Virus record (IMG/VR): IMGVR_UViG_3300042898_004326
Strand: one strand, 5' to 3'
DNA: 64,000 nucleotides
Source: an uncultured virus (IMG/VR IMGVR_UViG_3300042898_004326)
Taxonomy: Duplodnaviria; Heunggongvirae; Uroviricota; Caudoviricetes
Position 1 is the first letter of the stretch. The number at the start of each line of letters is the position of its first letter. Positions 1-64,000 of the stretch are shown here, one piece after another. Made by a program: the position numbers and the translations under genes. The notes under the pieces are model-generated. The model was given only the letters and a program-made list of their open reading frames with translations. It was not told the DNA's origin and did no database searches.

Positions 1-532
1 CGGCAGCTTCTTTAACACGAGCGTGGAATTCGTTAATCTTGTCCATACGGAAAGCCTCAACTTCACTCCAATCGATTGAAATCAATTCGCCCTTTTTGTT
101 AAACACTTCTTCGGGATCAGGCATACCGTCACCTTTCTTGAATGCCCACTTTAAAGTAGAGCCATTCTGATTGATGAACAAAGCAGAACGCTTCTTACCA
201 TCAATCTCTTTCAAAGATGGAATAAACTCAACTTTCTTCGATGGATCAATGTTTGGAGAACAATGAGCCAAAGCGATGAAATACGAAGTCTGCTTAGCAG
301 CTTGTCCTGGTTTCTCCTCACCTTTAATTCTAATTTGGAATTGGTACAACTTGTCATCCATCAAATCGATGTTCAATACTTGGCCGTACTGCGTATCACG
401 AGTACTCATACCAACAATGTAACCCTCAATTGAATCGTACAATTCATACTTCTTTTCACCTACATACTTGGCAATCTTGCCTTCTCTAATTGTAAGGTAC
501 TCACGAGCACCTAATCCTTTGTTTAAACCCAT
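1..532 (-). CDS. Partial ORF running off the left edge, possibly a phage ssDNA-binding protein
   Basis: Not in the ORF track. ATG at 532 gives MGLNKGLGAREYLTIREGKIAKYVGEKKYELYDSIEGYIVGMSTRDTQYGQVLNIDL..., open to position 1. TATATTCG promoter-like box lies upstream on the minus strand near 553-560. SSB function is inferred from the beta-rich pattern only. Confidence 0.6.
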   Translation of the reverse strand, partial: MGLNKGLGAREYLTIREGKIAKYVGEKKYELYDSIEGYIVGMSTRDTQYGQVLNIDLMDDKLYQFQIRIKGEEKPGQAAKQTSYFIALAHCSPNIDPSKKVEFIPSLKEIDGKKRSALFINQNGSTLKWAFKKGDGMPDPEEVFNKKGELISIDWSEVEAFRMDKINEFHARVKEAA

Positions 533-609
533 ATTTTTTCTATTATGTAGTGCGAATATACTATAATACTTTGTAATTCCAAGAATTTTTCGTAAAATTG
601 TAAGAAATT

Positions 610-864
610 ATGAATAACGAATTAAAAGACCGAGTGCTTGAATTAAAAGGCAAACTAAAACGTGGCGATATGGCTCGTATCGTAGAGAGAGTTTCCAAGT
701 TTGGCGTACAGAAATACGATGTGTACAACATCCTCAATGGAAAAAGTTTAGTCGATCATCAAAAACTCATTTTGGTAATGAAGGAAGTAAAACGCTGCAT
801 CGATGAAAATGAAAGATATCTCGAAGAATTTGAACTGAAGATCTCTCTCCTTGAATCTCGATGA
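610..864 (+). CDS. Small HTH-like DNA-binding protein
   Basis: 84 aa; RGDMARIVERV...YDVYNILNGK resembles a helix-turn-helix; divergent from the left ORF. Confidence 0.5.
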   Translation: MNNELKDRVLELKGKLKRGDMARIVERVSKFGVQKYDVYNILNGKSLVDHQKLILVMKEVKRCIDENERYLEEFELKISLLESR

Positions 865-1264
865 ACTAGAAAGTAAAATCGTTGAGACCAAAAAACGTGG
901 TCTTAACCTTTTAATTGAAAACGAACTTATTGCCGACTTGAGAGGCGAGTACTACACTAGTCTGCTCAAACGAAAGATGAATCGTATTACTGATCAAGTA
1001 AGACGAAATGTACTTTTCATGACCAAAATACACCATCAAACAATATCCCCAAGTAAAATTAAAGAATTTATGGGGATGGATGTTGATACCAATATTCACA
1101 GAGTCATATACGGTGACTCTGCCCTGACTTCATTGAAAACCGCAATTCTTATTGCTGAGTTCTATGGAGTACCTGTAGAAATTTTATTATTCCAAGATAT
1201 CGAACCTAATGTTGAAACATTTAGACAACTCTATCCTGCTCTTTTCCGACAGAATAGAGATTAA
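851..1264 (+). CDS. XRE-like HTH protein
   Basis: C-terminal SLKTAILIAEFYGVPVEILL is a typical XRE/Cro-C1 ending. Confidence 0.55.
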   Translation: MNLDELESKIVETKKRGLNLLIENELIADLRGEYYTSLLKRKMNRITDQVRRNVLFMTKIHHQTISPSKIKEFMGMDVDTNIHRVIYGDSALTSLKTAILIAEFYGVPVEILLFQDIEPNVETFRQLYPALFRQNRD

Positions 1265-1616
1265 GCCACTTTCAGTAAATGAATGCTGGCAAGGAAAACG
1301 ATTTAAAACCAAAACCTATCTTTTATACGAGAAGGAAATGCTAGTTCGACTAGCACCATGCGACTTTAATCAGACCAAAGAGCCTCTAGAGCTTTCTTTG
1401 ATAGTCGGAGTCAGCAACATCGCATCCGATGCGGATAATGTTGTAAAACCATTCATAGACATTCTTCAAAAGAAGTACAACTTCAACGACAAATACATTT
1501 TTCGCCTTATCGTAGAAAAAGTTTTAGTTGTCAAAGGGGCTGAGTTTATTGAGTTCTACATAAAAAAATGCGAACCAAGACTTTTTTCTCTTGACAAAAA
1601 GAAAAACGAGTTGTAA
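1209..1616 (+). CDS. rusA: RusA-like Holliday junction resolvase
   Basis: KPLSVN N-terminus and SDADNVVKPFIDIL...NDKYI catalytic pattern. Confidence 0.75.
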   Translation: MLKHLDNSILLFSDRIEIKPLSVNECWQGKRFKTKTYLLYEKEMLVRLAPCDFNQTKEPLELSLIVGVSNIASDADNVVKPFIDILQKKYNFNDKYIFRLIVEKVLVVKGAEFIEFYIKKCEPRLFSLDKKKNEL

Positions 1617-1881
1617 TATTGCAGCACGGCCGAATTTGTAATGGGGGTATTGTTCCAAGCCGCCTGGTGAGTAAAGCAAAAGTCGCTTGCGTAATCAACC
1701 AGCCACTCTTAACCAATTTTCAAAAAAGCACACGCTTTTTAGGAAAGGGGGGAAAGGGGGGTATGGTTTTTTGCTGGTTCCGTAAGCAAATGTGATTACT
1801 TGGTCTCAGAGTATAAGTATCTTAAATGAACTAACTATGCTCTTTTCAAAAACCTCATTTCTTTTTTATAGTCTTTTTGTT

Positions 1882-1889
1882 TAAATTTG
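1882..1889 (+). promoter_or_regulatory. Bacteroidota -7 promoter element (TAAATTTG) for the portal gene
   Basis: Matches TAnnTTTG, 6 nt before ATG 1896; the same arrangement recurs before many late genes. Confidence 0.65.
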
Positions 1890-1895
1890 TAATCA

Positions 1896-4139
1896 ATGGC
1901 GTTTACAATAACAAATCAACCAAAGCAGTTTTTGTCAGAAAGTGAGAAAACTAAAATTTGGTACAAGGAGAATCTTCAATTCGTAATGAGTCATTTCAAC
2001 AAAAGAAATGATCGTATTTCAAGAGTACGCCAATCTGTAGACTTGGAGAACCCTATTGACGAAATCGTTCGTATGTATACCTACTACCTCGGTAGACAAT
2101 TCAACAAGGATTATTACTACACGAACCAAGACCAAGACGCTTGTGATTTACCAACTGTATGGATTAACGGACAAAAGATTACGTCTTTGGTTGACTTCAT
2201 GGTTGGTAATGCCATTAAGATGATTGAGAATATCGAACCATCTGTAAAGGCGCAAAGCAAAGCTGCCGTCAACAAAAAAAGTCGTTTGCTTGAAAAAGCC
2301 CTTTTGATGTTTGAGGCACCAGAGATATTTGAAACTTTTGCTGAGTTTGGTTATGATTACCAACCCCTTGGTAATGCGACTCCGAACATGGAAATCCCTG
2401 AAGATGTCCACCGTTATATGGAGTATGACTACAGGCAGTACAGCGAAATATTGGGTATCCGCATGGCCGAAGATATTCTTAACAGAAACGATTACCGCAA
2501 CAAACTAAAGCAAGCGTTCTTATACACCTTGCTTGGAGGTAGAGTTGGTTTAGAAAATCGTGTAGAAAACGGAAAGCAATATTTTGATGTGGTTCTTCCT
2601 CACAATCTTATTATCGACTCTGCTAAAGATGATGACTTTAATTCTGAAGCCCGATTCGTTGGTAAAGTAGATTGGATGAATACTACTGATGTGATTGAGC
2701 GTTACCAAGATTGGTTAAGCGCAGAGGAGCAAAAGGAAATCAAAGAAATCACAATGAACAACCTGTATCAGTTGTTGGATTTGACTACACATCCATATGC
2801 AACTAACTGGGCGTTTAACTTTAATAACCTTCCAACTTTGGCCTGTGTAACCGGCTATTGGATTGGTATGAAAGATTTGGGCTACGAGGAGTCAAAAGAT
2901 AAATTTGGCAATGTTCACATTGGCAAAATTAGAAACGGACGCAAGGGTAAATTTTGGACAAAGACTGTCTACAAGGGTACTCTCATCGGAAACAAATATG
3001 TCGTAGAATGGGAAGAGGTTACAAACCAAGTTCGTAAACACGACAACCCCGGAGATGTAGAACTTCCTTTGAAGGTGTTCATCCCTAACATGGTAATGGG
3101 AGAGAATCGTTCTATTGTAGCTCGCTTGCACCAACACCAAGATCGTATCGATTACATCACAAACGAAATAACCAAAATGATGAATCGTGCCAAGGGCAAG
3201 GTTTATCTAATCAACAAACAAAAGTTGGGTACATCTACAGCAAAACAAGTTATCAATGACTTTGAGCGAATGGGTATTCACATCACCGATGGCTCTGCTA
3301 CTGGTGAAGACTTTGTTGCAGGTCAAGATGCTCGTTTGGTAGAAGTGGTAGACATGACTCTTGATCCTAACGTAAACCAATTGGTGAATCTGCGTAGAGA
3401 AGAAGAGCGTATCATGGAAGAGATTGTCAATATTCCGAAGGTGGCTCTTGGACAACAGCAAGGTTATGTCGGTGCTAAAACACAGGCTGGTACCATTGCT
3501 CAGTCTAACTTGGGTACTTCGTATCTATATCAAGGCTTTGTGGAGTTCTTCCAAAAGAACTTGGCGTTTGCTTTGAACCAATATAAAGTTTCTTTGATGT
3601 CTGAGTCCGAAGAGGAAATACCTGTTATTGGGTCTCGTGGTAAAGAATGGTTGAAAATCACCAAAGATTTCCAAATGGAAGAACTTGGTGTTTATATCAA
3701 GGTGAAAGACTTTATGGATGATCAGGCTCGTGAGCGTTTGCTTTCTTTAGCTCAAGCAGCAATGCAAAACCAATTAATCGATATGATGGACTACATCAAA
3801 ATTGAACAGGCTCGTTCTTATACTGAACTCTTGAACGATTTGAAGTACGCCATGAATAAGAAAAAGCGTGATGCTGAAAAACAACAGGCCATGATGCAAA
3901 TGATGCAGCAAGCACAAATGGAACAACAATTGGCTCAGCAGCAATCACTTGCAGGAATGAAAGAGGAAGGTGCGAACTATCGTGCTGAACTTGGGGCTCA
4001 GACTGGAATGGCAAAAGAATCATTAAAAGCAGGTCTAGCTTCTGAAGGAAGTCCTGAAGAAGGAATGATGGCAGAGCAAGAAATGCAAGACCAAGCCATG
4101 CAGGAACAAGCCATGCAACAAATGATGGGCCAACAATAA
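1896..4139 (+). CDS. Portal protein (crAss-like)
   Basis: 747 aa, first gene of the head module, helical, with a Q/M-rich coiled C-terminus; portal-scaffold-capsid order. Confidence 0.8.
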   Translation: MAFTITNQPKQFLSESEKTKIWYKENLQFVMSHFNKRNDRISRVRQSVDLENPIDEIVRMYTYYLGRQFNKDYYYTNQDQDACDLPTVWINGQKITSLVDFMVGNAIKMIENIEPSVKAQSKAAVNKKSRLLEKALLMFEAPEIFETFAEFGYDYQPLGNATPNMEIPEDVHRYMEYDYRQYSEILGIRMAEDILNRNDYRNKLKQAFLYTLLGGRVGLENRVENGKQYFDVVLPHNLIIDSAKDDDFNSEARFVGKVDWMNTTDVIERYQDWLSAEEQKEIKEITMNNLYQLLDLTTHPYATNWAFNFNNLPTLACVTGYWIGMKDLGYEESKDKFGNVHIGKIRNGRKGKFWTKTVYKGTLIGNKYVVEWEEVTNQVRKHDNPGDVELPLKVFIPNMVMGENRSIVARLHQHQDRIDYITNEITKMMNRAKGKVYLINKQKLGTSTAKQVINDFERMGIHITDGSATGEDFVAGQDARLVEVVDMTLDPNVNQLVNLRREEERIMEEIVNIPKVALGQQQGYVGAKTQAGTIAQSNLGTSYLYQGFVEFFQKNLAFALNQYKVSLMSESEEEIPVIGSRGKEWLKITKDFQMEELGVYIKVKDFMDDQARERLLSLAQAAMQNQLIDMMDYIKIEQARSYTELLNDLKYAMNKKKRDAEKQQAMMQMMQQAQMEQQLAQQQSLAGMKEEGANYRAELGAQTGMAKESLKAGLASEGSPEEGMMAEQEMQDQAMQEQAMQQMMGQQ

Positions 4140-4188
4140 TATAAAATATTTGTAAATTTGTATACAATATACTAAATTTGAAAAAGAT

Positions 4189-5148
4189 ATGAGTGAAAAC
4201 TTCTTAGCAGACATTGCTGATCAATTACGAAATCAGACTCCCCCTGTGGCTCCTACATCAGTAGAGCCAACACCAGCAGAGCCTACGCCTGCTCCGGTAA
4301 CACCAGCAGAACCCACACCTGCTGAACCTGTATCTACTGCTCCCGTTAATCCTCAGATTACCGATAGTGTAACCGCAGTTCAAAAAGAATGGTGGGAAAA
4401 CGATGAATTAGCTCCTGCTGATTCAACGCCAACAGGTAAAATCGAACCTCAACAGCAACAAGCCCAAACCGATTTGGATGAAGACTTGAAGTTGTTGATG
4501 GAGTATAAAAAATCTGGCAAAACTCTAAAGGATTTCGTCAACGACTACAGAGTTGAAGACATCAGTACTTGGAGTGAAGAACAGATTATCAAAAATGGAA
4601 TCAAAGAATTCATGGGCTTGGAAGGAGAACAACTTGACCAAGCAATCTATGAATACGAAAACGCTTCCATTTTCCAAAAGAAACAATGGGCTGAATCTTT
4701 CAAGCAGCAATACAATCAGAAGAACCAAGATAAACTGAAACAGTTGACTAGTTCTAATGATAAATTTGCTGAACAAGAACAAGCCGTTGCTCAAAAATAC
4801 AATGCTGAATTAGAATCATTTTCTCAGCAAGTGGTAGGTCAAGAGTTGTATGGCATGAAAATCACAGACGAAATGTCCAAGGATTTAAAAGGCTTTATTG
4901 ACAAAGAATTTACCCTTCAGAGACCCGATGGTTCGTTTGACGTTGAAAAGATGTATTCCATTGGCATATGGCTAAAGTATGGAAAAGATCTTATGAGGGC
5001 CAACATCACCAAAGCCAAAAATGAAGGAAGGGATCAGATAATCAAAGAGGTTACTAATCCTTCTAAAAACATGACTGGTGGAGGAAGAGTTGTTGGTTCT
5101 GGACTTGAGGCCGCACAAGAGGCTTTTGTAGCTATGTTCCCTGGCTAA
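4189..5148 (+). CDS. Probable scaffolding / head assembly protein
   Basis: Acidic, PAEPT-repeat N-terminus, coiled-coil, located between portal and capsid. Confidence 0.6.
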   Translation: MSENFLADIADQLRNQTPPVAPTSVEPTPAEPTPAPVTPAEPTPAEPVSTAPVNPQITDSVTAVQKEWWENDELAPADSTPTGKIEPQQQQAQTDLDEDLKLLMEYKKSGKTLKDFVNDYRVEDISTWSEEQIIKNGIKEFMGLEGEQLDQAIYEYENASIFQKKQWAESFKQQYNQKNQDKLKQLTSSNDKFAEQEQAVAQKYNAELESFSQQVVGQELYGMKITDEMSKDLKGFIDKEFTLQRPDGSFDVEKMYSIGIWLKYGKDLMRANITKAKNEGRDQIIKEVTNPSKNMTGGGRVVGSGLEAAQEAFVAMFPG

Positions 5149-5181
5149 AAAAAAGGGACACGAAAAACAAAAAACTAAAAA

Positions 5182-6531
5182 ATGTCAACCATTTCAAATC
5201 TTCCATTAAGTCAATCTTTATTGCTTAAAGGACTTTCATTGCCCAACAAAATGGCAATGGTTTATAGCCAAGACTTCGGCTATAACGTCTTGACCCAGTT
5301 GACTTCTAAATTGGCGAGTTCTATCTCTAGCCCTCAGGCTAAAGTAGAAATCTCTTCTTTGGGAAACTTGGGTGTTTACTCTAAAATTACTGCTAACGGT
5401 GCGATTGTTACCGGTACTTCTTTAATGTCTGTACCTGTATCAGATGCAAGCAAATTTCGTATTGGTGATATCGTTGCTGATGGTAACTTAATCCAAGCAT
5501 TGGTTACTGACGTTGACTTTGCAGGTAACAAAATTTTTGTTGCTCCTCACACAACTGCAACTTTGACTGCTGGTACTCACTTTGTGGCTAATACTCAGGC
5601 TAAGCGTTTCTTCGATGCTTCTGCTAACCGTAGCTCAACTGGTAAAACCACTTTAAACTACACACCTGATACCGACTTCGCTTTGACTGCGGTAACTCGT
5701 GAAAGTTCACACCAATCTCGTAGAGATCGTATTGCTTCTTTCGTTAAGTGGAATGGTGATTTCTGGTGGAGGTCTTATGACGATCTAACTTTGAAAGCTT
5801 TCGCTAAACAGTTGGAGTACAAATATGCTTTCTCTGAGCGTGCTATCAAAACTGGACCTAATGGTGAATACTTCACTACTGGTGGTTTGCGTTGGTCAAT
5901 CATCAACAATGGTGGTTCTTATATGTCTTTGACTTCTGAGTTGACTCAGAGTGTGTTCAACGACTTCTTAGAGCAAATGGTTCGTGTATCTGCTGAAGGT
6001 GGACGCAAATTGGTTGCTTTGATGGGATCTGCTGCTATGGCTCGTTTGCAAACTATCTTGGGTGACTACATTAAGTTCGCTGGTACTGCTAACACCTTGG
6101 GTGGAACTTCAGTAACTGGTTTGAACGTAATGAAGTACGCTTACGCTGGTTTGGAAATCGAATTCGTTCGTTGGTCTTTGTTGGATGACGAGATGTTCCG
6201 TGGTGAATTGTCTGCCGTTAATGGTAAGCCTCGTTTGTCTAATAGCATCTACTTCATCGATTTGACTCCTATCCCTGCTGCTGATGGTTCTGGAACTATT
6301 GCTGCTCTTCAAAAATACCACTTCAACCAAGATGAGTTGCTTGCCAACTACGTTCCTGGTATGATTGGTTTGGAGTCTAGCGATCCTTCAACTATTAAAG
6401 CTGCTTTGAGCGGTGGTCAGTCTGTATCTTTGGGTACTTCAGATGTTGACGGAGTTGACTTCCACATTCTTTCTGATTGTGGTTTGTATTGTGTTGCAGA
6501 CAAAATGGGTCTGATTGAATTTGCAATCTAA
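5182..6531 (+). CDS. Major capsid protein
   Basis: 449 aa, strongly biased codon usage, TTGGLRW motif, position after portal and scaffold. Confidence 0.8.
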   Translation: MSTISNLPLSQSLLLKGLSLPNKMAMVYSQDFGYNVLTQLTSKLASSISSPQAKVEISSLGNLGVYSKITANGAIVTGTSLMSVPVSDASKFRIGDIVADGNLIQALVTDVDFAGNKIFVAPHTTATLTAGTHFVANTQAKRFFDASANRSSTGKTTLNYTPDTDFALTAVTRESSHQSRRDRIASFVKWNGDFWWRSYDDLTLKAFAKQLEYKYAFSERAIKTGPNGEYFTTGGLRWSIINNGGSYMSLTSELTQSVFNDFLEQMVRVSAEGGRKLVALMGSAAMARLQTILGDYIKFAGTANTLGGTSVTGLNVMKYAYAGLEIEFVRWSLLDDEMFRGELSAVNGKPRLSNSIYFIDLTPIPAADGSGTIAALQKYHFNQDELLANYVPGMIGLESSDPSTIKAALSGGQSVSLGTSDVDGVDFHILSDCGLYCVADKMGLIEFAI

Positions 6532-6547
6532 TTAATTATATACTAAA

Positions 6548-7315
6548 ATGTCAATTGCTCTTAAACAATTCGTAATAGGTCCTGCCGCCAGTGCTACTGC
6601 TGCTGGTGACGTGGCCGCTTCTGCTGGTGTAATGCGTTTCGATTTAGCTGATACAAACGTTACAGGTGTTGTTCCTGTGACTTTGAGAAGCTTCCCACTC
6701 GCATTGGCTGGTGTTTCTGGTGGTATGTATCAGGCTGGTGCTGCTGAAGTTTTGCGTGTAATTACTATTACACCAACTGCTGCTAACTCTACTGATTATC
6801 GTATCGTGTTGAGTGCTGAGAAAGGTCAAGCTTTCAACAACAACTTGCCTAATGAAGTACAGAATGTGTTTTATCACACAACCCCTGTTTCAGGTGGTAC
6901 TGCTACTACTATTGGTGATGCGTTCCGTACTGCAATCAACTCACATCCTTACTGGAGTACTCGTGTAGTTGTTACTGGTACTAGTACCATTATCATTACT
7001 GCGAAAGCTGGTTTCCCAATCTTTAGTGCTGCTGGTGGTCCAAACTTGGCTACTGTAGTTACAACTGCTGGTTCTCCATCTGTTGGTATTGGTGCTACTT
7101 TGCTTGCAACTGGTACTTTCCCAACTGTTGATGACGGAAATGGTCTTCCTGTAAGCGGTCAGACTTACAACGTAATCTCTTACGATTACGAAGTTGAGTC
7201 TAAGGCTGCTCAGGGTGGTGCTATCCGTGAGAAACACATCATCTATGTTAACAGTGCTGCTAACAACTCAACCTTGTTGAGCTTGTTGCAACCTTTGTTG
7301 TCAACTAGATTCTAA
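6548..7315 (+). CDS. Auxiliary capsid / decoration protein
   Basis: Ala/Thr/Gly-rich beta protein directly after the MCP, same codon bias, followed by a terminator. Confidence 0.55.
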   Translation: MSIALKQFVIGPAASATAAGDVAASAGVMRFDLADTNVTGVVPVTLRSFPLALAGVSGGMYQAGAAEVLRVITITPTAANSTDYRIVLSAEKGQAFNNNLPNEVQNVFYHTTPVSGGTATTIGDAFRTAINSHPYWSTRVVVTGTSTIIITAKAGFPIFSAAGGPNLATVVTTAGSPSVGIGATLLATGTFPTVDDGNGLPVSGQTYNVISYDYEVESKAAQGGAIREKHIIYVNSAANNSTLLSLLQPLLSTRF

Positions 7316-7330
7316 TCTAGCCCCCTAGTG

Positions 7331-7367
7331 AAAAGAGGGTCGGGAATTTTCTCGGCCCTTCTTTTTT
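7331..7367 (+). terminator. Rho-independent terminator
   Basis: GAGGGTCGGG-AATTTT-CTCGGCCCTTC stem followed by T6. Confidence 0.8.
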
Positions 7368-7406
7368 GTTTTATAAGTAAAATAATTTATATTTGTAAAA
7401 ACTATT

Positions 7407-8252
7407 ATGCGTATAAAAGCTCTATTAATCCCACAACGAACTCGTGGAAACATTTCCATCGTAGGTTCTTACCGAGACAAAAAAAATGACAAAGAATTAT
7501 TCTTGTTGCACTCAGGTAAAAAAGTAGTTTCTCATGTTGAAGAAAACGAAAGAATTTTTCAGTACTCTTTTGAGTCTGGATATCCTCTTACATTAAGTTT
7601 CGATGATGAAGAATTTTCAGACAAGAGTGTTATTGAATTTTGGAAAAACCACCCTTTGGTTTTTACTGAGGGTTATTCTAATCCCAATTTGGTTTCAGAG
7701 CAATTTACATTTGAAATCAAAGAAGAAAGAGTAAAGGTAGAATATGAAGCATTGTTGTCCAAGTTAGAGTGTGTTTCTATTGTTAGTTCTATGACCGACA
7801 AAGAAAGAAGAGACTTGGTATTTGCTTTGGGCTCAGATCCTCGTGGTATGTCACTAAAAGAGGTGTACATTCATTTGATTGGTTTGACGTTAAATGGTGT
7901 TGCCGTTGCCAAGAGAGACAGCGTATTTGTGTTTAGAAAAGTCCGTGGTGAAGAAAGAGTTGCGACTATCTATGCGAACAAAGCTGTACAATTAGGTATT
8001 GTTAAACAAGAAGGTGTTGTTTACAAAATTGGCGGTAGAAACTTAGGTACTTCAATCGATGCTGTAGTTTCAGCAATTATTGCAGATGCGGAATTGTTTG
8101 AGAACTACATTAAACCAGAAGTTGATCGTTTGGAAAAAGACGAACTTTCTCAAATCGAAACCATTGGTGAGCTAGAACTTCCTAAAGGATTGGAGAATTT
8201 GATTCCTGCTATTACAGCAGCCGAAAAAAAGAGTACTCCAAAAACTAAATAA
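7407..8252 (+). CDS. Hypothetical protein of the virion module
   Basis: 281-aa ORF with its own TATATTTG box (7388-7395) and a downstream terminator. Confidence 0.6.
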   Translation: MRIKALLIPQRTRGNISIVGSYRDKKNDKELFLLHSGKKVVSHVEENERIFQYSFESGYPLTLSFDDEEFSDKSVIEFWKNHPLVFTEGYSNPNLVSEQFTFEIKEERVKVEYEALLSKLECVSIVSSMTDKERRDLVFALGSDPRGMSLKEVYIHLIGLTLNGVAVAKRDSVFVFRKVRGEERVATIYANKAVQLGIVKQEGVVYKIGGRNLGTSIDAVVSAIIADAELFENYIKPEVDRLEKDELSQIETIGELELPKGLENLIPAITAAEKKSTPKTK

Positions 8253-8272
8253 TCTATCTGTTCATGTTTTGG

Positions 8273-8300
8273 AAAGTGGGGTCAAAAGCCCCACTTTTTA
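8273..8300 (+). terminator. Rho-independent terminator
   Basis: AAAGTGGGGT-CAAAA-GCCCCACTTT followed by a T tract. Confidence 0.8.
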
Positions 8301-8330
8301 TTTTCTTTGAAATTTTGTATCTTTGATATA

Positions 8331-9122
8331 ATGACGGGTGCACAATTTTGGTCATACTTACAACAAAAAATCGATAAAGCATACTCTGCTTACTTAGATA
8401 ATGCCAAGGCTAATGCTTTGATTGCAGAGACTATGCAGCGTTTGGTAGATAAGTATTGGCGTAAAGAGTCTTTGGAAGTTGATGCTGATGAGATGATGCC
8501 ATTTTTGGTTAAGGCTCAAAGTGTTGTTCCTGTTGCTGGTATTGCAAAAATTAATACGTTGCTTCCAAACTATATGCACATTATGCATTTGGTTGCAAAC
8601 TATGAGGTTCCATTCACAGTTACTTCTGTAAGCGGTACTACAATTACTTCACCTAACCATCTTCTTCGTAAAGGAGATGTCGTAAAAAGAAGCGGAACGT
8701 CTTATAATGTACTCAAAGTAAAAGGAGATACATTTGATGTAGGTGTATCTGGTTTAGCGACTACAAGTTGGGTGAGAGTTGTTGTGCGTAATGCAAAGCA
8801 AATGCAGTCTGATCGTAAGGGTAGTCCATTTCATAAGGCATCGATGAATACAGTTCGTTTTGAGCCTCAAAGCGATGGTACATCAACGCCTAAATCTTTC
8901 AAGATTTCTCCATCCGCAAACTTAGTAACTATTGATATAGATTATGTTCGAACATCACCCCTCGTTATTGACGTTGCCAATACGACTACGACATTGGAAG
9001 ATTATTATTCTAGTAAGTTCCTTTATCGTCTTATGGATGAGTGCGTGCTAAATTTTGGGACTCAGACAAAAGATCCAATGACTCGCCAAATGGCACAACA
9101 AGATATAATTGAAAATCCCTAA
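8331..9122 (+). CDS. Tail ring / head-tail connector protein
   Basis: Likely start is ATG 8331, after TATCTTTG; IDYVRTSP...CVLNF C-terminus and position resemble crAss-like ring proteins. Confidence 0.5.
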   Translation: MTGAQFWSYLQQKIDKAYSAYLDNAKANALIAETMQRLVDKYWRKESLEVDADEMMPFLVKAQSVVPVAGIAKINTLLPNYMHIMHLVANYEVPFTVTSVSGTTITSPNHLLRKGDVVKRSGTSYNVLKVKGDTFDVGVSGLATTSWVRVVVRNAKQMQSDRKGSPFHKASMNTVRFEPQSDGTSTPKSFKISPSANLVTIDIDYVRTSPLVIDVANTTTTLEDYYSSKFLYRLMDECVLNFGTQTKDPMTRQMAQQDIIENP

Positions 9123-9760
9123 TGATTTTATTGTCAGAAATAGTAGAAGAAATCCGTAACGACTTAAACAGCGGAATGTCATACAACGACAATCGTTGGG
9201 ATGATGAATACATCGAGTCTAAAATCCATAGTGCGAGAGCTACTCTTATTGGTCAGTATATGGTCAAGATGGGTAAGTTTATCAATGATTCTTGGGTTCA
9301 GACATTGGATATCAGTTTTGAAGACTACGAAAAAGATTGCAGCTTTGTAACTTTCGAGTGTCCCAATGTTATTTCTGTTGATGGTCATAATGATGGCTTT
9401 GTGTATGTTGGTCACGTTAATGGATTTAAGCCTTTTCCAAGAATCAGAAAAGGTTACAGCACATTAACTAGGCATTCTCTTTTTGCAAAAAAGAAAGAGA
9501 TTATGTGGGACTACAAACACTTGGAGCAGAACAGAATGCTTTTGCAATTCTACAATACTAACAAATTGCAGTATGTAGGAGTTAGAGCAATGTTTAACAA
9601 TCCTGTTTTGATTCCGAATTTTGATAAAACTATTGATCACTACCCAGTTGATTCTAACCTCAAAAGGGAGATAGTAGACCTTGTCACAAATGACCTGATT
9701 AGAAAAACTCAGCGTCCTGTTGAAATTACTCAAAATACACAAACTGAAATTCCTAGATAA
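9122..9760 (+). CDS. Tail ring protein
   Basis: LSEIVEEIRNDL N-terminus, RAMFNNP...YPVD C-terminus; TAATG coupling to neighbours. Confidence 0.5.
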   Translation: MILLSEIVEEIRNDLNSGMSYNDNRWDDEYIESKIHSARATLIGQYMVKMGKFINDSWVQTLDISFEDYEKDCSFVTFECPNVISVDGHNDGFVYVGHVNGFKPFPRIRKGYSTLTRHSLFAKKKEIMWDYKHLEQNRMLLQFYNTNKLQYVGVRAMFNNPVLIPNFDKTIDHYPVDSNLKREIVDLVTNDLIRKTQRPVEITQNTQTEIPR

Positions 9761-10257
9761 TGAAAATGGATGATATAATTGCAGCGGCTTGTGAGGAGTT
9801 AAACACTTCCTACGAGAACAATGCTTTGTGGTTTGAGGTATTGATTAACCAAGCAATACGGTCTCATAAAACAACCCATAAGTTGATTTTGAAAACTGTT
9901 GAACTTACAATTGCAGATAAGAAAGCAACTATACCTAGTGATTTTACTAAGTTAGTCAGAGTGTATTTTTGCGGAGGTCAAGTAAACGAATACTATTGCC
10001 CTGATGTTGATTACACTATTCAAGGCGATGTTTTAATATTTTATAAGGCTCTTGATGATAACACCAAAGTTCAATTAGAATACTATGGATTAAATACCGA
10101 TGAAGATGGCGTGTTTATTATTCCCAATGATTGGGAGCGAATGCTTGTTGCCTACATCGGATGGAAGTATACTAGAAGATATGCTAAAGACTTTGGAGTT
10201 GCTATTATGCAGAATTATCAGCGTGAATATCAAACCCAAAAATTAGCAAATATATAA
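9760..10257 (+). CDS. Tail tubular / ring protein
   Basis: IPSDFTKL...LEYYG...IPNDWERMLVAY resembles podovirus adaptor proteins. Confidence 0.5.
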   Translation: MKMDDIIAAACEELNTSYENNALWFEVLINQAIRSHKTTHKLILKTVELTIADKKATIPSDFTKLVRVYFCGGQVNEYYCPDVDYTIQGDVLIFYKALDDNTKVQLEYYGLNTDEDGVFIIPNDWERMLVAYIGWKYTRRYAKDFGVAIMQNYQREYQTQKLANI

Positions 10258-13200
10258 TGGCACAGGTAAGAGTAACACCTAGCGGTAATTTAGATAAAGA
10301 CGGAGAATTAAGCTACATCAGTAATGGTAACTATGTAGACGCAAATGATATTCGTCATCGCCAAAGCGTTGGAAACAACTTCGGAGGTATCATGGGTACT
10401 AATGGTAATTTAAATTTGATTACCACGGTCAATGGCTCGGCTGGAACAACTCTTCCTGCGGTTGCCACGACAACAAAACTCTATAGGATTTACTTAGACT
10501 ATTCTTACATCACAAATGGTTCTACAAATGCGTATACTGCAACTTTTGTTGTTGTTAGGCCATCTACAGGTGCTGTATTAAAAAGTACAAGTACATATAC
10601 ACACGTTATAGGAAATGACTTAGAAGATTTAGCGATTCAAATTCGTACTGTGTTTAATGGTCTTCATGCTTCTTTTGCTCCTGGTAGCTTTACCATGACT
10701 CCCGGAAGTAGTCCATTTTATACTTCAACAGGAACAGACAAAGGCTATTTTACTATGGCTACGACTGGAGAGAATGACTTTCAGATTAGAATTGATTTGG
10801 CTGATGCTAACACCAAATTTGCACAAGTTGTTTTGGTTGACGAATACATTGCAACAGCAACAACTTTACGCCCTATAGGATCTTATCAGTTAGAGGACTA
10901 TTTGTTTATTTGGTCTGCTAGTGAAACAAGCACTGGTGTGAAATCTGATGTTTCTGAAATAGGTGTTGTTTACAGTACGAACCAAGGATCTTCTTATCAA
11001 TACAAAACACTTTGCAGAAGTAGGAATCTTGGGTTTTTCAAAGAGAGAAGAATAGATGCTCAAGTTGAAAAGGCCGGGGCTCAGATTAATTTCTATTGGA
11101 CAGACGGAAATGAAAAACCAAGAGCAATGTACTTAGATTACTCTAAGGTAACAACTCAAAATGGTTTTATGTTTTGGGAAGGCGGTAGATACGAACACAA
11201 TACCATTGATGACGAAAGTGCTTTTTTCTTCAAGGTATCAAAATCATACATTGATGATATTGATGTGGTAAACGAAGGAGGTACTCTTACTGCTGGAAAC
11301 AAAAGATACACAGGTCGTTTCTTGAGTGAAGATTTAGTAAGTAGTGAGTTTTTATATCCCACTAATCCAATCAATATCTATGGTATAGATACAATAACTC
11401 CATCCCTTATTTACGGAGCCGAATCAGATTTTATCACAACTAAATCAGTAAATATGGTTGTGAAAAACATCACTCCAAATATTTACAAGTACTTTGAACT
11501 AGCAGTTATTGAATACGTAGATGATGCATTTACAACAACCATTGTTCAAAGATATACAATAGCTCAAGGCGAAACTGAATTGAACGTTCGTCATGTTGGA
11601 AGAGGACAGGACAATATACCTTTGGGTGTAAATGAGTTATTGGCAATTTATACTAGATATACGGCTGCTGAAAACATCAGAATATTTGATAACAGAGTAG
11701 TTTTGAGTAACCTAAAAGAACAAGTAGATTTAGATTTGCAAACTTGGGCTGCTCAAATCACACATAGTTTGGAGTCTAAAACAATACCTGCTTTGGGTAA
11801 TGTTGTAGAAACTTATCACGATTTTTTAGATGACGCAGGTAGATCTCCTCAGCCATCTACACAATTGCAAGCATTGCAATATGGATTGGATGAGTATTTA
11901 AATCCATTGAATACTTTGAATAACACTTCTTATATGTTCAATGATACATACAGATTTGGAATTCAAGTTAAATTAAAAGCAACTGGAAAATGGAGTGCTC
12001 CATATTGGGTGGATGATATTCGCTTTGACGATCTTTCTACTAATGTCGTAGGCTCACGAAGAACAGCGAACAACATAACTAGCAACTTAACAGATTCTAC
12101 CAATGAGAATGTTTATGTCAATTATGTTAAGTTTTCCAATATTGACTTAGACTATTCTGTTGGCGGCATTCCTTTGAGAAATTTAATTGAAGGTTTCAGA
12201 TTTACAAGAGCAGAACGCATTCCTGAAGTCTTAGCGACAGGATATTTCTTTTTAGGAGATACTAACGGAACAAATGGTAGAAAGCCATTTACATTGTTGC
12301 GTGGTACTGGTTTGGGAACTAGACCCTTTACTAATACAGATGTAAATACTACTTTAGATACAATTACATTAACTGCTCACGGATTAAGTGAAAACGAACC
12401 TCTTGAGTTTATTCAAGGATCTAGTCTTACGATAATTGGTGGTTTGTCAGATAGTATGTATTACTATGTTAATGTTGTGAATGCCAACACGATAAAACTA
12501 AAAGCAACTCCGAATGGTCCTCTTATCGATTTGACAAGTGTTTCAGTTGGTAGTTATTCTTTCTTTCGTGGTTTCGAAACCAAGACACATACAATAACCC
12601 CAACCAATGGTTCTGATGTATTATTTTTTCATTCTCCTGATCACTATTACATCGATAGAAATTATCAATTTACACCAAGTACCCATAAAATAAAAATTTT
12701 AGGACCGTCTAAAAGTTTAATTATGGTTGAGGTGGGAACAAACACTAAAGTTGGAATTTACTCTGATTATAGTGGTTATTTTTCTTCTGCTAAAAGAGCA
12801 TATTTGACACTTGATGATACTACAACTCCTTTGCTAGAAGATTATGCTTTGTTGGACTATTTGGCTACAAAAACACTACCGGTAGGAGGAGTTGTTGCTT
12901 CGGGATCAGGTAGTTTATTGTGCGATGCATTTGGTCTCAGTTTGCCTTTGCGTCCAAGTACAGGAAGTTATTTTTCTGCTGGTTTAGCAAACTCAGAAGC
13001 AGAAGGTATTTTCTACGGACAGATTTTTGTTGATTTAGGTGCGAATGAAAAATATCCTGTAAACAAAGAAAATACTGTATATCAAAGTACAGGGCATTAT
13101 TACTTCCTTACCGACAGCGATAGCGGAGTAAAGAATAATGTTGAGATATACGGAGGCGATATTTATACACAGAAAACGCATCTTCCTATTGCTTTAGATA

Positions 13201-14792
13201 AAATGGTTGGGTGTTATTCGCAAAATGTTGTGAATACTCAAATGATGTCAGTTCAAGAAGATCCTGGTGACAATTCTGTTGGATATCGTTGGCCTGTTTA
13301 CAGCAACAAAATAGGTACTTCAAGTTATTTTATTTGGCCGGTAGCTTATCGTGATTCTTGGTTTTCTCAAGGTAATATTTGGACTGGATTGGCAAACTTT
13401 TTTGCTCAGACAATACCGCCTCAGAGATTTTACAATCGTTCATATGATTATAATGATCGTTCACTAACAGAACGAGGTTATTTTAAAAATGACAGATTTA
13501 ATGGAGATTCGCCAACTAAAATAGTATGGTCGGCTAAAAAAGCAATTGGGTCGAATAAGGATAACTATAGATTGGGCTTCGGACCTACTGAATTCGCAGA
13601 ATTAGATTTGACATATGGTCCGATAGTTCACCACGAAATAATAAACAATTCGTTTTATAGTTTACAGCCGTTCTCTTTTCAAAGACAATACTTTAGAGAT
13701 GCATCTCTCATCGGTGCACAACAGGGTACAGATGTTGTTGTTGGAAGTGGATCGATACTTGGTTCTCCTGGACAAGAGTTGACATCCATTGGTTCTGAAT
13801 ACAAATGGAGTCAATTCAAAGGTCAGACTGAAGGAGGAAAAGAATCGTTCTATTGGTACAACAATCGCCTTAAGAAAATAATGCGATTTGGTATGGACGG
13901 TGTGCGACCTATCAGCGAGAAAGGTGTGATTACATTATTGCAGAAAAACACCAATTGGCTTTTGGATAAAAAGTATCCATTGACTGGATCAGGTATTCAT
14001 GGTGTGTGGAATGATAAGTATGGTGAAGCGATATTTACACTTAAAGCCATAAATCCAAATATTGCTGCTTGGGTGACCGCAACAAGTTATACAGCAGGTA
14101 CTTATGTGTTCATAACACCTTCTAGTACTTATTTGCACGCTTCGGGTTTGACGTATGTTTACAAGGCTAAAATTAATCACACTTCTGGGGCTTCTACTAA
14201 ACCAGAAACAGGAGCAAGTTGGCAAACAAACTGGGCAAAAATAGAACCTGGTACAGATGCATTTGCACATACTTGTTTGACCTTGGTTTATGATGAATTG
14301 AAAAATGGATTCGTAGCTACTCATTCATATTGGGCAGACATTTATTTGCCTTATCAGAATACATTCTGGAGTCCTAATCCAAACGCTAAGAACACTTTGT
14401 TTTTGCACGATGAGAATACTAATCAGACTTATTATGGAGCAACATATATCCCAACCATAACAGGGGTAATGAACATTGAACCCAACATCTCTAAAAACTT
14501 CGAAGCCATTCAGGTAAACTCAGAAATTTCTCCATCTTATGCTGATTTCTTTACAAAAAATCATCAGTCTTATTTGGATGAGACCGAATTTGACGCTCGT
14601 GAAGGATATTTTTACAGCGCTATAAAAAATGATATTTTAACTGCTCCGCTTGGGACTCCGATAGAAAATACTACAAGACTATGGGGCAAGTGGTTAAAAG
14701 TAAAAATATATCTTGAAGGAATAAACAACAATCAGAGGCTTATCAACTTCATCATCAAGTTTAGAGTAATGCCTCGTTTGTATAACCAATAA
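10257..14792 (+). CDS. Tail muzzle / stabilization protein (crAss-like)
   Basis: 1511 aa; N-terminal LDKD..Y.DA.DIR, YWTDG..KPR, YRFGI and C-terminal RLWGKWLKV; follows the ring genes. Confidence 0.65.
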   Translation: MAQVRVTPSGNLDKDGELSYISNGNYVDANDIRHRQSVGNNFGGIMGTNGNLNLITTVNGSAGTTLPAVATTTKLYRIYLDYSYITNGSTNAYTATFVVVRPSTGAVLKSTSTYTHVIGNDLEDLAIQIRTVFNGLHASFAPGSFTMTPGSSPFYTSTGTDKGYFTMATTGENDFQIRIDLADANTKFAQVVLVDEYIATATTLRPIGSYQLEDYLFIWSASETSTGVKSDVSEIGVVYSTNQGSSYQYKTLCRSRNLGFFKERRIDAQVEKAGAQINFYWTDGNEKPRAMYLDYSKVTTQNGFMFWEGGRYEHNTIDDESAFFFKVSKSYIDDIDVVNEGGTLTAGNKRYTGRFLSEDLVSSEFLYPTNPINIYGIDTITPSLIYGAESDFITTKSVNMVVKNITPNIYKYFELAVIEYVDDAFTTTIVQRYTIAQGETELNVRHVGRGQDNIPLGVNELLAIYTRYTAAENIRIFDNRVVLSNLKEQVDLDLQTWAAQITHSLESKTIPALGNVVETYHDFLDDAGRSPQPSTQLQALQYGLDEYLNPLNTLNNTSYMFNDTYRFGIQVKLKATGKWSAPYWVDDIRFDDLSTNVVGSRRTANNITSNLTDSTNENVYVNYVKFSNIDLDYSVGGIPLRNLIEGFRFTRAERIPEVLATGYFFLGDTNGTNGRKPFTLLRGTGLGTRPFTNTDVNTTLDTITLTAHGLSENEPLEFIQGSSLTIIGGLSDSMYYYVNVVNANTIKLKATPNGPLIDLTSVSVGSYSFFRGFETKTHTITPTNGSDVLFFHSPDHYYIDRNYQFTPSTHKIKILGPSKSLIMVEVGTNTKVGIYSDYSGYFSSAKRAYLTLDDTTTPLLEDYALLDYLATKTLPVGGVVASGSGSLLCDAFGLSLPLRPSTGSYFSAGLANSEAEGIFYGQIFVDLGANEKYPVNKENTVYQSTGHYYFLTDSDSGVKNNVEIYGGDIYTQKTHLPIALDKMVGCYSQNVVNTQMMSVQEDPGDNSVGYRWPVYSNKIGTSSYFIWPVAYRDSWFSQGNIWTGLANFFAQTIPPQRFYNRSYDYNDRSLTERGYFKNDRFNGDSPTKIVWSAKKAIGSNKDNYRLGFGPTEFAELDLTYGPIVHHEIINNSFYSLQPFSFQRQYFRDASLIGAQQGTDVVVGSGSILGSPGQELTSIGSEYKWSQFKGQTEGGKESFYWYNNRLKKIMRFGMDGVRPISEKGVITLLQKNTNWLLDKKYPLTGSGIHGVWNDKYGEAIFTLKAINPNIAAWVTATSYTAGTYVFITPSSTYLHASGLTYVYKAKINHTSGASTKPETGASWQTNWAKIEPGTDAFAHTCLTLVYDELKNGFVATHSYWADIYLPYQNTFWSPNPNAKNTLFLHDENTNQTYYGATYIPTITGVMNIEPNISKNFEAIQVNSEISPSYADFFTKNHQSYLDETEFDAREGYFYSAIKNDILTAPLGTPIENTTRLWGKWLKVKIYLEGINNNQRLINFIIKFRVMPRLYNQ

Positions 14793-14814
14793 TAAATAAT
14801 TATATTTGTATAAT

Positions 14815-15546
14815 ATGGGACCATTAGCAATACCGGCAATACAAGCAGGATTAGAATTAGGCTACAACATATATCGTGGTATCAAATCTGACAAAGGCAT
14901 AAAAGCACTTGCTAGTCAAAGACGGTCTCTATATATGGATGCCGCAGGGCCTTTGCAACAAAATTTAGGTATGGCTAATAGGCAATATACACAAGGGCTA
15001 TCTCCTCAGGCAGAAGCTCTTGCTAGAGGGACAACAGCCAATCAAACCGCAGGGCAATTTCGTGCTGCTACCGATTTAGGTGGTGGACAATTAGGAAGTG
15101 CTTTGGGTCGCATAGGTGCATTCAATACCAATCAATTGGGTCTCCAATTAGGTAGTATGGACCAATCAGCACGAGAGCGTGGTGCGCAACAAATGATGGG
15201 TATAAATCAACAATTGTCTAGTTTGCAACAAAGGGATATTGGTCAAAATATAAGTGATCGTTTGAATAAAGAGCAGGGCTATGGTCTTTCTAAACAGCAA
15301 TCAATAATGGGTGGTTTGAATGCACTTAGTGGTTTTGGACAGGCTGCGTTGTATCAAAATATTTATGGTGGTGATAAGCCTGGAACTGATAATAATAACT
15401 ATAGTGACAATAGTGACTATGATGGTCAAGGAGATCCTACTACAGATGCTATGACAAGAAGATATATACAAATGAGACCAGCACGATCTTTGTCCAAACA
15501 ATACAGCACACCATTGAGTATGCGTAAATATAATCCCTTAGGTTAA
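14815..15546 (+). CDS. Probable ejection / cargo protein 1
   Basis: Gly/Gln/Ala-rich helical protein; ATG 14815 after TATATTTG; follows the muzzle gene. Confidence 0.5.
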   Translation: MGPLAIPAIQAGLELGYNIYRGIKSDKGIKALASQRRSLYMDAAGPLQQNLGMANRQYTQGLSPQAEALARGTTANQTAGQFRAATDLGGGQLGSALGRIGAFNTNQLGLQLGSMDQSARERGAQQMMGINQQLSSLQQRDIGQNISDRLNKEQGYGLSKQQSIMGGLNALSGFGQAALYQNIYGGDKPGTDNNNYSDNSDYDGQGDPTTDAMTRRYIQMRPARSLSKQYSTPLSMRKYNPLG

Positions 15547-15551
15547 TAAAC

Positions 15552-17090
15552 ATGGCAGAACCATCAATAGCAGAGGCAATATCATTACAAGGCCAGACCA
15601 ATAATACTTTAAGAATGGCGCAAAGTGCCGGGCAAGCATTTGCTCGGAAGGCTGCCATGGATGAAAAAAAACAGGCTAGAAAACAATTAGAGGATCAAAG
15701 GCAGCAAGAAGATATTAAAGGCTTATTTAAAGAAAGAGGCAAGTTACACCCTTTGGTTTTAGGAGAGATGGATAAAATCTTCGACCAAACAATAACTGAT
15801 ATGGAGAAAATAAAAAGTTCTGAAAATCCATATGCAAGTAATCAGTATGCTCAGGTTGAAAGAAATTTGCGAGGTAAGTTAATTGAGTTGACTTCATATT
15901 CGAGGCAACTTGATGGATTCGACCAACAGATTAAATTTAGAGATGAGAAAAGAAAGTATTATGGTGATGCTGTTGGTTCTTTTTTGGATGTATATCGTAA
16001 AGCCACATCTTTGGATGATTTGAAGAACTTTGCAAATGAAAATCCTGATTTTCAAGATGCAAACTTTAGACTTGATCCGAATGGTATTCCAACCTTGGCC
16101 GAAGAAACTGCTTTGCCAATTACAGAAGATTTGGCAAGGGCGGCTAAGAACTTGAATAGTGTTATTCAATACAGAGATGTAGTTAGTGTTCCTGGCTTAT
16201 CTGCCACGAAAGAACTTCGTGATGTAATGGGTAAACCTTTGTACAAAGATGATGCTAAACAAGCATTTAAAAATAATCCTCAGTTATACCCTGATGGTAA
16301 ACCTCCGAAGTCTTTGGAGGATGAGGTAGACGATTACATAATTCTTTACGGAGAGGATGTAATTAGACAGGCTTCTACTAAATTTAATTTGGGTATAAAG
16401 AAAGGTCCTGAAGGTTACACAGAGCAAGACGGCAAGAAAGTAAAAGACGCTCTTATTCTTTATATGTCTCAGTTCTCTAATCCAGAATTAAAAGGTAAGT
16501 TGGCTCAAGACCGAACAGGAACTCAAATATTTATGCCTGACAATGCCGCTTCTCCTGGAGATATTTCTGTTGGTCTAGAGGCACTTGATTTGAAAACACC
16601 TGGTGACTTGCTTGATGATGTTAAACTAGCCGAGAATCAAAAAACTCCAAAGAAAGCACAGTCTTTGGCAAGCATTGTTGTTGGTACGCCAAATGCCTTT
16701 GTTCAAGCAAGCGATCAAGTAACAGACGAGTTTGGTAACAAATTGACGGGTAATTTCACAGGAGAAATAACCGCAGTTCGTTTGATGCCATATAAGGTAG
16801 TCAATGGCGTAAAGGTTATCGCTAGACACGATGATGCTAAGAAAATTGTTGGTGTTGCTCCATTTGTGCAATTTAACAACAAAGCTAGTCAGTACTACAC
16901 ACCACTTGCTAACTATTCAAATCCTGCTTCTTTTGCTGGAAGTAAATACAAGGCAGCAGAATGGACAAAAATATTTATTCAGTTTTACAAACTACAAGAC
17001 AAAATAAATAATGCTATGAAAGACAAATCTTTCGGAACTCAGCAAGAGTTTAATACCTTTGCACAACCACTTTTAACATTACCAAAATAA
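15552..17090 (+). CDS. Probable ejection / cargo protein 2
   Basis: 512 aa with N-terminal coiled-coil, between cargo 1 and the giant gene. Confidence 0.5.
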   Translation: MAEPSIAEAISLQGQTNNTLRMAQSAGQAFARKAAMDEKKQARKQLEDQRQQEDIKGLFKERGKLHPLVLGEMDKIFDQTITDMEKIKSSENPYASNQYAQVERNLRGKLIELTSYSRQLDGFDQQIKFRDEKRKYYGDAVGSFLDVYRKATSLDDLKNFANENPDFQDANFRLDPNGIPTLAEETALPITEDLARAAKNLNSVIQYRDVVSVPGLSATKELRDVMGKPLYKDDAKQAFKNNPQLYPDGKPPKSLEDEVDDYIILYGEDVIRQASTKFNLGIKKGPEGYTEQDGKKVKDALILYMSQFSNPELKGKLAQDRTGTQIFMPDNAASPGDISVGLEALDLKTPGDLLDDVKLAENQKTPKKAQSLASIVVGTPNAFVQASDQVTDEFGNKLTGNFTGEITAVRLMPYKVVNGVKVIARHDDAKKIVGVAPFVQFNNKASQYYTPLANYSNPASFAGSKYKAAEWTKIFIQFYKLQDKINNAMKDKSFGTQQEFNTFAQPLLTLPK

Positions 17091-17094
17091 CACA

Positions 17095-20000
17095 ATGGCT
17101 CAGAACATAGATGAAGTTTACAGTGATTTAGTGCAAGACGAAAGATTTAAATCTTTGTATCCAACTCAATCAGATTTTGTTCAATATTTGGAAAATGAAC
17201 CAACTGCCGATGCTGATATTGAAGAGTTATTCGGTATTAGATCTGCTTCTGAATATTTAAAAAAAAAAGACCAGTCGATTATCCAAAACCTCGGAGAAGA
17301 AAATTCTTTTTCTCAATCTCCTTTGGTTGGACAGACTGAGCCGGTTTCCCAAGAACCTCAAGCGATGGTGGAACAGCCCCAACAGGGTGGTGACCAAAAC
17401 TTGGGAGGTGTAGAAGATCCCTATGGTTTGCAGGCACTTGGCTTGCCTCCTTTGGGTTATGGTAAATCAGCAGAGGGTGGGCCTCAGCCAACAAAAAAAG
17501 TCGATCCTGCTGTAGCACAATATGTAGGGTCATTAGACCTATTAGTAAAAGAGGCAAGAGGAAAAGGTGACATAACAGCACTAACAAATGTATTGAAGAC
17601 AATTGGTCAGTTTCAACTTGACCCTAAGTATTCTCAGTACGTCAAACAAGGTCAACTTAAAAACCAATACGATCAGTTAAATTCTGTAATTGCTGATATA
17701 TACGCTAAAAAGCCAATGGCATTTAGCGATAAGCAGTTTCAAGAAGGGCTGACAAAAATGGGTTTAATGAATCCTGTTGGGGCAAAACCACAAGTTTTAG
17801 AAACAGCTCGTAAAGAAAACAGTCCTACGATGTTTCCAAAACAACCCGGAGCACCTTTTATTCAGAAGCCCATTCAACAACTGATTGACGAGATAAGCAC
17901 ACCTGAGCCTTTGGATCAAAAATCTAAGGCTGTCATAAGTTATTTGTCTAGCTATGATGAAGAAAAAAATGCTTTTGATTATGATATTCAATTATTGATG
18001 GGTAACAATCAGAACCCAGGATATGAAATGAGTTCTACATTGAAGGCAGATTATTTGACTAGTCAAGAGCAAACCTTTGATAAAACGTTTCAAGCAGATG
18101 TTAATAATATGCTTGGCGATGCTATTTATAATTTACCTAATAATTTCTTTGATAATGATGCCATTATTAAAAAATCAGTAGAGGTAATTGATGGAAAAAC
18201 AGGAAATGTAAGAACTGTTACTGAAAACAAAGTAAATCCAAATAGAAAGTTGACCACAGACTACGGAATTTATATGCTCGATGATGCAGGAAATCCAAAA
18301 GTCAACCCTATTTATTTGGATCGATATGTTGAGCGTATGATGACCTTGCCTAGTGGTATTGTAACTCCGCAAGTTGTTGATGCTTTTAACATGAAAAGAA
18401 AAGCCTCAGGTTTAGATGAGTATACAAAGGAAGATATTGTTAAAATTATCAAACCTCGTGTGTTGCGTTTGGCTACTATTTCAGCACAACAAAATTTAGA
18501 AAATAGTATTGTTGAGCAAAGACTTGCGAAAATAAATGTATTTGAAGATGAGGTAGAAAAAGTAAACAGAGATTTGGATTATGATGTAAAAATGCTTGTT
18601 AGTAATTCTCAAAAGCTAATAAACAACTACCAAATTGAAATTGTAGAATCATCAAAAGAGGAGGTAGATGTTTTGACATCGAAACTTCAAAAAACAAATG
18701 AGCAGTTGTACAATGAGTACACCATTTCCGCTCAAAATACTGCTAGTCCAGAATTAAAAAATGCTGCGTATCAAACATATCTTCAGCGAGTAAGTGAAAA
18801 CTCATCTATGTATGAAGAGCAATTATCGGCAATAAGAAAAAATTCAGAGAATACTTTTAAAGATTACGCCTTGAAAATTGAGGGTGATGCTAAAGTAGAA
18901 CTAGATGGAATCAAGAAAAAATATGGTGTTGTTGCTGATGCGAATGAAGAAGGTAAATTGACAACAGCTGCCTATAGAAAATACGTAGAGGCATACAAAG
19001 ACCAATATAATCAGTACAAAACGCAAGAGCAAGTAAATAGTAATGCTATGGGTTGGCGATTAACTGATATTCTACAGTCTGGTTCAGCACGAGTTTTTGG
19101 AAACGCTATTCAGGCGTTAAATGCTGCTGTTGGATATGAAGATAATCCACTTACTGATTTGATGAAGTACATGGACTTTGTCCAAACCAAAAGTGAGGTA
19201 GCAATTAAACCTTTTTCGCAGGTTTTGGATGATGAAGGTTTATTTAGTGTACAGGCGTTAAAAACAGCGGTTCAGAGCACAGTTCAACAAGGTCCTAACC
19301 TTGGTATGGGTATTGCTGCAACTGCGCTTTCTGGAAACCCATTTATTGGTGGTTCTTTGATGTGGGGCTCAGAAACAATCGATCAAGTCGGACAAAACTA
19401 TAGAGATGTGTTCGCAAGGACAGGTTCTGTTTTGCAGGCTGAAAATGCTGCTGCTGAAACCCTTCAAACACAAATACTAATCGCACCTGTTTACACCGTT
19501 TCAATGTTGCCATTTACCAAAGGATTCTTGAGTAAGTTAGCAAGGGGTGGTAATGCTTTAGGGTTTGCGAAAAAGTTTGGTTATGGTTTGGCTTTGGAGG
19601 CAGGTGAAGAAATTCCAGTTGAAATCACTCAGAATTATTTGAGTTATAAATTTGGTACTGATACCCCCGAAAAGTTTGCTACTTGGTTAAGCAAAAATGG
19701 TGGTAATACTGCATTGGATGTATTGCCTTCTATTGCTGTTTTAGGTGGTGGTTCGGCAGGTATGGAAACATACTCTGAGCGTATGACCGAACAGGCAAAG
19801 GGCAGGGTTTTGGCTACATTGGGTCGTTTGGGTATGAGTCAAACGGTTGCCGATGCCATACAAGTTATTGGTGAAGGTGGGGTGAATATTCTCCCTGAGT
19901 ACTTGTATCGTACACAGCAAATTGACATCAATGAGTTAAAAGACATGAAAAGGGCCTTTGGTGAGGTTGTAAAAGCATTGCCACAAGCCCAAGAATTGAT

Positions 20001-23000
20001 TCGGGATCAGGATGCTCAGAAATACTATGTTACGCTTGCTAGTCGAAAAGCAGAAGTGCAAAGGAAACTAGAAGAAACTCAAGATGAATCATACAAAGAA
20101 AAGTTGACTGAGACCATCAAAAGCATCGATAAGAAGATGACTGACATGGCTGTAGGCAAGCCTCAGCAACTGACCAAAATAACATTTAAAGATGGCGGTA
20201 GTGTAGTTTTGGCCGATGATGAAATGGCTATATTTTTAAACAACAAAAATTTCTTAAATGATGTTGCTGACGGAACTACTCAAGTTACAACACAAGATTC
20301 TAATATCAATCGCATAGTCGAGGAGAAAAAGAAACAACTTGAAGTTGAAATAGAAGAGGCAACCGATAAAGGAGCTAAGGTGTTGAATGCGGCTCAGACA
20401 AAGGCAAAACAAAGAGGTGCTACTGTCAAGGATGGTAATAAGTTAAATGCGGTTGCCCAAAAAGCACGTCAGAATGGACAAAAGAATGTAGATAGTATAC
20501 TTAATGAGGCAACTGTTCTTCAGAGTGCTTTGACTGAACTTGCTCCCGGAGCTAGCATCGTGTTTTTGAACAACGATGAGTATTTGCAGACAATGGATGA
20601 GGTTGATGGTAAGGAAAATTCTGTAGGTAATTTTACTTATAAAAAGAATGACGATGGTACTTATTCTATTGAAATACAAATCAATTTAGATAGGGCAGTT
20701 AGTACAACTGTTGCACACGAGGTTGGCCATGCTTTGCTTCTTAGAACTTTAGGTATGGACCCAAAGTTGTTTGATACAATGCGTGCACAATTGAAAAATG
20801 TAATCGCAAGCAAGATAGACAATAGAGTTCTAGCCGATATTGACAAATTAATTTCTGACTATAGTTCAGTAGGGCAATCAGAAGAGTTCTTAGTTGAATT
20901 GGGCTCTATTATGGTTCTCAATCAGAAAAAATTGGAGATAAGCATAATTGAAAAAATTGCTAAAGTTATCTCTGATTTCATTGCCCGTATAACAGGCGGT
21001 AAGGTTCAGTTGTTCGACAAGATTTCAACTCGTGTTGATTTTGTGAACTTCATGAATGGTATGGTGGAAACCTTGAGTACCGGACAATTGGCAAAACCAA
21101 TAAAAGATAAAATAAATGCCGTTCAAGAGCAAACAGCAGGTCAAGTACCTGTACAGTCAGAAACCGGAGTTGGCCAAGAAATGGTCGAAGGAAAACCCAA
21201 AGCAGAATCTCAAGGTATTACCGAAGAAGGTAAAAACCAAGAAGAAGTAATTGTAGATGCTGTTGAAAATCCTCTTACTACAGAAGATGTAGAAGGAAGA
21301 GAAATTGAACCAGGCTACGAAGTGTTTGATCAGCCTATTGTTGTTGATGCAAGCAAAGGAAGAACAAATAGAAAACCATTTCGTTCTAAGGCTTCAATTA
21401 AAAGAGATTTTACAATTAGTGATAATGATTTTGCAGATGTAGATGCCATCGAAGGTAAAACTATGGTTGGTTTTATGGGTGATGTTCAAATAACAGGTAG
21501 CGTAACTACTCCAACCGGTCTTACTCTTAGTGGTTTTGGAGGACCCAATTATCCTGCTCAGGCTAACAGAAATCTTGAAAAAGATGCTGACGGTTATTTT
21601 GTAGGAAAAGCTGCTGTTTGGTCTTCTACATTTGAAGATAGCACAGGTAAATTGATGAAGCGTATGCAAGATGCAGAAGGTGCTCTTATTGGTGCTCAGC
21701 AAAATACTGGAATATTAGGCAACAGATTAATGTTGAGATATTTTGGTGAAGAGTTAAAAACAGCTAGTGAAAAAATAAATTCAGAGGAAACAATTGTTAA
21801 TTTTATAAATGAGAAAATAAAGACTCAGTTTAAAAAAGATAAGAATACAGGTGTAACATCTACTTTTTCTGAGGGTTTGGGTGGAGTTGAATCTTTTTCT
21901 TCTATCGAAGAATTTGTAGACTATTTAGATCCTTATTTTACAAGTGATCAGTTCGTTGCAAAATATCCAAACTCTAATAATATCGTACAAAAAGGAGACA
22001 AAAAAGTAACTTTACTTGAATCTAAAAATACAAAGAAAGACCGAAGAATAGTTCCCTACGAACTTAGAGGTGCTTTGTTTGTCAAGATGTTTAACATCGA
22101 TAGTCACAAAAAGTTTGGCTTACCGTCAATTGTACCAGGAAAAGGATATACTTATGATAAGACTGTTTTAGAGTATGCAAATGATACAATGTTTGGCGAG
22201 GCAGGTTATGGTGATTTTGTTGGTTTTGTTGAGTTTGATCCAACCACATTAAAGTTAGAAAAGGTAGATCAGTCTTCTGATTTCTTTAATCCTTCTTACG
22301 AATGGGTAATTACAGCAGAAAAGGTTCGCTTTAAGTATTTTAATGAGTTTGTTGATGGTCGTGCTTTGTTTTACGACAACACTTCTGCTTCTAAAGAAGC
22401 AAATCAGACTCCCTTTGGTCTCAGACCTAAGGCTGCTGCTGCAAGGGCAATTATGGGATCGCAGCCAATAACAACAATTGAGGCTGATAAGGTAAAAGAG
22501 CGTCAAAAAGGATTCGGAAGTAAATCACAATTAACTGCACCATCAAGTGACAAATGGTCTTCTTCATTGACTCAAGCACAGGTAGATGCTAAATTGGCTG
22601 AGACAGGTGTTAGAACAAAAACAGAAAACGATCGCTTGCTTCAAGAAACTCAAAAAGGTAACGAGACTCAGCGAAATAATATCAGCACCTATTCTTCTTT
22701 TGTAAACGGAATCATTTCGAAGTATGGAAAAGAAAACTTGGCAAGCAAAAACATTTTGGATGCTGGTGCAGGTTTGGGTATTGGTGCTAAAGCCGCAACT
22801 CAAGCAGGTATTGCTAATTCATACAAGACATTCGAACCATTCCCATCAATTAGCGATGGTAAGTGGGAGAAATTTAGCGGTACGCAACAACCTAACTTTA
22901 CTGACTTTGCTGCGATTGAAAACAACTCACAAGATATCCTTGTAAACAATGCGGTATTGAACGTGGTTCCTGCTGACATTCGTCAATCGATTGTAGAAAA

Positions 23001-26000
23001 TATTGGTCGTGTATTGAAGCCAGGAGGGCAGGCATATGTTTCTGTTCGTGGTATCAAAGAAAGTGCTTTGATGGAATCACTTGCGGCTGCAAAAGGCGGT
23101 AAGAGTAAGAACGTATTCCTGTCAGATAGTGAGTACTATGTTCCTGGAACACAGGGAGATTATCAGAAAGGATTTTCTGAGGTGGAATTGCAAGCCTATG
23201 TACAGGATGTGCTTGGGTCTCAGTACGATGTACAAATCTCAAGAGAACCATTCTGGAAGAGTAATGCAAACGCACCTAAGGTAGTAATAACCAAAAAGGA
23301 AAAAGCAACCGGACCATTTAAGAGCAAATCTCAATTAGACTTTACTCAAATCAGACCTGAGTACGATGCTGTAATGAATCAGCAGTTCGGAACAAAGAAA
23401 GCTGCTTACAAGGCTTTGGTTGAAAAGGGTTATACGCCAAAACGTATCAAGGAAGCTATTGGTTTGTATGATTTTGATGAGAGTGCATTTAAGCAGGCAC
23501 AATCAGAAATTGCTGTCAATGCCATAAATGCTGTTGCACAGACATACAACGATCGCCAAGATGAAATCAAAGATATGATTAATCAAAACATTGGCGATAT
23601 GGAGTCAATTTATGGAGATTTGATTGATCAAGGTTACAGCAATCTTGAAATCTTTACTGCCGCTAGAGATTTGGACTTCTTGTCTCCCCAAGATTTGGTA
23701 GATATTTTTGGTGCTGAATACAGACAAACAGTAAAGAAAGCAATCAATGCAAGTACTCCATACCCTACAGATTTCTTGGATGAGTTGGAAGATGATGCAA
23801 GAACATTGAAAGTTTCCCAGAGGGCCGCAGACGTTGCTGATGTCGTTCGTGAGACTGGTCTTGGTCTTGTGGATAGTGCTGTTGCTATTGATGCGCTTTT
23901 GGAATATTTGAAAACGAATGGTTTCGATCAGATTGCAATCGCCTTAACTGAAGGAGTAAAACAATTTGCAAAAGACAGAGGTATTTTAGAAAAAACCGCT
24001 GATTGGGCAGATGCTGTTACTAGTGGTACTTTGGGTGATAAATTGTACAGCCCTGAGGCAATAAACTACGCATTTAGTGTTTCTTCTGAATTGTTTAGCC
24101 AAGCAGGTCGTATACTTCAATTGGCTCGTTATTTCAATGAGACAAACCAATTGGCGATGATTGAAAGACAATTGAGTGCTAGTGGTGTTGTTTTAACACA
24201 AATGCAGAAGCAAACCCTAGAGGCTTTGGTTAATGATTACAAAGCAGCACAGGATGACAACAAAGCAAAATTGAAAGCACTTGAAGAAGATTGGAGTGAT
24301 CAGGCTTGGGAAGCATTCAACGAAAGTGAGAAAGCAGTTGGTATGGCTACCATTCGTGTTGCTCAGTTCTTGGAGGCCCGTAAACCTATCTTCTGGAATG
24401 AAAGATTGACATCTGGTGCAGCGAGGGCTTTGTTGAATGTTGGAACAACGGTATTGAGTTTTGTTGCCAACGTAGAAAACAACATTTGGAGCACAAACTG
24501 GGCGGCTCGGACCATTCAAAAGTTTAGAGATGCTTTGGGTAGCGGTATCAAAGGCAATACTCTTAGTTTTTCCAATTGGAGAATGGCTCGTAAACTTACT
24601 AGCAAGCGTATGTGGTTCGATATGCACAACAATGCGAAGTTTGGTGTAATGGATACGACTCAGGGTATTAACAGATACTATGACAACTTGGCACAGGTTA
24701 ACTTCTTCCGGGATGTCAAGTGGAATTACAATTTCATGAAGGCTATGGTTAAGAAAGTTTTGAATAGAGACTTTGAATCCATGACTCCTGAAGAGCAAGC
24801 CGATGCATACGATTTGACCTTGGTGAAATTGAAAAGTGGTGATGTTGAATTGCGTGATGGTAAAACATACACCTTTGCTCGTAGTTTGGCTTGGAGTTTG
24901 GGCACAGGGCCAATATTGGCCGCTTCACGAGGCAATGCTTCATTGTTATTGAATACAGGCGGTCCTTTGTTCGCAGAGGCCACAGGTCGTATCATGTCTT
25001 ATGGAGGTGATATTGCTTTTGGTTATATGGCTGCTCAACGTGCGATGATTGACTACTTCCAGAATGTTCAAGGGACTCGTTTTCAGAATGGTATTTTTGA
25101 CTCCATGTTGAACGAGGCTGATGGCAAAATGGATGAGAAGACAATTCGTGCTCTAAGCGAAATTTTGCGTGCAGATGCTGAGTTGTATTCTCGCTTTGAA
25201 AAAGAAGGTCTAAAGCGTACTTTACTTGGTGATAATATCATCTCTGGAGGTATCTCCTTGCTAAGAGGAAAACTTCGTAAAAAAATCCGTACACTCTACA
25301 CCGAAAACAGAAAAGTAGTTGGTGGATCGACCATCGCTGAAGAACTTAGAAGAGAAGTGCTTACAGGTAGAGGTTTGATAAAAAATACTTTGCAGGTAGT
25401 TGATGTCGGGTTGTTTACTTTGATGCCCTTTACAAAAGTTCCTGTGAACTTTTTGGGATCTGCGATTGCAAAGACAGTACCTTTTCTTGCTGGTCCTAAA
25501 TACATCTTTGCAGAAGGATTGTATCAATTTAAGTATAATGAGTTCAACAAAAAATATCCTGGTATTCCACCCTTAACTACCGACAAGCAAAAAAGAGATT
25601 ACGAAAAGGCAAAAATTGATTTGTTTGCCGCCAAGAGACAGGCAACCTATGATTCCGCTCAGTTCGTAACTAGTTTGGCAATTTATGGTATTGCGATGTC
25701 TGCTGTAAAGGCAGGTGCAATCCTAACCGATGGAGGTGGCGATCCAGAAAAAGAAAAGGCTTTGAAGACATTTGGTCTCAGAGGAGGTTTATATAACGCA
25801 ACATTACATTGGGAGTATCTTACATCAGGTATGCCATCTAACTTCCTAGCTCGCAGAAAGGGTTTTGCAAAAGAAGGAGATGTGATGCTTAACACAAACA
25901 ACGCTGGTTTCTTAGGTTATGCAATGGGCTTGTATGCTAGTGTATATGACGGAGAACGTAAGCAAGAGGCAGATAATGTGATGAGTCTTTTTGATACGCA

Positions 26001-27078
26001 AAAATCTGCTCTTAGTATGCTTGCTACTACTGCTGTTAGTAGTGGTATTGAAAACTTGCCGATGTTCCAAGGTTTGGCCCGTATTGGTGAGTTGTTAAAT
26101 GATTTGAAAACGCCAGAGTCAAGTAAAAATGCTTGGAATAATTTTGCCTCTGGTACATTAAGTACTTCTACAGCAGTTTTCTTCCCATCGTTCTTCTCGC
26201 TTATGTCCAAGGGTAACGCTGAAATGGTACAGAGCGCTGGTGAAATAAACAAGCGTGCTGAAAACCCTAATTGGCCTTCTGTATATGGTGATGTGGCAGT
26301 TCGTGTCGTTCAAAAATTGAATCGTAATATTTCATTTAATGAAGCCACAAGAAATGAGTACTACAAAGCACAGATTGGACCATTTGGAGAGGATTTGTCG
26401 TATAAAGTGACTGTTGCAGAACCTGGCACAGCAGCAGCTTATATACAAGCATTTATTGATCCTTTTGCGATAAGAATGTTCTCTGCGCCTGCGAAAGAAA
26501 ATCAAAAGGAAATCCAAGCCTATAGAGAATCTGCTCAACTTTTTGGTGGCATGACAAACTTGGCTTTGATTTTCCAACACATGACAGGTCGTGACTTCGA
26601 ATGGAAGCCAGATGGTAAAACTTCAAGTTTCTTTGGTATTATTACTAACCCTATGAAAAACCAATTCTCATACTCAAATTCTGCAAAGAATGTTGGTGGT
26701 TTGGATGAGGAAAATACTTACAAGTTATTTGACTATAATTTGCCTAATGATTTGTATCGCCAAGAGTTGAAGTTACGAGGTGAAGAGTTCCGCAAAGCGA
26801 TGAGAAAATATATTGGTAAGTTTGAAACAACTACGGCTCAGGTAAAAACTGCTGTAGAAGACGATGATTTGGAAAGAGCCAAAAGATTGATTACGGATGT
26901 GTTCGAAGAGTATCAGAGCACTTTGGCCGAAGCACAAAAAGATTATCTGTTAAACTACCAGACCAATAGAGAGAAGCAATATCTTAGCACTATGAACAAT
27001 AGAAAGTTGTTTACTGAGAAAGAAAAAGAGATAATGAAGAAGAATGGCTTCATGAATGAAGAGGGTTTGATTCCATAA
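17095..27078 (+). CDS. Giant polyvalent virion cargo protein with a zincin metallopeptidase and a class I SAM methyltransferase domain
   Basis: 3327 aa; VAHEVGHAL (His codon at 20716) with downstream SEEFLVE; ILDAGAGLG (22753) and DILVNNAVLNVV...LKPGG methyltransferase motifs; PFTKVPVN in the C-terminal region as in internal virion proteins. Confidence 0.75.
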   Translation: MAQNIDEVYSDLVQDERFKSLYPTQSDFVQYLENEPTADADIEELFGIRSASEYLKKKDQSIIQNLGEENSFSQSPLVGQTEPVSQEPQAMVEQPQQGGDQNLGGVEDPYGLQALGLPPLGYGKSAEGGPQPTKKVDPAVAQYVGSLDLLVKEARGKGDITALTNVLKTIGQFQLDPKYSQYVKQGQLKNQYDQLNSVIADIYAKKPMAFSDKQFQEGLTKMGLMNPVGAKPQVLETARKENSPTMFPKQPGAPFIQKPIQQLIDEISTPEPLDQKSKAVISYLSSYDEEKNAFDYDIQLLMGNNQNPGYEMSSTLKADYLTSQEQTFDKTFQADVNNMLGDAIYNLPNNFFDNDAIIKKSVEVIDGKTGNVRTVTENKVNPNRKLTTDYGIYMLDDAGNPKVNPIYLDRYVERMMTLPSGIVTPQVVDAFNMKRKASGLDEYTKEDIVKIIKPRVLRLATISAQQNLENSIVEQRLAKINVFEDEVEKVNRDLDYDVKMLVSNSQKLINNYQIEIVESSKEEVDVLTSKLQKTNEQLYNEYTISAQNTASPELKNAAYQTYLQRVSENSSMYEEQLSAIRKNSENTFKDYALKIEGDAKVELDGIKKKYGVVADANEEGKLTTAAYRKYVEAYKDQYNQYKTQEQVNSNAMGWRLTDILQSGSARVFGNAIQALNAAVGYEDNPLTDLMKYMDFVQTKSEVAIKPFSQVLDDEGLFSVQALKTAVQSTVQQGPNLGMGIAATALSGNPFIGGSLMWGSETIDQVGQNYRDVFARTGSVLQAENAAAETLQTQILIAPVYTVSMLPFTKGFLSKLARGGNALGFAKKFGYGLALEAGEEIPVEITQNYLSYKFGTDTPEKFATWLSKNGGNTALDVLPSIAVLGGGSAGMETYSERMTEQAKGRVLATLGRLGMSQTVADAIQVIGEGGVNILPEYLYRTQQIDINELKDMKRAFGEVVKALPQAQELIRDQDAQKYYVTLASRKAEVQRKLEETQDESYKEKLTETIKSIDKKMTDMAVGKPQQLTKITFKDGGSVVLADDEMAIFLNNKNFLNDVADGTTQVTTQDSNINRIVEEKKKQLEVEIEEATDKGAKVLNAAQTKAKQRGATVKDGNKLNAVAQKARQNGQKNVDSILNEATVLQSALTELAPGASIVFLNNDEYLQTMDEVDGKENSVGNFTYKKNDDGTYSIEIQINLDRAVSTTVAHEVGHALLLRTLGMDPKLFDTMRAQLKNVIASKIDNRVLADIDKLISDYSSVGQSEEFLVELGSIMVLNQKKLEISIIEKIAKVISDFIARITGGKVQLFDKISTRVDFVNFMNGMVETLSTGQLAKPIKDKINAVQEQTAGQVPVQSETGVGQEMVEGKPKAESQGITEEGKNQEEVIVDAVENPLTTEDVEGREIEPGYEVFDQPIVVDASKGRTNRKPFRSKASIKRDFTISDNDFADVDAIEGKTMVGFMGDVQITGSVTTPTGLTLSGFGGPNYPAQANRNLEKDADGYFVGKAAVWSSTFEDSTGKLMKRMQDAEGALIGAQQNTGILGNRLMLRYFGEELKTASEKINSEETIVNFINEKIKTQFKKDKNTGVTSTFSEGLGGVESFSSIEEFVDYLDPYFTSDQFVAKYPNSNNIVQKGDKKVTLLESKNTKKDRRIVPYELRGALFVKMFNIDSHKKFGLPSIVPGKGYTYDKTVLEYANDTMFGEAGYGDFVGFVEFDPTTLKLEKVDQSSDFFNPSYEWVITAEKVRFKYFNEFVDGRALFYDNTSASKEANQTPFGLRPKAAAARAIMGSQPITTIEADKVKERQKGFGSKSQLTAPSSDKWSSSLTQAQVDAKLAETGVRTKTENDRLLQETQKGNETQRNNISTYSSFVNGIISKYGKENLASKNILDAGAGLGIGAKAATQAGIANSYKTFEPFPSISDGKWEKFSGTQQPNFTDFAAIENNSQDILVNNAVLNVVPADIRQSIVENIGRVLKPGGQAYVSVRGIKESALMESLAAAKGGKSKNVFLSDSEYYVPGTQGDYQKGFSEVELQAYVQDVLGSQYDVQISREPFWKSNANAPKVVITKKEKATGPFKSKSQLDFTQIRPEYDAVMNQQFGTKKAAYKALVEKGYTPKRIKEAIGLYDFDESAFKQAQSEIAVNAINAVAQTYNDRQDEIKDMINQNIGDMESIYGDLIDQGYSNLEIFTAARDLDFLSPQDLVDIFGAEYRQTVKKAINASTPYPTDFLDELEDDARTLKVSQRAADVADVVRETGLGLVDSAVAIDALLEYLKTNGFDQIAIALTEGVKQFAKDRGILEKTADWADAVTSGTLGDKLYSPEAINYAFSVSSELFSQAGRILQLARYFNETNQLAMIERQLSASGVVLTQMQKQTLEALVNDYKAAQDDNKAKLKALEEDWSDQAWEAFNESEKAVGMATIRVAQFLEARKPIFWNERLTSGAARALLNVGTTVLSFVANVENNIWSTNWAARTIQKFRDALGSGIKGNTLSFSNWRMARKLTSKRMWFDMHNNAKFGVMDTTQGINRYYDNLAQVNFFRDVKWNYNFMKAMVKKVLNRDFESMTPEEQADAYDLTLVKLKSGDVELRDGKTYTFARSLAWSLGTGPILAASRGNASLLLNTGGPLFAEATGRIMSYGGDIAFGYMAAQRAMIDYFQNVQGTRFQNGIFDSMLNEADGKMDEKTIRALSEILRADAELYSRFEKEGLKRTLLGDNIISGGISLLRGKLRKKIRTLYTENRKVVGGSTIAEELRREVLTGRGLIKNTLQVVDVGLFTLMPFTKVPVNFLGSAIAKTVPFLAGPKYIFAEGLYQFKYNEFNKKYPGIPPLTTDKQKRDYEKAKIDLFAAKRQATYDSAQFVTSLAIYGIAMSAVKAGAILTDGGGDPEKEKALKTFGLRGGLYNATLHWEYLTSGMPSNFLARRKGFAKEGDVMLNTNNAGFLGYAMGLYASVYDGERKQEADNVMSLFDTQKSALSMLATTAVSSGIENLPMFQGLARIGELLNDLKTPESSKNAWNNFASGTLSTSTAVFFPSFFSLMSKGNAEMVQSAGEINKRAENPNWPSVYGDVAVRVVQKLNRNISFNEATRNEYYKAQIGPFGEDLSYKVTVAEPGTAAAYIQAFIDPFAIRMFSAPAKENQKEIQAYRESAQLFGGMTNLALIFQHMTGRDFEWKPDGKTSSFFGIITNPMKNQFSYSNSAKNVGGLDEENTYKLFDYNLPNDLYRQELKLRGEEFRKAMRKYIGKFETTTAQVKTAVEDDDLERAKRLITDVFEEYQSTLAEAQKDYLLNYQTNREKQYLSTMNNRKLFTEKEKEIMKKNGFMNEEGLIP
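21116..21250 (+). CDS. Overprinted small basic protein in the +1 frame of the giant gene
   Basis: MPFKSKQQVKYLYSQKPELAKKWSKENPKQNLKVLPKKVKTKKK*; ATG preceded by A-rich AAAAGATAAAATAA; TAA stop at 21248-21250. Confidence 0.65.
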   Translation: MPFKSKQQVKYLYSQKPELAKKWSKENPKQNLKVLPKKVKTKKK

Positions 27079-27100
27079 AAAAATTTCGTAACTTTGATAT

Positions 27101-27667
27101 ATGCCACTCGAAATAAAAATAGGTATTATTAACAATGATGACAATATCATCATTAGTGAGGATACCGGTAACTACAATGCAATAAGTAATCTTGGTGGTT
27201 GGGGAGCACCTAATTCTGCTTATACTAATCCACCTGTTACAGCAATTGCGGTAGATATATATTTACCGGGTACAATTACGACTATTGGTTCTTCTGCTCT
27301 TTTGGGCACAACCTTTTTTACTACAACCGATAGGGCTTATAATCTCTTTACTGATCCATCTGCTGTGGTTCCCACATTTGCATTGCAGGATGGGGTTTGG
27401 AAGTTTGTCGTTACGTACACCATTAGCGGAGCACCCGTTGTGGTTACAAAGTATGCACTTCGTACAAATGTTATTCGTTGTTCAATTGGCAAATTGGCCC
27501 TTGGAAATATGGATATGAATAATTTCGAAGAGGCAAAACTTTTGTACGATAAAATGGTTCAAGCATTTGAATGTGAAGACTATACCTTGGCTCAAGAGTT
27601 ATACGAAGAGATAAATTATTTCTTTACTGATTGTTCTCCATATTCAATTAATTCTTGTGGTTGCTAA
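27101..27667 (+). CDS. Virion structural protein (tail hub-like)
   Basis: TAACTTTG box; DTGNY...GGWGAPN, DGVWKF and terminal CGC. Confidence 0.5.
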   Translation: MPLEIKIGIINNDDNIIISEDTGNYNAISNLGGWGAPNSAYTNPPVTAIAVDIYLPGTITTIGSSALLGTTFFTTTDRAYNLFTDPSAVVPTFALQDGVWKFVVTYTISGAPVVVTKYALRTNVIRCSIGKLALGNMDMNNFEEAKLLYDKMVQAFECEDYTLAQELYEEINYFFTDCSPYSINSCGC

Positions 27668-28053
27668 TGACTTTTACAACTCTATATAGTTACATTGGAA
27701 CTTACCTTGCGGTGAGAAAAGCTATTGTTGCTAATGAGAATGTCATAAATAACTCAAAAAAGTACGACAAGCCCTGCTGCGAAAAAGAGAAAAATCAAAA
27801 GAAAGGTTTGTTTATTCTGTGGTGTTTGGAGAACATCAATTGCTACGCTGACGATACAGATAAATTTATTTCTGTGGCGAATCGATGGGCTAAAAACTGC
27901 GGAGATTGCTCTGTAAGTCAAACCGAAATTGATAATTTTCTCAACACAGAAAAGGGAGAAGAACTGATTTATATTTCAAACTTGAGCGGCTACATTTATA
28001 CACAAAATGGAGTTTGGCTTTTACAACAAAACGGATTTCAAATAATACAATAA
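27667..28053 (+). CDS. Cys-rich structural protein
   Basis: ATG 27667 coupled by TAATG; ends YIYTQNGVWLLQQNG, a fibre-attachment-like motif. Confidence 0.45.
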   Translation: MTFTTLYSYIGTYLAVRKAIVANENVINNSKKYDKPCCEKEKNQKKGLFILWCLENINCYADDTDKFISVANRWAKNCGDCSVSQTEIDNFLNTEKGEELIYISNLSGYIYTQNGVWLLQQNGFQIIQ

Positions 28054-29036
28054 TGGCATTTTCACCTAAAAGAATTTCAGAACTCGATTCGCTTACTTCA
28101 GTTGCCTCAGGTGACTTAGTTCCGATTGTAGACATTTCAGATACTGCTGCTGGTGTAACCAAGCAGGCTAGTGTTACAAATTTGGCGGCTGCCGTTATTG
28201 TGGCTGGTAATATTACAACTCAAGGCAATACCTTTAATGGTGCTAGTCAATTAGTTCAGTTGAACGCTAGCACGCAATTGCCTGCAATTAGCGGTGCTTT
28301 GTTGACCACTTTAAACGCATCTAACATTGCATCAGGAACTATTGCGGATGCTCGTTTGAGTAGTCAGGTTACAGTTCAAGGAAACACATTCAATGGTGCG
28401 TCTCAATTGGTGCAGATGAATGCTAGTACTCAATTACCCGCTGTAAGTGGTATTAACTTGACTGCTTTGAATGCCTCAAACATTGCAAGTGGAACTTTGG
28501 CAGATGCTCGTTTGAGTTCTCAAGTTACTGTTCAAGGAAATACTTTCAATGGTGCTAACCAACTAGTTCAAATGAACGGAACTACTCAGTTGCCTGCTGT
28601 AAGTGGTATTAACTTGACCGCTTTGAATGCAAGTAATTTGGGCTCAGGTACAGTTCCTGACGCTCGTTTATCTGCTAGTGTTGAATTGAAAACCAAGACT
28701 GTTACAGCGATTGGTAGTTCGGGTATCAGACCTTTAGTTACAGCAGATGCCGATACTTATTTATTAGTAACTCATCCAAGTGGAGTAGTTACAATTACTT
28801 GTCCAAATAACCCAGCATTTACAGCAGGACAAAGTGTTACGATTGTGTACAATACTACAAACTCTATTACTTTTGCTGCTGATACTTCTGTAACTGTTTA
28901 CTATATAAACGCTGCTGGTTTGGCACAAACAATTGCTTCAAGTGCTCAATATACACCAAGTGCTCAACGTGGAAGAGTAGTGAAGATTCATTGCGTTGCA
29001 GCAAACACTTATTTCTTAGAAGGAGCGTCATTATAA
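28053..29036 (+). CDS. Tail fibre-like protein with three 52-aa repeats
   Basis: KRISELDS...GDLVPIVD N-terminus; QGNTFNGASQLVQ...DARLSSQVTV three times. Confidence 0.7.
   Translation: MAFSPKRISELDSLTSVASGDLVPIVDISDTAAGVTKQASVTNLAAAVIVAGNITTQGNTFNGASQLVQLNASTQLPAISGALLTTLNASNIASGTIADARLSSQVTVQGNTFNGASQLVQMNASTQLPAVSGINLTALNASNIASGTLADARLSSQVTVQGNTFNGANQLVQMNGTTQLPAVSGINLTALNASNLGSGTVPDARLSASVELKTKTVTAIGSSGIRPLVTADADTYLLVTHPSGVVTITCPNNPAFTAGQSVTIVYNTTNSITFAADTSVTVYYINAAGLAQTIASSAQYTPSAQRGRVVKIHCVAANTYFLEGASL
28219..28680 (+). repeat. Three intragenic repeats of about 156 bp
   Basis: Repeat units start near 28219, 28374 and 28530 and have diverged at synonymous sites. Confidence 0.8.
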
Positions 29037-29620
29037 TGTTTACAAGAGAACAAATTGAAAAGGCTGTAAAGGCCAAAGGGTACAAGTACTTCGAGAATGG
29101 CGATTACAATATGAACGTAATCGGTATTCGCAATAGTGCCCCCGGTAAGAAAGTTACCAATGTGTTTGACGATTGGCTTTGTATTTCTTTTAAAGATAAC
29201 GGAGTATGGCAGTTCTTTATTTGGAGTGCTACAACCGATCCTGGAAAAGCACCCATGGCTGAGGGAAACAATGGTACGGGTACTGCTCGCATCGTTCCTG
29301 GTCAGTATCCTGGGTCTCACATGATTCGTTTACATCAAGGCAAATACGAGGCTTTGGGACAGAAAGCCAATGTGAAAGTTTATCGTGATGCCAATAAGGA
29401 TATGAATTATGATGAGAGCAAAATCACAGAAGGTGTTTACGGAATCAATATCCATAAGGCTGGTCAAGACTCTACTTGGGTAGAGCATTGGTCTCACGGA
29501 TGTACTGTATTCAAGCGAGTGAAAGACTTTGATGTGTTTATGCAGCATTGTAAGAAGGCCGCCAAGTTGCAAGGAAATTCATTTACCTATACCGTAATCG
29601 AAAGTAAAGACATTATTTAA
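29036..29620 (+). CDS. Putative endolysin, L,D-transpeptidase (YkuD)-like
   Basis: NVIGIRN...FDD...TTDPG...GINIHKA...WSHGCTV gives an HxxxS.GC catalytic pattern. Confidence 0.65.
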   Translation: MFTREQIEKAVKAKGYKYFENGDYNMNVIGIRNSAPGKKVTNVFDDWLCISFKDNGVWQFFIWSATTDPGKAPMAEGNNGTGTARIVPGQYPGSHMIRLHQGKYEALGQKANVKVYRDANKDMNYDESKITEGVYGINIHKAGQDSTWVEHWSHGCTVFKRVKDFDVFMQHCKKAAKLQGNSFTYTVIESKDII

Positions 29621-31521
29621 TGGCTTTTGAAATTACGAGGCAAGAGATATTAAAGCAAGCGATAGAGTTAAAAAAACTCTACGACTCTACTCGTATTCAG
29701 AGTTATAAAGACCAAGAGTTACGCTTAAGGCGTATTGTAGTTGAGTTAGATACTCTTACGCTTGGGGCCTCAGATTTAAATAGTCTGACTGATGTCACGA
29801 TAAGTGCTCCTGCCAATGCACAAGTACTAGCTTACAACTCAACTACAAGTCAATGGGAGAATCAAACTCCTAGTCCTGGTGGTGGTGGGGATATGCTCAA
29901 ATCGACTTATGATGTCGATAACGATGGCATTGTAGACGGCTCTGAGACCACTCAGATTATAGTAAGAAACTCTACGGGAACTACTTTAACTAAAGGTACA
30001 GTAGTTTACTTGAGCGGAGCAACAGGAAATAGACCTAACGCTGTAAGAGCACAGGCTAATACCGAAGCCACTTCTTCTAAAACTATAGGTATAGTTGTAG
30101 CAAACATCAGTAATAACTCTGATGGCTTTGTTGCAGTAAATGGAACTCTTCACAACTTAGACACTTCGGCATTTACGGCTGGAGATGCTGTTTGGTTATC
30201 TGCCGCTACAGCAGGGGCATTTACAAGCACAATTCCAGCAGAACCCAATCATACAGTATTTATCGGGTATATTGCTCGGTCTCACCCCACCCAAGGTCGT
30301 ATAGTTATCTTAATTCAGAACGGCTATGAGTTAAACGAGTTGCACGGGGTGCTTATTTCTTCTGAGGCCAATAACGATCTTCTAGTCTATGAAACTTCAA
30401 CTACTCTTTGGAAGAACAAAAGCATATCTACCATCTTCGGAGGTACGCCTTTGGTCTCAGTACCTACCCTAGCACAAGTAACCACAGCAGGAAACACCAC
30501 TACCAATGCGATTACTGTAGGTCGACTTACAACAAACCAAAGTGTAACCGCAAGCGGTGCAATTGCAAGAGGAGTATACTTTAACAATACACTTGTAGCA
30601 GCAGCAAACAATGATGTATTAGTAGGATTAGACATCAATCCTACCTTTACGAATGGTGCGTTTACGGGGGTTACGAATGTTGCTTTAAGAACTCAGACAG
30701 GAAATGTATTACTAGCCACAACTAGTGGTAATGTAAGTATCGGTACAACACTATTACCAGCCAAGTTAACTGTATCGACTTCTTCGACAACAACAGCATT
30801 TTCTGCAACAACTGTTGGTAATTCGAATTGGAATCCGATTGCTACTTTTAATAACACACCTGCAAGCAATACACCTTTTGGGCTTCAAATTCAAGCGTAT
30901 AGCGATGCAAGTAATAGGATTATCAAAATTGTTGGGGATAACACAACTAATATTTACTTACCGAATGACATTACTGCAAATAATTGGAATTTATTTAATT
31001 GTTACTATAATAATTATTGGACAGATGCTACCTTTTATTTAAGAAATACTACTGGGGGATTAGGAGCTTTTAGATTTACCTCTATTGTTACAGGTACATT
31101 AATGTCAATTGTAGAAAATGGCAATGTACTTATAGGTACTACTACCAATGCTGGGTATAAGTTAGATGTTAATGGGACTGCACGTGTACAAGGAGCATTT
31201 ACTGCAACCCTAGCCAACGTATCTACTGCCAACGTAGTCTATTACAACTCTTCAACAGGATTGATGACCTATGGAACTGCTCCCGTTGGGGCTCAGTTCA
31301 AAATAGATTACGATCCAAATATAACAGGAACAAGAAATGGAGTCAACTTACTTTTTACAACTAGTTCAACCTTTATTGCCACCACAACAAGAGTTTTCCT
31401 CAATGGTCAGAGATTAACTCGTGGAGCAACATACGATTACGTAGAGACAGGAACAAACCAAATCACATTTGCGGCTGCTCCTTTACCTACAGACCAATTA
31501 ATAATCGAATATCAAATCTAA
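29620..31521 (+). CDS. Tail fibre protein
   Basis: DLNSLTDVTI, GDMLKSTYD, PTLAQVTTAGN and GNVLIGTTT...KLDVNG fibre motifs. Confidence 0.75.
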   Translation: MAFEITRQEILKQAIELKKLYDSTRIQSYKDQELRLRRIVVELDTLTLGASDLNSLTDVTISAPANAQVLAYNSTTSQWENQTPSPGGGGDMLKSTYDVDNDGIVDGSETTQIIVRNSTGTTLTKGTVVYLSGATGNRPNAVRAQANTEATSSKTIGIVVANISNNSDGFVAVNGTLHNLDTSAFTAGDAVWLSAATAGAFTSTIPAEPNHTVFIGYIARSHPTQGRIVILIQNGYELNELHGVLISSEANNDLLVYETSTTLWKNKSISTIFGGTPLVSVPTLAQVTTAGNTTTNAITVGRLTTNQSVTASGAIARGVYFNNTLVAAANNDVLVGLDINPTFTNGAFTGVTNVALRTQTGNVLLATTSGNVSIGTTLLPAKLTVSTSSTTTAFSATTVGNSNWNPIATFNNTPASNTPFGLQIQAYSDASNRIIKIVGDNTTNIYLPNDITANNWNLFNCYYNNYWTDATFYLRNTTGGLGAFRFTSIVTGTLMSIVENGNVLIGTTTNAGYKLDVNGTARVQGAFTATLANVSTANVVYYNSSTGLMTYGTAPVGAQFKIDYDPNITGTRNGVNLLFTTSSTFIATTTRVFLNGQRLTRGATYDYVETGTNQITFAAAPLPTDQLIIEYQI

Positions 31522-31526
31522 ATATT

Positions 31527-33221
31527 ATGGCTATAACTAAAATCAAAAAATCCCAACTCGATGCCCTCACGATTGTGAACGCTGACATCGATGCCGCTGC
31601 GGCTATCGCTAGTTCTAAATTGGCTGATGGTGCGAATTTTACGAAAAAAGATGGAAGTGTAGCCTTTACAGCAGATCAATCCTTTGGAGGATTTAAGGCA
31701 ACGGGCTTAGGCACTCCGACTAACACAACAGATGCTGCCACCAAAGCATACGTAGACTCAGTTGCTCAAGGTTTGAGCGTTAAGACTGCTGTGCGTGTAG
31801 CAACAACTGCCAACATTACTCTTAGTGGTATACAAACCATTGATGGAGTTCTTCTTGTTGCAGGTGATCGTGTACTTGTAAAGAACCAATCTACAACTAC
31901 TCAGAATGGTGTATACGATGCCGCATCGGGTGCTTGGGCTCGTTCAGCAGATTCTGACGCAGGTTCAGAACTTGTAAACGCTTTCTACTTCGTAACTTTA
32001 GGAAGTACTTTACAAGCAACGGGTTGGACTCAGAGTACTCCCGGACCTATTACAATCGGTTCAACAGCAATTGTATTCAACCAATTCTCTGGAGCCGCTG
32101 ACTACCAAGCAGGTGCAGGTCTTACTAAGACGGGCCTCACCTTTAACGTAGGAACAGCGTCTTCTTCTCGTATTGTAGTTAACGCTGATGACATTGACTT
32201 GGCAACTTCGGGAGTTAGTGCAGGAACATACAACAGAGTTACTGTAGATGTTTATGGTAGGGTTACTTCTGCGGTTGCTGGTACAACTGATAACTTAGTA
32301 GAAGGTACTACTAACCTATTCTTTACTAATGCTCGTGCTCAAGCAGCTATCACGGGAGGTGCTTCTACAATAGTTACTTCTAACTTGACCGCATCTCGTG
32401 CTTTGGTATCAGATGGTTCTGGTAAAGTAGCAGTAGCAACTACAACAGCAGTTGAACTCGGATATGTAAACGGAGTAACTTCTGCTATCCAAACTCAATT
32501 GAACAATAAGCAAGGATTAGATGCCACTTTGACCGCTCTTGCTGGTTTGACCACAGCCGCTAATCAGTTGATTTATGCTACAGGTGTAGATACTTTTGCA
32601 ATGTCTGCTTTGACTACTTTTGGTCGTTCTTTGATTGACGATGCTGATGCTGCTACTGCTCGTACTACTTTGGGTGTTGTTATCGGTACAAACGTACAAG
32701 CGTGGGATGCCGACTTAGATGCAATTGCTGCCTTGGCTGGTACTTCAGGATTCTTGAAAAAAACTGCTGCGAATACTTGGTCTTTGGATACTAATACTTA
32801 TATCACAGGTAACCAATCAATTACTTTGAGTGGCGATGCAAGTGGTAGTGGAACAACAGCAATCACCGTAACTCTTGCTTCTGTAGGAACTGCTGGTACT
32901 TACACCAAAGTAACAACTGACGCTAAGGGTCGTGTGACTTCTGGTACTACTTTGTCAACAGGTGATTTGCCATCAGGAACTATGAATAGTAGTAACTTTG
33001 TAGTAAGAGAAACACCAAGTCCTGCTCCTAACGGGGTGGCAACAGTGTTTACTGCTACTGGTAATGCTATTTCGGGCTCAGAGCGAGTATACTTAAACGG
33101 TGTATTGATGGAGCCAGGGGCAGGAAACGATTATACTGTAACTACTTTGACTCCTTTGACAATCACCTTCTTGTTCGTGCCTACACCTACAGATAAAATT
33201 AGAATTAATTACTTGAAATAA
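31527..33221 (+). CDS. Tail fibre protein
   Basis: DAATKAYVD, VRVATTANITLSG..TIDG...DRVLVKNQ, TDNLVEGTTNLFFT and KVTTDAKGRVTSG motifs. Confidence 0.8.
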   Translation: MAITKIKKSQLDALTIVNADIDAAAAIASSKLADGANFTKKDGSVAFTADQSFGGFKATGLGTPTNTTDAATKAYVDSVAQGLSVKTAVRVATTANITLSGIQTIDGVLLVAGDRVLVKNQSTTTQNGVYDAASGAWARSADSDAGSELVNAFYFVTLGSTLQATGWTQSTPGPITIGSTAIVFNQFSGAADYQAGAGLTKTGLTFNVGTASSSRIVVNADDIDLATSGVSAGTYNRVTVDVYGRVTSAVAGTTDNLVEGTTNLFFTNARAQAAITGGASTIVTSNLTASRALVSDGSGKVAVATTTAVELGYVNGVTSAIQTQLNNKQGLDATLTALAGLTTAANQLIYATGVDTFAMSALTTFGRSLIDDADAATARTTLGVVIGTNVQAWDADLDAIAALAGTSGFLKKTAANTWSLDTNTYITGNQSITLSGDASGSGTTAITVTLASVGTAGTYTKVTTDAKGRVTSGTTLSTGDLPSGTMNSSNFVVRETPSPAPNGVATVFTATGNAISGSERVYLNGVLMEPGAGNDYTVTTLTPLTITFLFVPTPTDKIRINYLK

Positions 33222-33223
33222 TT

Positions 33224-33753
33224 ATGGCTAGGACTCAGATACCAACTACATTAATAGAAGACGGATCAATTCGTAGGGTAGACATCAATACTACTACTAC
33301 AGGTCAAGCATTGGCCACTAGAATATTTGTTAATTCGCCTTTGACTATTAGTAGTACAGGCGTTGATTCGGGAACGGGTGATGTTACTTTGGGTCTCAGT
33401 ACAGCCAATTTAGTAACAAGTTTCAATACAAGAGTCGGAGCAGTACCTTGAGCGGTAGTGATGTCACTACTGCTCTAGGGTTTACTCCCGTCAGCGGAAA
33501 CCAAACCATAACTCTTTCGGGGGATGTAACCGGTTCGGGTGCTACGGCTATTACAGTTACTTTAGCAAATACTTCTGTTACTCCTGGAGCATACACAAAT
33601 GCAGATATAACTATTGACAGTAAGGGTAGAATTACTGCTGCTGCAAATGGTTCGGGTGCAAGTGGTTTTACGGGAATGTTTACAGTACCTACAAATCCTC
33701 CCGGAATGCAAACTTTAGATATACAAAATGGACTTATCGTAAATGTTTTGTAA
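33224..33753 (+). pseudogene. Fibre-like gene split by an apparent 1-nt frameshift at about 33445
   Basis: ORF1 ends VTSFNTRVGAV(P*); the -1 frame continues TLSGSDVTTALG, restoring the fibre motif SFNxRxGAVTL...DVTTALG. Confidence 0.6.
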
Positions 33754-33762
33754 CTTTGCGCT

Positions 33763-34044
33763 ATGATTAAAATACAAGACGTAATCGTACCAACTAAAGG
33801 GACTGCAAAATATGTCAATGTTGTTGCATTGACCTTCCCTATGAATCCTAGCTCTGTAACTTTCTATTGGCAGTTATTGTCTGAGGTAGAAAAGATTGAA
33901 GATGAACTAGTTGAATCCATTCCAGGCGTTTGTTTATTGGATGGTAACTTAACAATGACCAAAGAAGAGTATGCTGCTTGGGGCTCAGACGATTCTTACG
34001 TTACAAATTGGGCTTGTAATAAATTAGACTTAACAATTATATGA
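33763..34044 (+). CDS. Small tail-associated hypothetical protein
   Basis: TAACTTTG box; GNLTMT.EEYAAWG.DD.YV..W pattern. Confidence 0.65.
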   Translation: MIKIQDVIVPTKGTAKYVNVVALTFPMNPSSVTFYWQLLSEVEKIEDELVESIPGVCLLDGNLTMTKEEYAAWGSDDSYVTNWACNKLDLTII

Positions 34045-34301
34045 TAAACTTTAATAAAAATTGTCTCGCATTAGACGGAAAGGAAGTCGCAGACACAAAC
34101 ATCGGCAAGATTGTCGGTCAATCATTAATTCAATCGGGTAAAGGCGATGCTCTTAAATTCTGGCATTGGGCAAACAAAATGTATCAAGGTGAAGAATTGG
34201 ATTTAGATCCCACGGATACTGATGTATTGAGAAACTTCATCAAAGAGAATGAAACTATGACCATTTGGGTTAAGGCTCAGGCTCTTGAATGTTTCAAATA
34301 A
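34041..34301 (+). CDS. Small hypothetical protein (possible fibre chaperone)
   Basis: 86 aa, ATGA overlap with the upstream gene. Confidence 0.6.
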   Translation: MINFNKNCLALDGKEVADTNIGKIVGQSLIQSGKGDALKFWHWANKMYQGEELDLDPTDTDVLRNFIKENETMTIWVKAQALECFK

Positions 34302-34319
34302 ATTAGTTAACTTTGGTAT

Positions 34320-37190
34320 ATGAACTTAGATTCTCAAGAAAACAAACCCCTCATTGAAAGCAGCCCCCAAAGTGGTGGTAAGCGTTTAAAAGTTGGGATA
34401 GAAGGACAAAGCGTTGTTGTAAGCTCAGCGACTCTTTCTTCAGCGACTATGCGTCCTACTTTAGGTGGTGACTTGCAATTTGGTCTTCCGATTCGGGCCT
34501 CAGAAAACTTAACTGATCCCGTGGATCGTTTCCGGGTATCTCAGCCTCAGTCAATGATTGATACCGACTTTGAATATGGTACGCAGCCAACAAAGTGGGA
34601 AACAATCAACATGACCAACTACAGACCTTATGCTACTTACAACGTACAAAGCCCTTTGGCTGTTACTGCAATTTCTAGTACAGCAGGTTCTCGTGTAATT
34701 AGCGTAACTACTGGTACTTCTATAAGTGCTGGTACTCCAGTGTTTATCCAAGATGCAACATTCGAAGGTGCTAATGGTTTGTTTACTGCAAATAGTACAG
34801 GTACTACCTTTACTTATACCGCAGCATTCCCTGCTCCTACAACTGGTTCAATCTTGAACTCAAACGTAACTGCTGTTTATCAAGGTCAGATTTATACAGG
34901 TGCTGTAATTGGAGGTACCCCTACATTTGCTTGGAGTTCTGGTTTGGCAATACCTGTTACAACTACTATTCCTCACGGATTAGCTCTTGGAAACGAAATT
35001 GTAGTAACTGGTTCTTCTCAAGCAAATGCCAATGGTGCTTGGATTGTTGCTCGTATTGTTTCTGAAACACAATTCATATACTACTCAAGTATTGCTCCTG
35101 CTGCTAACCCTACTGGTGGCCAAATATTTGTTCGTCCTGTAGGATCTGTATTACACAGAGCATTTGATGGAGGTGTGAAGTTTTCTTCTAACGCTTCTTC
35201 TGCCAATGAAATGTTGGTTCGTCAGACTCGTAAATACTTCCGTTACCAGTCTGGTAAAGGTGTTATGATGTCTACAGGTTCTATTATGAAGCCATCATTC
35301 AACCCCGATTTGATTACTTCGAGTGGAACTACAGTTACAGTCAATACTAAAGAGGCTCACAACTTGCAGTTTGGTGCTAGCATTACTGTTGCTGGTTGTA
35401 TTGAAACTGCTTACAATGGTACATTTACAGTAACAGGAGTTATTACTCCTACTAGATTTACTTATACTGCTCTTTCTACACCATCTGCTGCTTCTGCTTC
35501 AGGACAATACCAAGTAAACGTAAACTCTTGGGTTGGCTCTAGTGTTCGTATCGGTATGTATGACGATCAGAATGGTTTGTTCTTTGAATTTGATGGTACT
35601 ACCTTGTACGCTGTTCGCAGAGCATCTACATATCAAATTTCTGGTTCAGTTGTCATAAACAACGGAGCAACCACGGTTACTGGTACTGGTTCTGAGTATT
35701 CAACTCAGTTGAGCCCTAATGATATGGTTGTGATTAAAGGTCAATCTTACAAAGTTTGTCGTGTAATTAGTGATACTCAATTCACAATCAATCCTGCCTA
35801 CAGAGGACCTTCTATTACTGCTCCTTCTTACGCCTTTGTAACCAAAACTGTTGATACCAAAATTCCTCAGTCTTTGTGGAACATCGATAGGATGAACGGA
35901 GCAGGTGGAACAGTCAACCCATCTGGTTTCAACTTAGATTTGTCTAAAATGCAGATGTTCTACATCGACTATTCTTGGTATGGTGCAGGTCCAATTCGTT
36001 GGGGATTCCGTGGTGTTAACGGTCAAGTGACTTATTGCCACAAATTAGCCAACAACAACGTAAACCTTGAGGCATATATGAGAACAGGTAACTTACCTGC
36101 TCGTTATGAAACAAGTACCGTCCCTGTAGCAAACAGAATTTCTGCGAGCGTAGGTACTGGAGATACTACAATCAACGTAGTAGATGCAAGTGCTTTCCCT
36201 AATAGTGGAATTATTGTAGTGAACAACGGCTCAACTATTGAGCATATGAACTACACAGGTAAGACCGCTACTAGTTTCACGGGAGTAACTAGAGCAAGGG
36301 CTGGTGAACCTGCTGGTATTGCTGTTACCATTGCTATTGGTTCTGTGGTAGGTACCGTATCATCTTCTGCTAACTTGCAAGTTGGACAGCGTGTTATTTC
36401 ATCTGGTTTTCCTGATGGAACATATGTTGTAGGTGTATCTGGAACTACTATTACTTTTGCTTACGCTGCAACTGCTTTGAACCCGACAGGAGTTATTTTC
36501 TCTCCTATGTCTGCAACTACTGGCCAATCATTTACTTTCAACGCCAATGCTCCTATTGGAGTTGAGTTTGGTGGGCCTACTGCTGCACCAATCATTTCAC
36601 ACTGGGGATCTTCAGTAATTATGGATGGTCGTTTTGACGAAGATAAACAGTTCATCTTTACCACGGGTACTACAACTTCTTTGTCTGTGCCTACCGCAGG
36701 TAACAGATTTGCTTTGATGTCTATCCGTCTTGCTCCTTCGGTGAGTTCTGGTTTGACAGGTGCTTTTGGTATTCGTGAAATCATTAACCGAATGCAGTTG
36801 TCTTTGTTCAGTATTGGTATTTACGCACAAGGTAACTACTTGATATCGCTTGTTCTTAATGGAACCGTAAGTGCTGCTGATACTTGGACTAACGTAGGTG
36901 GTTCTTCACTCGCTCAAGTTTGTTTTCACGGTTCAGGACGTACAATGGTAGGTGGTGAAGTTGTGGGTGGTTTCTATGTAAACTCTGGTGGTGCTACTTA
37001 TGGTACTTCTACCTATGACTTGAGACAGATTCGAGATCTTTCCAACTCAATTTTGGGTGGAGGAACAACTACTGTGAATACTCAGTTCTACCCCGATGGT
37101 CCAGATATCTTGACCGTTATGGTACAGGCTTTGACTACCGGTACATCTAACGTATTTGGTCGTTTGTCTTGGACTGAAGCACAAGCATAA
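34320..37190 (+). CDS. Large beta-rich virion structural protein
   Basis: 956 aa; RVSQPQSMIDTDFEYG, RQTRKYFRYQSGKG, IDYSWYGAG and LSWTEAQA motifs, recognised from aquatic-phage structural proteins. Confidence 0.7.
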   Translation: MNLDSQENKPLIESSPQSGGKRLKVGIEGQSVVVSSATLSSATMRPTLGGDLQFGLPIRASENLTDPVDRFRVSQPQSMIDTDFEYGTQPTKWETINMTNYRPYATYNVQSPLAVTAISSTAGSRVISVTTGTSISAGTPVFIQDATFEGANGLFTANSTGTTFTYTAAFPAPTTGSILNSNVTAVYQGQIYTGAVIGGTPTFAWSSGLAIPVTTTIPHGLALGNEIVVTGSSQANANGAWIVARIVSETQFIYYSSIAPAANPTGGQIFVRPVGSVLHRAFDGGVKFSSNASSANEMLVRQTRKYFRYQSGKGVMMSTGSIMKPSFNPDLITSSGTTVTVNTKEAHNLQFGASITVAGCIETAYNGTFTVTGVITPTRFTYTALSTPSAASASGQYQVNVNSWVGSSVRIGMYDDQNGLFFEFDGTTLYAVRRASTYQISGSVVINNGATTVTGTGSEYSTQLSPNDMVVIKGQSYKVCRVISDTQFTINPAYRGPSITAPSYAFVTKTVDTKIPQSLWNIDRMNGAGGTVNPSGFNLDLSKMQMFYIDYSWYGAGPIRWGFRGVNGQVTYCHKLANNNVNLEAYMRTGNLPARYETSTVPVANRISASVGTGDTTINVVDASAFPNSGIIVVNNGSTIEHMNYTGKTATSFTGVTRARAGEPAGIAVTIAIGSVVGTVSSSANLQVGQRVISSGFPDGTYVVGVSGTTITFAYAATALNPTGVIFSPMSATTGQSFTFNANAPIGVEFGGPTAAPIISHWGSSVIMDGRFDEDKQFIFTTGTTTSLSVPTAGNRFALMSIRLAPSVSSGLTGAFGIREIINRMQLSLFSIGIYAQGNYLISLVLNGTVSAADTWTNVGGSSLAQVCFHGSGRTMVGGEVVGGFYVNSGGATYGTSTYDLRQIRDLSNSILGGGTTTVNTQFYPDGPDILTVMVQALTTGTSNVFGRLSWTEAQA

Positions 37191-37206
37191 CAACAAATTA
37201 TCTTAA

Positions 37207-37240
37207 AAAAAGAGGCAACTGTAAAAGGTTGCCTTTTTTG
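37207..37240 (+). terminator. Rho-independent terminator
   Basis: AGGCAAC-TGTAAAAG-GTTGCCT followed by a T tract. Confidence 0.8.
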
Positions 37241-37266
37241 TTTTTATTTATTATCTTTGATATAGT

Positions 37267-37500
37267 ATGAAATTCTTTCAGATATTCAAAGACGAGCAAG
37301 GTAAATTTTCATCCAACCGCTTCGTAGGTATTTTATGTGCCATTGCTTTGTGTGCTACTATGTATCACAACTCTTTTTCTGAAGAACACGTTGCTCCTTC
37401 TGCTATTTTGGTAGAGTGTGTAACTGCCCTTGCATTTGGTGCATTGGGTCTCGGAGCAGCTAATAAAATCTTCAAGAAAAAAGAAGATGCCGAAGGATAA
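37267..37500 (+). CDS. Holin-like membrane protein
   Basis: 77 aa, FSSNRF motif, two hydrophobic helices, basic C-terminus. Confidence 0.55.
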   Translation: MKFFQIFKDEQGKFSSNRFVGILCAIALCATMYHNSFSEEHVAPSAILVECVTALAFGALGLGAANKIFKKKEDAEG

Positions 37501-37777
37501 GCCCATAGCGAAAACAACTAGAGGCAAGAACGCCAACTATCTCCCCACAAAGAGTGGAGCAGGTATGACGGCTAAAGGTGTTGCTGCTTATCGTAAAGCA
37601 AACCCCGGATCAAAGTTAAAAACAGCCGTAACTGGTAAGGTTAAGGCAGGTAGTGCAGATGCTAAGAGACGCAAATCATTTTGTGCTCGTAGTGCTGGCC
37701 AAATGGCAAATTTTCCCAAAGCAGCCGCAGATCCAAACTCACGTTTGAGACAGGCTCGTAAAAGATGGAAGTGTTAA
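37487..37777 (+). CDS. Basic protein, DUF6321-like
   Basis: Likely start is ATG 37487; GAGMTAKGVAAYRKANPGSKLK...RRKSFCARS...RWKC. Confidence 0.7.
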   Translation: MPKDKPIAKTTRGKNANYLPTKSGAGMTAKGVAAYRKANPGSKLKTAVTGKVKAGSADAKRRKSFCARSAGQMANFPKAAADPNSRLRQARKRWKC

Positions 37778-37778
37778 T

Positions 37779-37874
37779 ATGTACAACTGTAATTTTGTAG
37801 CTAAGAAGCTAGAATATAATAACTCAAAGCCCACCAAGGCAAGTGGTAAGGTGAAAGTAAAGAAAAACAAATGA
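37779..37874 (+). CDS. Tiny Lys-rich ORF
   Basis: MYNCNFVAKKLEYNNSKPTKASGKVKVKKNK*; fills the intergenic gap; ATGA overlap with the next gene. Confidence 0.45.
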   Translation: MYNCNFVAKKLEYNNSKPTKASGKVKVKKNK

Positions 37875-38083
37875 TATACGGAAAGAAACCGATGAAAAGC
37901 ACCACCAAGGTTACTGCATCAAAAGCAACAAAACCACCCGTAAAGGTAGCGATGAAAATTGAAAAGAAGTTTGTGCCAAAAACTAAGCAAATGATGAAAA
38001 TCGAAAAGGAGTTTGTACCAAAACTAAAACCTGCGATGAAAATCGAAAAGAAGATTATGCCAAAAATCAAATCTAAGAAATGA
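37871..38083 (+). CDS. Lys-rich protein with three 14-aa repeats
   Basis: MKIEKKFVPK / MKIEKEFVPK / MKIEKKIMPK. Confidence 0.65.
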   Translation: MIYGKKPMKSTTKVTASKATKPPVKVAMKIEKKFVPKTKQMMKIEKEFVPKLKPAMKIEKKIMPKIKSKK

Positions 38084-38367
38084 AAAAGACCGTAAAGAAA
38101 GCACCTCCGAAATTATCTCTATATGCATATGGAGAAGGAAAGAATATAGGTGGAGGAGGAACTGTTTCTGTTCAGCGCAAGAAAACAACTATAACCGGCA
38201 AGGCTGATTTTGCTCCTGGTTATAGAAGTGCCGATATCGGTGTAGAGAGAAGAGTAAATAAAAATCTTACTCTTGGGGCTCAGATCGGAACAGGAAAGTC
38301 TTACGGAGCAAATGTCAAATTAAATATACCAATTAAATCCAAGAAAAATGGCAACAAAAAACGATAA
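38080..38367 (+). CDS. Basic protein with amphipathic beta strands
   Basis: 95 aa, coupled by ATGA. Confidence 0.6.
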   Translation: MKKTVKKAPPKLSLYAYGEGKNIGGGGTVSVQRKKTTITGKADFAPGYRSADIGVERRVNKNLTLGAQIGTGKSYGANVKLNIPIKSKKNGNKKR

Positions 38368-38605
38368 AAAGAAAGGCTCACCATCTATGACAGAGTATAT
38401 GATGAAGAGAGCGGCTATGGGTGGCATTAATGCACCAAAAACTTCTTCACCTGCAACGACTCCAGTTTTTAGGCAGGAACCAATGACTCAGTCTCAACAA
38501 GACAGCATGGCAGCCTACGTTAAGTACAGAATTCCTGAACTTAAACCAAAAGGCCAACCTAAGAAATATATAGGAATGCAACCAACAAAACCAAAAAAGA
38601 AATAA
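38348..38605 (+). CDS. Small basic protein
   Basis: K/P/M-rich, ends KPKKK. Confidence 0.6.
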   Translation: MATKNDKKKGSPSMTEYMMKRAAMGGINAPKTSSPATTPVFRQEPMTQSQQDSMAAYVKYRIPELKPKGQPKKYIGMQPTKPKKK

Positions 38606-38609
38606 AATT

Positions 38610-38834
38610 ATGTCATACGGAAAAATGATGGGAAAGTCGGCAGGAACGCCAGCGCCCAAGATGAAAACAACAGGAAAAAGTGGTGGATCACTAGGTCCTA
38701 AAATGAAAACTCCAAAAGCGAAACCTCCTGGAAAGGTAAATATGCCTGCTTATCCTGGTAAAGGCACGGGTAAAAAAGTAAATATGCCTGGTAAGTTTGG
38801 TAAAGGCACTGTTGTAAAGAAAAGAATGTTATGA
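38610..38834 (+). CDS. Small K/G/P/M-rich basic protein
   Basis: 74 aa with no acidic residues; KVNMP occurs twice. Confidence 0.6.
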   Translation: MSYGKMMGKSAGTPAPKMKTTGKSGGSLGPKMKTPKAKPPGKVNMPAYPGKGTGKKVNMPGKFGKGTVVKKRML

Positions 38835-39151
38835 GCCCCAAGAAACCCATAGTTGGAATTGGGCCTCAGACCAAAAGAGAGACCAAGAAAACAGCCAGAG
38901 TGGCTAAAAAAGTTGCTCCAAAAGTACCAATGACGGTATCTGGAACTGCTGCTGCAAAGGCCGCCAAGAAGAAAGAAAGAATAAAAACTATTGGTGCTGC
39001 CATTGGTGTGGCTGGTACTACCATTGGAACAATGTTAGCAGATGCTAGATTTACCCGTGGTGCTGACAGAGTTCGAGGCAATAGAAATATAAAAGTTTCT
39101 GCTGGAGATGCCTGGAGAGCAGGTAAAAATCAAAAATCAACTAAGAAATAA
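38831..39151 (+). CDS. Small basic protein
   Basis: K/A/R-rich with a central Gly/Ala hydrophobic stretch. Confidence 0.6.
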   Translation: MSPKKPIVGIGPQTKRETKKTARVAKKVAPKVPMTVSGTAAAKAAKKKERIKTIGAAIGVAGTTIGTMLADARFTRGADRVRGNRNIKVSAGDAWRAGKNQKSTKK

Positions 39152-39774
39152 TGGCAATCAAGAAAACTCCCGGACCAATTATGCAAAAAGTTCGTGCTCG
39201 TGTAACACGGACTAAAGCAGAAGTAAAACAGAAAACAGCCGGTGCTGCTACAGCAGTTAAGAAGCAAGTTTCGGGTGTTAGAAACGCTGTATCAGCCGTA
39301 AGAGATGCTCGTAAGAACAAAATAGAACTCAAGAAGGCAGGAAAAAAAGACAATACCCTTAGCTACAATGTAGCCGATGCATTTTCAGCAGGTAAGTCTA
39401 AGATTTTTGATAGTGGTCGACCTAGTGCTAGTGCTGGTTCAGCAAGGTTGAAAGGTGCAAGAGCAAGGAAAAAAGGACCAATTGCATACAAAGACGGTCA
39501 GGCGTATGAATTGAGTCGTAGAAAGAGAACAGCAGTTCGTGAACTTGTTAGTATGCGAACTGACAAGGGTGCTGAACTTTCAACTCCAAGAGAATTGAAA
39601 CAAAAAGCCAGAAGAGATTTAAAAGAAATTAAATCGAAACCTGAAAACATGGAGCAAATGCGCAAGCAGAACAAAAGAAAATCTAGACGTGCGGCAGGTT
39701 GTATTCCTGGCGGCTCTGGTACAAATGCTTGTAGATCAGATGTAATGGGTACTGGTGGATATCAAAAGAAATAA
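39151..39774 (+). CDS. Highly basic protein
   Basis: 207 aa, K/R/A-rich, histone H1-like composition. Confidence 0.65.
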   Translation: MAIKKTPGPIMQKVRARVTRTKAEVKQKTAGAATAVKKQVSGVRNAVSAVRDARKNKIELKKAGKKDNTLSYNVADAFSAGKSKIFDSGRPSASAGSARLKGARARKKGPIAYKDGQAYELSRRKRTAVRELVSMRTDKGAELSTPRELKQKARRDLKEIKSKPENMEQMRKQNKRKSRRAAGCIPGGSGTNACRSDVMGTGGYQKK

Positions 39775-39778
39775 AGAA

Positions 39779-40246
39779 ATGAAAAAACCTATAATTTCAT
39801 CAAAGAAAAAAGTAGCTAAGGCTAGAATAGCCGAGGTTAAGAAAATCCCGTCAAGGGGTTTAGCGCCTACTGACAAATCAGTAGCAAGAAAGAATGCCGC
39901 TAGTGAAGCAAGTAAAATAAAGCCAAAAGGTATATCAGCAGACACCGGGGGATTTCCAGATCGTCACTACGGATCACTACCAAGGACTATGTCTGGCGAA
40001 GGAATGGGCGATTATGTGGAACACATGAAAATGCATGGTGATGCAGTTAAGAAAGGGGCTGATAAAATCAACATGAAAAAAAGAATGTCTCCTATCGAAA
40101 GAGATATTAAAAAGCAAGCCATAATGAAAGCATATCAGTCTGGTTCTGCTAAATCAACCAAACCTGCTTCAGCTAAACCAATGACTAAAGCAAAGAGCAA
40201 GTCTATGCCCATTAAGAAAACAATGGCTAAATCAACAAAGAAATGA
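39779..40246 (+). CDS. Highly basic protein
   Basis: Likely start is ATG 39779; K/A/S/M-rich. Confidence 0.6.
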   Translation: MKKPIISSKKKVAKARIAEVKKIPSRGLAPTDKSVARKNAASEASKIKPKGISADTGGFPDRHYGSLPRTMSGEGMGDYVEHMKMHGDAVKKGADKINMKKRMSPIERDIKKQAIMKAYQSGSAKSTKPASAKPMTKAKSKSMPIKKTMAKSTKK

Positions 40247-40410
40247 AACAACCAAAGCCAAAAACTGCATTAAAATCCGCACCTAAGGCTGCATCAAAAA
40301 GTGCATTTAGAGCATATATGGATAATGCAAAATACCCAGAACCAAAAGGAATAAAGACTAGAATGGGTTTGACAAAAACAGTAACTGCAAAACTAAAGAA
40401 AAAGAAGTAA
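40243..40410 (+). CDS. Small basic protein
   Basis: Not in track: MKQPKPKTALKSAPKAASKSAF...KLKKKK*, coupled at both ends. Confidence 0.6.
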   Translation: MKQPKPKTALKSAPKAASKSAFRAYMDNAKYPEPKGIKTRMGLTKTVTAKLKKKK

Positions 40411-40583
40411 TGATTCTCCAGAACGATACAACCGCTAATACCCTCGCTGTAATCTCTGGGTCCTCAGCAGTTATTTCCTTTGTGACTGCGTGGCAACCTA
40501 TCGTAGCATTTTGTGTGGCAATCATAGGTTGTATCTCTGGTGTTATGGCGATTATTTATTACTATAAAAAAATAAACGAATGA
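40410..40583 (+). CDS. Small two-TM membrane protein (holin/antiholin candidate)
   Basis: Not in track: MILQNDTTANTLAVISGSSAVISFVTAWQPIVAFCVAIIGCISGVMAIIYYYKKINE*. Confidence 0.55.
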   Translation: MILQNDTTANTLAVISGSSAVISFVTAWQPIVAFCVAIIGCISGVMAIIYYYKKINE

Positions 40584-40855
40584 GTGCTCCTAAAACAAAC
40601 CCCCTTCCGATTTCCTTTGATGATTTCAAAAAGAATCCAGTGGCCGGTGTGGCCTTTTGTATGTTGTTGGCTGTTAGCTATTTGTATTATGACGTTAAGA
40701 CAGGCTACGGTGATCAGATTGAAAAGTCTAATCAGAAGATTGACGCTCTTGAGTTGAAAGTTGACAAGATGGGTTACGCTTTAAAGAAGAGTGATTCTGC
40801 CTTATCTGCTGCCATTACGGAACTTCGTATAATCAATACAGTAAAGAAACTATGA
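40580..40855 (+). CDS. Membrane protein with coiled coil
   Basis: Single TM followed by heptad repeats. Confidence 0.6.
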   Translation: MSAPKTNPLPISFDDFKKNPVAGVAFCMLLAVSYLYYDVKTGYGDQIEKSNQKIDALELKVDKMGYALKKSDSALSAAITELRIINTVKKL

Positions 40856-41277
40856 GGAATCTCATCATCATCTTTTGTTTTTTCATTCTTGCTGTTGAAT
40901 TAGCATTCCCTGTTGGGGCTGTTACGAATGCTCCAGTGGACGATATTGAGTTGATGCTTGCCAAGATACAGAAAAACTTGGCGATGGCCTCAGAAGTTAC
41001 CCAAATGGCTCAGAAGACTAGTGCCAAACTAGTAGATGCTAAGGTAGAAGAGAAAGCCGAGTTAAAAGAAGCAGTTGAAGTAGCTGAGACCCAAGTCAAA
41101 GCAATGGAGCAAGTAAACGAGATGTACGCTGCCAAGATGATTGCCAATGGTATTGACACCACAGTTGTAGAAGTACCGGTAACAGGCCCAGCATATGACG
41201 CTTACCTCAACTATGTTGAAGAAGGCGGTAAAGAAGAGTTCGACTATTTCAGAATGTATCTATGGCAACAAAAGTAA
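40852..41277 (+). CDS. Secreted / membrane-anchored coiled-coil protein
   Basis: N-terminal hydrophobic signal and acidic coiled coil. Confidence 0.6.
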   Translation: MRNLIIIFCFFILAVELAFPVGAVTNAPVDDIELMLAKIQKNLAMASEVTQMAQKTSAKLVDAKVEEKAELKEAVEVAETQVKAMEQVNEMYAAKMIANGIDTTVVEVPVTGPAYDAYLNYVEEGGKEEFDYFRMYLWQQK

Positions 41278-41408
41278 AATCAACCAAAGAGACCGCCAAG
41301 TGGAAGCCCAAGGCATCCATCAAAAGGCCGGGTGTTGTGGCTAAAAAGAAAACGTCTTCTTTGAAGACCAGTAAGAACTACATTAAAAAATACAGAGGAC
41401 AAGGATGA
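41262..41408 (+). CDS. Small basic protein
   Basis: Not in track: MATKVKSTKETAKWKPKASIKRPGVVAKKKTSSLKTSKNYIKKYRGQG*. Confidence 0.65.
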   Translation: MATKVKSTKETAKWKPKASIKRPGVVAKKKTSSLKTSKNYIKKYRGQG

Positions 41409-41551
41409 AACCAGGACTATATGCAAACATCAACGCTAAGAAAAAGCGTATTGAGGCAGGCAGCGGAGAGAAAATGAGAAAGCCCGGCACCAAAGGGGCT
41501 CCAACCTCAAAGGCATTCAAACAATCTGCAAAGACAGCTAAAAAGAAATGA
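41405..41551 (+). CDS. Small basic protein
   Basis: Not in track: MKPGLYANINAKKKRIEAGSGEKMRKPGTKGAPTSKAFKQSAKTAKKK*. Confidence 0.7.
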   Translation: MKPGLYANINAKKKRIEAGSGEKMRKPGTKGAPTSKAFKQSAKTAKKK

Positions 41552-41649
41552 TCAGTGGATTCCTATTCGGGTTATTGTTTGTTACCTTTACAATAGGAAT
41601 TTCCTACCTCATTGGAGAAATAATCGAAAGAAAAGATGCCAAGAAATAA
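41548..41649 (+). CDS. Tiny single-TM protein
   Basis: MISGFLFGLLFVTFTIGISYLIGEIIERKDAKK*, ATGA overlap. Confidence 0.45.
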   Translation: MISGFLFGLLFVTFTIGISYLIGEIIERKDAKK

Positions 41650-41911
41650 AATAGTTGGAAAAAGCAATAAGCCCGGAAGCAATAAAGCAACTGGTCGAAA
41701 CTACGCTTCACAAAAAGAATTCAACAAGCGACCTGAACAGGTTGCAAAACGTGTTGAACTTAATGGTGAAGCACGCAAAAGAAAAATTTATGGCAAGCGT
41801 CATTCTAGTGGTGTTGACTTAAGTCACACAAAGTCAGGCAGTATGGTGCTTGAAAAGCGTTCTACTAACCGTGCTCGTAACGGCAAAAACGGAAAGACAA
41901 CCAAAAAATAA
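41636..41911 (+). CDS. Basic protein, degenerate HNH-like
   Basis: KRVELN.EARKR...GVDLSHTKSG.MVLEK.STNRARNG. Confidence 0.55.
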   Translation: MPRNKIVGKSNKPGSNKATGRNYASQKEFNKRPEQVAKRVELNGEARKRKIYGKRHSSGVDLSHTKSGSMVLEKRSTNRARNGKNGKTTKK

Positions 41912-41950
41912 TTTGCTTTCGATTTGGGCTCAGATTATATTTGTAGCCCC

Positions 41951-42349
41951 ATGAAAGATTTAATTAAAAAAGCACACGGAACAGCCAAAGAAAAAGGCTT
42001 TTGGGACACAGAAAGAAATGTGTCAGAAATGTTAATGCTGATTGTCAGCGAAGTAGCAGAAGCACAAGAAGCATTGCGTAAAGACCATTACGCCAAACCC
42101 CTAACAGTAGTAAGTTTAGCCCATGACCTTGAATTGGCAAACACAGATGAGGAGTTCGAGTTGAACATCTCAGAGTGGAAGCAGAGGTTCGAAGATCACA
42201 TCAAGAGTAGTTTTGAAGACGAGGTTGCAGATGTTGCCATCCGTTTGTTTGATTTGTGTGGAGGTATGGGCATCGACCTCGAAAAGCACATCGAGTTGAA
42301 GATGAAGTACAATTCTATGCGAGGATACAAACACGGAAAGGCATTCTAA
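41951..42349 (+). CDS. MazG-like nucleotide pyrophosphohydrolase
   Basis: LMLIVSEVAEAQEA...EDEVADVAIRLFD; ATG 41951 follows TATATTTG. Confidence 0.8.
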   Translation: MKDLIKKAHGTAKEKGFWDTERNVSEMLMLIVSEVAEAQEALRKDHYAKPLTVVSLAHDLELANTDEEFELNISEWKQRFEDHIKSSFEDEVADVAIRLFDLCGGMGIDLEKHIELKMKYNSMRGYKHGKAF

Positions 42350-42350
42350 T

Positions 42351-44204
42351 ATGGAACTGAATCACGAAATACTATCGGAAATCGTTGTATGGAGCAAGTA
42401 TGCTAAATACGATGAGCCTGTTCAAAGAAGAGAAATCTGGAAAGAGATTGTGGATCGCAATATGCATATGCACATTCGTAAGTTTCCCGAATTAGAAAAA
42501 GAAATTAGATACGCCTATACATTTGTTTATGATAAAAAAAACCTCCCTTCTATGCGATCTCTTCAATTTGCTGGTAAGCCTATTGAAGTTAATAACGCAC
42601 GTCTTTTTAATTGTAGTTATCTGCATATTGATGATTATCGAGCATTTAATGAGACCATGTTCCTTCTTCTTTCTGGAACTGGTGTTGGGTATTCAGTCAG
42701 CAACAACCACATTGCTAAACTACCTGCGATTACAAAACCAAAAAAGCAAAGAAGATATCTAATCCCCGACAACATCGAAGGATGGGCTGATTCAGTTAAG
42801 GTATTGATGAAGTCTTATTTCGGTCTCAGTGCTTGGAAACCCAATTTTGATTTCCGTTCTATTCGTGCAAAGGGAGAGAGATTGATTACAAGCGGTGGAG
42901 TAGCACCAGGACCAGAGCCTTTGAAGGTTTGTCTAATGCATATTGAATCCATCTTAGAGCGTAAGCAAGATGGTGAGAAGTTGACATCATTGGAGTGTCA
43001 CGATATTCTATGTCATATTGCAAATGCAGTATTGGCTGGTGGTATCCGTAGGTCTGCAATGATTGCTCTGTTCGATCACGATGATGAGGAGATGCTTACT
43101 TGCAAATTCGGTAAGTGGTACGAAACAAATCCTCAGCGTGGTCGTGCGAATAATAGTGCGAAATTACTCCGTGGTAAGATTGACAAGGGTCAATTCTTGA
43201 GTTTGTGGAAGAAGGTTGAAGCAAGTAATTCGGGTGAGCCTGGTTTCTTCTTTACAAACGATTTGGAACTTGGAACGAATCCTTGCGCTGAGATCAGTTT
43301 GAACTCATTCCAATTCTGTAATCTAGTGGAGATTAATGCATCTGACTTGAAAGATCAGCACGATTTTGAAGAGAGAACGGCTGCTGCTGCCTTTATTGGA
43401 ACGCTCCAAGCATCCTACACAGACTTTCATTATCTGAGACCCGAATGGAAAGAAGTAACCGAGAGAGAGGCCCTATTGGGAATCGGAATGACAGGTGTTG
43501 CATCGGGTAAGGTTCTTGATTTGGATATGCCAGAAGCTGCTGAAATGGCCTATAGAACAAACAAAGTTGTCGCTAAAGAAATTGGAATCAATCCTTCTGC
43601 TCGTATTACTACAATCAAACCATCAGGAACCTCCTCAATCGTTTTGGGATGCTCATCTGGTGTTCACCCTTGGCATTCAGAATACTACATCCGCAGAATG
43701 AAAGTGGGTAAGACTGAGGCCCTTTACACTTACTTGCTAATCAATCACCCCGAATTGCTAGAGGATAGCATTTACAATTCTGCTGAGGCGTATGTATGTG
43801 TTCCAATCGCTGCTCCTAAAGGATCGATTACTAGGCACTCTGAGAGCGCAATTCAGTTCCTAGAAAGGGTGAAGTTGCTTCACGAGAAATGGATCAAACC
43901 TGGGCACGTTTATGGCGAGAATACACACAATGTTTCAGCTAGTGTAACTATGAAACCAAATGAATGGGCAATCGTTGGAGAATGGTTGTGGGAGAATCAG
44001 AATCACTACAATGGTCTCTCCTTTATGCCACAAGATTTGGGTTCATATAAGCAGACTCCTTTTGAGGATATTGACGAGGCCACCTACCTTGAATTATCTA
44101 AGGTGGTGAGCAAGATTAATGTCGCAAATATTGTAGAAATTAGCGACAACACAAGCCTACTAGGCGAGGCTGCTTGCGCTGGTGGTGCTTGTGAAATTTC
44201 ATAA
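42351..44204 (+). CDS. nrdJ: Class II (adenosylcobalamin-dependent) ribonucleotide reductase
   Basis: PSMRSL, FNCS, GTGVG, RRSAMI, TNPCAE, TTIKPSGT and terminal ACAGGAC; no small-subunit gene nearby. Confidence 0.85.
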   Translation: MELNHEILSEIVVWSKYAKYDEPVQRREIWKEIVDRNMHMHIRKFPELEKEIRYAYTFVYDKKNLPSMRSLQFAGKPIEVNNARLFNCSYLHIDDYRAFNETMFLLLSGTGVGYSVSNNHIAKLPAITKPKKQRRYLIPDNIEGWADSVKVLMKSYFGLSAWKPNFDFRSIRAKGERLITSGGVAPGPEPLKVCLMHIESILERKQDGEKLTSLECHDILCHIANAVLAGGIRRSAMIALFDHDDEEMLTCKFGKWYETNPQRGRANNSAKLLRGKIDKGQFLSLWKKVEASNSGEPGFFFTNDLELGTNPCAEISLNSFQFCNLVEINASDLKDQHDFEERTAAAAFIGTLQASYTDFHYLRPEWKEVTEREALLGIGMTGVASGKVLDLDMPEAAEMAYRTNKVVAKEIGINPSARITTIKPSGTSSIVLGCSSGVHPWHSEYYIRRMKVGKTEALYTYLLINHPELLEDSIYNSAEAYVCVPIAAPKGSITRHSESAIQFLERVKLLHEKWIKPGHVYGENTHNVSASVTMKPNEWAIVGEWLWENQNHYNGLSFMPQDLGSYKQTPFEDIDEATYLELSKVVSKINVANIVEISDNTSLLGEAACAGGACEIS

Positions 44205-44261
44205 GTAAAAAGTCAAGTTTTTTGTAATAAAAACCGGACAAATTCGGAAAAATGCCGAGAA

Positions 44262-44295
44262 GACCCACATTATTTAACAGTAGTGTGGGTTTTTT
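44262..44295 (+). terminator. Terminator after nrdJ
   Basis: ACCCACATTA...TAGTGTGGGT followed by a T tract. Confidence 0.75.
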
Positions 44296-44568
44296 CATAC
44301 ATTAATGTATCTAAATGCATATAATGACGGGTTTCTCATACAAATTATACCCGAACGCATATAATGTGTCTTATATGGCTCATTTTCGTACCCTTTTGGG
44401 TGTCTTAAAGCTCATTATTGCACAATAATTGCACATTATAATGGTTAAATGATCCCAAAATCACACTTTTTAACCAATTTATTGGTTATTTTTCACAAAT
44501 TTGGCATTTAAGAGTTTTTTGCATAAGTTTGCAATGTTCATGTTTACTTAAATGTTAGTTTAGGGTTT

Positions 44569-44594
44569 AAGGGGTGGCTTTGGCTGCCCCTTTT
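44569..44594 (+). terminator. Terminator-like hairpin
   Basis: AAGGGGTGGC-TTTG-GCTGCCCCTT followed by TT; TAAGTTTG promoter box about 40 nt upstream (44524-44531). Confidence 0.65.
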
Positions 44595-44598
44595 ACTA

Positions 44599-44770
44599 AA
44601 AAGCCCACCGAAAACAATTGACTTGTGTTATCTGGAGGAAACTCAAATCGGATAACGACCCTGTAAAATGGGTGAAATGTTTCTTTCCTGCTTCTACAAC
44701 GACAGGGAATTTAGAAATGGTATTTAAGTATTAAAATACTAATAAACAAAGAATTAATTGGTGGGCTTTT
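44599..44770 (+). ncRNA. Candidate structured RNA (multi-stem junction)
   Basis: 11-bp closing stem AAAAGCCCACC/GGTGGGCTTTT enclosing four internal hairpins. Confidence 0.4.
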
Positions 44771-44800
44771 AACCTTTACGTTTACAATTTATGGTTTATA

Positions 44801-44818
44801 GTAAACCTATAGGTTTAC
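44801..44818. promoter_or_regulatory. Perfect 18-bp palindrome, operator candidate
   Basis: GTAAACCTA-TAGGTTTAC, immediately upstream of the TACATTTG box at 44823-44830. Confidence 0.5.
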
Positions 44819-44834
44819 ACCTTACATTTGTACT

Positions 44835-45239
44835 ATGAAAAATACATTATTTATCGCAATGTGCATTACGGTAATTTCGTGTGGGTCTCCGAAGAAAAGA
44901 TACGACAGACTGATACGCAAATATCCGTATTTAGTCGAAACTGATACGGTAATCGTAAAGGATACCATAATCAAAGAAACTAGGGTGCCGGTACCTGAGT
45001 ACAAGGATTCGTTTATCGTAACTCACGACACAGTAATTGAGACAGAAAAACTAATCATTACACGTAGAGGCGATTTCTTTGGTGTAACGGTGAAGCCTGA
45101 TACAATTACTTTCCGGGATACAATTCCGTATGAGGTTAAAGTGGCTGGTAAAATAGTTAACAAAGAAGTAATCAACTGGTGGTATATTGCGATGTCCTTT
45201 ATTGGGGGACTTTTAATCGCTCTGTACCTAAGAAAATGA
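44835..45239 (+). CDS. Lipoprotein with C-terminal TM (unimolecular spanin candidate)
   Basis: Signal peptide with lipobox VISC, repeated DT(V/I)I beta motifs, C-terminal WWYIAMSFIGGLLIALYLRK. Confidence 0.6.
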   Translation: MKNTLFIAMCITVISCGSPKKRYDRLIRKYPYLVETDTVIVKDTIIKETRVPVPEYKDSFIVTHDTVIETEKLIITRRGDFFGVTVKPDTITFRDTIPYEVKVAGKIVNKEVINWWYIAMSFIGGLLIALYLRK

Positions 45240-45679
45240 AATTCAATCAGCAATCTTTTGATGACAACGATGCCACAGGTAAGGAATTGCTTATGTCTTT
45301 TTTACGCTCGAAGGGTCACAATATTTCGGAGAATTGTGACAAATATGCAGTAGATCTTGTCTCCGAAAAGGATGGCAAAGGCTATTATTGGGAGGTGGAA
45401 ATGAAATCTAAAAGACCGTGGACCAATAGAGAAGACTTTCCTTTCCCATCCGTTTCATTCCTAAGCCGCAAAGAGAAATGGAAAGAACAACACTTCTGGT
45501 ATGTCATCATTTGTAAGGAAACAAAGGCTGCGATATTTTGCAACGCAGATATTATATTTAAAGAAAATTATAAACAAAAATTATATATTAAAACAAAGGA
45601 TCGTACAGGTTTGGATAATTTTTATCGAGTACCAAAAGAATTATGTATATTTGTGCCACCAGAAGAATTTATAGTATGA
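45236..45679 (+). CDS. PD-(D/E)XK-like nuclease
   Basis: YAVDL...WEVEMK; likely start ATG 45236. Confidence 0.5.
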   Translation: MKFNQQSFDDNDATGKELLMSFLRSKGHNISENCDKYAVDLVSEKDGKGYYWEVEMKSKRPWTNREDFPFPSVSFLSRKEKWKEQHFWYVIICKETKAAIFCNADIIFKENYKQKLYIKTKDRTGLDNFYRVPKELCIFVPPEEFIV

Positions 45680-45897
45680 AAGACAACGTAAACCCTTCAC
45701 ATTACAAGCAAGGTAAAGTAGAATGCATTGACGCAATCGAAGCCGCTACAATTAACAAGAAAGGCTTGGCTGCCGTATGTACTGCCAATGTATTTAAGTA
45801 CTTATGGCGTTGCGAATCTAAGGGTGGTGTAGAGGATATGAAAAAAGCTCAATGGTATTTGAATAAGATGATTGAACAATACGATCAGAAGGAGTAA
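45676..45897 (+). CDS. DUF3310 (SaV-like) protein
   Basis: DNVNPSHYKQGKVECIDAI...KYLWR..KGGVEDMKKAQWYL. Confidence 0.85.
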   Translation: MKDNVNPSHYKQGKVECIDAIEAATINKKGLAAVCTANVFKYLWRCESKGGVEDMKKAQWYLNKMIEQYDQKE

Positions 45898-45900
45898 ATT

Positions 45901-46272
45901 GTGAAAATTTACTGGACATATAGCAGAATAAATTTAAAGCCTTCAGAGGTTTCTAAACACGAGCAAGCAAAGGTTCGTTTCTCATCTGACTCAACTCATA
46001 TCGGAGGTTTAGAAAGAATACCTATACTAACTCATTGCATCAGTAAAGAAGGTTATTTGCACGCTATTAATTATTGTCCAGGGCAAGAGGTACATTTGGC
46101 TGTAATTGGAGGATTAGATACGGATTGTAGATACAGAAATACAGCAACAACAGAACAACTCCTGACGCTTGGAAATATCGTCAGATTTTATTTATCTTTG
46201 GGGGAAGTTATCGAGGAAGGAGACTTCGCAAATTTTAACTTAGAGCAATGGCTAAAGGCAATAAACAAATAA
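45901..46272 (+). CDS. Degenerate N-acetylmuramoyl-L-alanine amidase-like protein
   Basis: HCISKEG...HLAVIGGLD.....NTATTEQLLTL resembles the T7-lysozyme-type core; Zn ligands not evident. Confidence 0.4.
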   Translation: MKIYWTYSRINLKPSEVSKHEQAKVRFSSDSTHIGGLERIPILTHCISKEGYLHAINYCPGQEVHLAVIGGLDTDCRYRNTATTEQLLTLGNIVRFYLSLGEVIEEGDFANFNLEQWLKAINK

Positions 46273-46436
46273 TTGAGAAAGAAGTCGTTGAACTTCAGAA
46301 GTTAATTTCTTGGTGTGATTACTATACAGCAGTAGGAAACCCAATCGAAGCAAACAAAGCGCAAAAAGAAATTGAAGACCAAAAACGTAAAATTGCAGAC
46401 CTTAGAGAATCTCTCGGAATACCTAAGGGAAAATAA
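46248..46436 (+). CDS. Small coiled-coil hypothetical protein
   Basis: 62 aa within the operon. Confidence 0.5.
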   Translation: MAKGNKQIIEKEVVELQKLISWCDYYTAVGNPIEANKAQKEIEDQKRKIADLRESLGIPKGK

Positions 46437-46719
46437 TATTTCAGAAACTGAGGCAATAGAAAGATTACAGGTTCAATCGTTTGATCCTGCTAAAGACTTT
46501 TATTCAACTTTGGTTTCTGCATCAAAACAATTGATGCAAAAGGTAAGAGATGAGATGCTCGACTTGGACGATCCTTATCAAAAGGGTTTGTTCCAACTAC
46601 TCCAGGCAGGAGATAAAATTAACAAGAGTTTGAAACTTGCGAAGCTAGAAGCCTATCCCGAAGACAACAATGTCGAAGAGGAAGGTGGCTTTCTTGATCG
46701 TATATCACAAAGAAGATGA
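46372..46719 (+). CDS. Terminase small subunit candidate
   Basis: Helical acidic protein immediately upstream of TerL, ATGA overlap. Confidence 0.4.
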   Translation: MKTKNVKLQTLENLSEYLRENNISETEAIERLQVQSFDPAKDFYSTLVSASKQLMQKVRDEMLDLDDPYQKGLFQLLQAGDKINKSLKLAKLEAYPEDNNVEEEGGFLDRISQRR

Positions 46720-48527
46720 AGGCAAGCAAATTTGAATATGACAAATGGTATGCCAAGCACGGTCTGAATCCAAATGCCACACAAAAAGAGAAAGAACTTT
46801 GGTGGGGCAAGGAGAAAGAATTTTGGGTTGAAGGTCGTTTCGATTTGGTTGGGCCTCACTACTTTGCATTAACACAAAGTTTCGTAAAAGACGCCAGAGG
46901 TTACAAAAAAAGACCGATTTGGCGAGATATAGATGATTTAATCTATAACGGATACCTAGAAGCTAGAAGGACTAACCACGATTTGTTTATTACAAAAAGA
47001 CGTGAGGTGGGTCTGTCATTTATCTTTGGTGGAATCATCCCGATGTGGATAGCAATGACTAACCCTGGATCTACATCTCTCATTACATCAGCAGATAAAA
47101 AACGTCTTGAGGCTTTATTCAAAGACAAATTGCGTGTAGTGTACGATGAGTTTGATGATTATGCCAAACCCGGCATTGTATCTACCCGACAGGAAGGCTA
47201 CCTGCACTTGGGTCGCAGGGATAACAAAACAGGTAAGGTTACAGGTTTGGATTCTCAAATCATTACCAAGGAGACCGTAGACACACCGACAGCATTCGAG
47301 GCGTATCGTGCGATGCACATTTTTATTGACGAGTGTATGCTTCATCCCAAGGCTGATAAGGTTTACAAATCAGCACAGGCAAGTACCAAGTCAGGCTTTG
47401 TAAAAGTAGCTCCTATTGTCATTGGAGGGAGTGCTGGAGAAGCCACATCAATTGGCCAGAAGTTAGCCAAAACTTTGTGGGAAAATGCCGATGCATTAAA
47501 GATTCTCACCCTCTTTCTCCCTGGTCATCAAGGGATTATGGAAGCACCCGAATTAGACATAAATGGTAAGGAAACTGGCAAAATTCTAAACTTCTGTCCT
47601 AATGGTCACAGCGATGAGAAGGGTGCAACAGATTGGATTATGCAGAGTAGGGATACCCTTGACAAACTAGAAGATAAGTCTTATCTGAATTCTTTTATCA
47701 AGCAGTATCCATTAGATATCAATGAGGTATTTTCTGTGGCTGGACATGGTGCATTCCCCAAACACATTATGACCAAGTTGGATACCCAAGAAAGAATTAT
47801 CTTGAGCACACGTCCTCCCATTGATCGTTCGGAATTACAATATAATTACGATGGTGCGATTCTGAAAAAGCCAAACATCAGTAGCAAGATACATTTTTTA
47901 GAGGAGCCTAGAGAAGGACATACATACATCGGAGGCATTGACCCGATTCCTTTCAACTCAAAGAACATGGGCGATGGTTCTCAGCAGGCCATGGTCATCA
48001 AAGATATAGATACCAATAGGTATGTAGCTCACTATGCGGAAAGGGACTCAGATCCTGACATAATCGTAGGCAACATGATAAAACTACAGGAGTACTACAA
48101 CAATGCTATAGCAATGATTGAGATTAACCGTGGTGGTGTTGTGAAGCAGAAGTATAAAGAATCAGGTAAAATACATCTGCTAGCTAAGAAGCCCATCTTC
48201 TTAGGTAAAGGATTCTTTAAAGACGATGACTCTGTTGGCTATTACAAAAACGATACTACAGCAGAACGAGGCAATACTTATATAATCGATTACCTCAATG
48301 CCCATTGTGATGACATCTGGTTTATCGATATGATAACCGATTTGAAAAACTATCTGATTGAGAATACAGATTTAGCAGATGCCATGGTGGCGTGTGAAAT
48401 AATGCACAAGAACATCGTTAAGAAGTCTGAGCGGACAAAACCTCAAGAAGTGATGGTTCGAGAGATACCAATCTTGAAGTTTGTAAACGGACGGTATGTT
48501 CGTGAGTGGGTGAAGGTAAAAGCATAG
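46716..48527 (+). CDS. terL: Terminase large subunit
   Basis: KRREVGLS Walker A variant, IFIDE Walker B, GGSAG, YIGGIDP RNase H nuclease motif, IEIN, DLADA. Confidence 0.85.
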   Translation: MKASKFEYDKWYAKHGLNPNATQKEKELWWGKEKEFWVEGRFDLVGPHYFALTQSFVKDARGYKKRPIWRDIDDLIYNGYLEARRTNHDLFITKRREVGLSFIFGGIIPMWIAMTNPGSTSLITSADKKRLEALFKDKLRVVYDEFDDYAKPGIVSTRQEGYLHLGRRDNKTGKVTGLDSQIITKETVDTPTAFEAYRAMHIFIDECMLHPKADKVYKSAQASTKSGFVKVAPIVIGGSAGEATSIGQKLAKTLWENADALKILTLFLPGHQGIMEAPELDINGKETGKILNFCPNGHSDEKGATDWIMQSRDTLDKLEDKSYLNSFIKQYPLDINEVFSVAGHGAFPKHIMTKLDTQERIILSTRPPIDRSELQYNYDGAILKKPNISSKIHFLEEPREGHTYIGGIDPIPFNSKNMGDGSQQAMVIKDIDTNRYVAHYAERDSDPDIIVGNMIKLQEYYNNAIAMIEINRGGVVKQKYKESGKIHLLAKKPIFLGKGFFKDDDSVGYYKNDTTAERGNTYIIDYLNAHCDDIWFIDMITDLKNYLIENTDLADAMVACEIMHKNIVKKSERTKPQEVMVREIPILKFVNGRYVREWVKVKA

Positions 48528-48815
48528 GGTAGTTTACCTGTTTATCTTCTAAGAAATTCGCTAATACATCTACGCAGCGGACCGAAAGGAACTCTCCATC
48601 CAGTAAGATAGGAATCTTTATTTTCTTACGGCAATGAACCACTAGGTAACCATTTATGGGCTTGGTGGTAAATCTCTGGCGTAGGGTTGGTACAATCACA
48701 TTATCCCCATGTTTCTCTATCTTATGAGAAAAGCAAAGTTCTTGGGTCACGAGTTCATATCGCAACCCAAGAAGTATTACCCGAAGATCGATCCCATAGT
48801 GTGGGATATTGATTC

Positions 48816-50750
48816 TTACAGCAGACTCAATTGTTTCGGCTGAATCAATTCTATCAGTTTGTTGCATTCGTTTTCGAAAAATCCGTAGTTCAAATTACTC
48901 TTATCAAAATCATCCTTGCGATTGAATGGGTAGGTCTGATATCCTTCACACAAATGGTGCTCACGACCATCCTTATTAATCTTCATAGACACACCACCTC
49001 TATATACCGGCAGGAAACGATATATCTTGCCGAAATCTAGTCTTCTTTCTTCGTTGCCATCAAGATAAATAAACTCAACGTGCCATCCCCTAGTAGCCTT
49101 GTAGCGACCGCAGAAGTCTAAGATGTTGTCGTGATTGCGAAGGGTCTCAGCAATAGGAGTTCCATTCACAAAGTATTCACGAACAGCCAAAGGTACAACC
49201 ATATAGGAGTTATCCTTATGCCAATCCTTTTTAGTTTCAAACGCACCCTTCTCTTTAATCTTGCCATCCTCACTTACAGCAATGTAGTTGTTTACATCCC
49301 GGATAATCATGGATGCGTAGTTTGCATATTCCAATTGCAATTTGGTCACCTGCTCCCACTCCCTACAGATTTTCATAATCTCATCTTGTAACAAATAACT
49401 ATATAAAATTGTTACACCATCTGTGTTAACTTGCAGTAGGGATGCACCTTTGCGAACCAAACGCTCTACCAACATTGTCAAAAGCAATTGTCCGTTCACG
49501 GTGACTGCAAAGAATACATTCGGATCGTAAAAACAACTCACATCTGAACCCGTCTTACCGAACAAACCATTCAATGCCAACTTCAATGCATCAGCAGTCA
49601 ACTTGTCACCTTCCTTCTGAGCCTGAACCCTTTGGTCAAAAATATCGGTGTACACTTGAACAAAGGTATCTTGATTCATTTGCCTTGGGTGGAGTCTGTT
49701 ACGAATGAATAAGTTGGGGTAGTAAGACTTCACATCAATGTCAAGAATACCATGTGTCTTACTTGTGCTGTACACACCTGGCTTGAGACATCCGTGAATA
49801 CCACCAACACCATAGTCCAAACGCATCCCATCAAAGTTCACGGAGAAACTGAAACTCTTCTTCTGTTGAGCGATTCTCTGTACTCGAATGTTGTTGTCCC
49901 TAAACTTATCGAGCAGATCGTTGGTTGATGCACTCGTATTCAAATTCTCTACGAACTGCTTTAAGAAAGAAGAAGAGGAGACGGTTTCATTCATCAAGTA
50001 GAGCAACTTCTGGAAGCAGGGCTCTCGAAAAGAAACATAAGGAAAGATTATATTCTTAAGTTTAACATCTGCTCTTTTGCCTCTAATCTCCTGTAATTGT
50101 TTTGTAGGTAGACCCATAGCTTGCGAAAGGTATTTCAAAAAGATTGACTCACCAATAACCACATCGCTCTTGTTTAACACTTTAAGGTTGTATTTCTTAC
50201 CGATTTTCTTACGAAGTTCAACTTTATCGTGGCATAACTCATAGAAGTAAGCTGTGAATTCCACATCGTTTTTGTTGTAACCGATAACCTTCTCCAAATT
50301 AATCTTATCTATTAGTGTGGTGTGATCAAACGGCATATCCATTACATTGTCCCATCCACAAGAAACCTGCAAGGCTTTCAAAGAAGTCGAGCGAGCTTTG
50401 TTGTCGTAGTGATTCAGCAGATACAAATCCAACTGAGAAATTTCTTGTGCTGTGTAAGATCGCTTTTCTTGAGAAATAATTTCCTGAGCAAGAGCATAAA
50501 TCTGCTGTGCTGTCTGAATTTCATCCTTCATTATAGCACGAACGATAGGCCAGTCAAAATGGATGTTGTTGAACCCAATCATCCCAGCTTTTTTCGCTTG
50601 CAAATCCTTCATATAAATTTGGAACGCAACTAAATCTGAGCCCAAATCCTTGTCCCCAATAACAAATACATTTAGTTCTTTTGTGTCGATGTTTAAACCC
50701 GTGTAGGTAAAGCAATTCTTAAATGTTTCGATGTCGTATACTATTTTCAT
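48816..50750 (-). CDS. polB: Family B DNA polymerase
   Basis: YDIET exonuclease, GFNNIHFD, DIDVKSYYPN, KLALNGLFGK, NTDG. Confidence 0.9.
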   Translation of the reverse strand: MKIVYDIETFKNCFTYTGLNIDTKELNVFVIGDKDLGSDLVAFQIYMKDLQAKKAGMIGFNNIHFDWPIVRAIMKDEIQTAQQIYALAQEIISQEKRSYTAQEISQLDLYLLNHYDNKARSTSLKALQVSCGWDNVMDMPFDHTTLIDKINLEKVIGYNKNDVEFTAYFYELCHDKVELRKKIGKKYNLKVLNKSDVVIGESIFLKYLSQAMGLPTKQLQEIRGKRADVKLKNIIFPYVSFREPCFQKLLYLMNETVSSSSFLKQFVENLNTSASTNDLLDKFRDNNIRVQRIAQQKKSFSFSVNFDGMRLDYGVGGIHGCLKPGVYSTSKTHGILDIDVKSYYPNLFIRNRLHPRQMNQDTFVQVYTDIFDQRVQAQKEGDKLTADALKLALNGLFGKTGSDVSCFYDPNVFFAVTVNGQLLLTMLVERLVRKGASLLQVNTDGVTILYSYLLQDEIMKICREWEQVTKLQLEYANYASMIIRDVNNYIAVSEDGKIKEKGAFETKKDWHKDNSYMVVPLAVREYFVNGTPIAETLRNHDNILDFCGRYKATRGWHVEFIYLDGNEERRLDFGKIYRFLPVYRGGVSMKINKDGREHHLCEGYQTYPFNRKDDFDKSNLNYGFFENECNKLIELIQPKQLSLL

Positions 50751-50900
50751 CTTCGTAGTTTATAAGTAATTGTTGTAATGTGATTGACTCCGGTATCTGT
50801 GTACATTTCGAGATGGTAATAATCCCCAATGCGAACCCATCCCTCGGAGATAACAGGAATGGGTTTGTGATTGTAAAGCATTTCTTTCTTTTGAAATTCT

Positions 50901-52640
50901 TTATAGTAGTGTGGGCTCAGGTTGAATTCCATGACCTCTTCCCCACGCTTGTGGTGAGAAGAACAAATCATTTTCATCAGATTGAATATCGATTTTGACA
51001 TTTAGTAATGATTTAAAATTTCCGTCTTCTGAGTATTGACCCGACTCACGATCAAACTCGTATTCTATTCTGCCTAGCTTACCTCTGAAGTGCCACTTGA
51101 TTTTCTGCACATGAACTTCAACCGGATCTTTCTGACCATTTTGAAATGAGCGATGTACTGCCAAGCCCCAATCAGGCACGTTAAAGAAATGATGAGACCC
51201 AGATATATCATACAACCTAGGCACATTATACCCAGCGGATGTCTTGTCCATTTTTCTAGGATGTGCGACCAATACGACCAATACATTGTTCTTTACTGCA
51301 AATTTCTTAAGTCTCCTAAGGAGGTTACCAATCTTTTCATTAGAGCTATCTTCATCTATATCATTTTCAATGTAATTGAACGGATCGAGCAATAGGCAAT
51401 CGATTCCGTTGCGTTTAACAAGCATTTCGGCAAGGCGTAGAAGATTGGTGATAGTATAATCTTCTAAGGTTTCTACATTGTAAAACCAAAAGTGATTGTT
51501 GATTATGTTGATGCCTTGCTCAATCTCATTTTGATTCATACTGCTCATAGGTTTACCAAGCAATTGCTCAGTCATGCGAGTAATCTTCAGCGGAGCAATA
51601 TTCTCTGGGGAGAACACACCGAACTTCCAATTCTTAAGATGGGCAAGGCGTACGAAAATGTAGTCCAACCATGTGCTCTTACCTGATCCCGGAATACCTG
51701 TAACCACACCTAACTCGCCACGATTCCATGAAATATGGTCATCGGTCTCAGACATACCTACTAGAGAGCCAATGGGGTATCCATCCTTATGGTAGGATAG
51801 AATTGTAGATAGGTAGTCAACTGCCGAGGAAATCTCGGCAACTGGCAATGCCTTGGCATTCTCGAATAGGCGTGTAATAAAGTCTTGACCGTAACGCTTC
51901 AAACAATCGTTCGCATCTTTCTCGTTCTCAGGGAACTCAATCATGCGAATGTCATGCCCACCAAATCTGCGAGCAATGTCTTCTTGCAACTTCCTGCCTG
52001 GCTCATCATTGTCCGTAGCGAGGTAGATTACTTTATCTGAGAACAGGTCGTAAGTAGCATCCAGCCAATCGAGATTATTATTGTTTTTAGAAGCACCGTT
52101 AGGCACAGAAATTGCTTTGAGGTCAGATTGGTACCAGACCATTGTTTCTTCTTCACCTTCGCATACAATAACATAACTACTATTCTTGATAGCATCAATG
52201 TTGTACGGAATTTTTCGAGCATCTTTGACCATCTTGAACTTCTTGTCAGCGGTCTTGAATTTGATATTAATGAGTTCTCCATCTAAATAATAATTAAAGC
52301 AAATTACACGGTGTTCCTTCTGATCCTGAGGCATCCATTCCCTGCCCTCTGTGACACCGAAAGCATCCAATGTGGCACGAGATATCTTACGCTTATCAAA
52401 GTACTCGTATACCCCATCAGTTTCAATTGGTTTCCTTGGTTCGGGTCTCACATATTGATTGACTGAACCACTCCATCCACAATGATGGCATTTCCACACA
52501 CCGGTATCGATGTTAACACCGAGGGATGGATCGCTCTTTTTCTTTCTGCTGTGAGCACACTTAGGACAGATTGTTTTAACTTCACCACTCCATCTATCTC
52601 GGAGATCTATACCTAGCTTAACTAGTTTATCTGCGTTCAT
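50901..52640 (-). CDS. Primase-helicase (T7 gp4 / Twinkle-like)
   Basis: CPKC...CHHC zinc finger, TOPRIM EGEEE and DNDEPG, Walker A GIPGSGKS, VAHPRK, YDISGS. Confidence 0.9.
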   Translation of the reverse strand: MNADKLVKLGIDLRDRWSGEVKTICPKCAHSRKKKSDPSLGVNIDTGVWKCHHCGWSGSVNQYVRPEPRKPIETDGVYEYFDKRKISRATLDAFGVTEGREWMPQDQKEHRVICFNYYLDGELINIKFKTADKKFKMVKDARKIPYNIDAIKNSSYVIVCEGEEETMVWYQSDLKAISVPNGASKNNNNLDWLDATYDLFSDKVIYLATDNDEPGRKLQEDIARRFGGHDIRMIEFPENEKDANDCLKRYGQDFITRLFENAKALPVAEISSAVDYLSTILSYHKDGYPIGSLVGMSETDDHISWNRGELGVVTGIPGSGKSTWLDYIFVRLAHLKNWKFGVFSPENIAPLKITRMTEQLLGKPMSSMNQNEIEQGINIINNHFWFYNVETLEDYTITNLLRLAEMLVKRNGIDCLLLDPFNYIENDIDEDSSNEKIGNLLRRLKKFAVKNNVLVVLVAHPRKMDKTSAGYNVPRLYDISGSHHFFNVPDWGLAVHRSFQNGQKDPVEVHVQKIKWHFRGKLGRIEYEFDRESGQYSEDGNFKSLLNVKIDIQSDENDLFFSPQAWGRGHGIQPEPTLL

Positions 52641-52857
52641 TGTAAGGCGGTACTAAGTTTGATATGGTCCATTGGGTTAATTCCAATGCCCGTTTATAAC
52701 CTTCTGCATAACCTTCGTAATAGCTCATTTGCTTTTGCTCCTTCTCCATTTCTTTGGCTTGTTCAATTACTTCATCTGGAATTTGTGCAGTATCACCATA
52801 TTTTCCGCATTCAATTAAGAACCACTCAACTGCCGTCTGTTGTTTATTGTTTGTCAT
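52627..52857 (-). CDS. Small hypothetical protein (QTAVEW family), copy A
   Basis: First 40 aa nearly identical to 53039-53275. Confidence 0.65.
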   Translation of the reverse strand: MTNNKQQTAVEWFLIECGKYGDTAQIPDEVIEQAKEMEKEQKQMSYYEGYAEGYKRALELTQWTISNLVPPYNERR

Positions 52858-53042
52858 TGCTCACCTCCTCCGTAGGTTTCAATTGCTTGTTTTACTTGTT
52901 CCCAATAGTTTGATAAATCCTCATCCTTGTCAACGGAGTTGATACTTAAAATTTCTTCAACACAAATCCTTGCGTTTATTTTACCATATCCTCCACGATT
53001 AAATAGATGTATTAAATAAATTGCATTTTCTTGTGGTGTCAT
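52854..53042 (-). CDS. Small hypothetical protein
   Basis: MTPQENA...CVEEIL...YWEQVKQAI; coupled to neighbours. Confidence 0.65.
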   Translation of the reverse strand: MTPQENAIYLIHLFNRGGYGKINARICVEEILSINSVDKDEDLSNYWEQVKQAIETYGGGEQ

Positions 53043-53275
53043 TGCTCACCTCCTCCGTAGGTTTGTTCGTAGTATTGTTCACCAGTTATTGGTAATGTAC
53101 TTTCAGGATAATCAATTCCATGAACTGTTCCTTTGTTGTATGCAGTTTCAATTCTTTCCTTCTCCATTTCTTTGGCTTGGTCAATTACTTCATCTGGAAT
53201 TTGTGCAGTATCACCATATTTTCCGCATTCAATTAAGAACCACTCAACTGCCGTCTGTTGTTTATTGTTTGTCAT
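53039..53275 (-). CDS. Small hypothetical protein (QTAVEW family), copy B
   Basis: QTAVEW...QAKEMEKERIETAY...EQYYEQTYGG. Confidence 0.65.
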   Translation of the reverse strand: MTNNKQQTAVEWFLIECGKYGDTAQIPDEVIDQAKEMEKERIETAYNKGTVHGIDYPESTLPITGEQYYEQTYGGGEQ

Positions 53276-53418
53276 TGCTTTGTTTTATTAAGTAAGTTAA
53301 CATAACCCTCTGCTTGTTCTTTGGTTGAGAACATACGTTTCAATTCTTGATTGATGTAAATACGCCATTGAGGAATACCATTGACATTGGCCTCAACTAT
53401 TAGTATCTCATTCTTCAT
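53272..53418 (-). CDS. Small hypothetical protein
   Basis: Not in track: MKNEILIVEANVNGIPQWRIYINQELKRMFSTKEQAEGYVNLLNKTKQ*. Confidence 0.5.
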   Translation of the reverse strand: MKNEILIVEANVNGIPQWRIYINQELKRMFSTKEQAEGYVNLLNKTKQ

Positions 53419-53668
53419 CCCACTCTCCATTTTGAATTGATTTAATTAAAGATTTAAAACTATCCCAAGTGTAAAACTTAACTGAGTAATCGAATATCGA
53501 ACCATACCAAACATTATCTCTATTATCATCTGGAGCCAAGTGCAGGCTTACACCATTGACAATTAATGTAAAATAATGATAAACCTTATCTCCGGTGTAT
53601 AGGGTTGTTAGCGTTTTTTTCTCGAACTGAAAGTCTTTTTTCAGTTGAATTGCATCTCGTAGAGTCAT
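53408..53668 (-). CDS. Hypothetical protein
   Basis: Likely start MTLRDAIQ at 53668, after an A-rich stretch. Confidence 0.5.
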   Translation of the reverse strand: MTLRDAIQLKKDFQFEKKTLTTLYTGDKVYHYFTLIVNGVSLHLAPDDNRDNVWYGSIFDYSVKFYTWDSFKSLIKSIQNGEWDEE

Positions 53669-53984
53669 ATATTTTTTTAATTTGGGTTTGAATATTTTCA
53701 AAAAATTCGTTAAAGTCAACGGGTTGATCTGGACAGCAGACACTTTGTGCCTTGGGGTTATGCTCACAGATTTTAAATGGGATTTCTTTTATCTCAATCA
53801 TAATTACTAGTTTTTTTGGTTTGTTTAATTTACACGGCATGATGATAGAATTAGTTCTTGGTGGTCTGTTGTGTGTACTCATCAATGTACATAATGGAAC
53901 GAATAGCAAAGTAACAACAGATAAACATACCAAGGATATAGAGAATCATCGCCATAAACTTTAGTAATCTTTTCATATGTTGTT

Positions 53985-54296
53985 TTACAAAATTATATTA
54001 TCTTTTTCAAAGTTCCAAGTTTTTATTGCAGCTTTCCAATTCTTCATCTTGTTCTTGCCAATCATCCAATTCTTGGATTCGTAGAAGTTCCAGAACTTAT
54101 CTGCTTGCATAAAGGGATGGCGTACATTCTGTCTCTTGAGTTCCATCCCAACTTCCTGTAACGATGGTGGCTCAAATCGTTTACTCTTGGGTTCTTTGAT
54201 TTTCTCCAATGTTTCCACTACTGCCTCATTGGTTCTCCATCTTGGTTCTATCTGGTCGAGGATGTACTCGAAGAGATCAACTATTTCCTTGCTCAT
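53985..54296 (-). CDS. Replication-initiator C-terminal-like protein
   Basis: FEPPSLQEV...KFWNFYESKNWMIGKNKMKNWKAAIKTW. Confidence 0.6.
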   Translation of the reverse strand: MSKEIVDLFEYILDQIEPRWRTNEAVVETLEKIKEPKSKRFEPPSLQEVGMELKRQNVRHPFMQADKFWNFYESKNWMIGKNKMKNWKAAIKTWNFEKDNIIL

Positions 54297-54612
54297 AAGA
54301 TTTTTTTACTGCGTTCAACATGATTGTTTCTGTTTCGAATTCTTCTTGGTTATCATACCATTCTTTGCTTCTGGCGATGCTCTGTAGTACCGTAGAGTGA
54401 TTCTTTAAGCCCACCATCCTTGCGATTGTCTCCAATGTAAACAAGTTGCTGTTGTATAGCATATGGATATAAATGTGGCGTAGTACTACCTCTGTAGTGC
54501 CACGACCTCTGCGTGTTTCCCAAAGCAACCTTGGTACACCAGTACCTTCTTCGATTGCATCGATAATTCTATTTTTGGTCTGCGATTGCAGTTTTGTTTC
54601 TAAGTACATCAT
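54277..54612 (-). CDS. DnaA C-terminal-like HTH protein
   Basis: VVLRHI...TLETIARMVGLKNHSTVLQS matches the DnaA domain IV pattern. Confidence 0.65.
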   Translation of the reverse strand: MMYLETKLQSQTKNRIIDAIEEGTGVPRLLWETRRGRGTTEVVLRHIYIHMLYNSNLFTLETIARMVGLKNHSTVLQSIARSKEWYDNQEEFETETIMLNAVKKSYEQGNS

Positions 54613-54613
54613 G

Positions 54614-55108
54614 TTATTTAAGATTTTTGATTTTGTCTATGTAAGTTGGATCGGAGGCGTACCTGCCGTTGATTGATTGTAAGTAATGGTCTTGGATGTG
54701 GATGTAACATTTGATGTTGTCCTGATAGGTTTTGTACTTGGCATACACCCCATGCTTGCCACAGATATAGTGGCATTTGTGGTATGTGATGCCGAACATA
54801 TTTTTTGCGTTCTTTCCCACATTGCTCTTGCCAACATTTGATTCTAATTTCGCTTGAGCCAATGCCACATTGGGCAGAACACAACCATTCTCGTGCAAAC
54901 ATTTAACAATTGCCTCTTCAGACAATTCAATATCCTTGTGTTTTTCAGTAGTTGGTTTCACAACTTTGTAAACGATTCTGATGGATTCTTCCCGGAAGAA
55001 GAATATCACAGTAGCACCGATGAGCAGGAGCAATAGTGCGATGCTGAAGAACTTGTATTTATTTCTTGTTGGTACAAGCTCAAGATTGTTGGTTAATTTG
55101 TAATTCAT
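54614..55108 (-). CDS. Membrane-anchored GH73 glucosaminidase (FlgJ-like)
   Basis: N-terminal TM; ALAQAKLES, KNMFGI and YASDPTY. Confidence 0.75.
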   Translation of the reverse strand: MNYKLTNNLELVPTRNKYKFFSIALLLLLIGATVIFFFREESIRIVYKVVKPTTEKHKDIELSEEAIVKCLHENGCVLPNVALAQAKLESNVGKSNVGKNAKNMFGITYHKCHYICGKHGVYAKYKTYQDNIKCYIHIQDHYLQSINGRYASDPTYIDKIKNLK

Positions 55109-55775
55109 ATATGTTGTTTTTTAAGATTTTCTGAATTGTAACTGCATGAAATTTTCCATTTTTACTGCCCTTAATTCCTTGAGAATTAAAGTGTTCAGCA
55201 ATTTGGCGTAGGCTTTGTCCTTCAGCTTTGAGTGTAGTGATTGTCTCTACAATAAGCATTTGCTCTGGGTCTCTGATCAATACTCCATCTTGATTCTTAT
55301 AACCAAGGGGAGGATAGGCACAATAGACCTTCTTGTTTTTCTTTAGGGTGGCTTTTACGGATCGTGTATACTCACCGGTAACATCCGATTGATACTCGGC
55401 AAAAACTGCCATAAGATTTCGCATGGCTTTGCCTGACGAACCGCTCATCTCTGGTTCCTCGATAGAATAGAACTTAATTTTCTTTTTTTCGAGTATATCC
55501 ATTTGGTTGAGAAAGTCTCGGAGATTACGAGCAAAACGAGTGCTGTGCCATACTATGAGAGTAGAGATGTCTCCCTTGTTGATTCGTTTCATCATCTCCT
55601 GAAACCCAGGTCTCTTAAGATTTTTTCCACTATAACCGGCATCCTCATAAATATTTTCCAGAAAGATGCCCTTTTTCTGACAAAAGTCTATAATTCTTTC
55701 CACTTGGTTATCAAGTGATGTACCTTTTTCCGCTTGCATATCTGTTGATACACGGATGTAACCGATCGCTTTCAT
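55080..55775 (-). CDS. Serine recombinase (resolvase catalytic domain plus short recombinase domain)
   Basis: GYIRVSTDMQ, EDAGYSG..LKRPG, TRFARN, PPLGY. Confidence 0.9.
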   Translation of the reverse strand: MKAIGYIRVSTDMQAEKGTSLDNQVERIIDFCQKKGIFLENIYEDAGYSGKNLKRPGFQEMMKRINKGDISTLIVWHSTRFARNLRDFLNQMDILEKKKIKFYSIEEPEMSGSSGKAMRNLMAVFAEYQSDVTGEYTRSVKATLKKNKKVYCAYPPLGYKNQDGVLIRDPEQMLIVETITTLKAEGQSLRQIAEHFNSQGIKGSKNGKFHAVTIQKILKNNIYELQINQQS

Positions 55776-56059
55776 GTGTTTCTTCCTTTCAATACTTTGG
55801 TGATAAATTCTTGTTTACTCATGCTCTTCATGATGCAGTACTCATCAAGGTATGGCATCAGATGGTCTTTTACCGGTATGGTTAATTTGATTCTTTCTTT
55901 GTGTTTGATTAAGTCTCTCTCCAATAGAGAACGGTGAGATCGTACACGATTCTCCACAGCCACAGATAATGCATCCAGAGCTATCTTGGCAGATTCAAAT
56001 CGTGCGATGAATTCTTGGTAATCTTGTACAGGAACAAATACATCAATCGTCTTCATCAT
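55772..56059 (-). CDS. Hypothetical protein with possible C-terminal ribbon-helix-helix
   Basis: KLTIPV...LDEYC...MSKQEFITKVL. Confidence 0.5.
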   Translation of the reverse strand: MMKTIDVFVPVQDYQEFIARFESAKIALDALSVAVENRVRSHRSLLERDLIKHKERIKLTIPVKDHLMPYLDEYCIMKSMSKQEFITKVLKGRNT

Positions 56060-56447
56060 CGTAGATATAACATTGGTTTTCGATATCGTAGATTTCTTCT
56101 GATGGGATATCCAAGTCTTCTGCTACCCGTATTGCTTCAGAGAAGTCAGCAAAGAACAAATCCATGGTCACTTGATAGAAACTTTCTGTGGCAGATATGT
56201 CTACATACAAGGCTTTCTCGAAGTCATAATCAGCATCATATGTTGCACGCATATCTGCAATATTTTCTTCAATCTCTTCGACAATCTTTTCGAAAGGCAC
56301 TAAGTCAACCAAGTCTTCAAAATAGAAATCCAAGGGGACAAGGTATCCAACCGATCTGAATGTGAAATCGAATGGATTGTAACTAACTTGACCATGATCG
56401 ATCAGATGCTTGTGAATTTTTACGAATTCAATATTATCTCTTTGCAT
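56043..56447 (-). CDS. Very acidic hypothetical protein
   Basis: 134 aa, D/E-rich. Confidence 0.6.
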   Translation of the reverse strand: MQRDNIEFVKIHKHLIDHGQVSYNPFDFTFRSVGYLVPLDFYFEDLVDLVPFEKIVEEIEENIADMRATYDADYDFEKALYVDISATESFYQVTMDLFFADFSEAIRVAEDLDIPSEEIYDIENQCYIYDDEDD

Positions 56448-57040
56448 AATTCATAGGGGATTTGTGAGCGTAGATAAGAACCTTTAAGACCTTGCGTACC
56501 AGTGGTACTACCACGAGGAGCAGAGATGTGGCAAGACATACCATTTTTACAAGCCTGACGGGGTTGCCAATTGTAATTGTTGGTCCAGATATCGGTTGGT
56601 TTCATCCGACTATCTCCATACTGACAATAGGTGACGGTGTTGCGGACATGGAGTATTTCAACCCAAGCATCTACTTTACGCATCATACCACGAGGATTTT
56701 CAATGTACCATATGAGATTGGGATTCAATTTCTTATAGTGTTCGATGATGCTGATCGTTTTTTTGAGAATCTGTAAGCCCATGAGAGCATCTTGTGTTTT
56801 GGGTCTCCGTTCCATATCCCAATGTTTACCTATAGACGCAACAGAGAATGTAGTACAAGGTGGTGATGCCCATATCATGTCCGGGATGAACGGTACCTTA
56901 TGCACATCAAATTTATTGATGTCTACAGCATAGTCAATACCATCGAATTGTTGCCAATCAGATGAGAATACTTCGTGACCTAATTCATCACATACTTTGC
57001 CGATCGATCGGCTACCTGCGAATAGTTCTAATACTTTCAT
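56420..57040 (-). CDS. C5 cytosine DNA methyltransferase (short form)
   Basis: LELFAGS, WASPPC, IENP, YCQYG..RMKPT. Confidence 0.85.
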   Translation of the reverse strand: MKVLELFAGSRSIGKVCDELGHEVFSSDWQQFDGIDYAVDINKFDVHKVPFIPDMIWASPPCTTFSVASIGKHWDMERRPKTQDALMGLQILKKTISIIEHYKKLNPNLIWYIENPRGMMRKVDAWVEILHVRNTVTYCQYGDSRMKPTDIWTNNYNWQPRQACKNGMSCHISAPRGSTTGTQGLKGSYLRSQIPYELCKEIILNS

Positions 57041-57042
57041 GG

Positions 57043-57312
57043 TTAAAATGGTTCGTTAGCTGGTTGATAATGGGTTAATGCATCGAGATGGTCTTCAAGT
57101 TTTAAGTTGATGAATTCGCAGATGTCATCTTCGTATTCAGCAAAAAAGTCCTCCATAATGATTTTCTTATCTATCTGACTCATCGTTTTAAGTGAATCAT
57201 TCTGACCGATGGCAATCATTCGAGCATCGATATCAGCAGGTGTCCATTGTAAGCAAGAGGGAAATATAAATCCCTTTTCCTCAAGTAGTTTGATTAGTGT
57301 ATCAGTTCTCAT
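57043..57312 (-). CDS. Hypothetical early protein
   Basis: Tightly packed minus-strand operon. Confidence 0.6.
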   Translation of the reverse strand: MRTDTLIKLLEEKGFIFPSCLQWTPADIDARMIAIGQNDSLKTMSQIDKKIIMEDFFAEYEDDICEFINLKLEDHLDALTHYQPANEPF

Positions 57313-57632
57313 TTGTTTATGTATATAGTTTGTACTTTGGTTCTACTGAACTCTCCCCATTTGTCTGTGTACTCTTTGAGGACAATCTCGAAGATGTAGT
57401 CATCAATAGATTCTACATGGTATTTGCCTGATGCCATTTTCTGTAGTGCGTTGATAATCTTGCGAGAGTTACGCTCCAAGGTGTGGTAATTACCACCACA
57501 TCCACAGCGACAGCAGTTACCCCGACCTTCATACATCTGGTCAATTTGACCTAAGGAAATGGTTGTTTTTCTTGGCTGTTGTGCTTCCATTTCAGGAGAG
57601 CGATAAGGTGTGTGTTCGATTGTAAATGTCAT
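57309..57632 (-). CDS. Hypothetical protein with CCRCGCGGNY motif
   Basis: YEGRGNCCRCGCGGNY. Confidence 0.65.
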   Translation of the reverse strand: MTFTIEHTPYRSPEMEAQQPRKTTISLGQIDQMYEGRGNCCRCGCGGNYHTLERNSRKIINALQKMASGKYHVESIDDYIFEIVLKEYTDKWGEFSRTKVQTIYINK

Positions 57633-57637
57633 ATCTT

Positions 57638-57919
57638 TTAGTCTTTATAAATTCCGATAACGCCAGGGTTAACCCATTGTGCAAAGTAACCATTCTTTTC
57701 AAGGAAGGCTGTTAGTTCTGTACTCACACCCAAATCGTAGTATTTGTAGTCTTGAGTCCAATAGTTGAACATATCGTATCCACGAGAGTCCATCACCGGC
57801 TCTTCTGCTGAGACAGAGAAACAATCGGGTGAGTTTTCAGTCCATCCATTGCCATCGGCAAAGATTAACATTTTGGGATATTTTTTGATCAGTTGTTTGA
57901 TGAGAGATTCTTTTTTCAT
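57638..57919 (-). CDS. Hypothetical early protein
   Basis: FNYW...GV...L..FLEKNGYFAQWVNPG. Confidence 0.65.
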   Translation of the reverse strand: MKKESLIKQLIKKYPKMLIFADGNGWTENSPDCFSVSAEEPVMDSRGYDMFNYWTQDYKYYDLGVSTELTAFLEKNGYFAQWVNPGVIGIYKD

Positions 57920-58140
57920 AATACTATTCTTTGTGGTTCGATGAAATGTAAAATTCTATATTGGGGTAATGCTTCATTCAAGGCATTTAGGTAATCACTG
58001 TGATCGTACCATACATCCTTTTCTCTTTCCTCCTTGACCATAGGTTCTAAGACCTTTTCGATTTCTTCGATAGGTGCATCTGTGACAATGAGAAAATCTT
58101 CTTCATTGTATGCTGTAGTGTTGATTTGATAAAGCTCCAT
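57916..58140 (-). CDS. Hypothetical early protein
   Basis: INTTAYNEEDFLIVTD; coupled to neighbours. Confidence 0.6.
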   Translation of the reverse strand: MELYQINTTAYNEEDFLIVTDAPIEEIEKVLEPMVKEEREKDVWYDHSDYLNALNEALPQYRILHFIEPQRIVL

Positions 58141-58142
58141 GA

Positions 58143-58838
58143 TTATTTTAGTTTATGTTCAGTTAAAGTTGATTGTGCTACGGGACTATTGGTATCGAAA
58201 TCGTAGTAGTAACCTACTTCAGCCGGAGCATTCATACCACCATCGACAATTTCAGTAAGCAATTTTGTAATCATACCATCGTTTGTTAGGATACCTGTTT
58301 CAGACCATTCTGGTGCATCGTACTCATGATGACTAACCCGAATACCATCTAAATATTCAATCTCTCCTCCCCATCCTTGCTCCTCTTCATAGCATAGAAG
58401 AAAATCGGGAAAATCAACAGCAATTAAATCAAGTATGGATAGGTCAAACATTGCCCAAGCCGTAGCAAAATGCAATGTATCACCATCCAATTCTTGGTCA
58501 TAACATCCCCATTTTGTTCCCCAATTCTCGCAAGCCCAATCATACCAATTGTCTACAGAATACTTATCAAGTAATGCCGTCTGCATCTTCTTGGTGATGG
58601 GGAACGGTTCGTAAAACCATTGCTGAGATCGATCAATCTTTTTGTTTTCCTTCATCTGTTTTTCGTATTCTTTTGGAGTCACAACACGAGTAGGTGATGT
58701 AGTTTTACGAATCTCATCCGGCATAGGACGATAATATCCGCAGATACCATTAGGAGTTACAGATATCTGATGTAATTTTTGTTTCTGGTCCTCAGTTAAA
58801 AGGCTGAAAGCAATGTGAGAGAATACATGATTTGGCAT
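58143..58838 (-). CDS. DUF1281 / YubB ferredoxin-like protein
   Basis: MPNH...NWYDWACENWGTKW...FATAW. Confidence 0.7.
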   Translation of the reverse strand: MPNHVFSHIAFSLLTEDQKQKLHQISVTPNGICGYYRPMPDEIRKTTSPTRVVTPKEYEKQMKENKKIDRSQQWFYEPFPITKKMQTALLDKYSVDNWYDWACENWGTKWGCYDQELDGDTLHFATAWAMFDLSILDLIAVDFPDFLLCYEEEQGWGGEIEYLDGIRVSHHEYDAPEWSETGILTNDGMITKLLTEIVDGGMNAPAEVGYYYDFDTNSPVAQSTLTEHKLK

Positions 58839-58842
58839 GGTC

Positions 58843-58980
58843 TTATTTTTCTAATTGGTTAACTTTATCCCAAGCCCAATTTAAGGCTTGAATGATTTTC
58901 TCTGTTGGTTCATCTTGCTCGTAGGTTAAAAGCACATTGATTGCCTGATCGATACCATCTAAAATTTCTTGTTTGGTCAT
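58843..58980 (-). CDS. Small hypothetical protein
   Basis: Not in track: MTKQEILDGIDQAINVLLTYEQDEPTEKIIQALNWAWDKVNQLEK*. Confidence 0.55.
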   Translation of the reverse strand: MTKQEILDGIDQAINVLLTYEQDEPTEKIIQALNWAWDKVNQLEK

Positions 58981-58984
58981 GGTC

Positions 58985-59266
58985 TTATTTGATTTGATTG
59001 ATTAAAATTTCGGTTTGGTTTACTTTGATTAATGTCTGCACATTGATTAAACGATAGTCTTTCTTTTGGAAATCGTAGATAGTTACATATCCCCTTTCTG
59101 AAGGTTTGTAGGCTTGTGGTTTGGCGTTAGGCTTAAGATGTTTTGTTACGCCAGTTCTACCTACAATTTTACGGATCGATCCATCTTTCTTTACGAATTC
59201 AGCAGAGAAAATCTTCTTGCTTTTCATGATTTCTAAGGCTTGCTTAGTTGTGATTTGGTTTTTCAT
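58985..59266 (-). CDS. SH3-fold (WYL_2-like) protein
   Basis: FSAEFVKKDGSIR...YDFQKKDYRLIN; likely start 59266 with TATATTCG box upstream. Confidence 0.6.
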   Translation of the reverse strand: MKNQITTKQALEIMKSKKIFSAEFVKKDGSIRKIVGRTGVTKHLKPNAKPQAYKPSERGYVTIYDFQKKDYRLINVQTLIKVNQTEILINQIK

Positions 59267-59342
59267 AATGTTGTTTAAATGTTGTTTAGTGATGCGAATA
59301 TAGTTATTTTTATTAATTATACAAAATTTTACAGAATTTTTT

Positions 59343-60101
59343 TTATTTATTTTGCTCGACTGCTGATGATGATAGATGAGAGCTGTCCTGAAAATGACCA
59401 GTATTGTGGACACCGGAGTGCCCAGGATTTAGGACATTTTGCTGTCCAATAATGTAGTCAGAATATTGGTGAGCAATTGCCTTCGCCATGCCAAGGAAAG
59501 TTTTGTTGCGGATCTTTTGTCGTTCGATTGGATTGGATGTTTTCTGAAATGCATCGGCATACCATTTTGGTTGGCGTTTAATTCTCCCCGTCTTTTTGCA
59601 TTGCCATTCTATAAATTCACCTTTGGAGACAATATCTGTAGGCTGTAGGTTTGGCAGATTCTTCAGCCACAAGCAAGTTGATTTTTGGAATGGGTCTCCG
59701 AATTGCCAAGGCTGAACAATCTGATTAGGTTTGCGATATGCAGATGACATGATACCTATAGGATTCTCAACAGCAATATGTGGGATATTTGCATTCATGA
59801 GCTCCATGAAGAAATCGATACCATTCTGCCTATCTTTTTCCCTTGTAGGATATTTCTCTTTGTATTCCTCTTTAAACCATCGGTTTCCCGCCAGTGTTAG
59901 GTATGTGCATGGTGGATGTGCAATCATTAAATCCCATTGGTATGCATTGATTACATTACGCACATCGCATTGGTAGTGATAAGGTGAGTTATCATCAGAT
60001 GGTTCGATATCGCATGAGAATGCATCATGTCCCAACTTACGGAATTCATTACGCAAAACTCCGCTAAATTCACAAGCAATTAATATTTTCAATTTTTTCA
60101 T
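59343..60101 (-). CDS. C5 cytosine DNA methyltransferase-like protein
   Basis: LIACEFSG, IAHPPCTYL, VENP, QPWQFG, KSTCLWLKNLP. Confidence 0.8.
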   Translation of the reverse strand: MKKLKILIACEFSGVLRNEFRKLGHDAFSCDIEPSDDNSPYHYQCDVRNVINAYQWDLMIAHPPCTYLTLAGNRWFKEEYKEKYPTREKDRQNGIDFFMELMNANIPHIAVENPIGIMSSAYRKPNQIVQPWQFGDPFQKSTCLWLKNLPNLQPTDIVSKGEFIEWQCKKTGRIKRQPKWYADAFQKTSNPIERQKIRNKTFLGMAKAIAHQYSDYIIGQQNVLNPGHSGVHNTGHFQDSSHLSSSAVEQNK

Positions 60102-60309
60102 AGTTTTTCGATTAGTTTAATGATTTGGTTTGGCGTTTCTTTTACTTCGAATCCTCCATTGTTGTGAGTTGTTACTCCGAGTCTTGTAAGGCATTCGATT
60201 GGTTTATTATATTTTGTTGAGCCGGGTACACGATAGCAATGTCCAATGTGATTGGGATTGATATAAATATTTCCCAATCCATTTACTAATGTTAGTTTAA
60301 TTAATTTCA
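60098..60309 (-). CDS. Small hypothetical protein (paralog of next ORF)
   Basis: MKLIKLT...IYINPNHI...VKETPNQI; start approximate. Confidence 0.55.
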
Positions 60310-60528
60310 TGAGAGAAGTAGTTGTTGTTCTATTTGGTAAGGTGTTTCTTTTACACGAGTCTCCATCAATGAGCCATTTGCCCAACTGATTGCAGTTACA
60401 AACATTTCAAAGTTATCTGCATATTCCTCGCTGAATAATCTGATATGCTGAGGATTTACATACAGCATCGTTTCTTTTACTTCGCCTTGTAGAGTAAGGT
60501 GTAATTTGGTTAATTTTAGGTAGGTCAT
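60307..60528 (-). CDS. Small hypothetical protein
   Basis: MTYLKLT...LYVNPQHI...VKETPYQI. Confidence 0.6.
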   Translation of the reverse strand: MTYLKLTKLHLTLQGEVKETMLYVNPQHIRLFSEEYADNFEMFVTAISWANGSLMETRVKETPYQIEQQLLLS

Positions 60529-60707
60529 ATGTTTCCGTTTATTAGTTCATTGATGTCATTTACAGCCAAGGAAATTTCATGTTGCGTAGATCCACCTTCC
60601 TCAATTTCGCTTAGGGCTAAATAATAAAAATCTGCAATTTCTGTTTTGTGCAATGGATGTTCAAGCATCTTGCCTTGTACCCATGTTTTAAATTCTGTCG
60701 TGTTCAT
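60525..60707 (-). CDS. Small hypothetical protein
   Basis: HPLHKTEIADFYYLALSEIEEGGS..HE. Confidence 0.6.
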   Translation of the reverse strand: MNTTEFKTWVQGKMLEHPLHKTEIADFYYLALSEIEEGGSTQHEISLAVNDINELINGNI

Positions 60708-60711
60708 ATGT

Positions 60712-61425
60712 TTAATGTTCTAAAATGATTACTGATTTTGTTCCTTTGCCATTTGTACCACTACACAAGCCACATTTACTGCAATTCGATTTGAATCCCA
60801 TTTCAGATGAGGCTGGGCAAGAAATAAACTGACTGATTGGTATTGGAGATGCTACAAATGAGCGAAAACCTATGAGAGAAGCAATTCGCTCTTCATCAAC
60901 GGTATGAGTTGATGCCATGAAATAAGGAGCAAATTCTATTTTACTTTTCCATTGGTGGGTATATCCCGTCCAATTTTTTGCAACATTGCATATCTGTTCA
61001 ACCAATTCGATGGGCATCAGAGATGGTTCACCATATGTTCCAAATCTCACATACCTATGTTGGCACATATCGATGATGTTACTGACTATCGATAGATTCA
61101 ATGTAGGGATATCATCGAACTGCATTAACTTGCCGATGGATCTTAAAGATGACAAAAATCCGCTGTATTGCATCATCTTATGTGTATAACAAGCAGATAA
61201 TTTTGCTCCATTGCTGACTGCAAATGGGCAGTCAAAACATACCTTGCCATCGTGAGAGAAGAATTCTGACATCGATGTTTTGCCTTGAGCAACTTCATAT
61301 TGCTCACGAGAGAAATGGTATGTTTGCACAATCTTCTCGCCAGCGGACGCAATCTTTTTGTTAGATGTGCTGTTCAAAGTAATGATGGTGATTGTATCAC
61401 CTTGTCTGTAGACTATCTTTTTCAT
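60712..61425 (-). CDS. Cys-rich putative Fe-S protein (gp88-like)
   Basis: SNKK, CFDCPF..CY, RFGTYGEP, TGYTHQW, FMAS, CPAS, CSKCGLC. Confidence 0.6.
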   Translation of the reverse strand: MKKIVYRQGDTITIITLNSTSNKKIASAGEKIVQTYHFSREQYEVAQGKTSMSEFFSHDGKVCFDCPFAVSNGAKLSACYTHKMMQYSGFLSSLRSIGKLMQFDDIPTLNLSIVSNIIDMCQHRYVRFGTYGEPSLMPIELVEQICNVAKNWTGYTHQWKSKIEFAPYFMASTHTVDEERIASLIGFRSFVASPIPISQFISCPASSEMGFKSNCSKCGLCSGTNGKGTKSVIILEH

Positions 61426-61430
61426 GGCTG

Positions 61431-61820
61431 TTATTTTTGGATGGTGGTTAACTCAGCTTTCAATTTCTCAATTTTGAAATTCAGATTACTGATTTCGATT
61501 TTGATTTCGGTGATTCGCTCATGCTTCTTTACATATGCCCAAATGAATTCATCGATGCAATTAATAATTGCCCAATAGTCGGGAGATGGGTGAACAAAAT
61601 GCATATCTTCATAATGGTCAGCCCAAATGCTCGTGGCGAATTTCTCTTTTACAAATTTGGTTAAAGAAACATTCGCTGTCATGAAATCACAGATGATTTC
61701 TGTATCTGCTGAAATGTCTTGAAGATAGTTAATGCCTTGGATTTGACCTTCTTTAATAAAGAGGATAATCATTCTGTCAGATGCAGAAATTTTTTCGATG
61801 ATGATAGAAGTTGTTTTCAT
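61431..61820 (-). CDS. Hypothetical early protein
   Basis: Likely start 61820; TATATTTG box on the minus strand near 61845-61852. Confidence 0.55.
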   Translation of the reverse strand: MKTTSIIIEKISASDRMIILFIKEGQIQGINYLQDISADTEIICDFMTANVSLTKFVKEKFATSIWADHYEDMHFVHPSPDYWAIINCIDEFIWAYVKKHERITEIKIEISNLNFKIEKLKAELTTIQK

Positions 61821-61944
61821 GTCGTTTTGTTGTTGTTTGATATGCAAATATAATGAATTATTTGTAATAACTAATCTTTTGTAAGTTTTTTTTTAATTTT
61901 TTTTGTGTATAGTTTTCAGGACGGTTGATTGTCTACAATACTGG

Positions 61945-62172
61945 TCAGAATCGTGTATGGTCATATTCGTAGATTGCAGATTCAAATTCACCCATGTCCA
62001 TCCATTCGCCATGCTCACCGATGACATTATGAAATTCAGATGGGTAATCACGATAAGACTGACGGACATGGCTTGCATTCATGATTTCTGCAAGTTGGTA
62101 AACTGACTCAAGTGAATCGAATTTTTTAGGGCATTCGATTGGTTTTCGGTTAATGAGAAAATCGTAGTACAT
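61945..62172 (-). CDS. Hypothetical early protein
   Basis: 75-aa ORF within the minus-strand array. Confidence 0.5.
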   Translation of the reverse strand: MYYDFLINRKPIECPKKFDSLESVYQLAEIMNASHVRQSYRDYPSEFHNVIGEHGEWMDMGEFESAIYEYDHTRF

Positions 62173-62360
62173 AGTTTTATTTTTTTAGGTTTTTAATATC
62201 GAGCATCCAATAGATGCCATAAGTGATTAGGGAAAGCAATGCGATTGCGATGGTAATGTCGTGTATGAATTTCATGTTTAATATTTTAAAAATAGCTCCG
62301 TCTGGTGGATCGATCCATGACCAAATCCACCATGCGATTGCAGATGATGATGATAGCAGT

Positions 62361-62657
62361 TTATGATTCAACTTGGTTATAGACTGCCATCGAAAGCAAG
62401 GTAAATAAATCCTTGCTGACGATGATTTGGTTTGCATTTTGTCCCATCGGAAAGACCATTTCATAACTACCATCCTTGCATCGATATGCATACAAGGTCT
62501 TATCGATGTCATGACATTCCATGATGATAATGGCATCATAAATCGATAGGTAATCTGACTCAGATTCCATGCCTATGTTTACCAAGGCTTGGAAATGTGG
62601 TGATAAAGGATTTTCGAATAAATCCATTGGGCGGAGATTGGTGAATGTAACTTGCAT
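62361..62657 (-). CDS. Hypothetical early protein
   Basis: 98-aa ORF with A-rich upstream. Confidence 0.5.
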   Translation of the reverse strand: MQVTFTNLRPMDLFENPLSPHFQALVNIGMESESDYLSIYDAIIIMECHDIDKTLYAYRCKDGSYEMVFPMGQNANQIIVSKDLFTLLSMAVYNQVES

Positions 62658-62661
62658 GATT

Positions 62662-62985
62662 TTAGTTGTTTTGAAATTTAACAGATTTGTAGGTATTATT
62701 TGGGAAAAGGTAATTGTGAAATACTTTGCCTTTGGGCATCTGATATCTCACTAACATTTTGTCATTCCATACAGCAACAATGGTCGCAATACGATTGGCT
62801 TGATTTCTGTGAATCGTTACTTCAGCAGATGCGAAAGTTGGGTCAATCCATAACACATCTGAGACAGCAATGAAGGTAACAACTTCACCAATGGTGATTG
62901 CATATTTTTGGCTGTCGTACAATACATCAGAAATGTTATTGCAGACAAAGGTCATTCCGTTTTTAAGTTCAACTTTGTAGTTCAT
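62662..62985 (-). CDS. Hypothetical early protein
   Basis: 107-aa ORF with A-rich upstream. Confidence 0.55.
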   Translation of the reverse strand: MNYKVELKNGMTFVCNNISDVLYDSQKYAITIGEVVTFIAVSDVLWIDPTFASAEVTIHRNQANRIATIVAVWNDKMLVRYQMPKGKVFHNYLFPNNTYKSVKFQNN

Positions 62986-63023
62986 GATTTTTGGGTTTTA
63001 AGATTTGATGATAGAATTGGGTC

Positions 63024-63338
63024 TCAGATTACAGATTGAAAGAAAGTGATAACTTCACCGATGGTATCATAAGATGCGATTGGTTCTTCTTCTTCATCGA
63101 TGATGCTGAAGACATGAAATTTGTCAAGACCTACCATGTCCTTATCGAATGCACAGCAAGGAAAGAAAACTTCGTAGACATCTTGCGAATCTGTAATGGT
63201 AACAGATGCAGATGGGCAAGCATTGTTGTGCCATGTGTTATCCTCTGCGATTGCACTACCTTGTAGTTCATAGTTAAGGACAGCAATACAATTGTCCTTG
63301 TTAGCATTCCAATAGAAATTTGAGATTTGGTTTGTCAT
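63024..63338 (-). CDS. Acidic hypothetical early protein
   Basis: EDNTWHNNACPS motif; likely start 63338. Confidence 0.55.
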   Translation of the reverse strand: MTNQISNFYWNANKDNCIAVLNYELQGSAIAEDNTWHNNACPSASVTITDSQDVYEVFFPCCAFDKDMVGLDKFHVFSIIDEEEEPIASYDTIGEVITFFQSVI

Positions 63339-63354
63339 GTCTGTATGTTTTAGA

Positions 63355-63516
63355 TTAGTTGTTGTCAATTGATACGATGCGAGCAGATAAGCAAAAGATG
63401 ATGAACATGAATGTCATCATGATTGCATCCTTTTGGATTAGGCAAGTGAATGTACCTACAATGCTGATGAGCATTAAGATTAGTGCGATGGTCGATGGGC
63501 TGATTGGTAATTTCAT
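63355..63516 (-). CDS. Small two-TM early protein
   Basis: Two hydrophobic helices; first gene after the AT-rich promoter region. Confidence 0.5.
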   Translation of the reverse strand: MKLPISPSTIALILMLISIVGTFTCLIQKDAIMMTFMFIIFCLSARIVSIDNN

Positions 63517-63759
63517 GTCGTTTGATTGTCGTTTAGTGTTCACAAAGATTGCAAAACAGATTTCACATAAACAAATTTTTTTTTTCGAAATGTGCTGAAT
63601 TTGTTGGTCGAAAATCTGTCAGCACCAGTATTTCCGGGGCTTGACGCATAAAAAAAAATTTCAAAAATAATTTACAGACATGGATTTTGATGTGCAAATG
63701 GAGATGAGAGAATGGGTGAATGGATAACCTACAATGAAGACATGGCGAAAAGATTTCGT

Positions 63760-63940
63760 ATCAGATGCAAATCAGATGCGATGCATCAGATGAATCAGAT
63801 GAGACATGGTGAATCAGATGAGACATGGTGAATCAGATGCACATCAGATGCGATGCATGATTCCTTTGTTTATATATGTACGATGGCAGATGCGATGCGG
63901 AATCCTATGTATACAATCGGTCGAAGGTATACAGATGCCG
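63760..63940. repeat. ATCAGATG tandem array
   Basis: Seven ATCAGATG copies in 63760-63850, including the 19-mer GAATCAGATGAGACATGGT twice in tandem. Confidence 0.85.
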
Positions 63941-64000
63941 ATTCGATTTTTTATTTTGATTTGATATCGATGAGGATGCAAGGCATTGATTATCAGTATT

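Follow-up and report, generated by a model that had tools for sequence, protein, structure and literature searches.

A probable small basic protein gene of the phrog_1375 family lying within a giant virion-module gene, in its +1 frame, in an uncultured tailed phage

The window, i.e., the whole 64-kb stretch of DNA from an uncultured tailed lake phage that was analyzed, contained a 3327-codon ORF on the plus strand (17095..27078, ORF call), belonging to the virion module and presumed to encode a packaged and ejected "cargo" protein. Genes for ring protein 2 (PF25702, 9122-9760, E 1.3e-10) and for the SU10 adaptor/ring 1 (9760-10257) were identified by Pfam, as was a weak match to the muzzle C-domain within 10257-14792 (PF25729, E 1.7e-3, below the cut-off). 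The giant gene is situated downstream of these ring-protein and muzzle-like genes, which is the position of the crassvirus cargo genes in the virion module. Methyltransferase domains were the only ones found by Pfam in the giant protein. The methyltransferase-like region (residues 1873-1985; 22711..23049, plus strand) is located downstream of the embedded gene described below and matched PF08241 with 23.9 bits (cut-off 21.2) and PF13489 with 23.9 bits (below the cut-off of 27). No PHROG match of the giant protein was obtained at E<=1e-5.

An HEVGH motif was present at residues 1208-1212 of the giant protein (20716..20730, plus strand). It was the sole sign of the protease domain that the earlier note on this DNA had placed before the linker; neither Pfam nor PDB sequences gave a match for the region, and this designation was not sustained. 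Residues 1341-1385 (21115..21249, plus strand, from translation) constitute an acidic low-complexity spacer with 9 Glu and 3 Lys, its frame-0 text being the one quoted in the earlier note, which had described the outer frame in the same way.

The +1 frame of this spacer read from an ATG at 21116 to a TAA at 21248-21250, encoding 44 aa. The offset between the two starts (21116-17095 = 4021, or 1 modulo 3) places the ORF in the +1 frame of the giant gene, and it lies wholly within the outer ORF, on the same strand and in another frame. Both its coordinates and its peptide were exactly those claimed before. The ORF (21116..21250, plus strand, 44 codons and TAA) is regarded here as an embedded small gene on the grounds of sequence, phrog_1375 match, family relationships, and codon-phase variability. 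The peptide contained 15 Lys and 2 Glu and had a net charge of +13; AlphaFold2, run with a 73-row alignment, predicted a two-helix hairpin (residues 6-15 and 17-26) followed by a Lys-rich tail, with a mean pLDDT of 86.4.

The 44-aa peptide matched phrog_1375 with a modest score (E 5.5e-4, 21.3 bits), residues 3-43 being aligned with positions 17-60 of the 70-position profile; the same profile was matched by 20 of the 38 relatives scanned (E<=1e-3). The family is unnamed, uncharacterized in function, and very large, and its members are small and basic proteins of phages. At E<=1e-3 it comprised 4413 representative clusters, a number that fell to 795 at E<=1e-10, and its domain began at residue 1-3 in 138 of the best 150 representatives. 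Similarity to the peptide at E<=0.1 was found for 31 small proteins, and relatives were confirmed for 421 of 600 pattern matches in viral contigs; together with the phrog_1375 match, these data proved right the likeness to a family of stand-alone small phage proteins that had been proposed in the earlier note. A search for stand-alone homologs, proposed at that time as a check, found them, including an annotated one, gp48 of Streptomyces phage FlowerPower (YP_009838084.1, 72 aa). Residues M1, P2, F3, K4, S5, and Q8 were invariant in both the 32-sequence and the 73-sequence sets. The family HMM gave one match at E<=10 in the 64-kb window, the nested ORF itself, which is thus the sole copy; the K-rich ORFs at 37.5-41.9 kb, earlier likened to the peptide, are not members of the family.

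Other databases offered little. The peptide was without a Pfam family at E<=10, and neither Pfam nor NCBIfam gave a match for 73 relatives; NCBIfam had none for the peptide either. Members of DUF3008 carry a short MP.KS-like motif at the N-terminus, and a language-model atlas, besides unnamed small clusters, returned a DUF3008 lead (score 0.84, for a viral cluster in which DUF3008 is present in 15% of the members). Membership in Pfam DUF3008 (PF11450) was rejected, since none of the 73 family members matched it at E<=10; the lead is a look-alike unsupported by Pfam. The matches of the family profile to PDB sequences were only designed beta-propeller repeats, produced by summing sub-threshold repeats, and were regarded as spurious. 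A fold search of BFVD retrieved uncharacterized family members only, at E 0.1 or worse. The string MPFKSK was not found in the literature, where a mention in supplementary tables is possible; nor did literature searches on phage genes that overlap or lie within others, and on small phage proteins left out of annotation, list anything on this family.

We analyzed the variability of codon positions in 29 copies nested in giant genes. Diversity at positions 1, 2, and 3 of the +1 frame was 0.278, 0.216, and 0.441, so that the third codon position of the giant frame was the least variable in the nested segment. Elsewhere in the giant genes, their own third position was always the most variable (for example, 0.258, 0.162, and 0.519 at 60-69% identity). 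A sign test for the +1 codon phase gave 31 codons versus 6, with p 2e-5; the p-values overstate independence, since diversity was computed pairwise among related sequences. Within the window's own clade (n=17), the figures were 0.179, 0.115, and 0.385, with 30 codons versus 4. The suppression of synonymous variation in frame 0, for which the earlier note had suggested looking, was consequently found, as was the preservation of the +1 ATG and open frame in relatives: start, stop, and length were intact in all 46 nested copies, which came from very divergent host genes. The host frame had no stop in 46/46 nested copies and at least one in 24/24 stand-alone copies. The Phe3 codon was TTC in 46/46 nested copies and TTT in 13/24 stand-alone ones; retention of TTC in the former reflects a dual constraint, because TTT would create a TAA in the host frame.

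The nested segment formed an island of conservation, as the flanks of the giant protein were barely alignable across the 29 giant genes and 12 of the 28 other giant ORFs had no BLASTP match at all to that of the window, even though the peptides were 48-93% identical. The nearest relative, contig G001 (94% nucleotide identity), encoded an identical peptide; the sole change in the 135 bases was silent in the +1 frame and replaced Ile with Val in the giant frame. Read in the host frame, the codons for MPFKSK simply give the frame-0 motif AVQ(E/K)Q.

That selection keeps a motif of the giant protein (..AVQEQ..), with no separate gene and an open +1 frame as its by-product, is extremely improbable. 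The frame-0 text of the segment can also be aligned among the giant genes, and an alternative-frame ORF of 44 codons is no rarity as far as length goes: the giant ORF contained 97 same-strand alternative-frame ATG ORFs, three of them of at least 44 aa, which puts the length within chance. However, this explanation is already contradicted by the inverted variability of the giant frame's third position, least in the segment and greatest elsewhere, and further by the stops in the host-frame equivalent of all 24 stand-alone copies and by close relatives that have a shorter unrelated spacer in place of the frame-0 segment. With its ordinary length, the embedded ORF rises above chance because of homology and conservation. 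Judged from sequence comparison, both frames are kept by selection at this locus.

The region preceding the embedded start (21090..21115, plus strand) is an A-rich, weakly folding stretch by base composition and folding energy and is presumed to be an internal translation start region. The A fraction at positions -20 to -1 averaged 0.559 before the 29 nested starts versus 0.348 before 4708 other internal ATGs (Mann-Whitney p 1e-15). Upstream of 20 long-ORF starts in the window it was 0.475 over 20 nt, which bears out the earlier remark that the upstream sequence is A-rich like that of other starts. Folding energy from -30 to +30 was -3.71 kcal/mol at nested starts versus -9.04 kcal/mol at 557 randomly chosen sites within those genes (p 4e-12), a measure that is not independent of A-richness, nor A-richness of it. 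In four nested relatives (L015, L020, L060, and L068), GGAGG was present instead, a few bases 5' of the nested start. On the late structural mRNA, ribosomes would start from AUG 21116, within this A-rich, poorly folded stretch; such a start would suit Shine-Dalgarno-free initiation of the kind known from phages whose hosts are of the Flavobacterium type. The expected product is a protein of 44 residues that carries a net charge of +13 and consists of a short helical hairpin followed by a tail of lysines. Among the sequencing runs listed as containing this stretch, none was an RNA run.

Alternatively, the peptide could be made as a basic C-terminal tail on a truncated giant protein, by +1 ribosomal frameshifting or by transcript slippage just upstream. 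A fusion product of this kind exists in nature, as in the cluster representative P0173 a homolog of the N-terminal half of the giant protein is followed, in frame and at the C-end, by the peptide, which represents another route by which the peptide can be made, and the upstream region is indeed A-rich. We nevertheless consider frameshifting very unlikely at the locus under study: the ATG was retained in 46/46 nested copies, and stand-alone members begin at exactly that Met. The 36 bases upstream of the nested copies shared only richness in A and purines, with no common slippery motif or long A-run, and P0173 is a single representative in which an assembly indel is possible. Internal initiation at the embedded ATG remains the preferred reading.

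Genomic contexts were sorted for 80 of the more than 421 relatives in viral contigs. Among distinct copies, 29 were located in ORFs of at least 1000 aa, 14 within a gene of about 385-440 aa between portal and capsid-like genes, and 24 were stand-alone genes. Nested copies were always in the +1 frame of the host gene, and the +2 frame was never seen. Stand-alone copies adjoined portal, scaffold, terminase, or virion genes at 8 of 15 annotated loci; three of the 15 were instead among genes of nucleotide metabolism or replication. A phrog_7595-like ORF was present at a distance of up to about 1 kb in eight stand-alone loci, and P0151 is a fusion of the family domain with a phrog_7595-like domain. 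Along the family tree, the host gene switched at least three times. Cultured elemoviruses of Flavobacterium had the same nested arrangement, for example vB_FspP_elemo, which grows on Flavobacterium sp. BAL314 and has its nested ORF at 3583-3711 of MT497078.1, and in the records MT497078.1 (an elemovirus) and MW202828.1 the giant CDS alone was annotated over the embedded gene.

In two close relatives, L088 and L089 (81-91% nucleotide identity in the flanks), the embedded gene was absent from the same site, which was occupied by a shorter, different spacer. The spacer is therefore dispensable for the giant protein, and the embedded segment is tolerated by the giant gene, in which it serves as an acidic spacer that varies; the embedded gene is either dispensable in L088 and L089 or encoded elsewhere on their contigs. 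Read in the +1 frame, the spacer of L089 was a 22-codon Lys-rich stretch without BLASTP similarity to the peptide, and the idea of this spacer as a demonstrable deletion relic was dropped on that account. In four lake metagenome runs, the summed contig depth rose from 18-70 to 900-1600 over 21108-21175 only. Contigs from these metagenomes diverged from the window at 21113-21116, and one of them carried 413 other bases in place of the embedded segment. At this locus, the segment was consequently present (the window and G001), absent (L088/L089), or replaced (one lake contig), with break points at the ends of the ORF. Apart from short matches of the sort that chance produces, the window had no direct or inverted repeats on either side of the ORF. 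A 32-mer of the window just upstream of the ORF matched the G001 contig only among viral contigs and had no match in metagenome contigs; likewise, flank protein queries retrieved the G001 contig only among viral contigs, and a 56-mer of the L089 linker had no match in them.

The absence of the gene from relatives with flanks as similar as those of L088 and L089, and its replacement in a lake contig, would fit an engulfed relic, no longer expressed or needed in the window's phage and yet undecayed. We assign this a very low probability, as the reading frame was undamaged in every nested copy despite the divergence of the host genes, the +1 codon phase held within the window's own clade, the nearest relative encoded an identical peptide, and the window has no other copy of the family.

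Therefore, the +1 codon phase, the conserved ATG and stop, the open host frame, and the existence of a stand-alone family support the earlier proposal of a dual-coding locus with a linker shaped by the nested gene. On this comparative evidence, the 135-base ORF is, with good confidence, a real protein-coding gene of the phrog_1375 family that lies within the giant virion-module gene, in its +1 frame. It may have begun in the head module as a stand-alone gene, later engulfed by a neighbor reading across it in the sole frame able to stay open, in which case the small gene would be the older reading and the spacer of the giant protein the younger one. A tentative best guess for the peptide is a small head-internal or ejection-associated protein that may bind DNA or acidic internal proteins; it is based on the gene neighborhood and on one fusion (P0151). 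The earlier suggestion that the peptide might bind DNA or the acidic cargo is likewise a guess. A stowaway cassette, moving among phage genomes and settling either in linkers of very large virion genes or where the scaffold-position gene begins, seems unlikely. Such a cassette would persist in a disordered linker because the host frame can there run through the small gene without a stop, and it would explain the switches of host gene, the near-identical copies in otherwise dissimilar giants, and the present, absent, and replaced states of the locus.

Gene callers forbid a gene within a gene, and so the embedded protein is missing from the annotation of phages that carry it; both cultured or complete relatives examined list the giant CDS alone. 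A conserved and possibly structural small protein of the head or virion modules of many unrelated tailed phages would thus have been overlooked. The locus would be a clean natural case of overprinting in reverse, in which an old small gene is swallowed by a fast-evolving giant one, with a bearing on models of the growth of giant phage proteins and on measurements of selection in their linkers. Since cultured elemoviruses share the nested arrangement, the question is testable at the bench.

In crassviruses, large proteins encoded after the ring and muzzle genes are housed in the capsid and the tail and are ejected into the host; the excerpted text of this account does not mention an embedded small gene (Bayfield et al. 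2023, PMC10172136). The likeness of the giant host gene to these cargo genes is one of position, after ring- and muzzle-like genes. In phage lambda, Rz1 lies in the +1 frame of Rz. The locus resembles this pair in that a larger phage gene contains the whole of a small gene read in a different frame. According to Kongari et al. 2018 (PMC6139136), spanin gene pairs are embedded in some phages, overlapped in others, and separated in still others. The embedded family described here also occurs in separated form, as the 24 distinct stand-alone copies demonstrate. A spanin function (o-spanin like Rz1) was rejected: the peptide has no Cys, and hence no lipobox, and no hydrophobic N-terminal segment, being soluble and highly basic. 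Unlike in Rz/Rz1, the host is a giant virion-module or scaffold-position gene and not an i-spanin gene, and joint action of the two products is not implied. The peptide shares the MPFKS..Q motif, helical hairpin, and basic tail with other phrog_1375 members (FlowerPower gp48 and BFVD proteins of uncultured Caudovirales), but annotated members stand alone, whereas the gene of the window is embedded and, in relatives, unannotated. In overprinting of the phiX174 type in small viruses, a single piece of DNA codes for two proteins, one in each of two frames, whose codons constrain each other, and the embedded frame is usually the new one. Here, in contrast, the embedded gene would be old and is widely conserved, and the surrounding frame would be young and is poorly conserved.

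The small ORF at 21116–21250 (+) runs from ATG to TAA and encodes the 44-residue peptide quoted in the earlier note. The peptide contains 15 lysines and 2 glutamates, giving a net charge of +13. The offset of its start from that of the 3327-codon ORF at 17095–27078 is 4021 nucleotides, i.e., 1 modulo 3; therefore, it occupies the +1 frame of this giant gene. In the giant frame, the same DNA encodes residues 1341–1385, an acidic low-complexity stretch. The length of the nested ORF is by itself no proof of a gene: 97 same-strand ATG ORFs in alternative frames were found within the giant ORF, three of them with at least 44 codons.

Selection on the two frames was analyzed in an alignment of 29 distinct loci with the small ORF nested in a giant gene, aligned in the giant frame from 360 bases upstream to 480 bases downstream. 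The flanks were hardly alignable, and the nested segment formed an island of conservation. Mean pairwise nucleotide diversity in the island at small-gene codon positions 1, 2, and 3 was 0.278, 0.216, and 0.441; thus, the third position of the giant frame was the least variable and the first position the most. In the control, made up of every BLASTP-aligned portion of these giant ORFs beyond the nested segment, variability was highest at the third giant-frame position within each identity band (e.g., 0.258/0.162/0.519 at 60–69% identity). This phase reversal between the nested segment and the control was plain. Per codon, position 3 of the small gene was more variable than position 2 in 31 cases and less variable in 6 (sign test p of 2e-5, a generous value, as the diversities are pairwise figures on related sequences); the clade of the window (17 sequences) gave 0.179/0.115/0.385, with 30 codons versus 4. 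The nearest relative contig (G001), 94% identical to the window over 1.2 kb, encoded an identical nested peptide; its single change in the 135 bases was silent in the +1 frame and replaced Ile with Val in the giant frame.

Host-frame stop codons were absent from all 46 nested copies, while each of the 24 stand-alone copies had 1–10 of them. All 46 nested copies encoded Phe3 by TTC, as TTT before AA would give a host-frame TAA; 13 of the 24 stand-alone copies used TTT. The frame-0 motif AVQ(E/K)Q, seemingly conserved in the giant proteins, is simply what the MPFKSK codons encode when read in the host frame. The string EDAVQKQ occurred twice in frame 0 of the giant protein of elemovirus MT497078.1; one copy, upstream of 3583, was not scored by the family HMM. 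The dual coding proposed in the earlier note is thus supported by the reversed codon phase and by the constraint on both frames in nested copies.

In the 29 giant-nested copies, the nested ATG was preceded by 20 bases averaging 56% A; the corresponding values were 35% for 4708 other ATGs inside these genes and 47.5% for the starts of 20 long ORFs in the window. The folding energy from −30 to +30 around the nested ATG was −3.7 kcal/mol versus −9.0 kcal/mol at 557 random places; A-richness and weak folding are not independent measures. Four nested relatives had GGAGG a few bases upstream of the ATG instead. A slippery motif or long A-run common to the sequences before the nested ATG was not found, which argues against frameshifting as the normal route into the +1 frame.

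The nested peptide matched phrog_1375 in PHROG (E 5.5e-4) and had no match in Pfam or NCBIfam. In a word-indexed search, 31 of 35 candidates were proteins of 40–60 residues at E ≤ 0.1. The relatives shared invariant M1, P2, F3, K4, S5, and Q8 and a conserved aromatic/Pro/Ala core, followed by a tail of the LPKKVKKK type. A scan of viral contigs confirmed at least 421 relatives among the 600 pattern matches listed, and 80 loci were retained for further analysis. When 1.84 billion cluster representatives were searched with the family profile, 4413 proteins reached E ≤ 1e-3, 795 of them E ≤ 1e-10; the family domain began at residues 1–3 in 138 of the 150 best representatives, which varied in length from 50 to 1075 residues. 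The C-terminal parts of the longer members were varied and mostly without known identity, several of them with Gly/Ala-rich hydrophobic stretches. AlphaFold2 (73-row alignment, mean pLDDT of 86.4) predicted two short helices (6–15 and 17–26) and an extended basic tail. Fold and sequence searches with the family returned uncharacterised members or spurious matches and nothing else, and no literature on the family was found in searches of the main text of papers.

Within the 64 kb of the window, the family HMM matched the nested ORF alone (E 1e-24), and no second real copy was found in any relative locus. The K-rich small ORFs at 37.5–41.9 kb, likened to it in size and composition in the earlier note, are not members. 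The series of small ORFs at 37430–41274 (+) occupies a stretch very rich in A (AT skew of 0.32 and 0.22); most had no PHROG match, and the family HMM found no kinship to the nested gene. Two in-frame look-alikes of the N-terminal family motif, KPFRSKAS (21394–21440, residue ~1434) and GPFKSKSQ (23332–23380, residue ~2080), were present in frame 0 of the giant protein; the family HMM gave them no score, and they could have arisen by chance or have decayed from copies in that frame.

Genomic contexts were counted by a script requiring that an ORF of 30–90 codons begin exactly with MPFKS, each distinct DNA sequence being counted once; identical duplicates (e.g., L010, L022, and L023) were removed, and loci outside the pattern (L027, L029, L045, L073, L076, L079, and L080) were inspected separately. 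ORFs of at least 1000 codons contained 29 copies in their +1 frame, including those of two named phages, Flavobacterium elemovirus MT497078.1 and MW202828.1, in whose records the giant CDS is the only annotation at the site. Mid-sized ORFs hosted a further 17, likewise in +1. Fourteen of these hosts were a gene of ~385–440 codons with its own ATG, located in the scaffold position between the portal and a capsid-like gene (phrog_13704), with the small ORF beginning 25–65 codons in; two others were giant ORFs truncated by the contig end, and one was a 701-codon ORF. Three copies were overlapped by short open frames alone, and no long ORF hosted any of the distinct copies classified in its +2 frame. 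The stand-alone homologs proposed in the earlier note do exist: 24 copies were found among the relatives, and gp48 of Streptomyces phage FlowerPower is an annotated member. Of 15 annotated stand-alone loci, eight had a portal, scaffold, terminase, tail, or virion-structural gene no more than two or three genes away, three lay among nucleotide-metabolism or replication genes, and three had no annotated neighbour; the neighbours of L034 were only a phrog_7595 protein and an endonuclease. In-frame longer forms with the family domain at the N-terminal end occurred in L073 (10001–11347, on a contig of 458,729 bases), L076 (9832–10389), L080, and L079, with proteins of more than 449, 186, and 93 residues among them; those of L073 and L076 had no Pfam or PHROG match.

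The hosts diverge strongly: 12 of the 28 other giant ORFs had no BLASTP match (E ≤ 1e-5) to that of the window, and several more aligned with it over just 43–72 residues, despite which the nested peptides were 48–93% identical to that of the window. Among contigs of four lake runs aligned to 20700–21700, summed depth rose from ~18–70 to 900–1600 over 21108–21175 only, and many contigs diverged from the window at 21113–21116 and 21184–21231, indicating that many other phages in those lakes have just this segment in common. Two metagenome contigs closely related to the window locus (L088 and L089; 81% nucleotide identity upstream and 91% downstream) lacked the nested gene at the site and had a different spacer, ~75 bases shorter (2937–2971 in each). 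No family match was found in the 5.6 and 6.5 kb examined, and the +1 frame of the spacer was a Lys-rich run of 22 codons (TTG..TAG) in which no similarity to the nested peptide was detected. This state may reflect either loss or prior absence. A 3581-base contig of lake run X9 is a third allele: both flanks matched (37 differences over 414 upstream bases and 4 over 462 downstream bases), with 413 other bases replacing 21114–21238.

On a tree of 73 peptides, which has few columns and many unresolved forks, contexts clustered far beyond shuffles, and the well-supported branches required at least three changes of the giant label. The clade of the window comprised 19 giant-nested rows within a supported set also containing two scaffold-position rows. 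In P0173 (1075 residues), the peptide was in frame at residues 1034–1074, after a homolog of the N-terminal half of the giant; this fusion reflects either a genuine alternative architecture or an indel introduced by assembly. Together, the tree, L088/L089, the 413-base allele, and P0173 fit an old stand-alone gene that neighbouring genes would have repeatedly taken in, fused with, or lost. A moving cassette is a less likely alternative; repeats flanking the small gene were not found in the window.

The window represents most of one lake-water phage genome and occurs in DNA runs labelled lake or freshwater metagenome. Among its genes were those for a portal (phrog_6547) and for ring and adaptor proteins of the crassvirus type, along with one that matched a muzzle protein weakly; beyond the giant gene came genes for fibre-like proteins, ribonucleotide reductase, large terminase, DNA polymerase, and primase/helicase. 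Three genes of the minus-strand early region (55083–55775, 56423–57040, and 59346–60101) were assigned by PHROG matches: one resembles a serine recombinase/invertase (phrog_95, E 4e-67; phrog_125), and two encode DNA methyltransferases (phrog_757). The sole domain match of the giant protein was a methyltransferase (Pfam, residues 1873–1985); an HEVGH motif at residue 1208 had no Pfam or PDB sequence match around it. One report on crassviruses describes the large genes past the muzzle gene as coding for cargo proteins that the virion stores and then ejects (PMC10172136); the giant gene shares with them its place after ring- and muzzle-like genes and is a putative cargo gene.

In eight stand-alone loci, a phrog_7595-like small basic protein (~100 residues) was encoded within ~1 kb of the family gene, and in one giant-nested locus at a distance of 6 kb (L053, 9329–9628; L063, 6215–6511; L034, 6461–6757; also L032, L035, L061, L066, L082, and L056), and the two were fused in P0151 (E 2e-31). 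This protein partially matched phrog_220, "minor head protein and DNA pilot"; no phrog_7595 match was found within the window. The function of the nested gene is probably virion-related. Considering the head-module neighbourhood and the phrog_7595 leads, we tentatively propose, at slightly less than even chances, a head-internal or ejection-associated role in which the lysine tail would bind DNA or acidic internal proteins; the remaining weight is spread over other roles.

The sequence comparisons support the nested ORF as an embedded out-of-frame phage gene. The same embedded-pair architecture is found in phage gene pairs such as lambda Rz/Rz1, for which embedded, overlapped, and separated arrangements are reported (PMC6139136). 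Unlike an Rz1-type spanin, the nested peptide has neither Cys nor a signal sequence, which rules out a spanin. Compared with classical overprinting, the order of ages would be reversed: the embedded reading appears to be old and the surrounding one young.
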